Below are positions 1-64,000 of a DNA stretch of 64,000 nucleotides, piece by piece (the stretch's first letter is position 1; each line of letters begins with the position of its first letter). The notes beneath the pieces are model-generated. The model saw only the letters and a program-made list of their open reading frames with translations, had not been told where the DNA came from and made no database searches. Both the position numbers and the translations under genes were made by a program. This stretch comes from a virus: the IMG/VR virus record IMGVR_UViG_3300032331_000527, positions 32,001-96,000 of that record; one strand, written 5' to 3'.

Positions 1-3000
1 GTTTATATAAAGATAGATAACACCATTTGTTTTAGTGATAGCAAAATGATACCATGTGCTGATAGCAAATGTTCCAGCAGTTTCATCATTAATAGTCCAA
101 GCAGATCCAGTAGCATTTGCTACTTTTAATGTGAATCTGCTCGCTGTTGTTGTTGATGTGCCAAAATTAACACCGCTAATATTAGATCCGGATCTTTTGT
201 AAATCAGTCCTTTGTTTATGGTAGTCGCGCTTGTGTACAGATATCCTTCAATCGTGAAATCATCAGTCGCACCAAAAACAAAATTAGAACTGCTAGGAAC
301 ATAAAGATATTGTGTTGTTCCGTTGAACTGATTACTGTATGTTCCAGCAAATGGAATAATGGTAGTACCTGCTACAACAGTTGCTATGTTTCCTATAGTG
401 TTTAAACCAGTAGCATCGGTAATAGTTGCAGATTGTGATGTCAATAGTTTCGTGTTTCCAACTATTGACAATGCAGTTTGTTCTGGTAAGAATCCGTGTG
501 GATAATTCCAAATAATTCTAAGCGCGCCAGCACCACCAGCGCCGCCAGTAGTTGATCCACCACCTCCACCACCGCCTTGTGCACCACCAGCTCCACCAAC
601 AGTAGCAGATGCGGCACCACCAGTTGCACCACCAGAACCACCAGTTCCAGATTGTCCAATAATAGCACCTGATGAACCAGTAAGATTTACACCACCTACT
701 CCCAAATTAGAAACACCAACAAGTAGCACACCACCGCCACCACCACCGTTTCCAGTAGATGTATTGACTGCGGTTCCTACGCTATCTAAAACACCCGCAC
801 CGCCTCCACTTGATCCGCCACCGCCACCAGAAGCGGAATTTTTTCCTAATTGCAACAAAAGACTTCCAGTACCACCACCAGTAGAACCAAATGCTAGACC
901 ACCTTCGCCACCATTAGCAGTAAAACCTCCTGCACCTCCTCCACCACCTTGTGCGGCTGGAGATGCTGCACCGCCGCCACCATTACCACCAGAGAATCCA
1001 ACGAACCCAGAAAATTTAGGAAGAGAGGCAATACCACTTGATGCTGTTCCACCAGGCCCGGCACTTTGACCACCTCCAGCGTAACAAAGATAGCTATAGC
1101 CGACAAGATTATCTGTAAAATAACTATCACCACCATTAACACCGGCTGCTCCACCTATTCCTACTACGACAGGATAAACTGTTCCTGGAACAACTGCGTA
1201 ATCAGTATTATAGCCTAATGCACCGCCTCCACCGCCTTGAGCACCAGCGCCAGATCCGCCGCCGCCGCCTCCACCAACAGCAGCAATGCTTATGCGATAT
1301 ACGCCATCAGGACATGTCCAGTTAGCAGCACCAGTTGTCATGGTACCTAACCCAGTACCTGTCACTGTTGTAGGATATACACCCTGAGCGAACCAATCAG
1401 AACCAACTGTTATTGTTAGATTGTTTGTTGTAACAGTTAGACCTAAGCTTGCTCCGCTAATCGTTATCGTATCACCAATCTGATAGCCAGATCCAGGAGA
1501 TGTCGGTATTACGGTAAGAACACCATGTGTAGCCATAGTGGTAGTCGCATTGTTTTTTCTAATGCTGAATACTGCACCTGTTCCGGAACCACTTGTTGAT
1601 AGCTGTGTGATACCAGTAAATGACCAAAGTGTTGCAGTAGCAGTGCCTGCCCATGTCAGAGGAGTAACGCCATACACAAGACCACCACTGAAATCTGCTG
1701 CGGTTGTTGTGCCAGCATTAGTGTAATATAATGTGCTAGACTTTGATAACGGTGCGTTGATTGTATAAGTGACAGTATCGCCTTCGTTCATTATTTTTCT
1801 ATCAGGCGTGATCGTGTATGCAAGTGACACTTCGTCAATTGAATTATAAACTTGATATGAAGATGCTGTTTGTCTTCTAGATACTGCTCCAGGAACCATT
1901 GTTTTTCCTCCTGGAGGATTATAAATGTTATCAACTGAAAATGTTGGTGCGGTGCTGTACACAGTAGGAATAACTGCACCACCACCACCGCCTGGATTAT
2001 AATAAGGAGTTAATGTAAACGCATTTGATGATTGGTCAACAAAAGAAAGACTATTGCATGTAAGCAATATTGTTCCGCCATTTATAGCGTTTATGTTAGT
2101 TCCAAGGCTTTGAGTTGCTGACAATCTAGAAGGTGGCGTAAAGTTTCCTGTATATACGCTAGTTGTATTATTAATTCTGTATTGAGAATAATACATATCA
2201 GCCGAGCTTACACCTAAGTAACCACCAGCAATTAGGAATTGTGTGATATTTGTTGTCTGAGCATTTGAAACTATATTATTTGTAACGCCATTCCATCCGC
2301 TTTGAACAACACCGTTGATATAAAGACTTAGTGTTGTGTTACATACGAGAGCAAAATGATTCCATTGGTTAAGAGTATATGCACTGTTTAACGATCCAGT
2401 TGGATTGTTTGTGCCATCATACAACTGCAAAGTTGTCCCATTATTATTAAAATATATCATAAAGGCCCAAGTTGAACCGTTGTACAAATCTAAAAGAACT
2501 TGGCCATTACCACCTGTTGAATATGTTGATGTTTTAAACCAAAATTCAATAGTCCAGTTATTTGACCTGGCGTTAAATACTGATCCGTTACCACCAGATG
2601 TTTGAACGTAAGTTATGATAGTACCTGCACTAGGATTAATTCTAACGCTGTACTCGGCCGTATCGGTATAGGTGTATGCGTTAGGATAAGTTGTTTGTAG
2701 TGTATATTCGTCAAACGAACTTTTTGTATATAAATTTCCGTCACTAGATAAACGACTATCTGGCCATGTTATTCCGCTTGCAGTAGGAAAAACTGTTGAT
2801 GCTGGTGTATTCCATACAATTCTTACTGCTCCGGCACCACCAGCACCACCGCCATTTATTCCGCCTCCACCTCCGCCTCCGTATGCTCCGCCGGCACCAG
2901 CACGTCCATCACCGGAAAGTCCGCCGTATGGAGCAATACCACCTGTTGCGAGACCACCAGTTGCTCCACCAGAACCGCCTGTACCAGGAAGACCTGCTCT

Positions 3001-4596
3001 AACACTACCGCTACCACCAGCACCAACACCAACACCATCAGCACCCTTACCTAAAGCTGTTAAACCAACGCCGCCGCCAGCACCAGCATAACCATAACCA
3101 TAAGGATTATCCAAACCACCTGAACCACCACCACCACCTCCGCTACCAGCGGCTGCATTTCCACCAGCTGTCATTACACCGTAAACACCAGGAGCGCCCG
3201 TACCACCAGTACCACTGTAGCCACCTGCGCCGCCGCCAGCACCAGACATGCCGCCGTTAACTGCGCCGCCTGCTCCACCATTACCGCCGCCGTCTCCTAT
3301 ATATGTTCCTCCCGCACCACCTGCTGATGTAGTGGGGTTCGCACCACCTGCTACAATTATTCCTCCTCTGCCGCCTCCACCTTTAACTGTGGAAGTGTTG
3401 ATAAAATAACTATCTCCACCATGATTTGCTGAACCGGTTAAATTTTCAGCACCACCTGCTCCTGCGACAACAGTATATGTTTGACCAGGAACAACAGTGA
3501 TATTATTTTTCCAACCTAAGCCACCTCCACCTCCACCAGATCCCGCACCAGCAGCACCAGCACCGCCACCACCAACACAAACGACACTAATATTAGTAAC
3601 ACCAGGAGGACACGTCCATGTAAATATTCCAGGTGTTCCAGAATATGTTAATGATGTTGCTGATATCGTAGAAGGATAAGAAGCAATTGCGTCGGCATAA
3701 GAATAAGAACTGTTCGAAGGACCATATTCATCAAATGCGCCTGGTATTTGAAGAACAGCAGCACTAGTAAATCGTTGTGCTAGTATTGTGCCTTCGTTGT
3801 TTAATGTGGCTGTTGTCGTATCAGATAAAGTTAATGTTTCTGTTATGCTATCATCAGAGAAAGGCCCATAAGGAGTAGGAATAACATAAGTTGTTTCGCT
3901 AACAGTTAAAGAATTTACAAACGGATAATGATTAGCACTATCATCGTATATTACGCCTTGTGTTCCTGTTAATAAAACAGTTCCACTGATTGCCGTTAAT
4001 GTTGATGTGGGGACAGTGTATGTAGCGCCAGTGTATAATGCAGTACCAATCACAACACGATGATTTGATATAGAAATATTTCCAACAGTACCGGCTGAGC
4101 CCTCTGTTACATAATCTAAAACACCATTAACCATCCATAAACCAGGATTAGGCATTGAACCCGTGCATGTTCCGGAAGCTTCTCTAGTACCATTAACATG
4201 TAAATAGAATGAAGAACCAGATCTGGTAACGGCTATATGATACCACTTATTAGCAACAAAATTATATGGAGCAGGATAATTTGTTGATGGTGTATTAGAT
4301 TGCCCTGTTGGAAAAGTTCCACCTGACCAAAAAAACGGATAAATGTTTGTTGTTGAACCTGTGCCTGGGTAATGAATTTGAAGACCAAAACAAAGTCTAC
4401 TAGCGGAAACACCGTTCGACCACGAACCAAAAAGATCAATTTGTGTAGCAGTAGCAACAAAAAATGATGATGGTAGTTTTATAAAAGCTTCTACAGTCCA
4501 ATTGCTACTGGCAAAATTTAATGCACCAGTAAATTTTAATTGATTTCCGATTTGGCCCGCTGCACCTTTAAAATTATAAGCATAATCAATAGCCAT
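1..4596 (-). CDS. Large fibre/adhesin protein with several LamG/ConA-like lectin domains alternating with glycine-rich domains (partial, runs off the left edge)
   Basis: ATG at 4596 overlaps the upstream TAA (TAATG). It is absent from the ORF track, consistent with no stop inside the window. Translated in the same frame at both ends: MAIDYAYNFKG..NWTVEAFIK and ..STWYHFAITKTNGVIYLYIN (LamG-type W-x-H-x-A..LY-x-NG motif). Gly-rich blocks end in GGAGA(L/V)RI(I/V)W. Confidence 0.8.
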   Translation of the reverse strand, partial: MAIDYAYNFKGAAGQIGNQLKFTGALNFASSNWTVEAFIKLPSSFFVATATQIDLFGSWSNGVSASRLCFGLQIHYPGTGSTTNIYPFFWSGGTFPTGQSNTPSTNYPAPYNFVANKWYHIAVTRSGSSFYLHVNGTREASGTCTGSMPNPGLWMVNGVLDYVTEGSAGTVGNISISNHRVVIGTALYTGATYTVPTSTLTAISGTVLLTGTQGVIYDDSANHYPFVNSLTVSETTYVIPTPYGPFSDDSITETLTLSDTTTATLNNEGTILAQRFTSAAVLQIPGAFDEYGPSNSSYSYADAIASYPSTISATSLTYSGTPGIFTWTCPPGVTNISVVCVGGGGAGAAGAGSGGGGGGLGWKNNITVVPGQTYTVVAGAGGAENLTGSANHGGDSYFINTSTVKGGGGRGGIIVAGGANPTTSAGGAGGTYIGDGGGNGGAGGAVNGGMSGAGGGAGGYSGTGGTGAPGVYGVMTAGGNAAAGSGGGGGGSGGLDNPYGYGYAGAGGGVGLTALGKGADGVGVGAGGSGSVRAGLPGTGGSGGATGGLATGGIAPYGGLSGDGRAGAGGAYGGGGGGGINGGGAGGAGAVRIVWNTPASTVFPTASGITWPDSRLSSDGNLYTKSSFDEYTLQTTYPNAYTYTDTAEYSVRINPSAGTIITYVQTSGGNGSVFNARSNNWTIEFWFKTSTYSTGGNGQVLLDLYNGSTWAFMIYFNNNGTTLQLYDGTNNPTGSLNSAYTLNQWNHFALVCNTTLSLYINGVVQSGWNGVTNNIVSNAQTTNITQFLIAGGYLGVSSADMYYSQYRINNTTSVYTGNFTPPSRLSATQSLGTNINAINGGTILLTCNSLSFVDQSSNAFTLTPYYNPGGGGGAVIPTVYSTAPTFSVDNIYNPPGGKTMVPGAVSRRQTASSYQVYNSIDEVSLAYTITPDRKIMNEGDTVTYTINAPLSKSSTLYYTNAGTTTAADFSGGLVYGVTPLTWAGTATATLWSFTGITQLSTSGSGTGAVFSIRKNNATTTMATHGVLTVIPTSPGSGYQIGDTITISGASLGLTVTTNNLTITVGSDWFAQGVYPTTVTGTGLGTMTTGAANWTCPDGVYRISIAAVGGGGGGGSGAGAQGGGGGALGYNTDYAVVPGTVYPVVVGIGGAAGVNGGDSYFTDNLVGYSYLCYAGGGQSAGPGGTASSGIASLPKFSGFVGFSGGNGGGGAASPAAQGGGGGAGGFTANGGEGGLAFGSTGGGTGSLLLQLGKNSASGGGGGSSGGGAGVLDSVGTAVNTSTGNGGGGGGVLLVGVSNLGVGGVNLTGSSGAIIGQSGTGGSGGATGGAASATVGGAGGAQGGGGGGGSTTGGAGGAGALRIIWNYPHGFLPEQTALSIVGNTKLLTSQSATITDATGLNTIGNIATVVAGTTIIPFAGTYSNQFNGTTQYLYVPSSSNFVFGATDDFTIEGYLYTSATTINKGLIYKRSGSNISGVNFGTSTTTASRFTLKVANATGSAWTINDETAGTFAISTWYHFAITKTNGVIYLYIN

Positions 4597-6020
4597 TATC
4601 CAAACACCGTATCCAATGAACCAGAAACTGAATTATAATATGTATAAACTGCACTTGTGCCGCTTGTTGTATTTGATGCGTAACCTACACGTCCAGCAGT
4701 ATATATGTTGCCAGTAACACCAACACCGCCAGTCACTTTGAATGCACCAGTTAGATTAGATGTTGATGCTGTCGCGTCTGTGACTGTGGTAGCACCAGAA
4801 ATTGTACCTCCAGTAAACGTGCCACCACCGCCGCCTGCTACAGGAGACCAGTAAATGCCAGTGCCCGATGTACGAAGATAATAACCAGCTGTACCAACAG
4901 AAGCGTTGGCAGTCAGAGTGCCAGTGATTACTGGATTATTTTTAGTTAGATATATCGTTGATGCGTTTGCAACCTGCAATCTATCACTGATAAGAGTTCT
5001 AAGCGCAGTGTTAGTGCCAGTTAAACCAACCCAAGATGCTTTAGCTAATAATAACGTATTGACGTTTGCAACTTGGTATCTGTCAGACACGAGGGTACGG
5101 ATAGCGGTGTTAGTTCCCGTCAATCCTGCCCATGTGGCTTTGGCATTCAGTAGCGTATTGACGTTAGCAACCTGATACCTATCATTAATCAACAAACGAA
5201 GTGCGGTATTGGTTCCAGTAAGATTCGTATTGATTAGATTGATACGCAGGTTTGTGTTTGCTAGATATGCTTTGGTGTTAGCGACTGATATCTTAGTTGA
5301 GATAAGGCTAGCTGTTGACGTAGCAAAGTTAGGATCATTTGCTAAAGCGGCCGCAAGTTCATATAGTGTGTTTAGTGTGCCGGGTGCTGAGTTGACAACA
5401 GCCGCAACAGATGTGTCCACATAATTACGAATGGCTGTATTTGTAGAAGTAAGATTGGTATTGATTAAGTTAATACGAGTTGCTTGCGCCGCAATGTAAG
5501 CATTGGTATTTGCTAGTGCTGCGCGCTCTGTCGTTATTGTTTGATAAGTTGCGGCTGCGTTTGCTACCTGTAATCTATCAGATACCAATGTACGAAGTGC
5601 TGTGTTAGTTCCCGTGAGCGCAGTCCATGTAGCCTTTGCATTCAGTAGCGTATTGACGTTTGCTACTTGAAGTCTATCGCTGATAAGTGTGCGAAGGGCC
5701 GTGTTGGTTCCTGTCAGTGCGGCCCAACTTGCACCACCAGAAACTACAATGGTGTTGATGTATGCGTTGGTATTAGCAAGAGCTGAATTAAATGTGGTTG
5801 TGTTGACTTTAGTTGCGATATACGAATTAGTATTAGCCAATATTGATTTGACGTTAGCGACTTGAATATAATCGTTCGTAAAACTAAAGACAGCCGTGCC
5901 GTTAGAAGAATATATCTTCTTGTCTTTGGTATTGATAGCAAGTTCACCAGTAGCAATATCTACTGTTGTTGGCACTTTCGCGGCAACGCTACTGCGTTTT
6001 ATTTTAATTGTGGAAGCCAC
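4596..6020 (-). CDS. Fibre protein with N-terminal IKIKRS..GELAINTKD anchor domain and ANTN/LTGTNTALR repeats
   Basis: ORF track gives 4596..6026. GTG at 6020 follows a GGAG SD and yields MASTIKIKRSS, matching the neighbouring paralog. Contains the fibre motif VNSAPGTLNTLYELAAAL. Confidence 0.75.
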   Translation of the reverse strand: MASTIKIKRSSVAAKVPTTVDIATGELAINTKDKKIYSSNGTAVFSFTNDYIQVANVKSILANTNSYIATKVNTTTFNSALANTNAYINTIVVSGGASWAALTGTNTALRTLISDRLQVANVNTLLNAKATWTALTGTNTALRTLVSDRLQVANAAATYQTITTERAALANTNAYIAAQATRINLINTNLTSTNTAIRNYVDTSVAAVVNSAPGTLNTLYELAAALANDPNFATSTASLISTKISVANTKAYLANTNLRINLINTNLTGTNTALRLLINDRYQVANVNTLLNAKATWAGLTGTNTAIRTLVSDRYQVANVNTLLLAKASWVGLTGTNTALRTLISDRLQVANASTIYLTKNNPVITGTLTANASVGTAGYYLRTSGTGIYWSPVAGGGGGTFTGGTISGATTVTDATASTSNLTGAFKVTGGVGVTGNIYTAGRVGYASNTTSGTSAVYTYYNSVSGSLDTVFG

Positions 6021-6039
6021 ACCCAACTCCTAGAGAGGA

Positions 6040-6069
6040 AGACCAAGGGAAACACTTGTCCCTTGGTCT
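6040..6069 (-). promoter_or_regulatory. 11-bp perfect stem-loop in the intergenic leader
   Basis: AGACCAAGGGA (6040-6050) and TCCCTTGGTCT (6059-6069) with an 8-nt loop. It lies between a late-promoter-like CTAAATA (6079-6085, minus) and the SD. Confidence 0.6.
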
Positions 6070-6085
6070 GAGTGATTATATTTAG

Positions 6086-7672
6086 TTAGTAAGTTCCGCC
6101 GTCGATGATTGCGTCAAGCTGAGCAAGACCATAACCAGTTCCCGATACGTTAACTGTAGATGTTGGTTCCACCTGAAGACCGGTATATGCCTTGAACACA
6201 CCATCTGTAGCATCTCTGAAGAAACCAGCATACTTAGTTCCGCTTGCTGCATACATGCCGTAGAAGCCGGTGTCAACTGCGTCTGTTGAGTTATTAGCAG
6301 CCAACTTAATCATTGAGTCATCGACGTTTAGTGTCGATGATGAGATATAAGTAACTGCACCTTCAACCGTCAAGTCACCATCAATTATTGCAGAACCAGT
6401 AATACGAGTATTACCAGAAACAGCAAGATTGGTGCTGATTGTCATACGGCCTGTATGAGCTAACAGACCAGATGTTGTTGGATTAGACTTAGTTGCATAT
6501 GTAGAAACAGCATTCGCTACCTCAAGGTAGATATTCTGTCTTGGCATCGCATCCCAGTAAGCGTTCGTACCGTTCGTGCGAAGAAGATAACCAGCTGATC
6601 CAAGCGAGTTGTTAGCCTTAAGACCAGTGACGCTAGTATTGCCAGAAACAACCAAGTTTGTGCTGATAGTAGCACGGCCTGTATGCGCTAGAATGCCAGA
6701 TGTTGTTGGGTTGGTAGCACTAGCCTTTGTCGCAATATACGAGTTGGTGTTAGCCAATACCGTATTGAATGTGGTTGTGTTTACCTTAGTGTCAATATAG
6801 CTGTTGGTATTAGCAAGAGCCGAATTGAAGGTAGTTGAATTGACCTTAGTTGCAATGTAGGTATTGGTATTAGCAAGATCAAGTCTAGCCTGGCTCTTTG
6901 TCTGATACGTCAAAGCCGCATTAGACATCTGAAGTCTGTCAGCAATCAATAAACGAAGCGCAGTGTTTGTGCCTGTTAGGTTAGTATTAACAAGCGTGAT
7001 GCGCTGGCCTTGCGTAGAGATATAAGCATTGGTATTTGCAAGGTCGGTATTGTGTGTGGTTGTGTTAAGCTTAGTCGCAATATAGCTGTTGGTATTCGCA
7101 AGATGCTGACGCTCAATTAACGCATTTGCTGCAATATACAAATTGGTATTTGCAAGGTCAGTGTTATGTGTAGTTGTGTTGAGCTTAGTTGCAATATACG
7201 AATTGGTATTCGCAAGTGCAGAGTTGAAAGTGGTAGAGCTTACTCTAGTCGCAATGTAGCTGTTTGTGTTAGCAAGGGCCAGCTTGAAGGTAGTGTTACT
7301 TACCTTAGTTGCGATGTAGGCATTTGTGTTAGCAAGCTGTGACTTGATATATGAGTTGGTATTTGCAAGTGCGCTATTGAAGGTCGTAGAATTGACCTTA
7401 GTTGCAATATACGAATTGGTATTTGCAAGAGCAGACTGGAATGTTGCGTTAGAAGCTGCATAAGCTTTCGTAGCATATTTAGCATCAGCGTTAGCAACCG
7501 TAATGTATGCGCCGATATTGAACGAAGCCGAACCACCGATTTCGAATACCGACGTGCCATTAGACGTATAGATTTTCTTATCTTTTAGGTTGACCGCTAG
7601 TTCGCCTGCATATAGACTACCTGGCACTGAGCTAGGTGTACTACTGCGTTTGATTTTGATAATTGAAGCCAT
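6086..7672 (-). CDS. Fibre protein paralog with tandem (F/H)N(S/T)(A/D)LANTNSYIATK repeats and C-terminal DGGTY
   Basis: N-terminus MASIIKIKRSS..GELAVNLKDKKIY. About ten ANTN repeats. C-terminal DGDLTVEGAVTYISSSTLNVDD fibre motif. Confidence 0.75.
   Translation of the reverse strand: MASIIKIKRSSTPSSVPGSLYAGELAVNLKDKKIYTSNGTSVFEIGGSASFNIGAYITVANADAKYATKAYAASNATFQSALANTNSYIATKVNSTTFNSALANTNSYIKSQLANTNAYIATKVSNTTFKLALANTNSYIATRVSSTTFNSALANTNSYIATKLNTTTHNTDLANTNLYIAANALIERQHLANTNSYIATKLNTTTHNTDLANTNAYISTQGQRITLVNTNLTGTNTALRLLIADRLQMSNAALTYQTKSQARLDLANTNTYIATKVNSTTFNSALANTNSYIDTKVNTTTFNTVLANTNSYIATKASATNPTTSGILAHTGRATISTNLVVSGNTSVTGLKANNSLGSAGYLLRTNGTNAYWDAMPRQNIYLEVANAVSTYATKSNPTTSGLLAHTGRMTISTNLAVSGNTRITGSAIIDGDLTVEGAVTYISSSTLNVDDSMIKLAANNSTDAVDTGFYGMYAASGTKYAGFFRDATDGVFKAYTGLQVEPTSTVNVSGTGYGLAQLDAIIDGGTY
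6740..7440 (-). repeat. Degenerate intragenic repeats (~20-codon period) encoding LANTN(S/A)YIATK
   Basis: Recurrent plus-strand ttggtatt(a/t/c)gcaag..cttag(t)tgcaat elements. Confidence 0.8.
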
Positions 7673-7675
7673 TTC

Positions 7676-8365
7676 TTAATTCCTTTTTAGCTTTGAACCT
7701 TTTGACAAGCCGGTTCTGACTGGGGTTACAACGACGGGTTCCTCTTTTTCTAATATAGTCGGTTTGCGAACTCTTTCAGATTTAGAATCAGAAGGTCTGA
7801 CACTTTTTCTAACAGGAGCTTTAACATTCTCACGAATTTTATCTACAAGATCATTATTATGTTTAACACTTACCACATCTTCTGAATGTATAATACTTTT
7901 ACGTCTATTCTTTTCAGCTTTAGCTGAATTACCAGCCATCAAATCAAAACCAGAACCGATATTGATAGTTTGTTCCGCTAATATATCGTGGGTCAAACCT
8001 TTTCGTTTCTTGTTCTTTTTCGGATCATTCTCACCCTTAATATCAAAGCCAGTAGTGATCTTAGTAGTTTTTTTAGCCGTACCCGTAGACCCTTGTTTCT
8101 TGCTTATAGTAGGACGTGGGCTCATCATCATTAATTCATCTTTATAATGTCTATTTATATCTTTTAGGTTTTCGATCTCTGCCCGAGTTTGTGTGATCAC
8201 GTCAGCAACTGCATCTGTGTGCTTCACACTGATCTTACCCATTTCTTGTTCAAGATAGGCAACCTTGGTCTCAAGCAAAACTATCGTTGACATAAGATTG
8301 CCAATCTTGTTTTGTTGTTGCTCGATATAGAGATTGATGGTTTCTGATTCTTTATCTGTATCCAT
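7676..8365 (-). CDS. Hypothetical protein with N-terminal coiled coil and Lys/Arg-rich C-terminus
   Basis: 229-aa ORF tightly packed between fibre genes; AGGT SD. Confidence 0.6.
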   Translation of the reverse strand: MDTDKESETINLYIEQQQNKIGNLMSTIVLLETKVAYLEQEMGKISVKHTDAVADVITQTRAEIENLKDINRHYKDELMMMSPRPTISKKQGSTGTAKKTTKITTGFDIKGENDPKKNKKRKGLTHDILAEQTINIGSGFDLMAGNSAKAEKNRRKSIIHSEDVVSVKHNNDLVDKIRENVKAPVRKSVRPSDSKSERVRKPTILEKEEPVVVTPVRTGLSKGSKLKRN

Positions 8366-8374
8366 GGCGTACCT

Positions 8375-9361
8375 TTAAAAAGAACCTCCGTCTAAATCTG
8401 TAAATGCAGGAGTTCCGTTCGAAGTGATTTGCATCACAGCACCGCTCGCTCCTGTTATAAATCCAATCACTGAACTATTGGCTCCAAACATTACACCATT
8501 CTTAGTGAATGAAGATAAACCTGTTCCACCATACTTTGTTCCTAAGACAGTTTGCAAAACCAATTCTGATAGATTCGTTTTTCCTGTAGTGCTTGAAGAA
8601 GTAACAATTGTTTGTGTCAGATTGTTAGCTTGAGTAACTTGGAAAACTCCATTGCCGGAAACACCAAGCGATACTCTACCAATATATATTGTATTTGAAG
8701 CCACATATAGGCTTTTGAATCGTCTTTTCGGTGAACCTAACGAATATGTATTATTCGCAGCTGGAATAATATCTTTAACAGCTATCGTTGTTGTTACGTT
8801 GTTAGATATTTTTGTTGCCAGCGCATTGTTTACGTTTGCAGCAAAATTGGCATTGTTGCCCATTGCCGTCGCAATTTCGCGAAGCGTATTTAATACCTCA
8901 GGAGCTGAGTTAACCAGCTGTGAAATTTGATTAGCCACATACAGACGAAGTGCGGTATTATTGGCTGTAAATGTTAGTGTCTTATCACCACTAGAGGTAT
9001 TGCTAGTGGTAATCTTGATGCCTTGACCACCAATAATTTTAATCGTGTCTTCGCCTACGGCCACGAGAGCCGCTTGTCCTGGCACGTTCCACGTCTTGAA
9101 CGAACTGCCTAGACTGACCTTGACTGTACCACTACCCCAACCAGCAACAGAAAATCCAGTATCTTTATCAAAACGGATTGCTGATATACCAGAGAACGAA
9201 TTGGTGATAGTATTCGCACCATTAATTTCGCTGACTATTATACCTGTTGCAACATTAGCAATTCTCTGATCAACATATAGTTTCGTAGTCGCGTCAGTGT
9301 TAGCTGTCGGCGAATCTAAGTTACGGAATACTGTTGGTGTTGGAAACGAAAGTACAGCCAT
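8375..9361 (-). CDS. Fibre-like virion protein
   Basis: PTANTDATTKLYVD, LVNSAPEVLNTLREIATAM, IIPAANNTYSLGS..RFKSLY and C-terminal LDGGSF are all typical phage fibre motifs. Confidence 0.7.
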   Translation of the reverse strand: MAVLSFPTPTVFRNLDSPTANTDATTKLYVDQRIANVATGIIVSEINGANTITNSFSGISAIRFDKDTGFSVAGWGSGTVKVSLGSSFKTWNVPGQAALVAVGEDTIKIIGGQGIKITTSNTSSGDKTLTFTANNTALRLYVANQISQLVNSAPEVLNTLREIATAMGNNANFAANVNNALATKISNNVTTTIAVKDIIPAANNTYSLGSPKRRFKSLYVASNTIYIGRVSLGVSGNGVFQVTQANNLTQTIVTSSSTTGKTNLSELVLQTVLGTKYGGTGLSSFTKNGVMFGANSSVIGFITGASGAVMQITSNGTPAFTDLDGGSF

Positions 9362-9364
9362 TTC

Positions 9365-10540
9365 TTATGTTACCACATATATTGTTGTTGCAGCAGAGAA
9401 ATTACCAAAACCGTAAACATTGTAAGTAGAACCAGAAATCGTTTGGTTGGTGTAAGTAACAGCTGGCGTAAGCACAACGTCGCTTCCCAAGAAGATATAT
9501 TTAAATGTGCGCGCAGCAGATGTTGGAGTAGCAATCCATGTGTAATCAGCAGGAGTAGCAGTCGTCACCACAGTTTGCCCTGTAGCAAATGCTGAGTTAT
9601 TATGACTATCACTTGTAGTGAATGTTGGATTAGAACTCGATTGCGTAGTTTTCCAAAAGAGCGGATAGTACACGGTCGCAGGTCCGCGTGTGACTGTTCT
9701 ATTAGCAGATGTTGCGGTACCAGCACCATTGAGACCAGTTCCGCTATAGTTTTGAGTTGATAGCGTATAACTCAATGTGCTGTCTATTGCTGCGCTTGAT
9801 CCTGCTGTTGCGCCGACAGAAGTTAATGTTGCAGTTCCACCACCAGTGTATGATGTAGTTCCAGCAACGCTTGAACCTGTAACAGCCAAAGACCAGTTGA
9901 ATGCTTGACTTGTAAGCCAAAACTTAACTGGATTTGTTGCCCAATTTGCTGTGATAGATGACACATTGAAAACAGTAGGTGCGGTGCCAGATAGAGTTGT
10001 GCCAGATCCAGTTCTTACCGAACGATTGGTCGTCAAGCTATATGTTATGGCCGTTGAGCTTCTTATCTGAATTGCGGATGAAAAGTGTGTAGACGATAGT
10101 GTGTATGTTCCGCCTGTTCCAGAAAGACCAAGAGTGTTTCTTAGGAATGTTCCGCTTAGATTCGTAACACCAGCGATGTTGATATAGTCTCCGTCCTGTA
10201 TGTTAAACGTAGAATTTGTCAAGCTAATAGTAAATACGATATTCTGTGTGTTCACTGTACCATTAGCATAGTCGGTATATTGATTCTTGGTAGAACCGCC
10301 AGATGCCCATGTGTTTGTGAAAGAAGATGCTTCTGCGCCTAGCTTTTGAATCGTGAATACACCACCAGGAAACTGATTGTTTGCAGTCAACACAACAGAC
10401 AACGAATCACCGGCAGTGATATTAGTCACTGTGCTGGTTATGAACGTGTTCCCAAGCGTGTTTACTTTACCAATGACCTCATTGATCTTGGTTCTTACAT
10501 CTTTGAATTTTATGGAAGAGTTTGCAGTTGTGATGGCCAT
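9365..10540 (-). CDS. Ser/Thr-rich putative virion structural protein
   Basis: 391-aa ORF coupled by a TAATG overlap. Beta-rich composition; N-terminal FKDVRTKINEV anchor-like helix. Confidence 0.6.
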   Translation of the reverse strand: MAITTANSSIKFKDVRTKINEVIGKVNTLGNTFITSTVTNITAGDSLSVVLTANNQFPGGVFTIQKLGAEASSFTNTWASGGSTKNQYTDYANGTVNTQNIVFTISLTNSTFNIQDGDYINIAGVTNLSGTFLRNTLGLSGTGGTYTLSSTHFSSAIQIRSSTAITYSLTTNRSVRTGSGTTLSGTAPTVFNVSSITANWATNPVKFWLTSQAFNWSLAVTGSSVAGTTSYTGGGTATLTSVGATAGSSAAIDSTLSYTLSTQNYSGTGLNGAGTATSANRTVTRGPATVYYPLFWKTTQSSSNPTFTTSDSHNNSAFATGQTVVTTATPADYTWIATPTSAARTFKYIFLGSDVVLTPAVTYTNQTISGSTYNVYGFGNFSAATTIYVVT

Positions 10541-11631
10541 TATCCACCCAACGCTACTATACGAGCCTCTAGTGCTGATATTTGTGCCAACGCATTATTC
10601 AATGCCGTCGTTAAAATACCAACTGTGTTTGATGTGACAACACCGCCTGTGACATTGACGACAATCAAATCGTTTTCTCTTAGTTCACCAAGTGTTGTCG
10701 TTGATACAGTTGCTATGTTATTTGCTGCACCACCTGATGCTACTGTTCCTGCTTGCCACTTACGAGTTGTTGCATTATAGACGAGGGCTTGGCCTTCGGT
10801 AGCTGTTTTCAAGCTCGCGTAGTCAACGTCATCCAACTTGTGTAGATTAACTTCACCAGAACCAGGTGAGCGTGATATTCCCATCGTTGTTGAATATGCG
10901 AGTCTTGACAAACGATTTTCCGCAGCTGTCAAGAATACTTCCACTTGTTTTTTTAGTGGCGCTATGTCAGGAGCAGGTCCAACTGGTCCTATAGGACCAG
11001 TGTCACCTTTTATACCCTGGGGCCCGTCTTGTCCAGGTATCCCTTGAGCGCCCCTCTCACCGGGGCTGCCGGGATTTCCATCAAGACCTCTTGCTCCGTC
11101 GGAACCTCGTTCACCTCGTTCACCAGCAACACCTGGCTCGCCTCGTTCTCCACGTTCTCCGCGTTCACCAGCAACACCTGGCTCGCCTCGTTCTCCACGT
11201 TGTCCTCGCTCTCCAGGAATACCTGCGATTCCTTGTTCGCCGTCGTTGCCCTTTTCGCCTTTTTCGCCATGTTCTCCCTTTTCTCCACGTTCGCCTTGAA
11301 TTCCTGCAAGACCTTGAATTCCCTGTAGACCAGTTAAACCACGTTCTCCTTGGTCACCTCTTTTGCCTCGTTCGCCAGTATCTCCCTTGAATCCCTGGAT
11401 TCCTTGAGGCCCAGGAGTTAATATGAATTCGTTGAGTATTTTTTCTTCAAGAGATCTACGAACTTCGTTAGCTTCTGATTTGGCGAACTTTTGTGCAACT
11501 GATAGTATTTTAGCTTTATCTAATTCTGATATGAAAGAATGTTCGTTGAAATGGCGTCGCAGTTCATCTGTTTCGGCCTTAGCAAACTTAGGAGCTATGG
11601 AAAGAATCTGAGCCTTTTCTAGTTCTTTCAT
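10540..11631 (-). CDS. Collagen triple-helix (Gly-X-Y) fibre protein
   Basis: About 48 uninterrupted G-X-Y triplets (GPQ..GERGERGEP..GPA). GSGEVNLHKLDDVD motif. Duplicated N-terminal helix. Confidence 0.9.
   Translation of the reverse strand: MKELEKAQILSIAPKFAKAETDELRRHFNEHSFISELDKAKILSVAQKFAKSEANEVRRSLEEKILNEFILTPGPQGIQGFKGDTGERGKRGDQGERGLTGLQGIQGLAGIQGERGEKGEHGEKGEKGNDGEQGIAGIPGERGQRGERGEPGVAGERGERGERGEPGVAGERGERGSDGARGLDGNPGSPGERGAQGIPGQDGPQGIKGDTGPIGPVGPAPDIAPLKKQVEVFLTAAENRLSRLAYSTTMGISRSPGSGEVNLHKLDDVDYASLKTATEGQALVYNATTRKWQAGTVASGGAANNIATVSTTTLGELRENDLIVVNVTGGVVTSNTVGILTTALNNALAQISALEARIVALGG
11117..11201. repeat. 40-bp exact direct repeat (45-bp period) inside the collagen region
   Basis: cgttcaccagcaacacctggctcgcctcgttctccacgtt at 11117 and 11162. 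Confidence 0.85.
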
Positions 11632-11633
11632 TT

Positions 11634-13460
11634 CTATAACACATCCCTGATCTCTTCCGTTTCTTCGATATCTTCTTTAGAGACCTTTTCTATGGCACGA
11701 GTCATGTTTTCAATTAAACGTCTGTCTTCTTCAGAAAGAGGCTTTGGAGTGAACTCTTCTTTCTTAACAGTTCCTTTTTTATCACCTGTTAACTTGATTT
11801 CGATTTTCTGTGCTTTTGGTTTAGCTTCTGCAGCAGGTTTTGCTTCTGGTTTCTTTAACGCAGCAGCTTTAGCTTCCAACTCTTTGCCTTTAATGTCCAT
11901 GTCTTTCATAGCCATTTGCTGTTGAGTCTTTTGCATTTCTTGATCGTGCTGTTGCTGTTGTGCAGCCATTTCATCTTGAGCAGTATCTGGCTCTGCTGCA
12001 ATCTGCGCATCAATTTCACGCATGTCTTCTTCAGACTGACGTAGAACGTTTTTACGAATCCATTCTGTAGAATAGTATTTGCCAGCATATGCGTCAACTA
12101 CGCCTAAAACAGCCAAACGATTGTTGAGCATATCTTGCTCTTTGATTTCAGCATAATAGTTATCACGCTGATAGCTATAGCTGATATCATTCTTCATCTC
12201 TTTCCACTCTTCACGAGTCATTACGCCCGTAAGAAGAAGTTGGATTTCTAGAAGATGATCAAAGAGATGTGAGAAACGATCGCGTAGGCGTTCAATGAAC
12301 TTAGCGAACTTGATTTCGTCACGAGAGATTTCACTACCACGACCAAGTGAGAACTGACCGTCTGGCTCTAAGCGTGAGATAGGAACAGATAGTGACTTAT
12401 AGAGTTTCTTGCGGAAATATTCTACGTCATCCATTTGTCCGAGGTTTTCGCCTCCAGGCAATGTAGTGATTTCAGTTCCGCGCCCACCTTCACGACGGGG
12501 AAGCCAATAGTCTTCCAACATAGTCATGAACTTACGAGCATCTTTGACTGCACCAGTATCTGCATCATAAACAAGACGGTTCTTATGACGAACCATCATA
12601 TCACGCACATACTGTTCAGCTTTTGCTTTTGGTAAGTTACCAACGTCGATATAGAAAATGCGGCGCTCAGGTGCGCGAGCGAGACGATAGATAACTACCG
12701 CGTCTTCAAGCATACGCAACTGATTAAGGGGTTTAATCGCTTTGTGTAAGTGCGAAAGCACCATACGATTACGGGCATCTAGATTTCCGCTATGAACATA
12801 GCAGATAGCATCTTTGGAAATCTTAACGCCTTGTGTCATCGTGCCAGTAGCCATACCAGCAAGATTGTACAAATAATATTCTTCGTATGCAGGAACGATT
12901 AGTTTTGAGTTCTGTCCAACGATAGGAGTACGCTTCATTGGCTGACGAACTTTACGAATACGTCTTGGATCAATGTAACGAAGCTCTTGGATACCCATAC
13001 GAGGGCTCTTATTGTCAATCATAATATGATAGAACAGACGACCATCGATATACCAACGACGGAAGATGTCATATGCCATATTATGAAAATCAAGAAGATC
13101 TAGAACTGTTTTGAATTCTTCTTCGATGCGTCTCTTGACGCTCTCGGGCTGTTTAAGCTTTTCTAAGTCAATAGAAACTGGATCTCTTTCGTCATCTGTG
13201 ATAATAGCTTCGTTAATTACGTCGTCAATCGCAGATTCGCATTCCGGATACATTGACATCTCACGATATCTAGTTACCAGTTCGCCTTCGTTCTTTGATA
13301 CACCTTCTAAGTCGACGTAAGTGCCGTATGCACCGCCAGGCGCTACTTCAAGCGCACCATCGGTATTAGGTGGAGGAGCAAAGGAAGGAACCGAGACTGC
13401 CTTCTTCTCGGTTTCTTCCTCAGTCTTCCCAATACGGAAGCCAAACAATTCGATTGCCAT
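11634..13460 (-). CDS. gp20: Portal vertex protein
   Basis: T4 gp20 motifs YRLARAPERRIFYIDVGNLPKAKAEQY and EDYWLPRREGGRGTEITTLPGG. Confidence 0.97.
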   Translation of the reverse strand: MAIELFGFRIGKTEEETEKKAVSVPSFAPPPNTDGALEVAPGGAYGTYVDLEGVSKNEGELVTRYREMSMYPECESAIDDVINEAIITDDERDPVSIDLEKLKQPESVKRRIEEEFKTVLDLLDFHNMAYDIFRRWYIDGRLFYHIMIDNKSPRMGIQELRYIDPRRIRKVRQPMKRTPIVGQNSKLIVPAYEEYYLYNLAGMATGTMTQGVKISKDAICYVHSGNLDARNRMVLSHLHKAIKPLNQLRMLEDAVVIYRLARAPERRIFYIDVGNLPKAKAEQYVRDMMVRHKNRLVYDADTGAVKDARKFMTMLEDYWLPRREGGRGTEITTLPGGENLGQMDDVEYFRKKLYKSLSVPISRLEPDGQFSLGRGSEISRDEIKFAKFIERLRDRFSHLFDHLLEIQLLLTGVMTREEWKEMKNDISYSYQRDNYYAEIKEQDMLNNRLAVLGVVDAYAGKYYSTEWIRKNVLRQSEEDMREIDAQIAAEPDTAQDEMAAQQQQHDQEMQKTQQQMAMKDMDIKGKELEAKAAALKKPEAKPAAEAKPKAQKIEIKLTGDKKGTVKKEEFTPKPLSEEDRRLIENMTRAIEKVSKEDIEETEEIRDVL

Positions 13461-13503
13461 CTATAATCCTTCAAGTAAGTAATAATATCGAAGAGGCAAT
13501 CAA

Positions 13504-14112
13504 CTAGGTAAGAAGTACCCTATTGTTGACGTCTTTAGCAACGTTCCAGTAATCGTATGCAAATTCAACGGTGAACTCTTCGACAGCGTCTGTGGTTTCC
13601 CAATTCAAATCAATGCTTGAGATATTGATTGGGAAAATGTTTACGAAATCGTATTCGCGAGTTGGAATAGCTGCATCGCCAGCTGAAGTACCGCCAGCAT
13701 AAACACCAGTCTTAGCATAATGACGGACTGTCGCAATAGAACGATAAGAAGCACGTCCAGACTCTGTAATGGCACCTACGTTACGCAGATTGTTGTTGTG
13801 TGAGTTAATGAATGAACTCCACTTCTCGAATGCGTGACGTACCATAAAATCTTCGTCATTTAGAATTGTTACTGTCCAATTCTCAAAGGTTCTATTTCCT
13901 GCCATTTTAATCTTGCGACCGAAGTAGGGCACTTCAATTTGCCCTACTGTAGATGTTGGTAGTTGCGCTGCTTTACATACGAAGCGAAACTGAGCTTCAG
14001 CCGTTGGTTCAGCAAGAGCTGCTGGCAACGTCATGAAGACTTCGAAGAGCGAAGCTCTCGCGCCACCAAGAGGTAGTCCTTGTGAAGCGAAAGTTGACAC
14101 ATTAAAGGGCAT
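13504..14112 (-). CDS. gp19: Tail tube protein
   Basis: FVCKAAQLP..IEVPYFGRKIKMAGNRTFENWTVTILNDEDF..VEEFTVEFAYDYW; lies between gp18 and gp20. Confidence 0.95.
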   Translation of the reverse strand: MPFNVSTFASQGLPLGGARASLFEVFMTLPAALAEPTAEAQFRFVCKAAQLPTSTVGQIEVPYFGRKIKMAGNRTFENWTVTILNDEDFMVRHAFEKWSSFINSHNNNLRNVGAITESGRASYRSIATVRHYAKTGVYAGGTSAGDAAIPTREYDFVNIFPINISSIDLNWETTDAVEEFTVEFAYDYWNVAKDVNNRVLLT

Positions 14113-14139
14113 AGTTTTTATTCTCCCTACTGTTTAAAG

Positions 14140-14147
14140 TATTTATT
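14140..14147 (-). promoter_or_regulatory. T4-type late promoter (AATAAATA)
   Basis: One mismatch to TATAAATA; intergenic, upstream of gp19. Confidence 0.65.
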
Positions 14148-14154
14148 CCGCTTA

Positions 14155-16470
14155 TTAGAACTTACCTACAACTTCAGTGAAATCTACACCGGTACGAACG
14201 GCTACGAAGTTCAGCTGGATGAAGTTGATCGAACGAGCAGGTTTAATATAGATATCGCCGATGAATTCGTTACGATCGATGACTTCTGGTGTGTTATTTG
14301 TTTCGTCGCAAACTACACGGAAATCCGTGATACCACGACGACCCTGAACGTCACGCAGGAACGGCTCAACAAGTGAACGGAACTGAGCGCGAGTGAATGC
14401 ATCGTTAAATTCAAAGAGCGTGTACTTAGCTGCTGTAGCGATAGCCTTTTCAAGAACGATGAACAGACGACGAACGTTGATACGATCGAAAGCTGATGGC
14501 TTCGTTAGAAGAGTCTTATCACCAAAGAGAATTGTACCTTCGCCTGGGAAAGTCACGATTGGATTAATACCACGCTTGTAGAGCTGATCACGATCCGTCT
14601 TATTTGGATTGTAAGCCATTCTAACAACGTTCTTAATCTGCCCACGATTATATCCAGCTGGTGAGTACCAAGGATCGCGATCAATATCAGTACGAACCAT
14701 CGTACCAGCAACGTCGCCGTTACAAGGAATGTTACGGAAAATGTCGTTGTACTTGTCGTATTGAACTTTATATCCAGAATCCAACACACCATAAGATGTT
14801 GATGGTAAGAAGTTACGGAATTCAACGATGTCGTCTACTTCTGATCCTGCATATCCGCTGTTATTAACAACGTCAGCTGAACGAGGTGAGAAGATACCAA
14901 TACAATCTTTACGATATTCACAGATATTGTTTAGAATGTGAATCGCTACGGTTGAAGAAGAAGCACCACCAAGAATCAGTGATACGTCAACATCTTGAGC
15001 AGACTTGAACAGATTGTATCCGTTGATATAGTCGGCTGCACGTGGTGCTCTTCCATCATCGCCTCTTGCAAAAGATACGTTAGATGGCTTAGATTGAGCA
15101 CCAGTTGCTATATTTAAACCAGAAGTGACTGATCTACCAGCAGTAAATCCACCTGTATGACCGTTCCACCAAACCCAACGAGACATCTTGTTGATGTAGT
15201 TCTTGTAGTAGATATCTGTACCGTCTTCGCTCTTGGCATTAACGCACTTGGAAAGATTAGGATACACTTCAAGAATTGTATTAGCAGTTCCTGCGATACC
15301 ACCTTTAAGATCTGCAATAACAACGTGCATTTCATCGCCTGAAGTACCATATTGTGATGCTTCATTGCTAGTGCCTGGAGCAGAAGAGAAGTAATCAAAG
15401 AATTCCCAACGACGAGTAGCACCTTGTGTGGTAGAAGTGTTACCAACATACTTAGACTGGATCGTGAAATAACGACCGTTAGCTGCGATAGAAGCAATCT
15501 TAACTGGAATTTTATCTGGACCAGCAACAATAATGTCGCCTACAGTAAGTTGACTACCTACGTTAGCAGTAGATGTTACAACCGTGCTGTTGTTTGAGAA
15601 TGTCAATACTCCTGTTCCATAAGAACCAGGAGAGAACCATCCATACTTTGTTGAAGTAACAGCTACAGTACCGTTAGAACCAGTAGATGTGCCTTGCGCT
15701 CCAGCTTGAAGTGTTAGCGTTACAGTCCAACCAGTTGTCACGCTTGCAGAAGTGTTTGAAGAAACACGAGCAGTAACTTTTCTTTGCTTTGTTCCATTAA
15801 AAATCAAATAGTCAGTTGTATTAATTTGGCTTATTAGATTAGATGAAGCCACTTTTGATTTAGTGTTAGCTGTGACGCTTGAGATATTTCCGTTAGCAGC
15901 AGTTACAATCGTGAACACTGTTGCAGAAAGACCGGCGCTGTTAGCAGCAGAAAGCGTTGTTCCGCCAAGAGCAAAACCGCGAGTAGCAGTTGTTGATAAA
16001 GTGCTTTCGAATGCATTAGCAGTCAAACATGTAGACGCACGAAGATTGTTACCAAGAAGACCTGGATACTTAGCAATGAAAGAACCTGCTCCAGAAACGC
16101 CAGCAGAAGAATAATTTTCCTGATAATCGTCTTCGTTCTTAACGAGCGGATATATCGATGTATTTGACGAAGAGATAGCATTAACAGCTCTAAGAATATT
16201 ATTCGAACTCTGATTTACGACACGAACAGTGTACAGAGCATTACCGTATGCAAGGAAGTTCGCAGCGGTAAAGAAGTCAACAGCTGTATTGGTAGTTGGG
16301 TGCCAAAATGATTTGACAAGCGTATCTTCGCTATCAACGAGAACACGCTGCCCAACAGGACCCCAGCGCAAATGGCCCGCAAACGCACCAGTTGTAGTGC
16401 TTACGGCAGGAATAATCGTTGTGAGATCGATCTCACTTACATTAACTCCTGGAGAAACTTGGAAACCCAT
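14155..16470 (-). CDS. gp18: Contractile tail sheath protein with large Ser/Thr-rich insertion
   Basis: SPGVNVSEIDLT, PWYSPAGYNRG, FDRINVRRLF, IYIKPARSINFIQLNFVA. Confidence 0.97.
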   Translation of the reverse strand: MGFQVSPGVNVSEIDLTTIIPAVSTTTGAFAGHLRWGPVGQRVLVDSEDTLVKSFWHPTTNTAVDFFTAANFLAYGNALYTVRVVNQSSNNILRAVNAISSSNTSIYPLVKNEDDYQENYSSAGVSGAGSFIAKYPGLLGNNLRASTCLTANAFESTLSTTATRGFALGGTTLSAANSAGLSATVFTIVTAANGNISSVTANTKSKVASSNLISQINTTDYLIFNGTKQRKVTARVSSNTSASVTTGWTVTLTLQAGAQGTSTGSNGTVAVTSTKYGWFSPGSYGTGVLTFSNNSTVVTSTANVGSQLTVGDIIVAGPDKIPVKIASIAANGRYFTIQSKYVGNTSTTQGATRRWEFFDYFSSAPGTSNEASQYGTSGDEMHVVIADLKGGIAGTANTILEVYPNLSKCVNAKSEDGTDIYYKNYINKMSRWVWWNGHTGGFTAGRSVTSGLNIATGAQSKPSNVSFARGDDGRAPRAADYINGYNLFKSAQDVDVSLILGGASSSTVAIHILNNICEYRKDCIGIFSPRSADVVNNSGYAGSEVDDIVEFRNFLPSTSYGVLDSGYKVQYDKYNDIFRNIPCNGDVAGTMVRTDIDRDPWYSPAGYNRGQIKNVVRMAYNPNKTDRDQLYKRGINPIVTFPGEGTILFGDKTLLTKPSAFDRINVRRLFIVLEKAIATAAKYTLFEFNDAFTRAQFRSLVEPFLRDVQGRRGITDFRVVCDETNNTPEVIDRNEFIGDIYIKPARSINFIQLNFVAVRTGVDFTEVVGKF

Positions 16471-16533
16471 CGGACTTATCTCCTTTATAAAAACGAAGTT
16501 GTGTTTTCTTCGCGCCCTAAATTGAACTCGATT

Positions 16534-16541
16534 TATTTATA
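16534..16541 (-). promoter_or_regulatory. T4-type late promoter (TATAAATA)
   Basis: Exact consensus; intergenic, upstream of gp18. Confidence 0.8.
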
Positions 16542-16561
16542 AAAAGCGGGCTTTTATCTAT

Positions 16562-18181
16562 TTAGAAATTCCCAAACCCACTAGATTCACCAAAAGCGTC
16601 TCCGGAATTTTCCATTGATTGAGTGGCTTCACCATCGTCGATGAAACCAGCAGGCAACAAATCGTCGTGAACGTCTTTCATGTTTGCATTTGCTAGATTC
16701 TGTCGAATATCGCTATTCGTTAGATCTTTAAAATATGGCTGAGTAATCAACCATCCAAAAAGCACGAGCGTCATAGCTAAATCGTCGTGACAACCTTCTT
16801 CAGCTTTAAACGTATCTTTATCTTCGATGAACGTCGTCAGCTCTTCGATAGTCTCAAAATCTGTTATCAGTAAACGATCACTTTCGATGATCGTTTTTAA
16901 GTTAGAACACCCAATCTTTTTAACTGATTTCGTTGTACGGATACCAAAGGCTGAACGAATATTGAATCCACCACCAACCTTGATATTTTTGTTTTTCGTG
17001 AACGTAGCAATCACGTTTTCATATTCAAGATCCATAAACAACGAGTTAACTACCTGTTGTCCGATATTATTAGTTTCACCTAACACATACGCATTATTGT
17101 ACCACTTGCAAAACCTGTAAATAATATCAGGAAACATCAAAGGTGTTACTTCTCGACTCCTATATTTAGCTACTTGACGATATGGCAATTGCGATACGTC
17201 GTAGATCGACAAAGCTGAATAATCTTGCCCAACACCTTCGGACACGTCAAACACACATATGTAGGATTTACGAGGATCTGGCTTTTCGTAATAGTCTAGA
17301 CCCCATTTATCTTTGCTAGGAGTAATCCAAGACAACTCACGCAATTTCATTGGATGGATAAGTGTGCTGGACGAACCAATGAACTCGCACTCAAACTCCT
17401 GACGAAATTGCTCTTCGCTGGTGTTAGCGATAGTCTGTTGTCTCCAACTATCATCACGCCCAGGAACTTCGTTCCACATAATTTCAATAGGAACATACTC
17501 GCTACGACCCTCACTAGCATCTGTCCACATCTTGAAGAAGTGATTCATACCAAGAGGCGTAGAAACGATAATAATCTTAGTCGTCTTACCTGATGAAATC
17601 GTAGGATATGTAGAAGCGAAGAACGCATCAGCTAGATTGCGTTGAACGTGGGCAAACTCGTCGAGGAAGATTAGATTGAATGATCCACCGCGGATAGCAC
17701 TGGATGATGTAGCAGCAGCTAGAACCTTAGAACCGTTCTCAAGCTCGATGTTACCTTTATTCCAAGTGACTACGCCTTGCTGCAACCATTTCGGAAGATA
17801 TTCGTACGCAAGCTGGAGTTTAGCTAACAGGTCTCGCGCGAGCGCGCCCTTGTTCGCGAGGATAGCGACATTCTGTTGATCTGTAAACAATACGAGCCAT
17901 AAAATATATGCAACAGATGTCGTAGACTTACCGACCTGACGAGGAAGCTTACAGATAGAAAATCTGTTGTCCGCAAACGTGTGGAGCATCTTCGCTTGGA
18001 AATCCCACATATTAAATGGCATAAGACCAAGATCTACGTTTACGATCTTGACGTAATTACGAGCGAAGTACTCTACGTCCTTAGCGCACTTGATATATTC
18101 GTCAGCTTCGTGTTTGGTGTATTGATGTATGACACCAACAGCTTTGAGGTTGGGATTTCCTAGATACGTTTTGACAGCCAT
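16562..18181 (-). CDS. gp17: Terminase large subunit
   Basis: YLGNPNLK, Walker A LPRQVGKST, Walker B LIFLDEFAH, nuclease motifs DVSEGVGQDYS and HDDLAM. Confidence 0.97.
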   Translation of the reverse strand: MAVKTYLGNPNLKAVGVIHQYTKHEADEYIKCAKDVEYFARNYVKIVNVDLGLMPFNMWDFQAKMLHTFADNRFSICKLPRQVGKSTTSVAYILWLVLFTDQQNVAILANKGALARDLLAKLQLAYEYLPKWLQQGVVTWNKGNIELENGSKVLAAATSSSAIRGGSFNLIFLDEFAHVQRNLADAFFASTYPTISSGKTTKIIIVSTPLGMNHFFKMWTDASEGRSEYVPIEIMWNEVPGRDDSWRQQTIANTSEEQFRQEFECEFIGSSSTLIHPMKLRELSWITPSKDKWGLDYYEKPDPRKSYICVFDVSEGVGQDYSALSIYDVSQLPYRQVAKYRSREVTPLMFPDIIYRFCKWYNNAYVLGETNNIGQQVVNSLFMDLEYENVIATFTKNKNIKVGGGFNIRSAFGIRTTKSVKKIGCSNLKTIIESDRLLITDFETIEELTTFIEDKDTFKAEEGCHDDLAMTLVLFGWLITQPYFKDLTNSDIRQNLANANMKDVHDDLLPAGFIDDGEATQSMENSGDAFGESSGFGNF

Positions 18182-18594
18182 TATTTACGCCCATTAATCA
18201 ATGCTTGTAGCTCCGCTGAAGTTCCCACGAAAATAGCATTCTCCGCTTGAATATTCTGCGAAGCTTTGTGATCATCAGTTTTCTTTAGGTCTTTCAGTTT
18301 CTTTTGAATATCCAATAGATCTTTATTGGCGTCTACCATCGTTTTAATGAGTTGCCCAACAACTTCGAATGCGCGAGGATGCTCAGAAGTTTTTGCAACC
18401 ATGAGAGCTTCGTCTAGCGCATCATTACCTTTGTGAATAATCTGATGAAGATTGTTTCTAACCTTAGCAAAATCGTCATCAATGTCTTCATTAGGATTAA
18501 CTTCGATTGGTGGTAACATTTCAATCATAGGACGAGAATCAGGTAATCCCAGAGCGTTTTCTACGCTTATCTCAAATTTTGTTTTTTCAATCAT
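18181..18594 (-). CDS. gp16: Terminase small subunit
   Basis: DDDFAKVRNNL..SEHPRAFEVVGQLIK..AIFVGTSAELQ. Confidence 0.92.
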   Translation of the reverse strand: MIEKTKFEISVENALGLPDSRPMIEMLPPIEVNPNEDIDDDFAKVRNNLHQIIHKGNDALDEALMVAKTSEHPRAFEVVGQLIKTMVDANKDLLDIQKKLKDLKKTDDHKASQNIQAENAIFVGTSAELQALINGRK

Positions 18595-19481
18595 GATATT
18601 GGTTCATCCGTTCCTGTTTTAGGATTATATTTTTTACCATCTACGAAGAAGAATGAGTTGCTACAGAATCCGTAGTCATCTGTTGCGTTGATTTGATTAT
18701 ATGGAATAGAAGCAGAGCTGTTCGTTGTTGGGCTTCCGTTAGCCAATAATCCTGGCTGAATAACAATACGAGAGCTGCGTCCTGTTCGCGCGACGTCTTC
18801 TAATGTGATCTTTCTGCCGCTGTTTGTATTGGCAGTAACGACACCAAAATCGATCTGTGCACGCTTGATAATTCCCTGACGTTTCGTTGGTCCGTAGAAG
18901 AATCCTTTGACAGTAAAATCAAACGTGTATATTAACGCACGACGATTATTGAAATCACCTTCGTATGTGTCTTCGATAGATACTGTATTCAGAATCGTAG
19001 GCACATCCATAGTGATACTTGTTTGTGGAATAAGACGCACTTGATTAGTCCACTCGGGACCAAAATAAGGCACAATCTGCTCAAGAATCTGTGCGCCATC
19101 GTCTGCGTTGCGCACGTATGCGTATAGATTGAATTGCAAATCATATGGAACTGGATTATAGTTGAAATCTAATTTGTCTTCATCAGTAGTGACTTTGATG
19201 TTACGCCCTGTGCTATTAAGACGACGTTGTCCGTCATAGTTCAGCGTTGTCATTTCAAACGCCATACGCGGAAGCTGAATCGCTACTTGTTGATCTAAAT
19301 CAGGATCTTGAGTCGTACGAACTAGGAACTTTTCCTTTGGACCATAGGCAAGAGGGACTGTAACTGCGCTCACGTTGTTATTAGCCGTATCATAGCGACG
19401 AACAACAATGTCGTTGAACATGTTACCAAACATGATAACATATTTTCTAAGCGACTGATGATAAAACTGTGATCCAAACAT
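18591..19481 (-). CDS. gp15: Tail sheath stabiliser / tail completion protein
   Basis: FYHQSLRKYVIMFGNMFNDI, VPLAYGPKEKF, LPRMAFEM, QILEQIVPYF. Confidence 0.93.
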   Translation of the reverse strand: MFGSQFYHQSLRKYVIMFGNMFNDIVVRRYDTANNNVSAVTVPLAYGPKEKFLVRTTQDPDLDQQVAIQLPRMAFEMTTLNYDGQRRLNSTGRNIKVTTDEDKLDFNYNPVPYDLQFNLYAYVRNADDGAQILEQIVPYFGPEWTNQVRLIPQTSITMDVPTILNTVSIEDTYEGDFNNRRALIYTFDFTVKGFFYGPTKRQGIIKRAQIDFGVVTANTNSGRKITLEDVARTGRSSRIVIQPGLLANGSPTTNSSASIPYNQINATDDYGFCSNSFFFVDGKKYNPKTGTDEPIS

Positions 19482-20317
19482 TAGTATCTATCCACTTCAG
19501 AGAATGGGTTACGTTCGCTGAAGTCGATGTAGTCGAGCGACTTCGTGGTGAAATATTCGTTGTTAGCCAATTTATCTTGGGTCTCGACTCTGTATTCCCA
19601 CAGAATCGATTCGCCGTCTTCATTAAGAATCGAACCAGTTCCGTTTCCACTTTCCAACGTAATTTGATACTGTAGGATATCGTTATTGTAACGAGTACCA
19701 ATAGCGTCGATATCTGTATTGCCTGTAGCAATCGTAGCCAGACGATCTACGAGTTCGCAATTAAGTTCGTATGTGTATAGCTTACCGTGCTGATAAAAGA
19801 CTTGCTCGTTTTCTACGAACTTGATTTCATATAATTTCTTATTCAGAGGAAAGTAAATCCAATCACCTTCGTACGGACGAGAATGTTCCGTTTGATAATC
19901 TTCTGTTCCGCCTGTTTCTAAGCGGAGAGCATTACTATTTCCCCATTCGTTTGTGTTGGCGTTTTCCATCTGAATGTTGTAGCCAACTTCAGTAAGCACT
20001 TTTTCGTTAGATACTTGTTCCCAACGCTTACGAGACATAACGAACGTAATCGAGTCACGGATTTCTAGGTTGAACTTGGAAAGGAAATCGCCTTCACCCT
20101 CGAATCCTTGAGTGTTCTTGATATACATTTCGATGTCAATGGCATCGTTGAACGCAGACGAAGCGTCTTCACCTAATAGAGCATCTGGATTACCAAGAGT
20201 TCGTGGCAAATACTTCACGTCAAGACCATAGATCTTGATTGATTGAATAATCAAATCTTCAGCTAGATCTTGTTGACGTCCGAAAGTAAACGGACGGAAG
20301 TATTTGTTCGTTGCCAT
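19481..20317 (-). CDS. gp14: Neck protein
   Basis: DLIIQSIKIYGLDVKYLPR, GFEGEGDFLSKF, RPYEGDWIYFP, DFSERNPF. Confidence 0.93.
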   Translation of the reverse strand: MATNKYFRPFTFGRQQDLAEDLIIQSIKIYGLDVKYLPRTLGNPDALLGEDASSAFNDAIDIEMYIKNTQGFEGEGDFLSKFNLEIRDSITFVMSRKRWEQVSNEKVLTEVGYNIQMENANTNEWGNSNALRLETGGTEDYQTEHSRPYEGDWIYFPLNKKLYEIKFVENEQVFYQHGKLYTYELNCELVDRLATIATGNTDIDAIGTRYNNDILQYQITLESGNGTGSILNEDGESILWEYRVETQDKLANNEYFTTKSLDYIDFSERNPFSEVDRY

Positions 20318-20319
20318 CG

Positions 20320-21060
20320 TTATCCAATCATGTCCGTAACAGGCAAGCTGTAATCGTTAATAACAGTATCTTCGAGTCTTTGTATTTCTTCCTGTGCTTC
20401 GTCCCATATCTTTTGTCCATTAAACGTAATGCCGCCTGGAAGATTCATGCCTTCGTATAGCTTTAGATGCTCGCCCCACTGGCGCTTAACCAGCTGTGTG
20501 GCATACTGTTTAAGCCAAGGCTCTTCCCAGACATCTGGATATTCTTCTGGATTGACTTCGCGATAACCTTCGATCATAATGAATTGACCTACTTGAGTGT
20601 CGTCGTCCCACGACATATCAATTTGCAACTTATTCATATTACGATTGAAGCGGATAGGTTTCTTTCCGACGAACACTTCTTCAAGGAATTCGATATGGCG
20701 CATCGCAACAACATAAGGCGCAATAGATACGCTAGAAACATTGAACAGTTCGTTTAGATGAAGCTGATAACGAATATTGAACATATTCATAGCACCATAC
20801 GAATCGTTGATATCAAAAACGCGAGTCACTCCTACGAAATCATTCGGAAGAGTGATATAACGATTATTGATATTTGTTTGCGTTAGTTGATGTGGATAAT
20901 ACACATGCTCCATACCGTCAAAGTGATAATCGCGATACTTGAGCAAAGCATCGTCAATACGATCATCAATCTGCTCATCGTCGACGTTGATGTCAATGAC
21001 TGGAGAGCCTAAACGGCGTAAGATATATTCTTTGAACTGTTGACGACTTGTAATAGCCAT
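20320..21060 (-). CDS. gp13: Neck protein
   Basis: YILRRLGSPVIDINV..QIDD..YHFDG and WLKQYATQLVKRQWG..LPGGITFNG. Confidence 0.95.
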   Translation of the reverse strand: MAITSRQQFKEYILRRLGSPVIDINVDDEQIDDRIDDALLKYRDYHFDGMEHVYYPHQLTQTNINNRYITLPNDFVGVTRVFDINDSYGAMNMFNIRYQLHLNELFNVSSVSIAPYVVAMRHIEFLEEVFVGKKPIRFNRNMNKLQIDMSWDDDTQVGQFIMIEGYREVNPEEYPDVWEEPWLKQYATQLVKRQWGEHLKLYEGMNLPGGITFNGQKIWDEAQEEIQRLEDTVINDYSLPVTDMIG

Positions 21061-21061
21061 A

Positions 21062-21097
21062 AGGGGAGCTCTCCAATGAGTAACTCCCCTATTTATT
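21062..21097 (-). promoter_or_regulatory. Late promoter (AATAAATA, 21090-21097) overlapping an SD-sequestering hairpin of gp13
   Basis: Minus strand AATAAAT-AGGGGAGTTACTC-ATTG-GAGAGCTCCCCT-T-ATG. Confidence 0.7.
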
Positions 21098-23154
21098 CAT
21101 TTTGAATTCGTTCTGAATACGCCATCCCAATCTTTGGGTAACGGATTGGCTTTATACTCTTCGATGCGCTCAACCATCATATGATAATACTCTGTCATTT
21201 CACCTTCAAATGCTTTCTCAATGTAAGGAATATATTCGAGAGCTTTTTCCCAATACTGTTCGCGATAGAGTTGTAGAAAATCCGCATGCGAGCGAGAGAA
21301 AGCGATATTGAGTCCGTTCTTTTCAACGATGGTATAGATCTTAACCCCTTCGTTTTTGCCTTTAACCGCAAGGCAATCAAGCTCTAGGCATAGATACTCG
21401 TCCTTCACATATTCATAAGTCTTTGGACCTATGACCATCTTAACGTGATATGGCTTGCTCTGACCTTCTAGTCGAGAGGCCAGATTAACGGTATCACCAA
21501 GACAAGTGTAATCAAAACGTTGGTCACTACCCATATTGCCAACCACAACGGAGCCTGTGTTAATCCCAAGACCCATACCAAAGGGTGGAATACCCTCAGC
21601 GGTGACTTCTTTGTTAAATCGTTCCAGATCATCTAGCATCTCCAATGCTGTTTTAACTGCGTGTCTGGCGTGCATCTCATCATCAAGTGGTGCATTCCAA
21701 AACGCCATTTGAGCATCACCGATATACTTATCTAGTGTGCCATCGTTGTCAATGATCTTCTTGGTCATCGCTGTCATGTAGCGATTCATTATCTTAGTAA
21801 GGCCCTGAACGTCGGAGCCATAATGCTCAGAAATAGTAGTGAAACCACGAACGTCAGTAAACATAATCGATAGTTCACGAGTCTCTCCTCCTAGACGTAA
21901 TAGCTCAGGATTCTTCTGAAGTTTTTCAACAAGAGCTGGTGAAAGATAAGTTCCGAATTGCTTTTTGATTTGCTGCTTTAGTCTAAACTCGCGAGCGAAA
22001 TTGTTGAATACCAAATGCCCGAATACAGCAGATAGAGCCAATATAATATAGCTAGGATCCCAAAGTTGAAGTTCTGTTTTAAATAAGTAATATGACGTAA
22101 ACCCTATGCCAGAAACAAGGAAGGCATAAAATGGTACTGTCAGACTTACGCTCAGTTTTGGAACTATATGGAGCAATAGTAGTAGCATGGTGGTTAGTAG
22201 TGCTCCTTCTATTAGCCTTCCTACGTTTGGGCGAGAAATAGAAGTGCCATCGACCAGTGTTTGGAGTGTCTGCGCTTGGATCTCATGGGCCCACTTCTCA
22301 CCGATTGGTGTTGCTATGATACCACCAACACCTTCAATCGTTAGACCAAGAATAACAATCTTGTCCTTCACGCGAGCATCTATCTCGGTTGCTTCTAGCG
22401 TATCAAATTTGGTGTTCCAAGATAACCAGATGCGCCCGCGCTCGTCGGTTGAGATTGGTGGAAAAGCTGGGACTCTTACAGCTTCTATTCCACCTTCGTT
22501 CGTCTTAACTTGGAAGCTAGGGTCTCCAGCAGCGACACGAATGGTCTCCAAAGGTATGCTAGGATAAAGACCAGATGCAATATTGACCAATAGAGGCATA
22601 CGGCGAACCACACCGTCCAATTCAGAGATTGTTGCGACCACACCAACGCCTGAGGCAACTTCGGCATACTTGTCAAGAGGGCGTAATCCACCAGGCCAAC
22701 GATAGACAACCCTAGCAGGATCAACAGGACCGATACTAGCGAACCCACGACGGACCGAATCAGGTTTAGAATTTTGTGTAGTAGGTGTTTGTGCGAGGAT
22801 AACACCATCAAGAGTTTTTGCCAGTTCATCATCGCCACCTGCTCTGTCTTTCTCTGAGAATAGTATTGGTGCAACGATTACCGAAGCACCGTTTTCTTTT
22901 AGTTTGTTGATTGTCTTTGCGATATCTCTGCGGTCGAATGGCCACTGACCAAACTTCTCGACCGACTTCTCACCAAAATTGACAACGACAATTTCCTCTG
23001 ACTGTTTCTTATCAAGCGAAGTGATAAGATAATCAAAGGTCTTTAGCTGGAGCGTTTGAATCGCGCTTGGGTTGATTGCATACAATGTCAACAGGAGACA
23101 GGCGCTGATAGCAACCATCCATGTGCTTGTAAGAAACTTGGTCAGCTTTTCCAT
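21097..23154 (-). CDS. Membrane-bound CHASE2-domain class III adenylate cyclase
   Basis: N-terminal TM; CHASE2 motifs GQWPFDR and DGVVRRMPL; three TMs; cyclase motifs IMFTDVRGFT, LDKYIGDAQM, GMGLGINTG, DYTCLGDTVNLASRLEG; C-terminal WDGVF. Confidence 0.93.
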   Translation of the reverse strand: MEKLTKFLTSTWMVAISACLLLTLYAINPSAIQTLQLKTFDYLITSLDKKQSEEIVVVNFGEKSVEKFGQWPFDRRDIAKTINKLKENGASVIVAPILFSEKDRAGGDDELAKTLDGVILAQTPTTQNSKPDSVRRGFASIGPVDPARVVYRWPGGLRPLDKYAEVASGVGVVATISELDGVVRRMPLLVNIASGLYPSIPLETIRVAAGDPSFQVKTNEGGIEAVRVPAFPPISTDERGRIWLSWNTKFDTLEATEIDARVKDKIVILGLTIEGVGGIIATPIGEKWAHEIQAQTLQTLVDGTSISRPNVGRLIEGALLTTMLLLLLHIVPKLSVSLTVPFYAFLVSGIGFTSYYLFKTELQLWDPSYIILALSAVFGHLVFNNFAREFRLKQQIKKQFGTYLSPALVEKLQKNPELLRLGGETRELSIMFTDVRGFTTISEHYGSDVQGLTKIMNRYMTAMTKKIIDNDGTLDKYIGDAQMAFWNAPLDDEMHARHAVKTALEMLDDLERFNKEVTAEGIPPFGMGLGINTGSVVVGNMGSDQRFDYTCLGDTVNLASRLEGQSKPYHVKMVIGPKTYEYVKDEYLCLELDCLAVKGKNEGVKIYTIVEKNGLNIAFSRSHADFLQLYREQYWEKALEYIPYIEKAFEGEMTEYYHMMVERIEEYKANPLPKDWDGVFRTNSK

Positions 23155-23417
23155 CAGTATTGACTAACGATATAAGGGCTATTGGGACAAGTGAAACCAC
23201 AAGTAACACTAAGACTAAAAGACTGAGGCGTGTTTCCAGACTGAGAGATAATAGCCGAGATATTATCGCCAGTAAAATTAAGGGTAGCACTATGATTAGC
23301 ACCAGACTGAGTAATACTAACATTCTGTAAGGATCCTATGATGTTCACGGTTGCATTATTTACTGTCTGCGATAGCGCAGGCATTGTCATTAGAAGGAGC
23401 GCGATTAAAGTTTTCAT
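23154..23417 (-). CDS. Small secreted curlin-repeat protein
   Basis: Signal peptide MKTLIALLLMTMPALS, then VSITQSGANHSATLNFTGDNISAIISQSGN, then a Cys pair. Confidence 0.7.
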   Translation of the reverse strand: MKTLIALLLMTMPALSQTVNNATVNIIGSLQNVSITQSGANHSATLNFTGDNISAIISQSGNTPQSFSLSVTCGFTCPNSPYIVSQY

Positions 23418-23418
23418 G

Positions 23419-24528
23419 TCAGTTACCCTGCTTTATAGTTATCGTTGTGGTCCCAGCGCTGTTTACCATCTGTGTCACTGAACCACCATCTTGAGTCAAA
23501 TTCAACGTCATGTTATGCGTAGTTGATACAGTCAATTCCATATATGCGTTGTACGTTTCACGATAGAGCGTCACGTTATCTTGCTCAACAAAATACTTCA
23601 AACCTGTTGCAGCATTATATTTAGGCAGCAAAGCGTTGAACTCTGCAAGCTCATTACCTAACATCTGCGAATTTGATAGATCTAAAAAGTTCAGTAGAAA
23701 ATCACTATCAAGGAAATTGCGATCTAGTTTGTCATACTCGTTGAGATAGTTTTTGTCAAGCTCGCCATACTTTAGAAAATCAACGCCAAGTAAGTCTGCA
23801 TCTAATACGTTCGCGGCACGTTCTACTGTTTGTTCGCGCATGACAGGTTTCGCTGGTGCTACGATAAGCATATTGTTTATCTGATCTAGATTCAAATTCA
23901 TAATGTTGGACTTGAGTGTGCTAGTACTCGCTTGCACGTTTACTGTTTCAAATGCTCTAGTTAGCCAAATAACACCTGCATCTGTAGTAACAGATATGGA
24001 ACCAACCACGCAGTCTCGTTCAATATTACGCCAGCCAGCAGGACAAGAAGGAAGAAGGACAATAGTAGAGCGCCCAATTTCATCGACGGTACCTGAGAAA
24101 TCAGTTCCGCGGACACCGATTGTTGCTGTTGGTGTTTCCACCATGACTTGTTGCGGATCTGATTTAGCAATTTGCCCGGATGCATATTTGATAGTGCCGA
24201 GCGCCATCTTGATGCCAAGCTTGCCAGTTTTCTTTTCACCATCGTAAACAAAATTGTCAATGACAAGGCGGCTGTGCTCCGTTATCTGGACTTTAGTTTC
24301 GTCTCGGAACGTGATTCCCGCTTTACTGTTTGCGGTCGTTATTGTGTCCTTCATCTCAACGCCACTTTGCAGTGCGCTAGGAATCACGTTCGTTTCACGT
24401 TTTATTTCAGCTGGTCCTGACTGCTCAGTGACTTTTCCGACTTCCGCTTCAGTTGTGGTTGGACTTAACAGTAAGAGTATTGCCAGTACCAGTGATTGTA
24501 GAAATGACCTTAGAGTCAACAGCGCCAC
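23419..24528 (-). CDS. Exported FecR-domain protein (start uncertain: GTG 24528 or TTG ~24519)
   Basis: Signal peptide; FecR motifs DTITTANSKAGITFRDETKVQITEHSRLVI and VETPTATIGVRGTDF. Confidence 0.85.
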   Translation of the reverse strand: MALLTLRSFLQSLVLAILLLLSPTTTEAEVGKVTEQSGPAEIKRETNVIPSALQSGVEMKDTITTANSKAGITFRDETKVQITEHSRLVIDNFVYDGEKKTGKLGIKMALGTIKYASGQIAKSDPQQVMVETPTATIGVRGTDFSGTVDEIGRSTIVLLPSCPAGWRNIERDCVVGSISVTTDAGVIWLTRAFETVNVQASTSTLKSNIMNLNLDQINNMLIVAPAKPVMREQTVERAANVLDADLLGVDFLKYGELDKNYLNEYDKLDRNFLDSDFLLNFLDLSNSQMLGNELAEFNALLPKYNAATGLKYFVEQDNVTLYRETYNAYMELTVSTTHNMTLNLTQDGGSVTQMVNSAGTTTITIKQGN

Positions 24529-25126
24529 CTTGCTTTATATCTACAGTGTTTGTTGCACCTAAGATATTCACATCGGCTTCATGACCATTCGTAGATGCTA
24601 CGCCTGTTTGAATGATGTTGACATTATTGCCTCCACCACCGTCAATAAGAACCGTACTCTTCGCACCCGCGACTGCGCTGGAATCATTCTCTATGTTTAC
24701 GGTGTTGTTGTCTGTGTTAATTGTAACAGTTGATAATGTAAGCCCTTCAGCTTTTTGTGTCACTGTGTTTCCGTCACCCGTAACTGTGTTGTTGATAATG
24801 GATCCTGTACAGCTTCCGCTCACGCCGCAAGCAATTTCAATCGTATTGCTGTCGCCTGTGACTAACGAATTTACCTGTACAGCATCACCCTGAACATTAA
24901 TGCTCATCAGGTTGCTATTACCAATCTGATCAATCGTGACAATGTTATTTTGTCCGTTGAATATTGCTTTGTCGGTGACATTACCAATCGCATTCGAATT
25001 GCCAGTTTGAGTCAATGAAATTGTAGATCCGCCACCTATTTGGTCTACATACACACTATTGCTCGCGGCGTTTGCATATTGAAGCATAACCAAGAATGAC
25101 AAAAATGCCAGTCTTGTACGTTTCAT
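24449..25126 (-). CDS. Curlin-repeat (CsgA/CsgB-like) secreted protein
   Basis: Signal peptide ending ANA; repeats NSVYVDQIG, TISLTQTGNSN, NIVTIDQIGNSN, NNVNIIQTG, NTVDIKQGG; directly downstream of csgG. Confidence 0.8.
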   Translation of the reverse strand: MKRTRLAFLSFLVMLQYANAASNSVYVDQIGGGSTISLTQTGNSNAIGNVTDKAIFNGQNNIVTIDQIGNSNLMSINVQGDAVQVNSLVTGDSNTIEIACGVSGSCTGSIINNTVTGDGNTVTQKAEGLTLSTVTINTDNNTVNIENDSSAVAGAKSTVLIDGGGGNNVNIIQTGVASTNGHEADVNILGATNTVDIKQGGAVDSKVISTITGTGNTLTVKSNHN

Positions 25127-25130
25127 TTTG

Positions 25131-25934
25131 TTACCTCTTTTTGATACTCCAGAGCTTCTTCTTAGCTCCCTCCTTTATCATATCTGCTACTGCTGCTTCA
25201 ATTGCTATTCTAACTGCATACGTCGTAGGTTCATTAACAGCAGTTCCTGCTTCGAATTCCAAAGATTTCGTACCTACATCAAGAAATTTAAAAACGTTCG
25301 CGCCAGCACTTGTACTAAGAACTGTCTTGGATGATCCTGTTGAAAGTAAAATCTCACCTGTGTTTATGGATATCAAACGGATAACAACAGTGACTTCATC
25401 TTTACGATATTCTTGAGTAGCTCCGATTCCTAAGAATCTTGCGCCTATACCACCTGTTCCTACGTTAGTATCATAACCAACAACACCGCCATCTAACATA
25501 ATGCCAGCAACAGTAAGTGGTGTCAATGGCTTCGCTTGATCCTTTTCATAAAGCTCGCGCTGACTACGAATCAGCTGACGTTCTTTTACTAGATTATCAA
25601 GTGAAGCACGTTCTACAACTTGAAACCACTTACCTTTACCCGCATCCTGTAGTGCCTTGATTAGAAAAACTTCAGAGCCCTGCGTCACAGCAGAACTTAG
25701 ACTAGCAAAACCACTAGCTGGTTTACGTTGTCCTGTTAGATCAGGGAAACGATACACAGCGATTGGAATAAGAGGTCCGTCTACACCTTTCAGATTGGCT
25801 AATTCATTGAAACGCTTAGTCGTAATAACTTCGGGTGCTTCAACAGTAACTTCCATCGTTTCTTTAGTCACTTGAGTAGGCATACAACCAACTAACAATA
25901 GACTAGCAAGAACTATGCCAAAAATCTTTACCAT
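25131..25934 (-). CDS. csgG: Curli secretion channel lipoprotein CsgG
   Basis: Lipobox LLVGC; IAVYRFPDLTGQRKP, SSAVTQG, WFQVVERASLDNLVKERQLIR, GGIGARFLGIG, NEPT. Confidence 0.95.
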   Translation of the reverse strand: MVKIFGIVLASLLLVGCMPTQVTKETMEVTVEAPEVITTKRFNELANLKGVDGPLIPIAVYRFPDLTGQRKPASGFASLSSAVTQGSEVFLIKALQDAGKGKWFQVVERASLDNLVKERQLIRSQRELYEKDQAKPLTPLTVAGIMLDGGVVGYDTNVGTGGIGARFLGIGATQEYRKDEVTVVIRLISINTGEILLSTGSSKTVLSTSAGANVFKFLDVGTKSLEFEAGTAVNEPTTYAVRIAIEAAVADMIKEGAKKKLWSIKKR

Positions 25935-26377
25935 GCTAAACTCCCATATGGGACAACGACTTCTGTCACGCTGCCACCAGCATCCGTAATTCTTAGAGTA
26001 ATCTGTGATCCATCAGATGACCACTGAACGTTATTCGAAGCGATATCAAATGTACCTGAGGTATTTCCGTTATCAGTAAACAACTGCTCGGCTATTTTCT
26101 GCGAGAGCGTCGCGTACACGCGAGACTCCAAATTGTTCAAGAATTTTGCCAGATTAGTATTTTTCGCGGCGGACGCAGCTGCAGCTGCTTCAGCTTTTTT
26201 ATCTTCAGCCATCTTTTGTCTACGAGAAGCTTCTAGATTGTCGATTGTTAGAACGTGAGCTGAAAAACCTATACCACTGAAAGAAGGACTCTTAAACTGA
26301 AACTGTAAATCGTTTGCTAGAGTACTACTGCTTAGGATTAGGAGGAAGCTCAGTGCTGTGATCGTGCATCTGTTCAT
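25928..26377 (-). CDS. csgF: Curli assembly factor CsgF
   Basis: Signal peptide followed by DLQFQFKSPSFSG (CsgF N-terminal CsgG-binding peptide type); FLNNLESRVYATLS; C-terminal ITDAGGSVTEVVVP; adjacent to csgG. Confidence 0.88.
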   Translation of the reverse strand: MNRCTITALSFLLILSSSTLANDLQFQFKSPSFSGIGFSAHVLTIDNLEASRRQKMAEDKKAEAAAAASAAKNTNLAKFLNNLESRVYATLSQKIAEQLFTDNGNTSGTFDIASNNVQWSSDGSQITLRITDAGGSVTEVVVPYGSLAW

Positions 26378-26636
26378 ATTTCTGTTCCTCGATTTGTTGT
26401 CCTCGTAGCGTAAGCACTACGTTGACTTTCTGATTTAATCGAATAAGGTCATTATCTAGCATTCGAATACGATCAATCAAAGCAATCAGAACTGTATTAG
26501 CTTCGGAGAGTATGGGTTTGATTTCTTGAGTAGCCCACTTCCAAACATAAAAGATAAGGTATCCCATACCGCCAGCAGCGACGATGGGAAATCCATACTT
26601 ATTAATCATTTCTACTATGTCACCAGGCCCGGCCAT
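26325..26636 (-). CDS. Small single-TM coiled-coil membrane protein (GFPI motif, YvrJ/holin-like)
   Basis: KYGFPIVAAGGMGYLIFYVW followed by ALIDRIRMLDNDLIRL. Confidence 0.6.
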   Translation of the reverse strand: MAGPGDIVEMINKYGFPIVAAGGMGYLIFYVWKWATQEIKPILSEANTVLIALIDRIRMLDNDLIRLNQKVNVVLTLRGQQIEEQKYEQMHDHSTELPPNPKQ

Positions 26637-26920
26637 TAGTCTCTCCTTGCGTCGTTTTTACCGTCAGCTCTTGCGATACGATCTGTGTCTGGCTTTATGC
26701 CGAGTGCGTTCGATACCAAAGTATCGATGCGAATAACGTCATGGTTCATAGTCTTAACTCGATTGTCGAGCGCCGTGATAATTCCGCTCATTCCTTTAAC
26801 GCTACCCATCACACCGGCCAGAATAAATTTGAGCGTCAGGAACACGAAATATCCACCCGCGATTGACGAAGCAATAGGAAACCCCACTTCAGCCACGAGC
26901 TTGAAAAATTCTGCATTCAT
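26636..26920 (-). CDS. Small membrane protein, paralog of the downstream gene
   Basis: EVGFPIASSIAGGYFVFLTL followed by ALDNRVKTMNHDVIRI; AAGGA SD. Confidence 0.6.
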   Translation of the reverse strand: MNAEFFKLVAEVGFPIASSIAGGYFVFLTLKFILAGVMGSVKGMSGIITALDNRVKTMNHDVIRIDTLVSNALGIKPDTDRIARADGKNDARRD

Positions 26921-26942
26921 AACATGTCCTTTCCTTTTACGC

Positions 26943-26950
26943 TATTTATT
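26943..26950 (-). promoter_or_regulatory. T4-type late promoter (AATAAATA) heading the curli/cyclase cassette
   Basis: Same variant as upstream of gp19, gp13 and gp25; 22 nt before the ATG at 26920. Confidence 0.6.
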
Positions 26951-26968
26951 CAAGTGCTATATAGTTTT

Positions 26969-27658
26969 ATGATTGAACATGCTCTATTCCCTACGCTCGT
27001 ATGTGAGTTCGACTATCCCCGAAAAGACCTCTTTAAAAGAACGTTTTATGATCGTATTTTTGATTATATGACGGGTGATGGCTACTCAAACGAGTTTACA
27101 GGACACGTTAACATCCATCACGAAGAATCATTTTTGCCTTTCTTTCAGTTCGCTATCGACTGTGTTAAGCAGTACGCTTCTCGACTCCATATCGACAACG
27201 AACGCTTTGATTACAACATCACAAAGACTTGGCTGAATATCAAAAAAGAAAACTCAACAAATCTGCATCATCATCGCGACGCTCATATATCGTTCACTTA
27301 TTATGTCAATGTGCCTGAGTCGTTTTCGCGCCCAATTAGGTTTCACAACTACGAGCATAGAAATGAGCCTTATCCAGGTTCAATTCTATGGAACAACACA
27401 ACTAACACATGGGATGAGATAAACGCATACACTTGGCAATTTAATCCAAAAGAAGGACAGCTTTTTGTGTTTCCTTCTTCGTTGCCGCATGATACTGTAG
27501 GACAAAATGATAGTAGCATAGATAGTGGTACAACAAACGAATATGAGTTATCGCAGAATCGTATTTGTTTAGCAGCAGATATTGTTATGACCTACAAAGA
27601 AAATATGAAATCTCCTCTCGGAATCCAACCGATTAGTAATTGGAGAACTTTTGAATGA
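26969..27658 (+). CDS. 2OG-Fe(II) oxygenase (TIGR02466-like)
   Basis: Likely start MIEHALFPT; TWLNI..HHH..HISFTYY, PKEGQLFVFPSSLPH, RICLA. Confidence 0.85.
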   Translation: MIEHALFPTLVCEFDYPRKDLFKRTFYDRIFDYMTGDGYSNEFTGHVNIHHEESFLPFFQFAIDCVKQYASRLHIDNERFDYNITKTWLNIKKENSTNLHHHRDAHISFTYYVNVPESFSRPIRFHNYEHRNEPYPGSILWNNTTNTWDEINAYTWQFNPKEGQLFVFPSSLPHDTVGQNDSSIDSGTTNEYELSQNRICLAADIVMTYKENMKSPLGIQPISNWRTFE

Positions 27659-28278
27659 CGTACACTACCATATACAATGATCCATTATCAAGAGCTAAGG
27701 TATTGCATCCGTGGATTTATTGGGATAATGCGTTTACCGACGAAGAAATTGATGAGATTGTTGCGTATTGTGACAATAAAGAACTTATGTCTGGAACAGT
27801 AGTTGGTCCTGACTCAGAAGAAACAGTAGAAGAAGGTCGTGTTTCAAAGGTTGCTTTTCATGGAAGAAACCCAGATACAGCTTGGATATTTGACAGATTG
27901 AATTTCACTATCCAATCAGCCAACGAACAGTTTTTCAATTATCATCTGAATGGATACGATGCATTTCAGTACACAACATACAGTGATACTGATAAAGGTC
28001 ATTATACATGGCATATGGATACGCATTTTGGACAACCAGCAGGATCATTAAAATTCGATGAACCGAGAAAGTTATCACTAACTCTTATGTTGAATGATGA
28101 TTACGAAGGCGGAGAATTTCAATTTAATTTTAGCAATGAGTCGGATGCGATAATTCCAGTCAAGAAAAAAGGACGGATACTAATGTTCCCGTCCTTCATG
28201 CTTCATAGAGTTGCTCCAGTAACAAAAGGTATCCGTAGATCCATCGTTATTTGGGTAGTAGGTCCTAAGTTCGTTTAG
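27655..28278 (+). CDS. PKHD-type / prolyl-4-hydroxylase-like 2OG-Fe(II) oxygenase
   Basis: YTWHMD, RKLSLTLMLNDDYEGGEF, FPSFMLHRVAPVTKGIRRSIVIW. Confidence 0.9.
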   Translation: MTYTTIYNDPLSRAKVLHPWIYWDNAFTDEEIDEIVAYCDNKELMSGTVVGPDSEETVEEGRVSKVAFHGRNPDTAWIFDRLNFTIQSANEQFFNYHLNGYDAFQYTTYSDTDKGHYTWHMDTHFGQPAGSLKFDEPRKLSLTLMLNDDYEGGEFQFNFSNESDAIIPVKKKGRILMFPSFMLHRVAPVTKGIRRSIVIWVVGPKFV

Positions 28279-28661
28279 ATATTCAGATTAATGTTAGTGC
28301 TGTAACCGTTTGCGAATACTAACTCTGTGTGGGATTTTTCTACTGAAATCCCACCACCTTTAGAACTGATCATGCTCAGAAATTCAGTTTTTGCTGTATC
28401 TGTGCTTTGCGATAAAGTACGGAAAAACGCTCTCGCAGTCACTTCTTCTGCTCCGTCGCGCGATTCGCATTGATATACGAATTTGATCGTATTTTCATCT
28501 ACTCTAGTTCGAGTGACGTTACCTGTATGTCCAGGCAGAGTGCGAACAAAATTGATATAGTTGTTCGCTATAATCTGTTCGCTCTCTGTGTATGTAGCAG
28601 GATCAACAAAAATCTGATCGTCGTCTTTGACTGCATAGCGATGAATCTGATATCCAGCCAT
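28275..28661 (-). CDS. Hypothetical protein
   Basis: 128-aa ORF with GAGG SD and an upstream TATAAATA. Confidence 0.6.
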   Translation of the reverse strand: MAGYQIHRYAVKDDDQIFVDPATYTESEQIIANNYINFVRTLPGHTGNVTRTRVDENTIKFVYQCESRDGAEEVTARAFFRTLSQSTDTAKTEFLSMISSKGGGISVEKSHTELVFANGYSTNINLNI

Positions 28662-28671
28662 ATGAAAACCT

Positions 28672-29607
28672 CTAGTTCGATGCCTTTGGATTATATACCC
28701 TATTTATAAAGGCTAACTCGTTCTTGATAGTAGCCTCTGTTTCTTTGGGATCCATGCAATATGAAAGATATGGTGCTCTAAGCTCCGCCACTTTCTTAAA
28801 GTCTGGATGCGCGCACGCGAGCTTCATGTCGGCTTCAAACGTCTTAACGAATCCAGCTCGCTCTTTAGGTACAGCAAAGAGTAGGATTGTCTGAAGATTA
28901 AACTCAGGGAATCCGATTTCTTTACCTGTAGGAGCATCTGGGAAAGTCTTCATACGCTCGTCAGAAGAAACAAGAAGCGCCTTAAGACCAATCATATCTG
29001 GCATTGTGAATACCGTATAGTCGACTTCCTTATTCTGAACTGCTAGAACGATATCTGGAACAGACTTGTACTTGATCTCATCGACTCTACCTTCAATCCC
29101 ATATTTTTTCATAAACAAATCGTTCATCATTCTAGCTGCTGGGCCAATAAGAGTCGAGCCGACATATGATTTTGGCTTGCTCTTAATAGAAGCAACAAGA
29201 TCGTCGATATTCTTAATCGGAGAATCTAGAGCAACTAGAACACCAAGCGTGTTCTTACCAATACCTGTACTGATGATAAAGTCATTATCACGATCAAATC
29301 CTGGCTTTGGGTTCTCTATCCTATTAACTGTAAGGGTCGAAATTCCTGTATAGAATACAACATCTTGATTTTGTTTAGCTAGAACAGTTGCTCTTAACGC
29401 AGCAACGTCACCAGCAGCGCCCATTGAAAATGCGAACTTGTATTCTCTTTCTTTTTGAACTGTGTTCAGAATCTGTGTAATACCAACTCCGATTAGTCCA
29501 CCACTACCAATAACTGGTAATGCGCTGACGAGTTCCACTTGCTTTTGCGCTAGTGCTGGAGACGCCAACATAGCGGCGAGTAAAGCAATTTTAATACCAC
29601 GAAACAT
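28672..29607 (-). CDS. Bug/TctC-family tripartite tricarboxylate transporter substrate-binding protein (divergent)
   Basis: Signal peptide ..SPALAQ; VLVALDSPIKNIDDLV, IKYKS..LAVQNKEVD, LKALLVSSDERMKTFPDAPTGKEIGFP. Confidence 0.8.
   Translation of the reverse strand: MFRGIKIALLAAMLASPALAQKQVELVSALPVIGSGGLIGVGITQILNTVQKEREYKFAFSMGAAGDVAALRATVLAKQNQDVVFYTGISTLTVNRIENPKPGFDRDNDFIISTGIGKNTLGVLVALDSPIKNIDDLVASIKSKPKSYVGSTLIGPAARMMNDLFMKKYGIEGRVDEIKYKSVPDIVLAVQNKEVDYTVFTMPDMIGLKALLVSSDERMKTFPDAPTGKEIGFPEFNLQTILLFAVPKERAGFVKTFEADMKLACAHPDFKKVAELRAPYLSYCMDPKETEATIKNELAFINRVYNPKASN
28701..28708 (-). promoter_or_regulatory. T4-type late promoter (TATAAATA)
   Basis: Exact consensus inside the 3' end of the Bug gene, about 40 nt upstream of the next ATG. 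Confidence 0.55.
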
Positions 29608-30841
29608 TTAATTCTCCTATTGTGTAAGGTTCTGTAAAGATGTGTTTTCCAAGCAACTCTTTCTCTGCAACTTTGGCGTATTTCTTTAAGTAGAATTTGT
29701 TGTACTCTTCTAAAGCTTCGGCTGCTGCATTATCTTTCTGAATCAGTGAGACTAATTCATATTCCGGTGATCTAGTTCCTGGCTTGGGAGCAACAAACAT
29801 ATTACTGTTCCAATAGTAATAGATCAACTCATCGTATCTACGATAGATATTTCCAACAAGACTAGGTGAGACGTCAGCCTTATTGAAAACAATCGCTCGT
29901 TCTTGACTGTACATAAATGCAGCATAGAAATCTCTATCGGATTCCAACTTACGCTTGATCACATGAGATTGTTTGATTGGGATGAGGGGACAATCTGGCG
30001 TCCAGAAAAAGTTTTCGATAGTATAGATATCGTCTACGTCTTTTTTCTGGATCATCTTCACGGAGTGCATTGATGCATCGCTGAAACGGAATTGAAGATG
30101 ATTGTCTAATATATTTAGCGATGGTTTCTCGACTCCTCTGATAAAAGCTGCGTTATTTTTTCTTACAGCATGTTTATTATTGTGATGCTGTTGGAAGAAG
30201 CTTCTCGTATATGGCGTCTTTATTGTTACGAACGATGGATTACTGACGAACTTATCCATACCCAAACTCGAGAATTTATTGCTGACGATATCGCCAACAG
30301 CGAAATCTGATGCGTCTAACAGCGTGATCTTAGTGTTTGGACTTCTATCAGCTATGATCTTCAGCTGTGGTTTAACCATAATATCGAATTCTAAAAGTGT
30401 CTTGATAGAAGCGTCTTTCATCAACTCGTTTTTGTCGAATCTGTTAAGAGCTTTGCTGTAGTGAACTGTCTGTATCTCGTCAATGAAAATGTTGTTATCT
30501 AAGAATGTGTAGAGAATCTCGTGTGAGTCTGCTCCTCCAGAATAGCTAAGAATGAGATAGTCATACTTGTCACGCAATTGTTGACAACGTTCGACATAGA
30601 GCTGCTTGAGAGTTTGCTCTGGTTCTTTTGACCAGTCACGTGTCTTGAACACTGGCTCGTTGAAACAATAGTAAATAGTTTCACGACCAGCGCCTCGACT
30701 GATCCTAATATCAGCAGGGATATTATGAATCTTCTCGCGCAGATTTACGCCAGCAACCATCTCATCGAGCAGATCCTCTCGACTGATATAGATCTTGTTA
30801 CCATGAAGATAGAAACCGCAATGCAGTTGAGGATATATCAT
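29591..30841 (-). CDS. PP-loop (adenine nucleotide alpha-hydrolase superfamily) protein
   Basis: RCQQLRDKYDYLILSYSGGADS..NNIFIDEI; GVEKP; ENFFW. Confidence 0.75.
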   Translation of the reverse strand: MIYPQLHCGFYLHGNKIYISREDLLDEMVAGVNLREKIHNIPADIRISRGAGRETIYYCFNEPVFKTRDWSKEPEQTLKQLYVERCQQLRDKYDYLILSYSGGADSHEILYTFLDNNIFIDEIQTVHYSKALNRFDKNELMKDASIKTLLEFDIMVKPQLKIIADRSPNTKITLLDASDFAVGDIVSNKFSSLGMDKFVSNPSFVTIKTPYTRSFFQQHHNNKHAVRKNNAAFIRGVEKPSLNILDNHLQFRFSDASMHSVKMIQKKDVDDIYTIENFFWTPDCPLIPIKQSHVIKRKLESDRDFYAAFMYSQERAIVFNKADVSPSLVGNIYRRYDELIYYYWNSNMFVAPKPGTRSPEYELVSLIQKDNAAAEALEEYNKFYLKKYAKVAEKELLGKHIFTEPYTIGELNVSWY

Positions 30842-31683
30842 TTAATTTTCCATAGATCTAAGAACTCTATTAGATCTGCTCTTTTGCCAAAACTATAACC
30901 AGGTTTCGCCGTTTTCATACCGGAACTCATACTGATCTTTCGAGCTAGCTCACGGAACTCTTTATCGAACTCATATCCCAATATAGGACGATATTCTATC
31001 CCGTACAACTTACACTTCCACATGTCCACAGGTTCTTTGTCATCGTAGATAGCGTCTATCATAGCATAGGCTATCTCTAGTGTGTACATGAAAAATGGAA
31101 TTGTGTACTGTTCGCCTACGAAACACTCGTTATAACTATCCCACTCGTTCATCATTGGACGAAGCCTAACTTCTCCGTCTTCGTCGGGCTTTTCACCTTC
31201 AATCATATGTTCGCCAATAATCAATACGCCATCATTGTCTCTTGCGTATCTACAGGCGTGGATAGAAGGGATTGAAAAAATACCATATCCAAGTATCTTC
31301 TTTATCACTTCCTCATAGTATATACTGAGATACTCGCTATTGTCAAGATTTAATACGATGGGCTCGATATTAAGTTTCTTACACAGCTCAAAGGCGTATC
31401 TAAGTTCTTTTTCGTTACCCGAAGTCTTTACGATAATCACTTCAAAGGGAATATTGTTACGATGGAAACATTGGGTAACGAAAATAGAATCTGCGCCTCC
31501 GCTAAGAGCGACGTAAATCTTCTTGTTTTTTTCGTAGATTTTTTTGGCTGTGTAATCCGCGGCGTCTTGAAAGCTCATCTCTCGAAATGGATATGGGCGC
31601 AAACGAACATAGTACGCCATTCCTTTGACGAGCAATCGTTCGTAGATGTTGGTATCTACCCAGTCATTTTCGGTTGCCATCAA
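30838..31683 (-). CDS. PP-loop (adenine nucleotide alpha-hydrolase superfamily) protein
   Basis: KKIYVALSGGADS; ELRYAFELCKKLNI. Confidence 0.75.
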   Translation of the reverse strand: MMATENDWVDTNIYERLLVKGMAYYVRLRPYPFREMSFQDAADYTAKKIYEKNKKIYVALSGGADSIFVTQCFHRNNIPFEVIIVKTSGNEKELRYAFELCKKLNIEPIVLNLDNSEYLSIYYEEVIKKILGYGIFSIPSIHACRYARDNDGVLIIGEHMIEGEKPDEDGEVRLRPMMNEWDSYNECFVGEQYTIPFFMYTLEIAYAMIDAIYDDKEPVDMWKCKLYGIEYRPILGYEFDKEFRELARKISMSSGMKTAKPGYSFGKRADLIEFLDLWKIK

Positions 31684-32119
31684 ATCCCTTCCAAGTACCG
31701 AATATCAAATCCCACACAGGGATAAACACACCATAATTACGAGTCGGGTCTTGGTGATGGATTAGATGCCACTTACCACTGGTAAGGAACGGATAAAGAT
31801 TAATGCGTTTGTTGTGTTCTATAGCTTCCTGAATGAAAGCAGCCCAAACATAATAAGCTACGAATAACCACCAATGACCTGTTACAGCACTAATTATAAA
31901 GGTTGGGATCACCTCTGTCAACCACTGATCTACGGTACTGTTTATCGTATCAAACCAAAGAAATGCGTTCTTCCAGCTCAATCCCTGTATCGTAGCATTC
32001 GTGACTTGAGCGTGATGATCAATATGAAATTGACGCATGAACGGCCACGCATGCGCGAGTCTGTGCATCCAGTAGATTGTGAACGTCCATAGAATGAATA
32101 CAAGGAAATAATGCATCAC
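31664..32119 (-). CDS. Sterol desaturase / fatty-acid hydroxylase superfamily membrane enzyme
   Basis: His boxes YWMHRLAH, HIDHH, EH, HLIHH, then NYG..WDLIFGT. Confidence 0.88.
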   Translation of the reverse strand: MMHYFLVFILWTFTIYWMHRLAHAWPFMRQFHIDHHAQVTNATIQGLSWKNAFLWFDTINSTVDQWLTEVIPTFIISAVTGHWWLFVAYYVWAAFIQEAIEHNKRINLYPFLTSGKWHLIHHQDPTRNYGVFIPVWDLIFGTWKGFDGNRK

Positions 32120-33186
32120 TTTATATAGTAGCGACGTGATAGGAAATGGCGTTTGCCGTTAATGAGATCTGTTGTCAGCTGTTTGTTAGATTCTATGTAG
32201 AATTTGAACAACTCAGAATCCGTTTTATTTAGCATGAAACGATCTCGATTACTGAATCCAGTCGATGCAGATTTTTTTGAGAAGTGTCGTAGCGGATGTT
32301 TCACATCTGGATAGATAAGCTTGACTATTATCTCTTCATAGTTTTTACAAAACAACGTATGCTTATTGAAAGTTCTAATGTTACCTCTATCTTCACCTAA
32401 AAATCCATAATAGAAATTCATACATATATGCAACTGCTTACGCATAATCTCTTGTGCGTCTGGATGCGTATAGAAATTCACACGTTCAAAATTTTGATCT
32501 AGATAATTACAACCATAATCCGAAACAGCTATGTCTGTGAAATCGGTATAGACTTTCAACGCCAGCGGATCTAATACGCTCATGCGAGGTTTGTCTGTAC
32601 CAAACACAACAGCAGTTTTCTTTTCGTTTGTTCCTATGAACCGACGAAGATCGTGCCACCAGAGATGCGTTACGCTCGTGAATGCGCCTATATGTTTAAC
32701 ATAATCCGTATTGTATTTTTGTACAAGCGAGAATTTATTGAAGTCTCTGAAATGCTCTGTGTAATCAGCGACAGTGATCTTTGTGTTAGGTAGATGCATA
32801 TCATTAAGAGTAGGAAAGACGTTATGATATAAATCGCCGTTGTGATTATCATCCGTACCTTTCTCAGTATCTTGAGAAAGAGCACCTACTGTCAATATCT
32901 CGTCGATGTGAATGTTGTTGTAGTAGAACGTTTCCAACATGAACGTAGAATCAATTCCGCCAGAGTAGCACAAAATCACATACTCGTAATCATCACGAAT
33001 CTGTTGTGCTCTCTGGCGATATAGTTCTGGAAGAGATGATGTTGGTTCTGTTGTCCAATCTACCTTTACGAACTCACGATCATAGTAGTAGAAAGCGCAT
33101 TGTTTATTAGATCGTTCTGCATCTACGCGATTGGCGTAGAAGTTCTTGTCGTTATCATAATAAAAGATGTTTGGATTTATCAACAT
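32116..33186 (-). CDS. PP-loop protein, paralog of 29591..30841
   Basis: DWTTEP..LYRQRAQQIRDDYEYVILCYSGGIDS..NNIHIDEI; GTDKP. Confidence 0.75.
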   Translation of the reverse strand: MLINPNIFYYDNDKNFYANRVDAERSNKQCAFYYYDREFVKVDWTTEPTSSLPELYRQRAQQIRDDYEYVILCYSGGIDSTFMLETFYYNNIHIDEILTVGALSQDTEKGTDDNHNGDLYHNVFPTLNDMHLPNTKITVADYTEHFRDFNKFSLVQKYNTDYVKHIGAFTSVTHLWWHDLRRFIGTNEKKTAVVFGTDKPRMSVLDPLALKVYTDFTDIAVSDYGCNYLDQNFERVNFYTHPDAQEIMRKQLHICMNFYYGFLGEDRGNIRTFNKHTLFCKNYEEIIVKLIYPDVKHPLRHFSKKSASTGFSNRDRFMLNKTDSELFKFYIESNKQLTTDLINGKRHFLSRRYYIK

Positions 33187-33196
33187 TATCCATTAT

Positions 33197-33643
33197 TTAG
33201 ACCGCAGAAGCTGTCTTCTTAATAAGATCCATGATTTCTTCATCGGTCAACTTCTCGTTCACAGGATCCTTCATCTGTGGAAGCGCAGTCATTTCAGGGA
33301 ATGTAAACGTCATAGTTTTTTCTACGCCTACAGGAACATGACTGTTAGTTGTGTCGATTGATGTGTTGGCAATATCTTTGATTCTCTTGATGAAAATAAC
33401 AGGAGCCCATCTTAAAATATACTCATCTAATTCTGGACCCGCTGGAATCATAGGAATTGGAAACTCTACAGCACAATCTGTTCTACAGAAACGTGGAGAT
33501 CCGTCTTCCATACGAAGAATGTTTTCTCTACCATTAACCAAATCACTAGCCAGATCCTCTTCGCTCACATGATCCGAATAGAAACGGACTGTTGCTGAAT
33601 GATTTTCTGGATATACCTGTAAAATTTTATACTTGATTATCAT
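33197..33643 (-). CDS. Hypothetical protein
   Basis: 148-aa ORF directly downstream of the Gly-rich adhesin. Confidence 0.6.
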   Translation of the reverse strand: MIIKYKILQVYPENHSATVRFYSDHVSEEDLASDLVNGRENILRMEDGSPRFCRTDCAVEFPIPMIPAGPELDEYILRWAPVIFIKRIKDIANTSIDTTNSHVPVGVEKTMTFTFPEMTALPQMKDPVNEKLTDEEIMDLIKKTASAV

Positions 33644-33658
33644 CGAAGATACCCTTTG

Positions 33659-34744
33659 TTATCCTAATGGACCCGTTCTGGTTCCTGCGTTAATATAACT
33701 CGTGATGAGAGATCCACCGTATACAGCATTTCCTTGTGCTGCAGGAGTTCCTGGAGTTCCTCCTGCACCAGTTGCGCCTGTTGCTCCATATCCACCAGCA
33801 CCTCCGCCTCCACGTCCACCCCAACTTGCGTCGTTTGGTGCATGTGAACCATATCCACCAGTTGCACCACCGGCAGTTGAAGCACCACCTTGGCCACCTA
33901 TACCTTGATATTCGTTCCAGCCGCCACCAAGACCTCCACCACCGCCACCGCCGTATGTGTTGTAACCCGTTCCACCGCCAGCGCCACCAGATCCATTTCC
34001 ATGCGAACCAATACCGGCACCGCCACCACCGCCAGCACCAGCATTTCCTTGAACAGTAGCTGTGTTTCCACCTCCGCCTCCGCCACCGCCACCATACCAA
34101 TAGCTATATCCTGGAACACCTTTAGAAGGACCAGTGTATAGGATACCGAGACCACCGCCTCCGCCTCCTCCACCGCCGCCCCATCCACCAGTACCGCCTG
34201 GTCCACCTGCGCCGCCGGCACCACCAGTTCCACCTGTACCGCCTACTATGGATCCGGAATTATCTACATACAGTTTCGTGCTTGTATTTGTATCAACATA
34301 AAATGCTGGTCCGCCAACTGATCCTGGAGTTCCTGGAGTTCCTCCTACACCGGTGCCTCCTGTTGCTCCAGGATTTCCGCCACCACCATATCCAACACCA
34401 CCATTACCGCTACCACCTGGACCGTTTCCTAATCCGACACCTCCACCGCCGCCGGCTCCACCATATCCCCAAGTTCCTGGACCACCGCCTGGTCCAGCAG
34501 GACCATTCGCTCCAGTTGCACCAGTAATTACAGCACTATTTTTAACGTGTAGATACGAACCGGTAGGGAATGTGCCTGTTCTGAATGCAGGAGTACCTGT
34601 TCCAGATGCTCCTAGATTTCCATTGATGAATGCAACCAGATGCAACGGATAGCTAGGACTACCCGCTTGACTTAATAGATTGACATCGTTCTGAGAAGCG
34701 ATGTTAACAATCTTGTGGGGACGAGGAATTAATGCTAGAAACAT
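33659..34744 (-). CDS. Glycine-rich receptor-recognition adhesin (T2/T6 gp38-like architecture)
   Basis: INGNLGA..PAF..LHVKNSAVITG, polyglycine runs, and a C-terminal GNAVYG..INAGTRTG resembling gp38 ends; follows a fibre gene. Confidence 0.7.
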   Translation of the reverse strand: MFLALIPRPHKIVNIASQNDVNLLSQAGSPSYPLHLVAFINGNLGASGTGTPAFRTGTFPTGSYLHVKNSAVITGATGANGPAGPGGGPGTWGYGGAGGGGGVGLGNGPGGSGNGGVGYGGGGNPGATGGTGVGGTPGTPGSVGGPAFYVDTNTSTKLYVDNSGSIVGGTGGTGGAGGAGGPGGTGGWGGGGGGGGGGLGILYTGPSKGVPGYSYWYGGGGGGGGGNTATVQGNAGAGGGGGAGIGSHGNGSGGAGGGTGYNTYGGGGGGGLGGGWNEYQGIGGQGGASTAGGATGGYGSHAPNDASWGGRGGGGAGGYGATGATGAGGTPGTPAAQGNAVYGGSLITSYINAGTRTGPLG

Positions 34745-34751
34745 TTTATCC

Positions 34752-35915
34752 TTATCTTACGTCTGGGAGGAAAGAACCGTATAAATTTGTGCCATCAGAA
34801 ACAAAAGACAATATGTCGCGACGAGCTGCTGTTGTCGATAAGACAGGAGCAACTGCACCAACCCATTTGAATACTGCGTTCCATGCTATCGTGCGTGAAC
34901 CAGTGCCGTCTTGAATGACGTGTAGAATATATGTACCAACTTTAAGATTGGTAGGAGCAGCCATAGTTCTGTTGCCGCCAAGAGTTATTGTAGCAACACG
35001 ACCAAGGGATGTATCCCAAGTAATTGTAGCACCGTCTGTTAGTGTCTGTGATAGAGCATTTGATTTATCGGTTGTTGTGCCGTTAATTGTGGTGTTACCA
35101 GAAACTGTGAGGTTTTGTGTCACCGTCATCGAGTTACAAGCAGTTACTAGGCCGCTTGATGCGATGCGCATACGTTCTGTTGATCCGGCAGCAAACTTCA
35201 TGTTTGACGAAGTATCAATCGTCATCCAACCTTTTTCAAGAGTATTTCCGTTGTTAACCCATTGGATAAAAGCCCCTTCAGTATCGCCAGAATTTTGACG
35301 AAGAATTATCGCTCCTGTTGTAGCCGCGGAATCCTGAACAAATCTTGATCCCCCATTCACATCAAGTTTGCGTGAAGTCGAATTCATCCCAATTCCCATA
35401 TTACCCATAACATAAGTATTTGCACCAACAAACAGATTGGTAGAAACTGTTGCACGACCCGTAACACCGAACCAACCAGTCGTATTCGTTGTGTGTCCAG
35501 CACCACCGATTGTTAGAGTAGATGAGGTACCACCGATTGTTACTGTTTTGCTTGCACCACCGAGAGTCGTGTTGCCAGATACCGTTAGATTGGTACCAAT
35601 AGTCGCGCGACCTGTAACAGTCAATAGATCCGAAACATCGTCACCAAGATTAATATTTCCGTTTATAGTAGTGTTGCCGGAAATAATGATGTTACCGTTA
35701 ACAGAAAGAAGTCCGTTAACAATAGCTCTATTAGAACCTGTAGTACCTAGTCGAGTAGATCCAGCTGATACGAAACGGACGTTAGCGGTAATGGTATTTG
35801 CGTAGAGCTTTGATTCGTCAATGGCGAACTGGTTCAATCGAGTTACGAGATTGTTTGTTCTTGTGCGCCATGTATCAAACGTATTTGTTAAGGCGACGTT
35901 AGCGAGTAAGGCCAT
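34752..35915 (-). CDS. Tail fibre protein
   Basis: N-terminal TFDTWRTRTN anchor; GNMGIG..KLDVNG; TERMRIASSG; C-terminal IQDGTGSRTIAW..DILSF domain. Confidence 0.78.
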   Translation of the reverse strand: MALLANVALTNTFDTWRTRTNNLVTRLNQFAIDESKLYANTITANVRFVSAGSTRLGTTGSNRAIVNGLLSVNGNIIISGNTTINGNINLGDDVSDLLTVTGRATIGTNLTVSGNTTLGGASKTVTIGGTSSTLTIGGAGHTTNTTGWFGVTGRATVSTNLFVGANTYVMGNMGIGMNSTSRKLDVNGGSRFVQDSAATTGAIILRQNSGDTEGAFIQWVNNGNTLEKGWMTIDTSSNMKFAAGSTERMRIASSGLVTACNSMTVTQNLTVSGNTTINGTTTDKSNALSQTLTDGATITWDTSLGRVATITLGGNRTMAAPTNLKVGTYILHVIQDGTGSRTIAWNAVFKWVGAVAPVLSTTAARRDILSFVSDGTNLYGSFLPDVR

Positions 35916-35918
35916 TGC

Positions 35919-36137
35919 TTATCCTATCTTGTCTAAAATACGCTGCATGAGCGTCTTAAGATCGTTGATCTCTTGCTTTATGTTATTTATGTCCGAGATT
36001 GACGACTCAATTTCTTTAGCGTGAGCTTTTCTTTTTTTATAGGCTTGAAGACCGTTAGTGTCGGTATTCAATACAGCCTGAGTCGTCATGTCTCGAACAT
36101 ACTCTGGTTTTTCTTTCACTCGAGCGAACTTTTCCAT
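35919..36137 (-). CDS. Small coiled-coil virion-associated protein
   Basis: YVRDMTTQAVLNTD..INNIKQEINDLKTLM; this type of small gene usually follows the large structural gene in marine/freshwater T4-like phages. Confidence 0.7.
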   Translation of the reverse strand: MEKFARVKEKPEYVRDMTTQAVLNTDTNGLQAYKKRKAHAKEIESSISDINNIKQEINDLKTLMQRILDKIG

Positions 36138-36140
36138 ATA

Positions 36141-39100
36141 TTATACCTGTAGAGCGATAGCTCTTAAATCCCTCACGCGAGGAGGATTTGTGCTGGTGCT
36201 ATTTATGAGTACGATCTTAATCTGGAAATACTTGAACGTTTCGAATTTGGCTTTCGCTGTGTTCAGATACTTATAGATGCCCGATGAAGTGTTAGAACCA
36301 AACTTATACGGCGAACCGCTTGAAGCTGCATAGTCAGGCACATCATATACGAGTTCAATAAAATCGTTTTTGTTTTCGCTGCTTGAATAGCGAGTTCCAG
36401 AAGTAAATCCTTGATCAGTATTAAGAGTCATCGGAATCCAACGAGCCTGATCCATAGTATCACTATCAGAAGCATTTAAAGCTTTCATATAAACTAGGAT
36501 ATCTGATCCAGATGGTTTATATACGGTTAGATATGCGCGAAGATCTTCAGCGTCTTGACCATCAGCCAATGTTACGATACGAGTGATATATCGAGCTTCT
36601 GAACTTCCGCCAAACTGAACATAATCTTCTGTTGTTCCTATAGCCGTAGCAGTACTAATCAAATTATGTGTCGAGTACAATGTGATACGACTTAGATCGA
36701 TAGCAGGAGATGCTACTTTATTGCGTCCATCTAGCTGATACATAATTTCTACTGATCTATTCGTAGCCATTGTAGCAGAAGTTGCAGCTGTATTAGATTC
36801 ATTGCTGCGACTTAGGATATACCTTGGTACACTGAATTCATTGTCTCCATTCATATTCAACTTGAAGAACGTAGTGTCACGTGCGCTCGTACTTGTAGCC
36901 ATCTTAGCATAAGCACGAACTTGATTGTTTGACGGCTGAATCATATTCGTGATCAAGTTGACATTGTCCATCGCAAGATTAATGATGGAAACAATACGTC
37001 CGCTGTATCCGTTTGTTTGACCCTTGATATATGTGCCAGCCAAGAACAATCTTGCGTTAGCGAACGCAGGACCTGTGTTGATATACGATACGTTAGCAAC
37101 AACCAGACGTGTATTAGCATAGTTCGTACTATCATAATAATACACACGTCCTGTTGGATACGTAGCAGAAGTTGTAGCAGAAGAAGTGAGAATCAATTGA
37201 CCATTAGTCGCATTTCTGTATGCATTGTTCGCGATCTTAACTCTTACTTGCTCACCACCTCTAAATGGCGTACCTGCTGAAACTTCTCGAACTCTAATTG
37301 CGTCAGTAGCGAACTTAACAATTTTTCCTGTAGCTCCAGAAGTCACACCGACAACATATGCAGATCCATTCGTAACGTGACGACCAATTGAAATGTTACC
37401 GTTAGCCGCTGCAGCTGCTCCAGTCCAGGTACCAGATGTTGTTGCGAAGTTACCTACGATACGAGTTTCGCCGTGAATAACTTCACCAGTTCTTGAAAGA
37501 GCACCAGTCGTGTTCGCGATATTAAATGTGTCGCGAGCAGGATTCTTTACGATAAGATTACCAACATTGCTTGTGTCAAACTCAGCATAGTAAGCAGTGT
37601 ATTTTAGATCTTCATCGATAACTGGTTCGTAAATTCGATCGTTTGATGAATAGTAAAGGACTCCGCTTGCTGGCTGTTCTGAGATACGAGCACCTTCTCC
37701 CTTGAGCGCACGAGCTGCACCAATTCCTGTATAGTCATTCATTCCGATAACAGCAGTATGAATTAGATAATTTGGATTTGTTGCGATTGGAGCAACAAGA
37801 ACAGCATATTCAGTTTCGTCAGAAAGATAAACTGGCGCAGGGAAATATACTGGTGTTGGTACTGTTGCGTCATCACTGATGTTAACATCATCTGGCTGTA
37901 GTGTAACACGACCATATGGCAGAACACGACGAGTAATCGTACCGCTGGCAGGATCTACTTCACGGAGTTGAATTTCAACACCAAGTTTCGCGTCCTTGCC
38001 CTGGAAATATAAATCCATCTTGGTAATATACATACCACTCGTTTCGATTTGAGCAGTATGACGACCGGTAACAACGAAAGTTTGAGCAAGAGGATCCTGT
38101 TCGTTCGCTGGAGCGAAGTCTTGCACGCTTACGATTCTAGATCCTGTTGCGACTGATGTTGAACTCTGAGAACCAGTTGAAGATTTTAATAATGCAGTTT
38201 GTGTAATCTCAACAGATTTAGTTGTTGTAGAAAGAGCAGAAACTGTTGAAGACAATCCTTCAGCTGTGTATTGAGCTTCAGCTGCTGTTGTATATTGTCC
38301 TTTTGTACTAGAATTTGTTGCATTATCAACAAAACGTAGACGCTTGGTACCAGTTTTGAATTTAAGAGCTGCATCATTAGGCAAACGGAATACACCGTAA
38401 ATAAAACCTCCTGATCCAACTACCATTGCAGAACCTTCTGCTGATGCTGGTTTAACCGGATTTCCATTAGAATCTTTAAGACCAGATAGATATTCAGCTT
38501 CTGTCAATGGTGTTACATATGCGCTAACATATGTATCATCAAAGAACGCATATAGAGTGCTAGAAGGGCGCATACCTTCAATTTTAAACAAAATCATACG
38601 AGAACGCATAAAAGGTATGATACTTGTATCTTTAACGATATTTCCGTAAGATTGCGTATTCGTGTTTACCTTAATGCCTGTTTGATTGCCAGTTTGAGTA
38701 GTGATTGTTGGAGTAGCATATGTAGAAGTTGTTTGAGTTGAAGCGCTGGTTACTAAGGTATCACCACCACCAGCAGCGTTGCCCATAAGCCACTGTTGTT
38801 GATAAGCAGTATCTACTGTTACGCTTCCTGTGAGTACTGGCGCTCCAGTAAATGAAGTGATAGGCGCATTCCACGTTGCTGGCCAGGTAGACGCAAGATA
38901 TTCCCATGCGTCAGTATTCTGATCGATCATGATGTTAGTATCTGGACCCTGAACAGTATCACACCAGTAATCAGAATCTGGCGTTAGAGTCATGGTACCT
39001 CTATAGCTATAAGAAGCACCTGATCCGTTTCTTGTTGTTGATGCATATGGTTGATTGACAAGCACCTTATGTGAATAAGGAAGTGTTACTAGAAGACCTG

Positions 39101-42100
39101 GAGATTGTGTTTGAACAGCAGAAATAGTGAGTGTCCCACCACCATCGCTACTTGTGACTGTTGCGCCTGCTACGAAATTGCCTGTGGCGTTTTCAATATA
39201 GATTCTAGTTCCTACTTTATGACGGATAGTCGCAGTATATGATCCAGAAGTTACTGTTGCGCCGGCTTTAAATGAATTCGTTCCAGGAGTTGTAGTGAAC
39301 GTGACACGCTGATCTTTAGATACACCAGCAGGAGTTACGTTCGTGCGAACAACATATGTTGAATTAGACGTATAATGTAGTGGTGTTTCGTCAATCGTGA
39401 AACGAGGACGCATTTGACCTTTTTCAGGATCGATCGCGATCTTATAATCAAGATCAAACACATTACCTACTGCGTGTGAAGTAAATGAGTCAACGAGAAT
39501 ACCGTTCTTGAAACGATCAGCACCGGCATTATCTTGAACGAGCATGTCACTCGCGCTCTTCTCAAGAAGATTGAGAGAAGTGTAATATTCAAGACGATCG
39601 ATACGTTGAGCAATTTGTCCTATATCTTTCATCGTATAACGACGATTGCTTAGCTTTTTAAGACCAATAGCTTGATCTGGACGTCCATAACGACGAGCCA
39701 TAACAGCAGGGATTGAAGGATATGGAGAAACTCCAATCATAGCCATAGCCATAACATCATCAGGAACTGTTGGTGGAACTGGTCTTTGACCAGCAACGCC
39801 GCGAGTAATATTAAGTTTACCTTTTTCAGTTAAACCGACGATGTCGATACGAGATTGATAATAACTAAGATCTGTTGTGAAATCTTCATTTGGTGGAGTA
39901 AAATGCAAACCGCCTGAAGGAAGAACGAAAGTATTCGCTACCTTTGGATTAATAGAAATATTTGTCAGAGATGTTACGCTATTGGCACTATCTGTTTTTC
40001 TAGGACGGAAATCCACACTATCTCTAAGATCGTATGTTGTGCCTGATGTTTTTGATTTGTATAGAGGAATTTCGTATGTGAATATCTTAGCTGTATCTGT
40101 TCCTGCCGTAGCATCATTAACTGGATAAGAGTCTACAGAAAAGAATCCTCTACCAGAAGTACCATGAGCAAGATAATCTAACTTAACAAGCAAACGATCG
40201 TTCGCACTAATTGTTAATGAGCTAGAAGGAATCTTAACTAGCTTGGCGTGATCATAGAAACTGTCTTCCATTCCCGAATCTAGAACGAATTGTGAAGTAA
40301 CATCAGACCCATCTGTAGTTGTTACGAAATTTGAACCGTTCTTCTTGCGAACTGATACGAGTTTAAATCCGTCCGAGAATCCAAGAGGCCAAGGTCCAGA
40401 CGTGTTAGCCACATATGAAGTTCCGCCACCATTGTTTACGTTGATTTGTACCAAACGTCCACGTTGAACAGTTTTCGTTTCTTCTTGTGAAAGCAGCTTG
40501 TTTAATTTTACGATTACTGTTGCGTCGAGCGTTCCCGCTCCCGCGATAGTTTCGTTCAGATTTAGAACAGCCGTATTCAATGGTGTACCAGAAGGAGTAA
40601 TAGCACGAGCGCCATTTCTTCCATATCCAGCAAAATCAAGAATTTGTCCGCCTTTAAATTTCTTAAAGTATGCACCGTTCGTTATTGTAGAACCAGCATT
40701 GTTCAGAACGCTAAGAGTCGTTGCGCCAACTGCACTTACGATAAAGTCTCCTGCGAGACCAATATTGATAATATCGCCTACAGCTACTTGTCCAGTGAAG
40801 TTAGGTGTTGTTGAACCTTGTGTTACTGTGTTAGCACCACTTGTGATAGATACAGTACCTGTTAGAGTAGATGTGTTTGCGTTTCCACGAGAAACAATAT
40901 ACCAATCAGAACGCTGTCCGTCTGAGCTGAGAGCAACACCAGCACTTCCATCGTATGTTTCATCCGCTGCGCCAGTCGACAATGAATATGTACCGGCAGA
41001 GTTGAACGTGATATCAAATGATTTATAGAATGTGAAATCGTTTCTAACTGCATCGCTGCTGCTACGAAGCTTTCTTATAGCTGTAGCAGGCAAACGAAAA
41101 AGCGCAGTATCATAATTTGGTGAAGTCATTGCTGCAGCAGGAGAAGCTACGATATCAGCTTTTCCTAGAACAGTACCTGTTCCTCCGTTGTATCCAATGG
41201 ACTGAACATTCTTGAACGTGTATCCGGCATTCAATTTGATATCTGTTAGATATAGTTTATAGAAAGCTCCAGGAGTACCAGGAGTTCCGCTATAATATTC
41301 AACACCACGAACACGAGCTTTACCTACTTCGTTTCCTGGAAAATTAGTTGATGAATACACTTTTGTGAAAACTGCATTCGCTTGTAGCGTACGAAGTGAA
41401 ACAACGCCTTGTTGATTTAAATCCCACTGTCCGCATACGTTACGCACAATAACATAGTTGCCGTAATCAGCAAGAGTCTTGGCGTCGGCAATTGTTTGAT
41501 AATCAATACCCTTATCAATAGTTTTGCTTGTTGAAACAATACGATCTACGTCATATCCATGAACATAAGCTTTTCCTGGCTCTGCGAACACAACAAGCTG
41601 TGATGAATTTCCGCCTTCTCCTGATGTGTAGATACCTTGATTGTTACCAGTCTTTAGATGCTCTTTGACGCTGATATTGAATCCTTGTACAACATAGTCT
41701 CCAGATTCATCGTATGTACGACTAGCAATATAATCACGAATTTTAGCATATTCTGTTTTTGTAGAAGTAGACTGAATAGTACCATTTTTAACTTGCATAA
41801 GTTCTACGAATGTATTTGATACAGTAGCAGTTAGATCTACTGCAATGATAGGCGCAGTCAATTTAAGACGAGCTGCGCCAGGAGCTGCATAATTATACGC
41901 TCCGCTCGCTGGATCTAGGAGAGTTCCGTCGTCGACTTCAGTTACGATTGTTTCTGCTACGTCAAATCCTACACGAGCACTACCAGTCGTAGAATATTTA
42001 CTGATAACAACTGTTTGAGCAGGAACGCGAATGAAGTGATCTTTAGCATAGATAACGCCGGCATTAAAAGTAGCTGCCGTTCCAATACCCGCAGCTCCAC

Positions 42101-42632
42101 CTTGCGCAGAAGTGATAGTGTTGGCATAAAGGATTGAACCGGTTGCGGCTACTGTGCGAATGATTTCATTGTTAGCGAAATAACGATAACCAGTAGAATT
42201 ATTAGCCGCAAGATACTTTACAAATAAAGTTTTCGTACCAGATCCAGCTGAATTTGCTTCTGAACCATCATTCGTATTGATAACAGTAGCAAGAACGCCA
42301 GAAGTCTGACCCTTAATGATTTGATTTTGGAAATTCGTTACGACTACGGTATTGCTAGTCGAATTCTTATCACGAAGCTTTAGATAGTAGTAATCTGTAT
42401 CATAATACATCTCCATGCCCTTAACAGTAGAGCCTTCCTTGAAGATGTTTTCTGCGAAACGATCGATTTGATTTTGAAGGATTGTTTGCATCTGCGTAAG
42501 TTCACGAGCCTGTACAGCCAATCCTGGACGGAAAAGAATTCTATGGAAATTCTTTGTTTCGTCAAAATCGTCGTAGTATGGATCTACGTTGAAATTCGTA
42601 GATAGCGATACGTTATTTGCGTCTAAAGCCAT
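36141..42632 (-). CDS. Large virion structural protein (DUF4815-type)
   Basis: NVDPYYDDFDETKNFHRILFRPGLAVQARELTQMQTILQNQI, RTYDESGDY, RYTMKDIG..RLEYYTSL, DPLAQTF, PPRVRDLRAIAL. Confidence 0.88.
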   Translation of the reverse strand: MALDANNVSLSTNFNVDPYYDDFDETKNFHRILFRPGLAVQARELTQMQTILQNQIDRFAENIFKEGSTVKGMEMYYDTDYYYLKLRDKNSTSNTVVVTNFQNQIIKGQTSGVLATVINTNDGSEANSAGSGTKTLFVKYLAANNSTGYRYFANNEIIRTVAATGSILYANTITSAQGGAAGIGTAATFNAGVIYAKDHFIRVPAQTVVISKYSTTGSARVGFDVAETIVTEVDDGTLLDPASGAYNYAAPGAARLKLTAPIIAVDLTATVSNTFVELMQVKNGTIQSTSTKTEYAKIRDYIASRTYDESGDYVVQGFNISVKEHLKTGNNQGIYTSGEGGNSSQLVVFAEPGKAYVHGYDVDRIVSTSKTIDKGIDYQTIADAKTLADYGNYVIVRNVCGQWDLNQQGVVSLRTLQANAVFTKVYSSTNFPGNEVGKARVRGVEYYSGTPGTPGAFYKLYLTDIKLNAGYTFKNVQSIGYNGGTGTVLGKADIVASPAAAMTSPNYDTALFRLPATAIRKLRSSSDAVRNDFTFYKSFDITFNSAGTYSLSTGAADETYDGSAGVALSSDGQRSDWYIVSRGNANTSTLTGTVSITSGANTVTQGSTTPNFTGQVAVGDIINIGLAGDFIVSAVGATTLSVLNNAGSTITNGAYFKKFKGGQILDFAGYGRNGARAITPSGTPLNTAVLNLNETIAGAGTLDATVIVKLNKLLSQEETKTVQRGRLVQINVNNGGGTSYVANTSGPWPLGFSDGFKLVSVRKKNGSNFVTTTDGSDVTSQFVLDSGMEDSFYDHAKLVKIPSSSLTISANDRLLVKLDYLAHGTSGRGFFSVDSYPVNDATAGTDTAKIFTYEIPLYKSKTSGTTYDLRDSVDFRPRKTDSANSVTSLTNISINPKVANTFVLPSGGLHFTPPNEDFTTDLSYYQSRIDIVGLTEKGKLNITRGVAGQRPVPPTVPDDVMAMAMIGVSPYPSIPAVMARRYGRPDQAIGLKKLSNRRYTMKDIGQIAQRIDRLEYYTSLNLLEKSASDMLVQDNAGADRFKNGILVDSFTSHAVGNVFDLDYKIAIDPEKGQMRPRFTIDETPLHYTSNSTYVVRTNVTPAGVSKDQRVTFTTTPGTNSFKAGATVTSGSYTATIRHKVGTRIYIENATGNFVAGATVTSSDGGGTLTISAVQTQSPGLLVTLPYSHKVLVNQPYASTTRNGSGASYSYRGTMTLTPDSDYWCDTVQGPDTNIMIDQNTDAWEYLASTWPATWNAPITSFTGAPVLTGSVTVDTAYQQQWLMGNAAGGGDTLVTSASTQTTSTYATPTITTQTGNQTGIKVNTNTQSYGNIVKDTSIIPFMRSRMILFKIEGMRPSSTLYAFFDDTYVSAYVTPLTEAEYLSGLKDSNGNPVKPASAEGSAMVVGSGGFIYGVFRLPNDAALKFKTGTKRLRFVDNATNSSTKGQYTTAAEAQYTAEGLSSTVSALSTTTKSVEITQTALLKSSTGSQSSTSVATGSRIVSVQDFAPANEQDPLAQTFVVTGRHTAQIETSGMYITKMDLYFQGKDAKLGVEIQLREVDPASGTITRRVLPYGRVTLQPDDVNISDDATVPTPVYFPAPVYLSDETEYAVLVAPIATNPNYLIHTAVIGMNDYTGIGAARALKGEGARISEQPASGVLYYSSNDRIYEPVIDEDLKYTAYYAEFDTSNVGNLIVKNPARDTFNIANTTGALSRTGEVIHGETRIVGNFATTSGTWTGAAAAANGNISIGRHVTNGSAYVVGVTSGATGKIVKFATDAIRVREVSAGTPFRGGEQVRVKIANNAYRNATNGQLILTSSATTSATYPTGRVYYYDSTNYANTRLVVANVSYINTGPAFANARLFLAGTYIKGQTNGYSGRIVSIINLAMDNVNLITNMIQPSNNQVRAYAKMATSTSARDTTFFKLNMNGDNEFSVPRYILSRSNESNTAATSATMATNRSVEIMYQLDGRNKVASPAIDLSRITLYSTHNLISTATAIGTTEDYVQFGGSSEARYITRIVTLADGQDAEDLRAYLTVYKPSGSDILVYMKALNASDSDTMDQARWIPMTLNTDQGFTSGTRYSSSENKNDFIELVYDVPDYAASSGSPYKFGSNTSSGIYKYLNTAKAKFETFKYFQIKIVLINSTSTNPPRVRDLRAIALQV

Positions 42633-42644
42633 GATACCTTCCGA

Positions 42645-44441
42645 TTAATAACTTATTGTGATCTTGTAATCTTCTGTTTGCGCAGGCGATCTGAAGACAG
42701 GATCTCTTATCTCAGTATATATGACTGCGCCAGAGAACAATTTTAGAGCAGGCTTAGATACAGAAACGACGTTCGCCGTCACACCTGTAGTTTGCCCAAC
42801 AACAAGTTCGTTTGTTTGAAAACCTAATCCAATTCCATTAGTCGTCACGCGAATCATCTTCAGATGTCCAGATGTTCTCGCGCCGTTGGTGTTAGCGAAA
42901 TAAACTAAACGAGCTTTAGCTTTGCTCTTTTGTCCTAGAATAATTTCATCGCCTTGAAAATCTCCCGACACATATGTAACACCAAGATTCGTTGTTTGAT
43001 CAATAACAGAAGTATTTGCGATTGATCCATTAGCAAATAGAGGATCTTGGATCAATCCGATGATTCTAAAGTCGTTGTTAGTAGGGAACGTTTCCGATTC
43101 TGAACCAGCAGTACGAACGTTAAACATAACAGACGTTCCGTATAGCTCATCAACTGGGTCCGAACCGTGTCCGCCTAAAGGAGAAATGACTGGTCTAGCT
43201 GTAGCACCGTATCCATTATTAGACGTGATCGTTACGTTAGCTGACGAATATGAACGTCCTTGATTAATGATCTTAATGTATTTAATTTGTCCACCAGTTG
43301 TATTCGACACATACGCAGTCGCGCGAGAGTCAATTGTTCCTCCAGAATCACCTCGAATCGTAACGAGAGGAGAGATAATATAACGACTCGAAGTTGTTGG
43401 TGTTGTAGAAAAAGCAGAGTTAACGATCAGAGTATTATTAGAACCATAATACTTCGTGATTTTTCTATACTCGCCAGCACCAGCACCTTCACTGATAAAC
43501 AATCCGGATCCCGTCCATACGCCGTCCGCCTGAAGAGAATTTGATTTTAACGTGAACGCAACCGTGTTGACAATCGCAGAAAAAAGATTTGACGTTGCAA
43601 TATAATTAGTACCATTAGCCAACATATTAACGTGATGGATTGCGCCATTAGCTGCGTTTGTTTGTACGCTCCATTGTGAAGAACCGTCATTGCTCTTCAG
43701 AGTTTTAACAGGAATAAAATCTGTTGAACGGAACTTGATGATTTCACCAGCCGTTACTGTGTACATATATTTCCAACGATATTTATCAGCAGTTATAATG
43801 ATCGAAGATGGATCCGTACCAGTTGGTTTATAATACGAATTCGCACCGCGATTGTTATCGATGCACTTATAGACGTTGGAATCATCAGTAAAGACAAAAA
43901 ACTCTTTGTTATACAAAGCATAATCTGTGTCATCGTATTTATCGTAATAATGATTGTACGCCCAATTATAACGATAACATACGTGTGTAGCATCAGAAAC
44001 TTGCACTTTTTTCAGAGAAATCATATTACGCCAAATATCATAATATAAGTTTTGATAGCTATCTTCTACTTCAGGCGGATCTTGTTCTGAAAAAAGTTTA
44101 CGGATATATGCGTTAGCGCCTGTCGTATTAGAACCATTCGGACGAGGCGATACGATCATTGTTTGTGCTGTTTTTATTGAAACAACACGTACAGTTTGAG
44201 TTTGATTCGTAACGCCTACATAATCACCGACAGCTAATTCAGTATTGAATAAAGTACCTTGTCCAACAATCGTGTTGCTTGTGTAATTAGTTTTCACCTT
44301 TCCAGTCAAAGGAATGCTATTCGCAAGCGCATAGCTCTTCGCGATGAAAAGATAATAGTTAGTAGGATTGCTTTCACTCACCGATTCAAACATCTGAATC
44401 GCTTGATGAACCTTAAAATGACGAGGTACTAATACTGACAT
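42645..44441 (-). CDS. gp8: Baseplate wedge subunit
   Basis: WRNMISLKKV, RYNW, VYKCIDNN, DKYRWKYMY, ISPLGGHGSDPVDEL, NDFRIIGLI. Confidence 0.88.
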   Translation of the reverse strand: MSVLVPRHFKVHQAIQMFESVSESNPTNYYLFIAKSYALANSIPLTGKVKTNYTSNTIVGQGTLFNTELAVGDYVGVTNQTQTVRVVSIKTAQTMIVSPRPNGSNTTGANAYIRKLFSEQDPPEVEDSYQNLYYDIWRNMISLKKVQVSDATHVCYRYNWAYNHYYDKYDDTDYALYNKEFFVFTDDSNVYKCIDNNRGANSYYKPTGTDPSSIIITADKYRWKYMYTVTAGEIIKFRSTDFIPVKTLKSNDGSSQWSVQTNAANGAIHHVNMLANGTNYIATSNLFSAIVNTVAFTLKSNSLQADGVWTGSGLFISEGAGAGEYRKITKYYGSNNTLIVNSAFSTTPTTSSRYIISPLVTIRGDSGGTIDSRATAYVSNTTGGQIKYIKIINQGRSYSSANVTITSNNGYGATARPVISPLGGHGSDPVDELYGTSVMFNVRTAGSESETFPTNNDFRIIGLIQDPLFANGSIANTSVIDQTTNLGVTYVSGDFQGDEIILGQKSKAKARLVYFANTNGARTSGHLKMIRVTTNGIGLGFQTNELVVGQTTGVTANVVSVSKPALKLFSGAVIYTEIRDPVFRSPAQTEDYKITISY

Positions 44442-44444
44442 TTA

Positions 44445-45041
44445 TTAGGCAGACGCTGTGTAGGTAATGTTAACAACGTCACCAGAAGCGATCGTCTTAT
44501 CTCCACCAGTGAACAAACCAGCTGAATAAAGGACGCCAGAAAAGCCACCTTTCTTAGCAGCACCACCACCAACACCACCACTATTGTTATTGGCCATAAG
44601 GAACGTACCCTTAACTGTGTTAGCTGAAGTGATAGAGTATACTGCAGCCGTTGATGTAGCTTTTGAACCGCTTGCTGCAACAGAAAATGTAGGCTGAGGA
44701 CGAGCAGGTTGTGAATAACCGAAGAATTCTGTCCAACCCGTATGGGAGTTTGCAGTATCGCCGACGGCAACTGCTGTGTAGCTGGTTGAGCTGATCATTC
44801 CGAGGAACACCTTACCACCAGCAACTCCTGAATATGTGTTGCTCGCTAGATATGTGTTCAGAAGATGATTCTTACCCTGTGTAGTCACGAGATTGTCGAA
44901 TTCTTCTTCCCACTTAAGATTTCCTTGTACGTCAAAGCACTTTGCTGTATACTTTCCTGTTATATTAACTGATTCCACTTCCTTAGCTCCTCTGATAACT
45001 GAAGCATCTGCGGCTTCCATCGGTTTAATAAGTTCTGACAT
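44445..45041 (-). CDS. Putative baseplate/fibre-attachment structural protein
   Basis: FDNLVTTQGKNHLL..GVLYSA..KTIASGDVVNITY, a motif set common in phage tail proteins. Confidence 0.65.
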   Translation of the reverse strand: MSELIKPMEAADASVIRGAKEVESVNITGKYTAKCFDVQGNLKWEEEFDNLVTTQGKNHLLNTYLASNTYSGVAGGKVFLGMISSTSYTAVAVGDTANSHTGWTEFFGYSQPARPQPTFSVAASGSKATSTAAVYSITSANTVKGTFLMANNNSGGVGGGAAKKGGFSGVLYSAGLFTGGDKTIASGDVVNITYTASA

Positions 45042-45056
45042 TTTGTCTCCTATGCG

Positions 45057-45064
45057 TATTTATA
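45057..45064 (-). promoter_or_regulatory. T4-type late promoter (TATAAATA)
   Basis: Exact consensus; intergenic, followed by an AGGAG SD. Confidence 0.8.
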
Positions 45065-45071
45065 CTGTTTG

Positions 45072-48017
45072 TTATGGAACTGAACTGTACCAGATTCTCG
45101 TATTCGCTGAAACAGGGTCGAAATTGGTGCGAATCGTGAATGCTGTATTTGAGAAGATCGCATTGACCTGATATATTGGAGATCCACCGACAGGAACACC
45201 AGCTGTTGTAATGATATATAGGTTGGAACCAACATCACCAACCGAAACAGTACCAGTGTTGGCTTTAAGCGCACCGTTTGCGAATTTCGCGCCGATTGAA
45301 CCCGAAGTAACAAGGCGCGGAGTCCCGTCCAGAGCGCCAACAGGAACGCCAGCATAAGGAGCAATTTGAGAACTTGCATATACTGAAATGATATTGTTTG
45401 CATATTGAACAACACCATATATGCCAGACATAAGGGCAAATCGTTGTCCCTGATGCGTAGCAGCAGCGGTAATCGTTTCAGTGATCTGAGTGTTAGCTGT
45501 GTAGGTCGCAGTATGTGTAGCAGTTGAAGTAACAGACTCAGAAGCGAACGTGTTAGCTGTGTATACACCAATCGCAGATTCTGTTGCTGTAATAGATTCA
45601 GTTGCGAACGTGTTAGCTATGAACGTTGCTGCATGTGTAGCAATCGAAGTTATCGTTTCAGTAGCGAACGTGTTAGCTGTATATGTAGCTGTATGTGCGG
45701 CAGTCGAAGTGACAGATTCTGTAGCGAACGTGTTAGCTGTATATGTAGCTGTATGTGCGGCAGTCGAAGTGACAGATTCAGAAGCAAACGTATTAGCAAT
45801 ATAAGTGACAGAATGAGCAGCAGTTGCTGTAATAGATTCAGAAGCGAATGTGTTAGCTGTATAGGTGACTGAATGTGTGTCAGTTGATGTTACAGATTCT
45901 GTGGCAAACGTGTTAGCTGTGTATGTAGCTGTATGAGCAGCAGTTGATGTTACAGATTCTGTGGCGAATGTGTTAGCTGTGTATACGCCAGTATGTGTAG
46001 CAGCTGCTGTAATAGCTTCTGTTACATTTATACCACCAGTGTATGACGCAAGAGCAGAAGGAGTATCTGTAGCCACAATTTTTTCTACGATATTGCGGCG
46101 AGTAACAACAGCTGAGCTATCAATAACTGTAGGATCGAGTGTGATACCTGATGAATGGATATAGTCGCCAAACATCTTTGTTCCTGCTGGATGCAGCAAC
46201 GCTTTGACGATGTCTTTATATTTTTCTACCGTTTCAGTTAGACGAAGAACGTAAGAGAATTCTTGATAGTAATAGTTGTCCTGGAGTCGATTGTTCCAGC
46301 TCAAGAATCCCTTCGTGTCGAGATAACGACCTGGGAACGAAACGAATCCAGAAGGTTTAACTGAAGAGTATGAATTAAACGTCTTCTTACGAATTGTGTA
46401 TTTCGTATTCGCGGCTCCGCTCACGCGAGATCCTGTGTAAGAATCTGTTATTAGCGTGTTACCCTGAGTCGTATTGATAATCGTAGCACGACCAGTTTTA
46501 TTGAAATCTGCGCCAGGACTTACTATTGCAATTTTTACGATTGCACCTGGTGCATTGTTTGTCGTGACAACGCAGTTGTTTCCAAGAACGTTGCCATACG
46601 TGTCAGCAAGATTAAGCTTGGAAATGCTATCGTCAACGATACGAATTGTAGGTAGAGTCGTATATCCATATCCAGGATTTGAAATAGCGATAGCATTGAT
46701 ACTGAAAATATCTGTGCTGCTGTAGTTCAACGCAGAAACAATTCGTGTTGAAATGTTGGCACCAGCCAATCCAATATATGCGTTAGCACCAGAACCAGCT
46801 ATAGTAACTGTTGGAGTGAAGGCAGAAATGAAAGCTGTTGCGTTAACAATAGAATGAACACGCATTGTGTTGGCTGATCCGAACACGCGGACCAGATTTC
46901 CAACTGCTAATTGATTAACAAAACTTGTTCCTACACCAATAACGGTATTTGATACAGAAGATAATTTTACTGCGCCTGATAGTTTTCTGTAAACAGTAGA
47001 TGTATTCGCAACACCACCAGAAACAGGTCTAGCAAAAAATTGAGAATTGAGACGCACGTTTCTAACAGAACCAATTAGATCTGTGTTGATATTAAGACCA
47101 GAAATAGGCTCGGAACTAAACGAAGCGATAGTGGCTTCAAATCCAGTACCGTTTCCCCCTGAAATAATTAAGCGTGTATTTTCTTTTGTGTATCCGTTAC
47201 CGCCCTTAGCAACTTTAGCTGTTACGGCACTTTTGTTTGAAACTTCTGTGATTCTTCCGATAGCTGCTTGAGTTGAACCAGCACCATCGATACTAACTTG
47301 TTCGCCTTGTGTGTGATAAGCTCCACCGTCAATAACACCGACTTCAATAAGCGATCCCGTTTGAGCATTAACCGTTACGAAATTATCTGTATTGTCAATG
47401 TCAACAACACGCTCACCATCGGAAAAGTTTCCAACGATCTGCTCTAGTGACATATCATAAACTGTTAGACCAGAAGCATCTTTACAAAGAATATCCTGCA
47501 CGTATGCAGTAGCACCAGATACTACGCCTCGAATTCTTCTACCTTCAAATAAACGAGGATTTTCGCTAACAGGATCACCGACACGAAGACGAATTTCTTT
47601 AGTCCATCGTCCGTCAGAAGCGCGAAGAATATCATCGCCTGGATAGTAAAATTCTAGCTCTTTATTAAAGAGTGCACGGAACAGGAATTTATATGATTCT
47701 TGTGAACCACGAGCGCGATAAAACTCACGAATATGTTTGGCTAATAGGCGTTTGTTGGCAAGAACAGATCCTGGAATATTAACCATGAACTCTTTACGAA
47801 AATATTCAACAAAAGAATCGACTGTTCTGTCTATGTCTTGATTATCAATAAGAGAACGTGCTTCGTAGACAGGACTACCTGGTTGCTCCATATATTCAAA
47901 ATAAGCTTTAAGGAACGCAACAAATTGCGGACCTTCCTCACGAACGAAACCAGGAAACTGTGTTTCGACCTGTGAAGAAATCTTTTTGAATAGTTCCTGT
48001 GAGCCAGCTATTGCCAT
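45072..48017 (-). CDS. gp7: Baseplate wedge initiator (gp7-like) with C-terminal repeat stalk
   Basis: QFPGFVREE..FVAFLKAYFEY, FYRARGSQES, LRASDGRW, QDNYYYQEFSY, LLHPAGTKMFG; lies between gp6 and gp8. Confidence 0.8.
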   Translation of the reverse strand: MAIAGSQELFKKISSQVETQFPGFVREEGPQFVAFLKAYFEYMEQPGSPVYEARSLIDNQDIDRTVDSFVEYFRKEFMVNIPGSVLANKRLLAKHIREFYRARGSQESYKFLFRALFNKELEFYYPGDDILRASDGRWTKEIRLRVGDPVSENPRLFEGRRIRGVVSGATAYVQDILCKDASGLTVYDMSLEQIVGNFSDGERVVDIDNTDNFVTVNAQTGSLIEVGVIDGGAYHTQGEQVSIDGAGSTQAAIGRITEVSNKSAVTAKVAKGGNGYTKENTRLIISGGNGTGFEATIASFSSEPISGLNINTDLIGSVRNVRLNSQFFARPVSGGVANTSTVYRKLSGAVKLSSVSNTVIGVGTSFVNQLAVGNLVRVFGSANTMRVHSIVNATAFISAFTPTVTIAGSGANAYIGLAGANISTRIVSALNYSSTDIFSINAIAISNPGYGYTTLPTIRIVDDSISKLNLADTYGNVLGNNCVVTTNNAPGAIVKIAIVSPGADFNKTGRATIINTTQGNTLITDSYTGSRVSGAANTKYTIRKKTFNSYSSVKPSGFVSFPGRYLDTKGFLSWNNRLQDNYYYQEFSYVLRLTETVEKYKDIVKALLHPAGTKMFGDYIHSSGITLDPTVIDSSAVVTRRNIVEKIVATDTPSALASYTGGINVTEAITAAATHTGVYTANTFATESVTSTAAHTATYTANTFATESVTSTDTHSVTYTANTFASESITATAAHSVTYIANTFASESVTSTAAHTATYTANTFATESVTSTAAHTATYTANTFATETITSIATHAATFIANTFATESITATESAIGVYTANTFASESVTSTATHTATYTANTQITETITAAATHQGQRFALMSGIYGVVQYANNIISVYASSQIAPYAGVPVGALDGTPRLVTSGSIGAKFANGALKANTGTVSVGDVGSNLYIITTAGVPVGGSPIYQVNAIFSNTAFTIRTNFDPVSANTRIWYSSVP
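45470..46020 (-). repeat. About 9 tandem 60-bp (20-aa) repeats, E(S/T)(V/I)T(S/A)TAAHTATYTANTFA(T/S)
   Basis: Visible as a line-to-line repeat; units at 45661 and 45721 are identical except for the last base. Confidence 0.92.
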
Positions 48018-49900
48018 TAGTAGCTATACAACTTTGCTGTTGGTGTTAATATGGTAGCAGTTTGTCCTGTAGTATCAATGTTTGAAGCAGAAGCTAATAC
48101 TTTACCAGTTTTATCGTCAATGATATTAACATGGCTCTGAGAGATCAATAGAATCTGATTGCGAATCGGCTGAACATTTACCTCAACTGGTGCTACGATA
48201 ATAGAGATACCAGAATTTTCGAATGATGTAGGCAAGAAATTGTTAATAGTAACAACACCCGTATCGTAATCAACAGTTCCTGCGTTCGAAATAACGTATA
48301 CTCTACCTAATGTTGCAGCAGCAGATTTATAGTATGCACGAATTCTTCCATATCCATTATCATCGAAGAAGCATTCTTGTCCGCCATATACGAATGGTGA
48401 AGAAGTCAAGCAGCCATAAGCAACAGAGCTTCCTGCTCCATTTTTATCACCAAGTCTTTGAATCGCGCAGTTAAATTTAAGAGTATAAGTTCCTAGCATC
48501 AGAGTTGATGGTGTGAAGAGTTTCTTCAAACGAATATGTGCTGTCGTTGTTTGAAATGAATCGTTTCCTCCATCAATATAGCTCAAGAATCGCGAGAATC
48601 TAAAACTCTTTGAGAATGTGGAAAGATATGATTCTTCAAAAGCCATAATGCTATCCGCAACAACAGTTGCTAACTCGCCTGGAGTTAATGATGTTGCGTT
48701 CATGTTGTATCTCACATCAACGTATGGCACAATATACATGTATGTGGGATCAACGATTTGTGTATCAATCGATTGAACATTATACTTACGAATAGAATTT
48801 CTGATTTCGTCTTTGCGATTCTTAGAAAACAGAATACCGGATTTAGGTTTCGCGCATACGAATACTTTACCGTAGATAGGCGGATCGTTTTCTTCTCCAC
48901 CCCAAACACTAATAGCTTGAATGTCTGGGTTGTCGCGAAGAAGAATACGCTCGTAATCTGGCGCAGTCACAGAACGATTTTGTGTTTCATATCCTCGAGG
49001 AGCATTAAATCTTACTGATTCAATTCCTTCGATTTCAGCTCCACCAGATGAACGTCCGATTGAAGTCACGCGAATTGAAGATTGGCCGTCGATAGTAGGA
49101 TTGACAATAGAAAAACTATTTGCGCCGTTCGGAGCACTACCAGAACACACACGATAATCTATAGCGACGATACTATTCGTTGGTGGTTGTTTACCAAAAA
49201 TTCCGTCTCCGAAATATACCTTATAACGCTGTTGTCTATCAGCTTCTGTATAGAAAACTTGACTGCTGCTATTTACACTAAACACATCATCAACCAAAAT
49301 GTATGGCTGAACGTTACCAGAAGAAGTGACGGTCACAGAGATACTTGAAGTATCTACGTTATCATTTGGAAGGATGAATGCTGTGTTTGATGTACGATTA
49401 TAAACGTATCTGTGTATCAATGGTTGACCTTCAACAATACGAATATAATCAGCAAATCCTCCACTTGAATTTGCTGATATCGTATAAGTCTGTGGTGCCA
49501 CGAAATTGTAAAGAGAGTTGTTTACGATGGCACTGAAACGTGTATTCTTAGGGACACGAATCGAACGGAAAACACCATTCGATTGACTCATCGTAAAAGT
49601 GAGCTGAATGTTCGCGCTAGATCCGCGAGCGCTTGTGGGTGTGTATCCAAGCTTCTTCGCGTGCGAGACTACGCTATCATACTGCTGTGCTGTGTCAATG
49701 AACGACTCGTTAGTAGCCATATTGACATAGAAAGCATTATAGTATGTGTTGTATGCTAGAAGATCAAGCAGAGTTCCGATAGCCGAGTCATCCAGATCGT
49801 AATCTGTGAACTCTGGTTTAGAAGCGACGTAGTTGCGTAGATTACCACGAATCGTGTCGAAATCTAAGCCCGTTACAACGATATCTGTTTTCGCAGCCAT
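48017..49900 (-). CDS. gp6: Baseplate wedge subunit
   Basis: LDFDTIRGNL..LLDLLAYNTYY..NESFIDTA, FGDGIFGK, QNRSVTAPDY, VWGGEENDPPIYGKVF. Confidence 0.95.
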   Translation of the reverse strand: MAAKTDIVVTGLDFDTIRGNLRNYVASKPEFTDYDLDDSAIGTLLDLLAYNTYYNAFYVNMATNESFIDTAQQYDSVVSHAKKLGYTPTSARGSSANIQLTFTMSQSNGVFRSIRVPKNTRFSAIVNNSLYNFVAPQTYTISANSSGGFADYIRIVEGQPLIHRYVYNRTSNTAFILPNDNVDTSSISVTVTSSGNVQPYILVDDVFSVNSSSQVFYTEADRQQRYKVYFGDGIFGKQPPTNSIVAIDYRVCSGSAPNGANSFSIVNPTIDGQSSIRVTSIGRSSGGAEIEGIESVRFNAPRGYETQNRSVTAPDYERILLRDNPDIQAISVWGGEENDPPIYGKVFVCAKPKSGILFSKNRKDEIRNSIRKYNVQSIDTQIVDPTYMYIVPYVDVRYNMNATSLTPGELATVVADSIMAFEESYLSTFSKSFRFSRFLSYIDGGNDSFQTTTAHIRLKKLFTPSTLMLGTYTLKFNCAIQRLGDKNGAGSSVAYGCLTSSPFVYGGQECFFDDNGYGRIRAYYKSAAATLGRVYVISNAGTVDYDTGVVTINNFLPTSFENSGISIIVAPVEVNVQPIRNQILLISQSHVNIIDDKTGKVLASASNIDTTGQTATILTPTAKLYSY

Positions 49901-50319
49901 TAGCGGACCTTATTTAAGTTGACGTCTACTACAACGTCTGCAAGTGTAATTGCGTTGCGATAACTAATCGTAACGGAAAGAGAATTCATATCAGGATATT
50001 CTTTCACTGAAACAGAGAACGAATCTAATATAGCACGAGGCTCGTAGTTTTTGATAACAGTCTTAAGGCGCGATTCAAAGTCGGATCTATCAATGCTATC
50101 AAACAAATCGAAAAGGCGTCTACGGATATCTCCACCATACTCTGGGCGAAAAGGACGCTCATACTTATTCGTTAATATCAAATTTTTAAGAGCTTGCTTA
50201 ACGGCGTCATCATCTTTCTTAACGAGCAATTTACCCGTAGAAGGATGACTACGAAATGAAAGATCAAAATCCTTACTCGTTACCTTTTTTAGTGACGTTG
50301 GCAGAACTCTTTTTTGCAT
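49900..50319 (-). CDS. gp25: Baseplate wedge subunit / sheath initiator
   Basis: DFDLSF..HP..AVKQALKNLILTNKYERPFRPEYG..NYEPR. Confidence 0.92.
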   Translation of the reverse strand: MQKRVLPTSLKKVTSKDFDLSFRSHPSTGKLLVKKDDDAVKQALKNLILTNKYERPFRPEYGGDIRRRLFDLFDSIDRSDFESRLKTVIKNYEPRAILDSFSVSVKEYPDMNSLSVTISYRNAITLADVVVDVNLNKVR

Positions 50320-50337
50320 TTAGATATCCCTTTTTCT

Positions 50338-50345
50338 TATTTATT
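50338..50345 (-). promoter_or_regulatory. T4-type late promoter (AATAAATA)
   Basis: Intergenic, upstream of gp25. Confidence 0.65.
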
Positions 50346-50357
50346 CAGAAAAAAGTC

Positions 50358-50386
50358 TTGACAAGCGTCTACTTTACCATTATAAT
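50358..50386 (+). promoter_or_regulatory. Perfect sigma70 consensus promoter, antisense to the late genes
   Basis: TTGACA (50358-50363), 17-nt spacer, TATAAT (50381-50386), with an A-tract upstream. Confidence 0.85.
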
Positions 50387-50413
50387 AAGAATTGTATTCA
50401 ACGGGTCATAATA

Positions 50414-51916
50414 TCAACAATAAGTCTTATTCGCAGCTACATCAGCCGCAATTAATTGCTCGCGAGCAGCAGTTAGTTCATCATCCTCTTCGATAATACA
50501 CAAAGCTTCGAGTACGCTCATCGTAGGTTTGATTCTAGGATACTTTTTCGTTAATGTTTGATAGCTGCAAGAAGTGAGTTTTGTATAGTCAACCATTGCG
50601 AGTAGTTCTTGAGTATGCATCTCGACCTTAGCAGCCAAATCCATACGTTGCTGTTCGAGTTGAGCCATCTTCGTTTCACGACCATATCCTCCGCTACTCC
50701 AATTCACGGAGTTGGCATTACCGACAAGTTTATTTCCATATGAAGTAGCGGATGCCGACTTCGCAACTAATGGCGTCTGAGGAGCAATCGTAGCTTGCAT
50801 TCCCATAAACATAGATAATGGTTGCTTTAAGCTAGACATAGCTCCTGCTGCAGCTCCTTCAGCAAACAGATTCTTCATCTCGATTGGTTTCTTTGGCTTA
50901 GGAGGTTTAGCTGTTTTAACTGCATTCATAGCGTCCATAGTAGGTGTTCTTCCGGGCATTGGAAGAAGCTTTGACAATCCACCAGCGAGCGCCATATTAG
51001 GAACCATAGAACCTATATTAAATCCTGCGCCACCAAGAGCGCCTGTGATAGCACCAGCAACCATTTTTCCTGCGATGGCATTAACATTGATCATAGGAAA
51101 CTGCTGTTTGATCCCTGCTGCTTGTGCTGCGAATGCTATTGGATTACTAGCCATATCAGCTAAACTTGCAACCTGACTTTGCAAGCTAACAACATTCGCA
51201 AGAGCATCGGCTCCAGGTATGTCAGAAAGAAAACTTCCTCCGACTGATTTAAAAAGAGCAGAAGCTGGGCCGCTAATCATTCCTTGAAGTGTTGCTTTGA
51301 CAGAAACAATTTGATTCACAATATCTGCAGCACCATTCATCTTGAACGGAAGACTTTTCATCACACCACCAATAGCGCCTTTAACAGCTTCTACTGGTCC
51401 ATCTAATCCTGGAGGCATAAAACCAGAAGCGATTCCACCAAGAGCGCCACCAATTCCTCCTCCAAGAGCACCACTTAATACGCCACCAACAGAACCACTT
51501 AATGCTCCACCTAACGCAGCTCCTGCGCCAGCTCCGCTTAAAATATCACCAGCAAGTCCACCAACTGTATTACCCATAACGTCTTTAAGCGCTCCGCTAC
51601 TTACAGCAGCTTGCAATGCAGTAGCAACAGCTCCGCCAGCTAGTGCTGCTCCTATGTTTCCCGTGAGCGCATGCGAGATAGAAGGATCCATCTGAAATCT
51701 TGTTGGTGGTCTATATCCGAGTGGATCTGCCATCATATTTCTAGCGACTTCTAAATCAAGAAGTTCAGGATGATCGCGAGTTAACGTATCAATCTGATCC
51801 ATAATAACATCTAGACCAGTATATTGATAATCAACACAATTAATCGTAACAATAGTACCAGGAATGATGCCTGGATATGTTTGTGATAGCTGTGTGTCTA
51901 TTGTAAGTTGATCCAT
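50414..51916 (-). CDS. Gly/Ala/Met-rich hypothetical protein with glycine-zipper segments
   Basis: 500-aa ORF with GxxxG arrays (GAALGGALSGSVGGVLSGALGGGIGGALGG); lies between gp5-C and gp25. Confidence 0.65.
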   Translation of the reverse strand: MDQLTIDTQLSQTYPGIIPGTIVTINCVDYQYTGLDVIMDQIDTLTRDHPELLDLEVARNMMADPLGYRPPTRFQMDPSISHALTGNIGAALAGGAVATALQAAVSSGALKDVMGNTVGGLAGDILSGAGAGAALGGALSGSVGGVLSGALGGGIGGALGGIASGFMPPGLDGPVEAVKGAIGGVMKSLPFKMNGAADIVNQIVSVKATLQGMISGPASALFKSVGGSFLSDIPGADALANVVSLQSQVASLADMASNPIAFAAQAAGIKQQFPMINVNAIAGKMVAGAITGALGGAGFNIGSMVPNMALAGGLSKLLPMPGRTPTMDAMNAVKTAKPPKPKKPIEMKNLFAEGAAAGAMSSLKQPLSMFMGMQATIAPQTPLVAKSASATSYGNKLVGNANSVNWSSGGYGRETKMAQLEQQRMDLAAKVEMHTQELLAMVDYTKLTSCSYQTLTKKYPRIKPTMSVLEALCIIEEDDELTAAREQLIAADVAANKTYC

Positions 51917-51927
51917 TATTATACCTT

Positions 51928-52797
51928 TTAACTTGGCAGAGTTTTACCGACGGGAGCAATAAGACCAGCGGTATCTAGCTGTGTACCACCATCTGTTTTC
52001 GATAATACTTTACCACCAGCGCCTAAGATGATATCTGTTGTAGAAGAGAACACACCAGCTTTATATCCTTTAGACCAAATGAATACCGGCAGAGCACCTG
52101 TAGAAGTACATTGGATACAGTATGCGTCAGTGATAAACGTTCCTGTTTGTCCTGACATCTGAACTTGTTCAGCTGAAGTCAATCCTAGAATTCCACCAGC
52201 TCCAAGTCCAATCTGTCCAACAGCTACGATTTGATGCATCTTACCAGTGAGTGTAGCGTTGTCTCCTGAAACAGTTTGTGTGTTATCTCCACCGACAGTC
52301 TGATCTAGATCTTTGTTGATAGTGTCTATCTTCTTGCCGCCAGTGATTTCTTCGCGATCGCCAGATGTACGATGAGATGTTTTACCATTGACCTGTATAC
52401 GTTGATCTCCACCAGATTCAATGATATGCTTTCCAGAAGACTTAACACGGAACTCGCCGTGAGTTACAATTTCGTAATTACCTTTGACTTCGTGCTTTAG
52501 ATTTCCAGTGACGTGCATAATAGCATTTCCATCAACAGTGATATTGAAATCACCTCCAGAAATCTTTTCTACTTTACCTTTATTAAACCATTCTTGCGTC
52601 TCGCCTTGATTCTTGGCGATACGTGCTCCGTCGTCTTTAATTTCAATGAACGTACCAGAAGCATGATATATGTGGATGCGTCTGTCGCCTGGAGTATTAT
52701 CAAACTCAACTTTATGACCAGCTTCAGTCGTGTATGAGTGATTCCCAAGATACTGAGACTTATCGCCACCTGGATCTTGTTCTTTTTTCTTAGCCAT
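51928..52797 (-). CDS. gp5: Baseplate spike gp5, C-terminal beta-helix part (separate gene)
   Basis: YLGNHSYTTEAGHKVEFDNTPGDRRIHIYHASGTFIEI followed by 8-residue VxG repeats. Confidence 0.85.
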   Translation of the reverse strand: MAKKKEQDPGGDKSQYLGNHSYTTEAGHKVEFDNTPGDRRIHIYHASGTFIEIKDDGARIAKNQGETQEWFNKGKVEKISGGDFNITVDGNAIMHVTGNLKHEVKGNYEIVTHGEFRVKSSGKHIIESGGDQRIQVNGKTSHRTSGDREEITGGKKIDTINKDLDQTVGGDNTQTVSGDNATLTGKMHQIVAVGQIGLGAGGILGLTSAEQVQMSGQTGTFITDAYCIQCTSTGALPVFIWSKGYKAGVFSSTTDIILGAGGKVLSKTDGGTQLDTAGLIAPVGKTLPS

Positions 52798-52806
52798 TAT
52801 TCATCC

Positions 52807-53700
52807 TTATCCAAATACGCTACCGACGCCTGAATCGCCGGGATTATTTTCAATCAGTGCTTTAGTTTCATCTGGCGCTGCTCTCATTTCAGGTGTAGAA
52901 CTAGCAGCTTCAATTTCAGCAGAAGAAATGCTTGCTGGTTCAGGAGGAACATCTGGCACAGTTTCATTATATCCAGTATAGTTACCCATCTGATCATATA
53001 TTGGCGCACCTTGTTCCACTTTCGCAGACGCAAGATTATCTTGTGCTTCTTCTGCTTTAGCCGGTTCTATCTTATCTGGTTTGAGTGGAGTACCGCCCGA
53101 TGGATCTGTAGCTCCGAATGGATGTTTCTCAGGCGGAACAGGAATCTCGTCTACAGTTTGTTTTTTACTCTTAACGCGAGGATCCTCTTTACGTTCTTTA
53201 CTTCCTCGCGCAACAAGAGAAGTCGATGATTGATCATCTTGCGTCGGGTGTACTGATGGACTAGGTCCACCAACTCCACCATTACCAAACAGCGCTTCCA
53301 ATGCTCCCATCAATGCAGCAACAGTAGCAGCTTTTTGTTTTAATTTTGTCTTACTTGGTCCTTTAGGATTATATACAGGAGGAAGAATCGTTAGTTCGTT
53401 TTTTGATGTGTCTGTGTCAACAGTCTGATTTGTGTTGATATCATAGATGTTGGCTTCTACCTCATATGTTCCAGGAAACATTGGAGTATCGATATGCAAT
53501 TTCCATTTGTATAATCCAGGATATGTCGTATTTTCTAAACCTAGATTTCCTTCAAACAAATAATATGCGTTGTAATTGACAATGATCTCTAGGTCTTCGA
53601 ATGCATTGCCTAAATCATCAAATCTAGTAAATGCTGCGAACCCCGTAATCGTAGGCACGTTGTTAGCAGTTGTCATTTTTCTTACAGTTATTCTAGCCAT
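52807..53700 (-). CDS. Hypothetical protein with N-terminal Ig-like domain and low-complexity C-terminus
   Basis: NNVPTITG..WKLHI..PGTYEVEA pattern; coupled to gp5-N by a TAATG overlap. Confidence 0.55.
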   Translation of the reverse strand: MARITVRKMTTANNVPTITGFAAFTRFDDLGNAFEDLEIIVNYNAYYLFEGNLGLENTTYPGLYKWKLHIDTPMFPGTYEVEANIYDINTNQTVDTDTSKNELTILPPVYNPKGPSKTKLKQKAATVAALMGALEALFGNGGVGGPSPSVHPTQDDQSSTSLVARGSKERKEDPRVKSKKQTVDEIPVPPEKHPFGATDPSGGTPLKPDKIEPAKAEEAQDNLASAKVEQGAPIYDQMGNYTGYNETVPDVPPEPASISSAEIEAASSTPEMRAAPDETKALIENNPGDSGVGSVFG

Positions 53701-54086
53701 TATGCAACACTCGATCCTGGAGCATTAGAACCAGCTTCTTCTTTCTGCTGAATGTGTGGGAGAACACCAAATACGATAGGCACTTGTCCTCCGTCTCCAT
53801 CCATGAAAAATCCAACGACTTTGCTTTGCTCAACGATTCCTGTTGGACTAGAACCAACTCCACTAATTCCGCCAGAAGTTGTGGGCATCAATGTGTAGCA
53901 CCATGGCAGATCTTTCGTTGGAAGATCACTCTTATTATCCGTGTGCTTACCTTTAATGCGTACCTTCATTCTTCCGATACATAAATTATCAGGTTCTCCT
54001 GAAAATTGACCTGTTCCACGATCTTCGACAACACCGACCCACCACTTTAGGCCTTCTTGTCCCATTACTGTGCCTTCTTCAGCCAT
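53700..54086 (-). CDS. gp5: Baseplate spike gp5, N-terminal OB-fold part (separate gene)
   Basis: WWVGVVEDR..GRMKVRIKGKH..LPTKDLPW..VVGFFMDG..QVPIVFG. Confidence 0.9.
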   Translation of the reverse strand: MAEEGTVMGQEGLKWWVGVVEDRGTGQFSGEPDNLCIGRMKVRIKGKHTDNKSDLPTKDLPWCYTLMPTTSGGISGVGSSPTGIVEQSKVVGFFMDGDGGQVPIVFGVLPHIQQKEEAGSNAPGSSVA

Positions 54087-55342
54087 TACTTAGCAACTCC
54101 CGAATTACCTGATGATGAAGATTTATTTTTTGAATCGCTCTTGCATTCCATAATAACCTCGTATTTCAAATCCTTATCGTCTTTATAAATCACGTGTCTC
54201 ACCTGTGTCACGAGATACGTACCAGAACGCTTATCTAACTCTCTTCCTTCACTGTTACCAGGAATATTGAGTTTCACTTTAGATCCTGGTTTGTAGCTTG
54301 TGTTTCCAGGAACACGAATAGTCATTATCATATTATCTAGCTGATTTGCAGCAGAGCTTTGAGCAGCATGCTCCGCTATGTTTCTTTTATTTTCAGAAAT
54401 TTTTGGATCGCGTGAGTCTCTGAATTTGCTCTTGGCTTGACCTGGAGCAACAACGAAATTGAAACGCTCTCCGATAGCTGATTTGCTATCTTTCGTTATC
54501 TTATCCGAACCAGTGTGAGTAGTATCGCCTGCTCCATCACGTTTACCTTTAGGAGGAGAGTCGATCTTACCTACTGTTGGATCGTAATAATACCAGTGAT
54601 CAGATTCTGCTCCGTTGTAAGAAGCTTCCATTTTATCAAAATCTTTCTTCTGATCGAACGCTATAATTTTCTTAGAGTCATCTGCTCCGCCAGCATCACC
54701 AATATTCTGCGAAGAATAACTGAGTTCGACAGGAGAGCCCCCCGCGGCTAACATAGCATCTAGCGTCTTGAAATAATATCCTTCGCGATCTTGATAGTAG
54801 ACATAGTTCGATGCTTTAGCCTTCGCAGATTTCGCTTCTTTAGCTCCCCAACGAATAGCTGATATCGGACCTTTGCCTGTTCCGTGATATGCAGCATTTC
54901 CTTCAGTTTCTTCGTTGTCAACAAGACTCTTTTTTAGAGTAGTTGATTCTTTAGTATATTCTTCGTGCCAGTCTTTAACCATATCAGAGATCTTTTTATC
55001 TTTGTATGCTTTACTGACTGCTTTCTTATTGTTATCTGCGAACTCAGACGAAGCGCAAGTCATGAGGAACATATCTTGGTTTTCTTTCACGCGAACGCGA
55101 TCGCCAACAATAAGAGATTTCATTTTAACATTGATACCACTCCCATTAGCACGATCACCGAATGAGATTTCTACGTCGTCGCCAACCTTCATCTCCGTAC
55201 CACTCGCGTCGTTGAGAGTAATATTCGCAGAAATCGTAGGAGAATTGATACTCTCAAAATATTCTAGCATGTAGAAGATACCTTTGATATCAGTTCCACC
55301 TACTGTTAATTTTGAGATATTACCGCCGCCGGTATCACTCAT
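54086..55342 (-). CDS. Baseplate hub protein (gp27-like)
   Basis: LEYFESINSPTISANITLND, YVYYQDREGYYFKTLD, IRVPGN, SGTYLVTQVRH; lies between gp53 and gp5. Confidence 0.72.
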   Translation of the reverse strand: MSDTGGGNISKLTVGGTDIKGIFYMLEYFESINSPTISANITLNDASGTEMKVGDDVEISFGDRANGSGINVKMKSLIVGDRVRVKENQDMFLMTCASSEFADNNKKAVSKAYKDKKISDMVKDWHEEYTKESTTLKKSLVDNEETEGNAAYHGTGKGPISAIRWGAKEAKSAKAKASNYVYYQDREGYYFKTLDAMLAAGGSPVELSYSSQNIGDAGGADDSKKIIAFDQKKDFDKMEASYNGAESDHWYYYDPTVGKIDSPPKGKRDGAGDTTHTGSDKITKDSKSAIGERFNFVVAPGQAKSKFRDSRDPKISENKRNIAEHAAQSSAANQLDNMIMTIRVPGNTSYKPGSKVKLNIPGNSEGRELDKRSGTYLVTQVRHVIYKDDKDLKYEVIMECKSDSKNKSSSSGNSGVAK

Positions 55343-55932
55343 CGAACGTATTCACCTTCGTTGAAAATATATGGATGTTGATCTTTAATGAGTGCTAGAT
55401 AATTCAAATCTAGAAGATATATATGACGACGATTTTCGTTAAGATTCATTTCGTAGTCATATACAGAAATCGTTTTTCTTTCAGGATATGTGAGAGACGC
55501 CCAAGTAGTGTAATCAATCACAAGGGTTTTTTCGGGAAGCAACTGTCTTCCTGCAGTAGTCTGAACTTCTTGTGCGGCTTGAATTATCTTTTCGTAATGA
55601 TGAGTCGTTTTCATCGCTTCGGAAACGCTGCCATATTTCTGCTTGATATAATTTTGAAATTCTGTGTATCCTAATACCCAATCAAAATACGGATCTTGAA
55701 TTTCATTCGTAAGAAGAATAAGCCAATCCATAGTTTCGTCGCCGTAATAATCATACGCAACAGTATCAGGACGCTCTCCGTCTTGAACATAGTATTCGTC
55801 GAAAGTCACGTTTGCGTTGAAAAGAAAATTCGCAATAGAAAATCTGCGTGTTATGTCAGTGACATTAACAACTTCATTTCTACCAGGAGTACGATACGAA
55901 ACAGTAGGATAAGGTCTGAAAAATAATGCCAT
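55339..55932 (-). CDS. gp53: Baseplate wedge subunit (LysM-like)
   Basis: FFRPYPTVSY, YYVQDGERPDTVAYDYYG..WLILLTN..DPYFDW, YEMNLNENRRHI. Confidence 0.92.
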   Translation of the reverse strand: MALFFRPYPTVSYRTPGRNEVVNVTDITRRFSIANFLFNANVTFDEYYVQDGERPDTVAYDYYGDETMDWLILLTNEIQDPYFDWVLGYTEFQNYIKQKYGSVSEAMKTTHHYEKIIQAAQEVQTTAGRQLLPEKTLVIDYTTWASLTYPERKTISVYDYEMNLNENRRHIYLLDLNYLALIKDQHPYIFNEGEYVR

Positions 55933-55934
55933 GA

Positions 55935-56969
55935 TTATCTTCCTGTGCCAGGTGGTTGTGTAGGTCTAACTGCTACAGCTGCTTGATCCGGAACATTAAT
56001 TTTAATATTTCTTTGGAACGTCGCAGGCCCTGCATCAGATCCCATAGGTTTAGGGTTAAGACTATTCTTCGTGATGATTTCTGTTTCCATCATAGTAAAT
56101 GAGAATTCTACTTCTGCTGGAGCAGGCGTATCAGAAGGATTGTCTGTGCTATTATAAGCAGCATATCCTTGTGGATGATAGTTCACGCGAACGTCTTTAC
56201 ACACAGAAGGTTGAAATTCAAAAAGATAATCAGGATGTTTAAACTTTATATCAAAAAACTCAGGATACTTAAAGAACATTCCACCAGCAATATATTCAGG
56301 ATGTGAATAGTATGTGAACATATCAATAATAGCTTTGATTGCGTCCGATTCTCTACGATTTCTAGGTGAGAAACGCCAGCTGAATTGATGCTCGCGGAAA
56401 TTAACACCAGTGAACAAAACGATCTTGTGTGGATTTTGAGCAAGCCCAGCAGCAACTTTTAATGCAGCGGCTGCGGTTGGGCCTGTTGTGTCTAGCGTAA
56501 CACCCGCTGACTTAGCAGCCGCTCCAATAGCTGCTGCTCCAAGTCCTGCCATAGCCGCTCCAGCTTCAGCTGATTTAGGAATATCAGTATTTCCGTACAT
56601 AGCTCTATCAAATGGTTTTAGAACACCACCTGCCGCTGTTCCTAGAGATTCTGAAGTATAGTCTGGATGATAATTCGTAGAAAGATTAGATGGCATAGGT
56701 AGATATATAGAGCCACTATCAACTTGCTGTCCGATACTTGCACCTACACCATTAGTTGAATGTGCTGTGAACTGAATCCAATGCCCTAGTTGTCCAAGAT
56801 CTAATGGAAATCTCATCGTAGCACCTTTAAATGGATCAGGAGCTATGTTTGTTCCTACCAAAGAAGCTAACGCAAGTCCACCAAACGCAGCAGCTGAGCC
56901 ACCGAGAATCAATGCTTTGCTTCCGGCTGTTAGTCTACGAGTTGCTAATAGTGCTGCTCCGCCTGCCAT
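55935..56969 (-). CDS. gp48: Baseplate tail tube cap
   Basis: MRFPLDL, IYLPMP, NPHKIVLFTGVNFREHQFSWRFSPRN..ES, FKYPEFFDI, ETEIITK. Confidence 0.88.
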   Translation of the reverse strand: MAGGAALLATRRLTAGSKALILGGSAAAFGGLALASLVGTNIAPDPFKGATMRFPLDLGQLGHWIQFTAHSTNGVGASIGQQVDSGSIYLPMPSNLSTNYHPDYTSESLGTAAGGVLKPFDRAMYGNTDIPKSAEAGAAMAGLGAAAIGAAAKSAGVTLDTTGPTAAAALKVAAGLAQNPHKIVLFTGVNFREHQFSWRFSPRNRRESDAIKAIIDMFTYYSHPEYIAGGMFFKYPEFFDIKFKHPDYLFEFQPSVCKDVRVNYHPQGYAAYNSTDNPSDTPAPAEVEFSFTMMETEIITKNSLNPKPMGSDAGPATFQRNIKINVPDQAAVAVRPTQPPGTGR

Positions 56970-56996
56970 ATTTGGTATTCCTTTCGTTCTTCCATC

Positions 56997-57004
56997 TATT
57001 TATA
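56997..57004 (-). promoter_or_regulatory. T4-type late promoter (TATAAATA)
   Basis: Exact consensus in the divergent gp48/gp4 spacer. Confidence 0.8.
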
Positions 57005-57019
57005 TCATACATAGTGGGC

Positions 57020-57466
57020 ATGGCTACTTACAAAGGTCGATTCCAACCAAAGAACCCCCAGAAATATAAAGGAGATCCTACTAAGATCGTTTACAGATCA
57101 TCGTGGGAACTTCGTTTCATGGCGTATCTTGACACTAACTCCAACATCATTCAATGGGCTTCTGAAGAGTTGTTCATTCCATATAAGTCACCCATAGATG
57201 GGAAGTGGCATCGTTATTTCCCAGATTTCATCATACGCATGCGTGACAAAGACGGCAACGTAGTCGTCAAGATGATTGAAATCAAACCTAGAGCGCAGTC
57301 GATTCCTCCTACTCCAAAAGGAAATGGTTCTAAACCAACGAAGAAGTATCTTCGCGAAGTCGCAACTTTTGGAATAAATAGTGCTAAGTGGCACGCTGCT
57401 AAGGATTATTGTGATGATCGTAAGTGGCAGTTCGTTGTGTTGACGGAAAAGGAACTCGGACTTTAA
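57020..57466 (+). CDS. gp4: Head completion nuclease (TnsA-like)
   Basis: Probable start MATYKGRFQPKNPQKYKGD; YRSSWE, WASEE, HRYFPDF, EIKP, KWHAA. Confidence 0.93.
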   Translation: MATYKGRFQPKNPQKYKGDPTKIVYRSSWELRFMAYLDTNSNIIQWASEELFIPYKSPIDGKWHRYFPDFIIRMRDKDGNVVVKMIEIKPRAQSIPPTPKGNGSKPTKKYLREVATFGINSAKWHAAKDYCDDRKWQFVVLTEKELGL

Positions 57467-58077
57467 TGGTCGCATATATCTTCGACGGTATTCTGAATCG
57501 CGCAGCGAAAGCTGGTATCTCGCCTTCTACTAAGAGAGATGCTCGTGCATGGTTCCGCAAACAAGCGCAATCTGTAACTGCGAATCCTACACGCATGATC
57601 CGTAGCAACGCTCAGCGATTGACGGATAATCCTATGATTGGTCGTATGTATCTTTTTAACTATGATCCGAAGTATAAAGGAAAGCTCCCATATTATGACA
57701 AGTTTCCGCTCGTTATTCCTATCGGCTCTGGGCGCACTTCTGGATTTGCTAGTAGTGGAGGATCCTTTATCGGACTCAACCTACATTATCTACCACCTAC
57801 GCTCAGAGCAAGATTAATGGATGCGCTGTATGCTACAGCGACTACCACAGAATTGAACGAGACTACTCGACTTCGCATCTCATATAATATTCTTCAGCAA
57901 GCAACTAAGTATCGTTTCTTCAAACCTTGCATCAAGCGATATCTAACTGCTCAAGTACGCAGCAAGTTTTTTTACATAGAGCCTACAGAATGGGAAATGG
58001 CTTTGTTTCTACCTCTTGATAGATTTGTAGGCGCCAACAAGTCACGCATTTATCGAGATAGTCGAGATAGGATCTAA
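57466..58077 (+). CDS. gp2: DNA end protector protein
   Basis: GRMYLFNYDPKYK..LPYYDKFPL, GLNLHYL, KPCIKRYL; ATG overlaps the gp4 stop. Confidence 0.92.
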   Translation: MVAYIFDGILNRAAKAGISPSTKRDARAWFRKQAQSVTANPTRMIRSNAQRLTDNPMIGRMYLFNYDPKYKGKLPYYDKFPLVIPIGSGRTSGFASSGGSFIGLNLHYLPPTLRARLMDALYATATTTELNETTRLRISYNILQQATKYRFFKPCIKRYLTAQVRSKFFYIEPTEWEMALFLPLDRFVGANKSRIYRDSRDRI

Positions 58078-58078
58078 T

Positions 58079-58744
58079 ATGGCTGGACCATTTAATATCA
58101 CAAGTTTCAATGCGGAAATATCAAAGACTGGTATCGCACAGAACTCGTTCTTTATGGCTATGATTAGCGCGACTCCTACTGGACTTTCCGGTAAATTTGG
58201 TTTCACGAATGGATTGTCATTTCGTATCGAATCTGTTAATCTACCTGGAAGAACGCTAACGACGCTAGATCAAAACTATCATGGTCCCGTGCGTCGTATT
58301 CCGTATCGTTTCACACATCAGCCAATCACGTTTAGCGTAATCCTCTCGCGTGACATGCGCGAGCGAGAGTTCTTTATGCAATGGCAAGATTACTTCGTTG
58401 GACAATCAAGAACTTCTGGTGGAACAGGTTTAGCAGAACGCCCGTTCGATAGTCGCTATTACGACACTGGTATTGGTGAAATGGTTATCACGCAGTATTC
58501 TTATCCTATTCAATCATCAAGCTCTACAGCTGTGCCATCGCAAGAATATGTTGAGAGTTACAACATAACATGTCAAGAGGCATATCCATCATCAGTACAA
58601 GACATTCAGTTGGGTTGGGGTGAAGAGGGATACGGTAAATTGCAAGTAGAAATGACGTATCGTTTTGCAACAGAGAAACACTTGACGTTTGGTGACAATA
58701 GACAATTAGCAGCTGAGAAAGCTGTTCAGCAAGCGAATCCATAA
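58079..58744 (+). CDS. Tail-tube-fold baseplate protein (gp54-like tube initiator)
   Basis: ESVNLPGRTL..GPVRRIPY..REFFMQWQD..EAYP..QLGW; lies between gp2 and gp26. Confidence 0.75.
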   Translation: MAGPFNITSFNAEISKTGIAQNSFFMAMISATPTGLSGKFGFTNGLSFRIESVNLPGRTLTTLDQNYHGPVRRIPYRFTHQPITFSVILSRDMREREFFMQWQDYFVGQSRTSGGTGLAERPFDSRYYDTGIGEMVITQYSYPIQSSSSTAVPSQEYVESYNITCQEAYPSSVQDIQLGWGEEGYGKLQVEMTYRFATEKHLTFGDNRQLAAEKAVQQANP

Positions 58745-58765
58745 TAATTTAAAATGAGGTGAATA

Positions 58766-59482
58766 ATGGCATTACCTAAAATATCAGCGCCAAGATTTGG
58801 TTTGACACTACCTTCGAATGGAAAACGTATCTCGTTTCGTCCGTTCCTAGTCAAAGAAGAAAAGATGCTGCTTATGGCGGCACAATCTGAAGATATGCTC
58901 GATATGATTGACGCAGTTAAAGACGTTATCTCTTCGTGTCTTATTAATCCAGATGAGACTATTGATGTTGAGAAACTACCATACTTTGATTTAGAATACA
59001 TTTTTCTCAACATTCGAGCTAAGTCAATTGGTGAAGTTGTTAAGCTTGAGTATCGTCATACAGGTGGAGTTAACTATCAAGGTATCAAGTGTGAAGCAGT
59101 TACGCCTGTTGAAGTTAATCTTGAAACAGTGAACGTAATCAAAGAAGACGATCATATGAAGACGATCCAGCTGGATGATAATCTTGGGCTTGAATTAAGA
59201 TATCCAACTGTAACTGATGTTCGTATGGTATCTGAAGGAGCTGATGAAATCGAGATGCTCGCTAAATGTATCGTGAGCGTTTATGACAGTGATAGCGTTT
59301 ATGAACCTGATAATCTACAAGACTCGTTGGATTTCATTGAGTCTTTGAACAATGCACAATTCACTAAGATTATGCGATTCATTGAGACTATGCCAAAACT
59401 GAAACATACATTTACATATAATTGTGTAGGCTGCGGACAAGAGGATACGGTGACGTTGCAAGGAATGTCCGATTTTTTTTAA
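58766..59482 (+). CDS. gp26: Baseplate hub assembly chaperone
   Basis: MALPKI..LPS..FRPFLVKEEK.LLMA, FDLEYIFLNIRAKSIGE, MPKL, CxxC. Confidence 0.92.
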   Translation: MALPKISAPRFGLTLPSNGKRISFRPFLVKEEKMLLMAAQSEDMLDMIDAVKDVISSCLINPDETIDVEKLPYFDLEYIFLNIRAKSIGEVVKLEYRHTGGVNYQGIKCEAVTPVEVNLETVNVIKEDDHMKTIQLDDNLGLELRYPTVTDVRMVSEGADEIEMLAKCIVSVYDSDSVYEPDNLQDSLDFIESLNNAQFTKIMRFIETMPKLKHTFTYNCVGCGQEDTVTLQGMSDFF

Positions 59483-59661
59483 TGATCCTCTCTCATAATA
59501 CTCTTGCGAATTACTACCGTACTAATTTTTCATTGATTCAGCATCACAAATACTCGCTGAGTGACATTGAAGGTATGATTCCGTGGGAGAGGGATATGTA
59601 CGTTAAGATGCTACTTGATTATCTTGAACAAGTGAAGGACGAACAGGAAAAAAGGCGATAG
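59482..59661 (+). CDS. gp51: Baseplate hub assembly catalyst (gp51-like)
   Basis: SHNTLANYYRTNFSLIQHHKYSLSDIEGMIPWERDMY; ATG overlaps the gp26 TAA. Confidence 0.82.
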   Translation: MILSHNTLANYYRTNFSLIQHHKYSLSDIEGMIPWERDMYVKMLLDYLEQVKDEQEKRR

Positions 59662-62600
59662 ATGGCCAAAGATACTAGAATTGTAGCAGGAAAAATTCAA
59701 GACACAATATACTATTACGCGAGTGATGGTACGGTTGTTGATGAAAACGGTAAACCCGCGCCTGCTAAATTCGCAGTTATGTTTCCTCCTATGCCTGAAA
59801 AAGTTCCCGAAGCTGTTGCTGAAACTCAACCAAAGAAGAGACGCAAAGGTCTTAAGAACGTAGCCGGTAAGATCAGCAACAGTAAATATTACTACGATCC
59901 TACAGGTGCGATTGTTGATGATCAAGGACAACCTGCTCCAGAACGCATTGCAAAGATGCTTCTGAAGAAAGACGAAACAGCTAATGTTATCAAAGAACAT
60001 CTAGCAAAAACAGCTAAACCTATTAAGACTGCATCGTCAAAAGAAATCAATCAGCTTCGAGCTGAAATCAAAAAAATGGTAGGAGCAACTAAAGATGTTG
60101 CTGCTGCGCATGATGTTGTGCTGAAAAAAGTTCCAGAGGCTACGAAAGGATATCAGAACGTTTTTTCTAATCTAGGAACACAAACACAAATGTTGCTTGA
60201 TAGTTTAATCAAGCAGAACGAAGCGTTCCAAGAAAAAGTAATAGAAACAATAACAGGCGTATCTTCTCCTACGCGAGCAGGCGGAGCTGTTCCTTCTTCT
60301 CCTAAGAAAAAAGGAGGAAAAGTTAAAGCTAGAACAGCAGAACATAAAGCTCGTATTGAAGCACGTGCTGCTAATATAGGTAAGATTCGCGCTAAGAAAA
60401 ATATCGGAACGGCAGCAAAGTATGGTGCCGCTGGTGCAGTCGCAGGAACTGCTGCGGCAGTAGGCGCTTATGGTGTAATGAAAGCGACAGGTGCTGTTAG
60501 TAGCTCAACTCCAGCAGCTCCTAGCGCTCCATCTACTACAGCCACCGGTGCTCCTCCTAGTTCTACTCCAGCGCAAACACAGTCAGCACCAGTTCAAGCA
60601 ACAGGGGCACCACAAGCTCCATCTGTTACAGCTACTCCTGCGCCTCCAGCTCCACAACCAAATTCTTCAGTAGGATTGGGTGGCGGACCAAGCGGACAAA
60701 CACCAGAAGATTCTCCTGCAGCTGAAAAGAAAGATCGTGAAGGTGGTGCCGGAGGAAACACACCTTCTCCTCCAGGCACTCCAGCAAACGTATCTGGAAT
60801 GATGCGCCTCACTACTCCTGGTGGTAGACCGTATGAAGTTGCTGCTCCTTATGCTGCTAACTTCAAAGGATTCGTTGACGAGCTAGAGAACAGTGGATAT
60901 AAGATTAAGAGTATCGGTGGATATGCTAATCGTAATATCGCAGGAACAGGAAAGAAGAGCTATCACTCACTAGGCGTTGCGATCGACATTAATCCTGGTT
61001 CTAATCCACATCTATTCGACGGCAGATTACAAACAGATATGCCTGCGAGTGTTGGCGCGATGGCTGCTAAGTATGGATTAGGTTGGGGTGGGAATTGGCG
61101 TACATCTAAAGACGCTATGCACTTTTCTATGGCATCAGGTGAAGGTGGATCTGTACCTGTAGATAGATCAGGTGCTACTCCTCTCCCAGGTGCTCCTGGT
61201 GCTCCTACAACTACTCCTCAAGCAGGTTCTCCAGAAGCTTCACGTCCTTCTGCTTCAACACCTTCTGCTCCAGGTGCTGCTCCTCGTCCAGTAGATCCAG
61301 GTATAGGATCCCCAGAACGTTCTAATGTTCCGTTAGGTTCTTCTAAAGTATCTGAAGGTGAAGCAGGCGAACAACCAAGAGGTAAAGCTGGATTTAAACA
61401 AATCATGGATTCTGCAGCAAAAGCTGGAGATCCATTTCCAGAAGTAGTAGCAGCTCAATGGGCTATTGAATCTGGATGGGGTAAACACATGACGGGTAAG
61501 AATAACCCGTTTGGTCAAACTGGAGTTGAAGGTAAAGATCCAGGTATAAGAATTCCTACCCCAAGGGATCCAGGTGGGGGAAGTAAATTCTTTAGAAGCT
61601 TTGAATCTATTGACGAAGCAGTTGCGTTTCGTGTTAAGAAATGGGCACCAAAATACTCAGGAGCTAAATCTGCTGAAGAAGCAGTTATGATGCTACAGAA
61701 TTATGGGAGAACTCCTAGATACGCTCAGGGTTATAATAATGACTGGATGTCATATGTGACCAGCATATCTGGTGTTATTCGTGGTCAAGGAATAGATCCT
61801 AAAGTTGCGAAGGGTCCAGGAGGAGGAACTCCAGGGTCTCCACAACCCACACAAACTGCTTCTGGTCCCTCTGGTGCACCTGGTTCTCCGCAAGCTGCTC
61901 TTCCTTCTGCTCTTCCTGCTCCAGGTACAGCACCAACTAACGCGACACAAGCAGCCGTAAATGCTAACGCTGCCGCAGGAGGAGATTCGAGTAAACCTGC
62001 TAATGTTTCATTCGAATCTAGCAAGGTAGACGTATCCAAAGTCGATCCTGAGTTGATGAAGAGATTCTATCAAGCAGCTGCTGCATATGGTGGACCTATT
62101 AGAATCAACTCTGCTTATCGTGACGATGAATATCAAGCACAGCTATGGGTTCGTGGTAATATCCTACATGAGCCAGGAATTCATATTCCAGCGAAGCCTG
62201 AGAAGACGATGACGATTAACTATAAAGGTCAGTCGTACACTGTTCCTGGATCAGGAAAAGGTTCTTCTCATGGAAAAGGACAAGCACTAGACGTAAGTCC
62301 TACAACTGCGCTTGATCCATTTCTAGCTAAGTTTGGTTTGGTTCATCCATTTGGTGCTAATGATCCACCACATATTCAATTGGCTGGAGGAAGTAATTAT
62401 ACTCCTCCCGCGAGCGGGACAGCTGTTGCTGGTGCTCCAGCCGCACCTGGAGTCACTCCTACGAGCGCAGCATCTGGAGCACAAATTGCTTCTGCTGCTA
62501 ATCAAAATGCTGTTCAGCAAGCAGCTTCTCCAGGAAGAATAGTACCTATGATAATTAACAACACTCAAAGATTCAACAACACGAGAACTGTCACGCAACA

Positions 62601-62694
62601 AGCAATGTCATCTGGAGAAAGACCATGTGCTGGATTTAATCCTATGACTATGGTTGCAGGAGTTGCTCTAGGTAAAGTTCTGAGGTTATTTTAA
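59662..62694 (+). CDS. Tape-measure-region protein with three murein hydrolase domains (M15 peptidase, GH73-like glucosaminidase, second M15 peptidase)
   Basis: GGYANR..SYHSLGVAIDINP..WGGNW..DAMHF; AAQWAIESGWG..NNPFG..YA; INSAYR..Q..SSHGKGQALDV..DPPHIQ; Pro/Ala/Ser linkers. Confidence 0.85.
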   Translation: MAKDTRIVAGKIQDTIYYYASDGTVVDENGKPAPAKFAVMFPPMPEKVPEAVAETQPKKRRKGLKNVAGKISNSKYYYDPTGAIVDDQGQPAPERIAKMLLKKDETANVIKEHLAKTAKPIKTASSKEINQLRAEIKKMVGATKDVAAAHDVVLKKVPEATKGYQNVFSNLGTQTQMLLDSLIKQNEAFQEKVIETITGVSSPTRAGGAVPSSPKKKGGKVKARTAEHKARIEARAANIGKIRAKKNIGTAAKYGAAGAVAGTAAAVGAYGVMKATGAVSSSTPAAPSAPSTTATGAPPSSTPAQTQSAPVQATGAPQAPSVTATPAPPAPQPNSSVGLGGGPSGQTPEDSPAAEKKDREGGAGGNTPSPPGTPANVSGMMRLTTPGGRPYEVAAPYAANFKGFVDELENSGYKIKSIGGYANRNIAGTGKKSYHSLGVAIDINPGSNPHLFDGRLQTDMPASVGAMAAKYGLGWGGNWRTSKDAMHFSMASGEGGSVPVDRSGATPLPGAPGAPTTTPQAGSPEASRPSASTPSAPGAAPRPVDPGIGSPERSNVPLGSSKVSEGEAGEQPRGKAGFKQIMDSAAKAGDPFPEVVAAQWAIESGWGKHMTGKNNPFGQTGVEGKDPGIRIPTPRDPGGGSKFFRSFESIDEAVAFRVKKWAPKYSGAKSAEEAVMMLQNYGRTPRYAQGYNNDWMSYVTSISGVIRGQGIDPKVAKGPGGGTPGSPQPTQTASGPSGAPGSPQAALPSALPAPGTAPTNATQAAVNANAAAGGDSSKPANVSFESSKVDVSKVDPELMKRFYQAAAAYGGPIRINSAYRDDEYQAQLWVRGNILHEPGIHIPAKPEKTMTINYKGQSYTVPGSGKGSSHGKGQALDVSPTTALDPFLAKFGLVHPFGANDPPHIQLAGGSNYTPPASGTAVAGAPAAPGVTPTSAASGAQIASAANQNAVQQAASPGRIVPMIINNTQRFNNTRTVTQQAMSSGERPCAGFNPMTMVAGVALGKVLRLF

Positions 62695-64000
62695 TGGCGA
62701 TTTCAAATCTAGTTAAGGGCGGACAGAAGTTCGATCGTCCTAGTGTTGGAGCTTACTTTGGTAAGCGTCCAGCTAATGATAATCCGTCAACGAAAGTCTC
62801 TTCGGATATGATAACGCCCGACGTCGTTCGAGAGATGATGGGTGGCGTTAAAGGTCTCATCGGAGAAATGGCTCGTATTAAAACCACTTGCGTTGATATC
62901 TATAAATCGTTTGTTGGTATCATCAGAGATACGAACAGACTCAACGATGATATTACTCGTAGCTTCAAGCTCGTTAATATCGAGCTGAATAAGAGCAGAT
63001 TAGATTTCCTTAAATCAATAGTGCGAGTATCTGGAAATGAAAATGCTGTTCCAGGTGCTAATATGTCTGCCGCTCCTGGTGTTCCTGTCGCTGATCCTAA
63101 GAAACAAGAAAAGAAAACTGAAGACGATCAAAAATCTTGGTTAGACACAGCTTTATCATTTCTTGATATAGCAGATACAGCAAAAACTGCTTGGGATCTT
63201 GCTAAAGGTGGCGGACGATTTCTTGCTCGTGCGGCTTCTGGTCCTATGTTGTTACCGGCAGCAGCTGGCGCAGGTCTAATAGCATTAGCAGCTCATCGTA
63301 AAGCAGCACAAGAAGCAGATCCACTTGGCGCTGAGAATTTTGATAGAGCAACTGCTTCAGGGGCTAAACGAGCAGAAGTCATTCAAGGACCAGAAGCAGA
63401 TAAGAATGCTCCTAATCCAAATACCGACATTAGTCGTAAGAAATTGTCTCCGCCAGATTTCTTGATGCAACAAGGCATTATCAAAATGCCGTCTGAAGCT
63501 AAGAATGTTATCGCGAGTATCAAAGGCGATATCATTACTCTTAAGGATGGAAGATGGTTTGATAACAAAGTCCAGGTTCTCAATTATCCAGATGGACCAG
63601 GTACTCCAGAGAAAGCTCCTAAAGAACAATCTGATTTTCGTAGTAAAGTAAATGAAGCTATGCAAAAACGAGCTGGCATCGTCGATATGTCCGGTATGGT
63701 TAAGTCTGATGAACTCGTTCGTTCATTCGCGGGGCGTATGGGTCTAGATCCTAAGACTGACTATAAAGCTGAATTGCGTGGAGGGATACCAACAAAGATT
63801 AATGGACAGCCTGTTCCTCGTGAGCTATACACCAAAGAACAAGCAGCAACAGTGGACGCTGCTATTCAAATGGGTAAGATGATGACTGGCGATCCAGAAG
63901 CTATGAAACAAGCTCAATCAAATGCGGCTCCTCCTCCACCTCCTGTCGGAGAAAATGCATCAGGCGAAAAAGAACAGCCTAAACCAGGCGGAGATGATGA
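62694..64000 (+). CDS. Second large tape-measure-region / baseplate hub protein (partial, runs off the right edge)
   Basis: ATG overlaps the previous TAA; MAISNLVKGGQKFDRP.. reads open; helical N-terminus and an Ala/Leu-rich hydrophobic segment. Confidence 0.65.
   Translation, partial: MAISNLVKGGQKFDRPSVGAYFGKRPANDNPSTKVSSDMITPDVVREMMGGVKGLIGEMARIKTTCVDIYKSFVGIIRDTNRLNDDITRSFKLVNIELNKSRLDFLKSIVRVSGNENAVPGANMSAAPGVPVADPKKQEKKTEDDQKSWLDTALSFLDIADTAKTAWDLAKGGGRFLARAASGPMLLPAAAGAGLIALAAHRKAAQEADPLGAENFDRATASGAKRAEVIQGPEADKNAPNPNTDISRKKLSPPDFLMQQGIIKMPSEAKNVIASIKGDIITLKDGRWFDNKVQVLNYPDGPGTPEKAPKEQSDFRSKVNEAMQKRAGIVDMSGMVKSDELVRSFAGRMGLDPKTDYKAELRGGIPTKINGQPVPRELYTKEQAATVDAAIQMGKMMTGDPEAMKQAQSNAAPPPPPVGENASGEKEQPKPGGDD

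Follow-up and report, generated by a model that had tools for sequence, protein, structure and literature searches.

Gene content and packing of the cassette

The window analyzed here is a stretch of 64,000 nucleotides from an uncultured T4-like phage (IMG/VR record IMGVR_UViG_3300032331_000527, positions 32,001 to 96,000). It carries eight co-oriented genes on the minus strand (26920..21097), located between genes for 2OG oxygenases and a neck gene. The G+C content is about 42%. ORF prediction and a Pfam search, complemented by PHROG for the small transmembrane (TM) proteins, gave the order small TM protein 1, small TM protein 2, CsgF, CsgG, curlin, FecR protein, mini-curlin, and CHASE2 cyclase. 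All eight ORFs lie where a preliminary description had placed them, and its six gene calls from CsgF to the cyclase were confirmed by Pfam matches. The features are as follows.

26943..26949 (-): ATAAATA core within AATAAATA, T4-late-promoter-like, 22 nt 5' of the first ATG
26636..26920 (-): small membrane protein 1, 94 aa (phrog_18771, E 3.8e-33)
26325..26636 (-): small membrane protein 2, 103 aa (phrog_18771, E 2.7e-33)
25928..26377 (-): CsgF homolog, 149 aa, signal peptide (PF10614, E 2.1e-18)
25131..25934 (-): CsgG lipoprotein channel homolog, 267 aa (PF03783, E 1.5e-50)
24449..25126 (-): curlin-repeat protein 1, 225 aa (Curlin_rpt, E 3e-4, 21.1 bits)
23419..24528 (-): secreted FecR-fold protein, 369 aa (PF04773, E 2.6e-11)
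23154..23417 (-): mini-curlin, 87 aa (Curlin_rpt, E 9.5e-5, 22.7 bits)
21097..23154 (-): CHASE2 class III adenylate cyclase, 685 aa (PF05226, E 1.1e-39; PF00211, Guanylate_cyc, E 3.9e-22)
21063..21089 (-): GC-rich inverted repeat GGGGAG...CTCCCC, in the gap that separates the cyclase stop from the neck-protein ATG

Read from the coordinates, five junctions are overlaps (1, 53, 7, 80, and 1 nt) and two are spacers (4 and 1 nt), so the earlier statement that the genes overlap or lie at most 4 nt apart holds. Two of the overlaps are long. The gene for small membrane protein 2, which overlaps gene 1 by 1 nt, shares 53 nt with csgF, and the FecR gene starts at a GTG 80 nt inside the curlin gene, its signal peptide being encoded within that overlap. 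Judging from the motif, the late-type promoter proposed before the cassette is plausible: AATAAATA matches TATAAATA at 7 of 8 positions, and 13 of the 14 ATAAATA cores in the window lie on the minus strand, which bears the genes, although their total number showed no excess over shuffled sequences. A second core (21090-21096) is directly followed by the GC-rich inverted repeat, which was not called by a terminator scan and may be either a terminator or a structure in the leader.

The two small membrane proteins are paralogs without a Pfam match at E values up to 0.1. According to hydropathy and alignment, protein 1 contains one hydrophobic helix, a conserved helix ALDNRVKTMN(H/N)D, and the tail RIARADGK.DARRD, while protein 2 conserves LIDRIRMLDNDLIRL. 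Among 50,697 phage records, the family was found in only six, all of them cassette-bearing. In 17 of 39 viral loci, these genes lie on the opposite strand, beyond the cyclase, and a single operon of eight genes is therefore not universal.

Predicted secretion channel and curlins

The PF10614 match of CsgF spans model positions 4-132 of 132, and no sequence match to solved CsgF chains was obtained at E values up to 1. CsgG carries the lipobox LLLVGC, read directly from the translation, and aligns over its full length with the E. coli CsgG chains 3x2r, 4q79, and 6l7a (E 3.3e-46). In the HMMER alignment, the E. coli loop residues Y, N, and F, which we take to be the channel constriction, pair with A, S, and L in the phage protein. 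As the preliminary description had it, neither CsgE (PF10627), the periplasmic gate of curli secretion, nor CsgC (PF10610) was matched in the 139-kb virus record (~78% complete).

Both putative curlins have a signal peptide, followed by about nine Q.G..N-type repeats in curlin-repeat protein 1 and about three in the mini-curlin. Their Curlin_rpt scores lie narrowly above the cut-off of 20.7 bits, and their identity as curlins is qualified accordingly; the mini-curlin matched at E 6.2e-6 in a genome scan and is present in 28 of 37 judgeable viral relatives. The long curlin has two conserved cysteines (alignment A4, 31 sequences). Its AlphaFold2 model is all beta (pLDDT 87.9), with a predicted beta-solenoid that aligns with beta-helix proteins at Z scores up to 17.8, a resemblance to beta-helices generally and not to CsgA specifically.

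The altered loop residues and the missing CsgE match would suit a re-purposed pore that times lysis, in a pinholin- or secretin-like manner, or admits molecules, with curlins, FecR, and cyclase being accessory or unrelated. Such a pore was put forward for Melnitz and pelagimyophages in the available text of PMC9004378 and PMC7029224, in which curlins were not recognized in phages; here, two curlin-repeat proteins with Sec signals are present and conserved, and the accessible part of PMC9599517 also reports curlins in the phage module. In addition, the cassette has neck proteins and 2OG oxygenases as its neighbors in the window, and lysis genes were not recognized beside it. An outer-membrane pore would also leave the inner membrane polarized, as such pores do not depolarize it. 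We consider this explanation improbable.

Conservation and exchange of the cassette in phages

The cassette is very probably a new example, from an uncultured phage, of the type VIII secretion ("viral curli") module already known from T4-like pelagiphage and methylophage relatives. Pelagibacter phage HTVC008M and Methylophilales phage Melnitz have the matching eight genes annotated in identical order, with 30-57% identity between the proteins, and the module, including FecR and adenylate cyclase, was described in mSystems in 2022 (PMC9599517, available text), where its carriers include podo- and myovirus genomes. The novelty implied earlier for everything beyond csgF and csgG consequently does not stand. 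TerL is 54-56% identical to those of Melnitz, Mosig, and cyanomyophages.

To follow the block in phages, 48 related IMG/VR loci were collected with CsgG, and loci were taken as judgeable when they extended at least 1.9 kb downstream for FecR and at least 4.2 kb for the cyclase. FecR was found downstream of csgG in 41/41 judgeable viral loci and CHASE2 plus cyclase in 35/37; one locus, L031, has FecR and no cyclase within 8.1 kb. The phage block thus behaves as a unit in the synteny comparison that had been suggested, and its content is kept in two different genome contexts. It sits in a variable region with at least two genome contexts. Identity shifts sharply along the cassette in two relatives: in L029, identity is 90-97% for the TM genes and cyclase and only 50-69% from csgF to FecR, and in L013, CHASE2 is 98% identical and csgG 82%, indicating recombination inside the block. 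This mosaic exchange is new here, as is the occurrence of near-identical DNA in sequencing runs labeled freshwater or lake water; biofilm metagenome labels were also found. According to the available text of PMC7029224, the freshwater pelagimyophages covered there lack the curli operon.

A FecR/CHASE2 pair and its possible role

The FecR-fold protein consists of a signal peptide, directly followed by a beta domain (residues ~30-210) that an acidic, DFL-rich linker connects to a C-terminal beta region; this region is conserved in the phage alignment, with Q346, I365, and Q367 invariant. The AlphaFold2 model has a pLDDT of 63 overall and of 70-82 in the FecR domain, and Foldseek matched it to anti-sigma structures 4m0h/4m0n and to PupR 6ovk (E 2e-5 to 6e-5); the domain has the fold that binds the outer-membrane transducer in PupR. 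The family name, together with an option discussed in the accessible text of PMC9599517, would suggest an iron-dicitrate-type regulator in a module controlling iron or cofactor import through the channel. However, the protein has no cytoplasmic anti-sigma domain or TM anchor, none of the eight cassette proteins matched an ECF sigma factor or TonB-dependent transducer family in Pfam, and the neighbors of the bacterial relatives are CHASE2 transducers and Slam-like/TPR proteins instead of fecIA-type genes, which makes this role very improbable.

According to hydropathy, the cyclase comprises a TM helix, a periplasmic CHASE2 domain (~31-313), more TM helices, and a cytoplasmic cyclase domain, for which the nearest solved domains are 6fht and CyaB 3r5g (E about 1e-33). 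Residues D434, K476, D480, and R561 are invariant in 33/33 sequences, and T/S550 and N557 are kept in 28/33. With its catalytic residues intact, the enzyme looks active. The CHASE2 assignment is new here; a published "histidine kinase" label was rejected.

FecR and CHASE2 form a recurrent gene pair in bacteria, with published cases (PMC5192318, PMC5498481), and the pairing is reciprocal. Among 74 bacterial FecR loci, 22 have CHASE2 within 10 kb, 16 of those with a cyclase domain, and 14/40 CHASE2-centered alphaproteobacterial loci have a FecR-domain ORF within 7 kb, compared with 0/8 csgG-centered control loci. None of the 74 FecR loci holds CsgG, CsgF, or curlin, and none of seven close alphaproteobacterial csgG loci holds FecR, CHASE2, or cyclase within 10 kb. 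In the cassette, a type VIII secretion unit is therefore combined with a FecR/CHASE2 sensor pair of bacterial type. This pair needs no curli system, and the co-location in phages could also reflect linkage with no function in common.

Two independent modules may accordingly travel together, the secretion unit for surface remodeling and the FecR/CHASE2 pair for raising host cAMP, linked by a shared exchangeable island. The separation in bacteria, the variable genomic location, the recombination within the block, and the locus lacking the cyclase all speak for such an arrangement. Content and order nevertheless outlast recombination and relocation, the curlin gene interposed between FecR and cyclase leaves a gap of 1 nt to one and shares 1 nt with the other, the coding sequence of the FecR signal peptide falls inside the first curlin gene, and the available text of PMC9599517 reports nearly equal abundance of the module parts over ocean stations. 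On balance, we regard independent modules as rather unlikely.

In the relay that we prefer, the phage would express the eight genes as one unit late in infection. The host outer membrane would receive a CsgG-CsgF channel, through which the two Sec-exported curlins would pass as cargo to build a beta-solenoid fiber or coat on the infected cell; the accessible text of PMC9004378 reports no clumping in Melnitz infections. The last three genes would include an envelope sensor pair of bacterial type, interrupted by the mini-curlin gene. In this pair, the soluble periplasmic FecR-fold protein may serve the periplasmic CHASE2 domain of the inner-membrane class III cyclase as protein partner or as ligand carrier, and cAMP would thereby report on the condition of the envelope or the secretion unit. 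Host receptors are proposed to read this signal because no cNMP-binding domain or receptor was found in the phage record (~78% complete). Taken as a whole, with identity and mechanism combined, this explanation stands at about even chances, while the eight-gene mechanism, conditional at every step, is tentative and falls somewhat below that. As to the surface-to-cytoplasm relay of the preliminary description, the eight-gene unit and the FecR/CHASE2 pair lend it support and a relay from envelope to cAMP is plausible, but the idea that curlin export or CsgG feeds FecR is unsupported, bacterial pairs working without curli genes. The relay that we prefer draws further support from the apparently active cyclase, the PupR-like fold of the FecR domain, the outer-membrane barrel on which CHASE2 cyclases depend in S. 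meliloti, and a bacterial Slam operon. Weighing against it are the separation of the two halves in bacteria, the cyclase-less locus L031, the displaced small TM genes, the near-threshold curlin scores, the altered CsgG loop residues, the missing cNMP-binding domain, and the 7-of-8 promoter motif.

The FecR-fold protein might instead be exported or surface-displayed CsgG/CsgF cargo, a surface receptor or adhesin whose engagement reaches CHASE2. It would then mirror bacterial FecR-domain proteins that are apparent cargo of Slam-like (type XI) exporters: one operon (L079 and L085, identical over these genes, i.e., one distinct sequence confirmed by Pfam) encodes Slam (PF04575, E 7.9e-14), a 909-aa FecR protein with a C-terminal TbpB_B_D barrel, and a CHASE2 cyclase, and a second FecR protein (L090) bears FHBP_C/TbpB_B_D. 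FecR-domain ORFs beside CHASE2 are often very long (open frames up to ~2,100 codons), as surface proteins would be, and the conserved C-terminal beta region with its invariant residues would fit as well. Against this, Slam was unconfirmed by Pfam in nine other upstream ORFs, where TPR repeats alone matched. The CsgG channel is narrow and chains pass through it unfolded; a folded protein of 340 residues is not among its known cargo. Export of FecR through CsgG/CsgF is therefore unlikely in our view.

Returning to the preferred relay, its parts can be compared with known systems. The viral type VIII module of HTVC008M, Melnitz, and PMC9599517 (available text) has the same eight families, order, and T4-like background. 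The second curlin has 87 aa here versus 338-441 aa in Melnitz and HTVC008M, where the cassette follows ssb or thyX instead of lying between 2OG oxygenases and a neck gene, and the published viral cases are marine, whereas near-identical DNA here comes from freshwater-, lake-water-, or biofilm-labeled runs. Enterobacterial csgBAC-csgDEFG shares CsgG, CsgF, and secreted curlin-repeat proteins, but the phage record gave no match to CsgE or CsgC, and the repeat numbers of the phage curlins and the two conserved cysteines of the long one are unlike the enterobacterial system. Canonical curli operons lack both FecR and the CHASE2 cyclase, according to the accessible part of PMC9599517.

The NsrA/CyaD1-CyaD2-CyaK/Clr system of S. 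meliloti likewise uses inner-membrane CHASE2 adenylate cyclases, whose perception of an external protein signal depends on the outer-membrane barrel NsrA (PMC7529298, PMC13001267). The FecR-domain periplasmic protein SMc02177 is a target of the CHASE2-cyclase/Clr pathway and is reported as not required for signal perception (PMC5498481, available text). Its outer-membrane partner, a large barrel protein, differs from CsgG, and the S. meliloti system has the CRP-type receptor Clr, in contrast to the phage record, which gave no match to a cNMP-binding domain. In the Burkholderia BiofilmReg operon (response regulator, LysM-FecR protein, CHASE2 histidine kinase, and DUF4136), which is tied to biofilm formation, the gene for a secreted FecR-domain protein also directly adjoins that for a CHASE2 transducer, but the output is a histidine kinase/response regulator, FecR bears LysM, and secretion-channel genes are absent (PMC5192318, accessible text). 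The bacterial Slam operon differs in its exporter, its long barrel-bearing FecR protein, and its lack of curlins, and shares with the phage cassette an outer-membrane exporter, a FecR-fold protein, and a CHASE2 adenylate cyclase, in that gene order.

Gene content and organization of the cassette

The preliminary description had placed eight co-oriented genes in this region, and eight open reading frames (ORFs) were indeed found to run along the minus strand from 26920 to 21097, six of which could be named by Pfam. Their packing is as tight as had been claimed, the junctions consisting of overlaps of 1, 53, 7, 80, and 1 nt and spacers of 4 and 1 nt. As read off the translations, CsgF, both curlins, and the FecR protein carry signal peptides, and CsgG carries a lipobox.

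Genes of the cassette and examples of ATAAATA cores in the window
26636-26920, minus strand: small transmembrane (TM) protein 1; phrog_18771, without Pfam family
26325-26636, minus strand: small TM protein 2; phrog_18771, without Pfam family
25928-26377, minus strand: CsgF; PF10614, E 2.1e-18, 67.2 bits against a cut-off of 25.8, full model covered
25131-25934, minus strand: CsgG; PF03783, E 1.5e-50
24449-25126, minus strand: curlin-repeat protein, 225 aa; Curlin_rpt, 21.1 bits against a cut-off of 20.7
23419-24528, minus strand: FecR-domain protein, 369 aa; PF04773, E 2.6e-11
23154-23417, minus strand: mini-curlin, 87 aa; Curlin_rpt, 22.7 bits against a cut-off of 20.7
21097-23154, minus strand: CHASE2 cyclase, 685 aa; CHASE2 PF05226, E 1.1e-39, and class III cyclase PF00211, E 3.9e-22
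16534-16540, 21090-21096, 28701-28707, and 45057-45063: examples of ATAAATA cores, 14 sites in the window

A late-type promoter had also been proposed ahead of the first gene. A 7-of-8 motif, AATAAATA, does lie 22 nt ahead of the first ATG, but the number of ATAAATA cores in the window does not exceed that of shuffled sequences. Thirteen of the 14 cores are on the minus (gene-bearing) strand and many lie just 5′ of ORF starts, which is where T4-type late promoters would be expected to sit. One core (21090-21096) abuts the stop codon of the cyclase gene, and a GC-rich inverted repeat (21063-21089) then precedes the neck gene. A scan for sigma-70 promoters gave no usable signal (17 sites versus 12.5 ± 3.4 in shuffles), the five occurrences of TATAAATA were not above chance, and the five terminator-like sites were all on the plus strand, with none on the strand of the cassette.

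According to PHROG annotations, the cassette is flanked by two 2OG-Fe(II) oxygenase genes on one side and by T4-type neck and terminase genes on the other. The lack of csgE and csgC was borne out, as the CsgE (PF10627) and CsgC (PF10610) families were unmatched at E values up to 0.01 in the virus record holding the window, which is 139 kb long and about 78% complete. Auxiliary genes lie beside the cassette at 26924-28278, 28672-29607, and 31664-32119; those in the vicinity are the two oxygenases, a TctC-family periplasmic receptor with a signal peptide (PF03401, E 1.8e-13), and a fatty acid hydroxylase (PF04116, E 4.2e-17). Some Betaproteobacteria encode very large numbers of TctC-type receptors, and this one may hint at the host. 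The window contains no tRNA genes, and a 2,163-aa ORF at 36141-42632 (DUF4815, E 2.7e-54) probably encodes a large structural or fibre protein.

Predicted properties of the cassette proteins

The channel component is readily recognized, since CsgG matches E. coli CsgG at an E value of 3.3e-46 over residues 5 to 265; the E. coli loop that we take to form the channel constriction is not conserved in the phage CsgG alignment. A comparison of CsgF with solved chains returned no CsgF match at E values up to 1. Both curlins score just above the Curlin_rpt cut-off. The larger one yielded a confident model of all-beta repeats (pLDDT 87.9), which resembles beta-helix proteins at large (Z up to 17.8) and not CsgA in particular: Foldseek gave no match at E values up to 0.001, and the CsgA fibril 8enq ranked 49th with an E value of 0.57.

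The FecR gene starts with a GTG that lies 80 nt before the end of the curlin gene and in a different frame (24449-24528), such that the overlap simultaneously encodes the FecR signal peptide and the last curlin repeat. This overlap measures about 50 to 80 nt in close relatives such as the viral loci L004 and L005 and 23 nt in phage Melnitz, and there is none in phage HTVC008M. In the protein, the signal peptide is directly followed by a beta domain starting at about residue 30, then by an acidic linker modelled with low confidence and, at the C terminus, by a further beta region. The AlphaFold2 model has a pLDDT of 63 overall and of 70 to 82 over residues 30 to 210, and Foldseek matched it over about 150 residues (E 1.8e-5 to 6.2e-5) to 4m0h and 4m0n, the periplasmic signalling domain of a Parabacteroides anti-sigma factor, and to 6ovk, PupR bound to its outer-membrane transducer. 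Judged from the family match and the model, a FecR-fold periplasmic domain is predicted in the phage protein. Neither an N-terminal cytoplasmic anti-sigma domain nor a membrane anchor is present, and because a cleavable-looking signal peptide leads straight into the beta domain, the protein is not an anti-sigma factor. Families of ECF sigma factors and TonB-dependent transducers were likewise unmatched among the eight cassette proteins. An iron-regulating module, as the FecR name might evoke, is hardly credible given that the anti-sigma, sigma, and TonB parts are all missing from the cassette. That the FecR protein is itself an exported cargo is a reading that we find improbable.

A curlin-like repeat (h.h.Q.G) at the tail of the FecR protein was considered as well. 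Curlin_rpt was found in 0 of 10 FecR C-termini at E values up to 10, and a FecR-tail profile built from 39 sequences gave a better E value for the best shuffled curlin (0.055) than for the best real one (1.7); the kinship was therefore dropped. In the viral locus L046 (12112-14664), the FecR ORF reaches 850 aa and is possibly fused with the downstream gene.

The cyclase is predicted to comprise an N-terminal TM helix, a periplasmic CHASE2 domain (approximately residues 31 to 313), further TM helices, and a cytoplasmic catalytic domain; PF05226 spans residues 21 to 325, PF00211 spans residues 426 to 609, and the hydrophobic segments are at 7-32 and 314-352. The nearest solved catalytic domains are 6fht and Pseudomonas aeruginosa CyaB (3r5g), with E values of about 1e-33. 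Residues D434, K476, D480, and R561 are invariant in the 33 aligned sequences, and T/S550 and N557 are retained in 28 of them, including the window. We take these positions to be metal-binding, substrate-defining, and transition-state residues, and the Lys/Thr pattern is consistent with activity as an adenylate cyclase of subclass IIIb. The other five sequences (L039, L041, L048, L056, and L057) form a subclade in which Asp replaces T550 and Ser replaces N557; they keep the metal-binding and Lys/Arg residues, and their activity or specificity may differ. At locus L051 (2430-4303), the cyclase frame is broken after 331 codons.

The two small TM genes are paralogues belonging to the phage-only family phrog_18771 and share 50 to 57% identity with the genes ahead of csgF in Melnitz and HTVC008M. 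Their neighbours in the ESM Atlas are viral hypothetical proteins only. PMC9599517 labels such genes histidine kinases, a designation that we rejected for these proteins of 94 and 103 aa, which match no Pfam family at E values up to 0.1. The sole candidate for a phospho-accepting His (MNHD) is replaced by Asn in 7 of the 14 rows of family 1 and in every one of the 14 rows of family 2. With about 100 residues, no kinase domains, and a candidate His that is often Asn, the small TM proteins are not histidine kinases.

The cassette in viruses

The combination of genes had by implication been presented as new beyond csgF and csgG, which does not hold. Searching a collection of 50,697 phage records with either the cyclase or CsgG retrieved the same records, namely, four Melnitz genomes and HTVC008M (filed twice), along with a few unrelated matches. 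The deposited annotations of both phages list the identical eight genes in identical order, and that of Melnitz already reads CsgF, CsgG, curlin, FecR, curlin, and cyclase. The available text of PMC9599517 describes a full module made of one or two "histidine kinase" genes, CsgF, CsgG, CsgA/B, FecR, and adenylate cyclase, often with a second CsgA/B between the last two; it places the module in podo- and myoviruses, with transfer between virus families, an alphaproteobacterial origin, and detection in metatranscriptomes, and it considers FecR and the cyclase foreign to bacterial curli operons. The cassette is thus a new member of the published viral T8SS-FecR-cyclase module, and because the cassette itself has already been published, the value of the present description is incremental.

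PMC7029224 reported a "curli operon" in pelagimyophages, and PMC9004378 presented a model of the Melnitz CsgG/CsgF pore, suggesting that it has a part in the timing of lysis; the available text of these two papers mentions the cyclase and FecR 0 times each. That the channel serves as a lysis-timing or uptake pore appears quite improbable to us. CHASE2 is not named in the available text of PMC9599517, and the supplementary figures and data of all three papers may already show the domain. No publication joining CHASE2 with phages and curli was found, and the four that treat CHASE2 and FecR together do not concern phages, among sources whose supplements may already cover the domain, the bacterial neighbourhoods, and freshwater members. 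According to the accessible parts of published reports, the known hosts of such phages are without this secretion system.

To place the window among its relatives, IMG/VR was scanned with CsgG as a seed, yielding 48 loci (49 to 91% identity) in which the other parts were located by tblastn. FecR follows csgG in 41 of the 41 loci extending far enough, and CHASE2 with the cyclase is present in 35 of the 37 judgeable ones. Independent assortment of FecR or cyclase from csgF and csgG is thus not seen, and the cassette behaves in phages as the unit that had been postulated. The two exceptions are L031 and L040, with 8.1 kb and 5.1 kb of downstream DNA, respectively; in L041, a close relative of L040, the cyclase lies 3.7 kb beyond FecR. 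A mini-curlin was found in 28 of 37 loci. In 22 loci, the small TM genes lie upstream, on the strand of the other genes; in 17, they are on the opposite strand beyond the cyclase; and in the remaining 9, 5 of which end on the side where the genes would sit, they were undetected. In the phage collection, phrog_18771 occurs in only six records, all of which bear the cassette. Before alignment, near-duplicate loci were thinned by hand, and rows were left out for L039, L052, and L055 (internal stop), for L046 in one of the two FecR alignments, and for L051 in the cyclase alignment.

The cassette occurs in at least two genome contexts. About 18 loci have it between 2OG oxygenases and a neck gene, as in the window, and L013 has thymidylate synthase on one side and carbamoyltransferase and PhoH on the other. 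Identity to the window is mosaic, in that the closest relative is not the same for the ends and the middle of the cassette. In L029, the TM genes and cyclase are 90 to 97% identical and the neck genes 87 to 90%, compared to 50 to 69% from csgF to FecR; in L013, CHASE2 is 98% identical, CsgG 82%, and TM2 67%, with unrelated flanks; in L004, the flanks are shared and the first four genes are 85 to 93% identical, compared to 64 to 71% for the cyclase. The first curlin is the most variable part (26 to 87%). Such abrupt shifts along the cassette indicate that segments were exchanged by recombination while the content was kept, so that the block is reshuffled internally yet remains complete. The main rival to a joint function, in which the two halves would travel independently on a single exchangeable island, draws on this same mobility, and we consider it unlikely.

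Six further loci (L052 to L057) are contigs of at most 50 kb from metagenome-assembled genomes (MAGs), with full-length FecR matches. Their labels are Flavobacteriaceae, Pelagibacter, Polynucleobacter, Legionellales, Rhodobacteraceae, and Pirellulales. These discordant labels, together with a phage cassette that includes the phage-only TM genes, lead us to read them as probably phage contigs binned into MAGs.

DNA of the window was found at about 100% identity in one sequencing run, and pieces 90 to 97% alike occur in runs of other studies, labelled biofilm (27/30 bins), freshwater (30/30), and lake water metagenome (29/30). None of the runs listed for the cassette was of RNA. In its available text, PMC7029224 describes its freshwater pelagimyophages as being without the curli operon. 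Our literature search found no freshwater member, although supplements may hold some. The window adds a divergent lineage with near-identical DNA in freshwater-labelled runs.

FecR and CHASE2 in bacteria and a proposed role for the cassette

Bacterial genomes were scanned with the FecR alignment, at one genome per species; of the best 80 loci, the six best (L052 to L057) were set aside, leaving 74. None of the 74 has CsgG, CsgF, or a curlin. A CHASE2 gene lies within 10 kb in 22 of the 74, 16 of them with a cyclase domain; as the bacterial loci L079 and L085 do not differ in the genes compared, these 22 represent at most 21 distinct sequences. In the reverse direction, CHASE2 was detected in 89 of 201 sampled genomes, and 14 of the best 40 CHASE2 loci have a FecR-domain ORF within 7 kb, compared to 0 of 8 csgG-centred controls (a small control of about 150 kb). 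A close CsgG (42 to 51% identity) was present in seven of the 401 genomes sampled from one alphaproteobacterial class, with no FecR, CHASE2, or cyclase gene within 10 kb in any of them. Given that the halves are separate in bacteria and that FecR and CHASE2 are reciprocally paired there, the phage cassette is a type VIII secretion unit joined to a pre-existing bacterial FecR/CHASE2 sensor pair. These counts agree with PMC9599517, which regards both FecR and the cyclase as alien to the curli operons of bacteria, and they add the reciprocal pairing. Related arrangements have been reported: in the parts available, PMC5192318 describes a LysM-FecR protein adjoining a CHASE2 histidine kinase in a Burkholderia biofilm operon, and PMC5498481 places the FecR-domain protein SMc02177 in the CHASE2-cyclase/Clr regulon of Sinorhizobium meliloti.

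FecR-fold proteins and CHASE2 transducers are sometimes accompanied by an outer-membrane exporter. The first product of the L079 operon (8461-14793) is an outer-membrane protein of the Slam type (PF04575, E 7.9e-14); it is followed by a FecR-domain protein of 909 aa that ends in a TbpB-like barrel and by a CHASE2 cyclase. This barrel domain was first described in surface lipoproteins such as TbpB. L079 and L085 are titled a proteobacterial MAG and a Kordia assembly despite being identical over these genes, so one contig is probably misassigned. The FecR protein of another bacterial locus, L090, has the same kind of C-terminus. Among 10 ORFs tested upstream of bacterial FecR genes, Pfam identified SlipAM in one (L079) and only TPR repeats in the other nine, yet tblastn to the L079 protein reaches an E value of 1e-27; a Slam identity beyond L079 is a lead only. 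In five alphaproteobacterial loci (L210, L218, L219, L223, and L237), CHASE2 adjoins an open frame of roughly 980 to 2,100 codons in which the FecR domain is N-terminal. In S. meliloti, the sensing of an external protein by CHASE2 cyclases depends on the outer-membrane barrel protein NsrA (PMC7529298, PMC13001267).

We propose that the cassette is expressed as a unit, probably late, and that CsgG and CsgF would export the two curlins to form a fibre or coat on the infected cell. The periplasmic FecR-fold protein would be the partner of CHASE2 and would tune cAMP synthesis to a cue from the envelope or one linked to secretion. The cAMP would be read by receptors of the host, which are invoked because no cNMP-binding domain (PF00027, Clr/CRP type) was matched in the phage record at E values up to 0.01. 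Taken as a whole, this four-step mechanism is tentative, and we would place it somewhat short of an even chance. With regard to the surface-to-cytoplasm relay of the preliminary description, the FecR/CHASE2 step gained comparative support, whereas the other steps did not; the idea would be a reasonable refinement. Encoded in this way, the genes would equip an infected cell with both a secretion system and a second-messenger sensor. Through the reciprocal pairing in bacteria, what the literature leaves as a vague "regulatory FecR and cyclase" becomes a concrete, testable idea, namely, that the FecR-fold protein is the CHASE2 partner.

Considered together, L079/L085, L090, the long FecR ORFs, and NsrA suggest, from gene neighbourhoods, a recurring three-layer layout of outer-membrane exporter or barrel, FecR-fold protein, and CHASE2 transducer. 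Its cases would be a Slam-like barrel, FecR, and CHASE2 cyclase in Proteobacteria, NsrA and CHASE2 cyclases in S. meliloti, and CsgG/CsgF, FecR, and CHASE2 cyclase in phages, the cassette being the type VIII version. That this is a general envelope-spanning signalling design assembled several times is speculative and, in our view, unlikely. No signal for CHASE2 is established in the literature examined; under such a design, the "ligand" of CHASE2 would be the FecR-fold partner protein and not a small molecule, the state of this partner would depend on what the exporter handles, and, in the phage version, cAMP in the infected cell would be the readout of surface-fibre assembly or contact.

Comparison with known systems

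The phage protein shares the periplasmic fold of the FecR/PupR anti-sigma regulators, without their anti-sigma domain and anchor. Compared to the canonical curli (type VIII) system, the cassette has the CsgG lipoprotein channel and CsgF, whereas the CsgE gate and the CsgC chaperone were not found. The cyclase shares the TM-CHASE2-TM-cyclase layout and the catalytic residues of CyaD1, CyaD2, and CyaK, whereas a Clr/CRP-type receptor was not matched in the phage record. The closest likeness is to the module of HTVC008M, Melnitz, and PMC9599517. Shared with it are csgF and csgG side by side with a curlin-repeat gene behind them, FecR after the curlin, then a second curlin and the adenylate cyclase, as well as small genes ahead of csgF and a tailed-phage genome; the order from FecR onwards is also that of Melnitz (L001) and HTVC008M (L002). 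The window differs in that its proteins are only 30 to 57% identical to those of the cultured phages and the TerL of its record is less than 60% identical to that of every record in the phage collection. Moreover, it has a mini-curlin where Melnitz and HTVC008M carry a protein of 338 to 441 aa, and its cassette occupies a different genome position.
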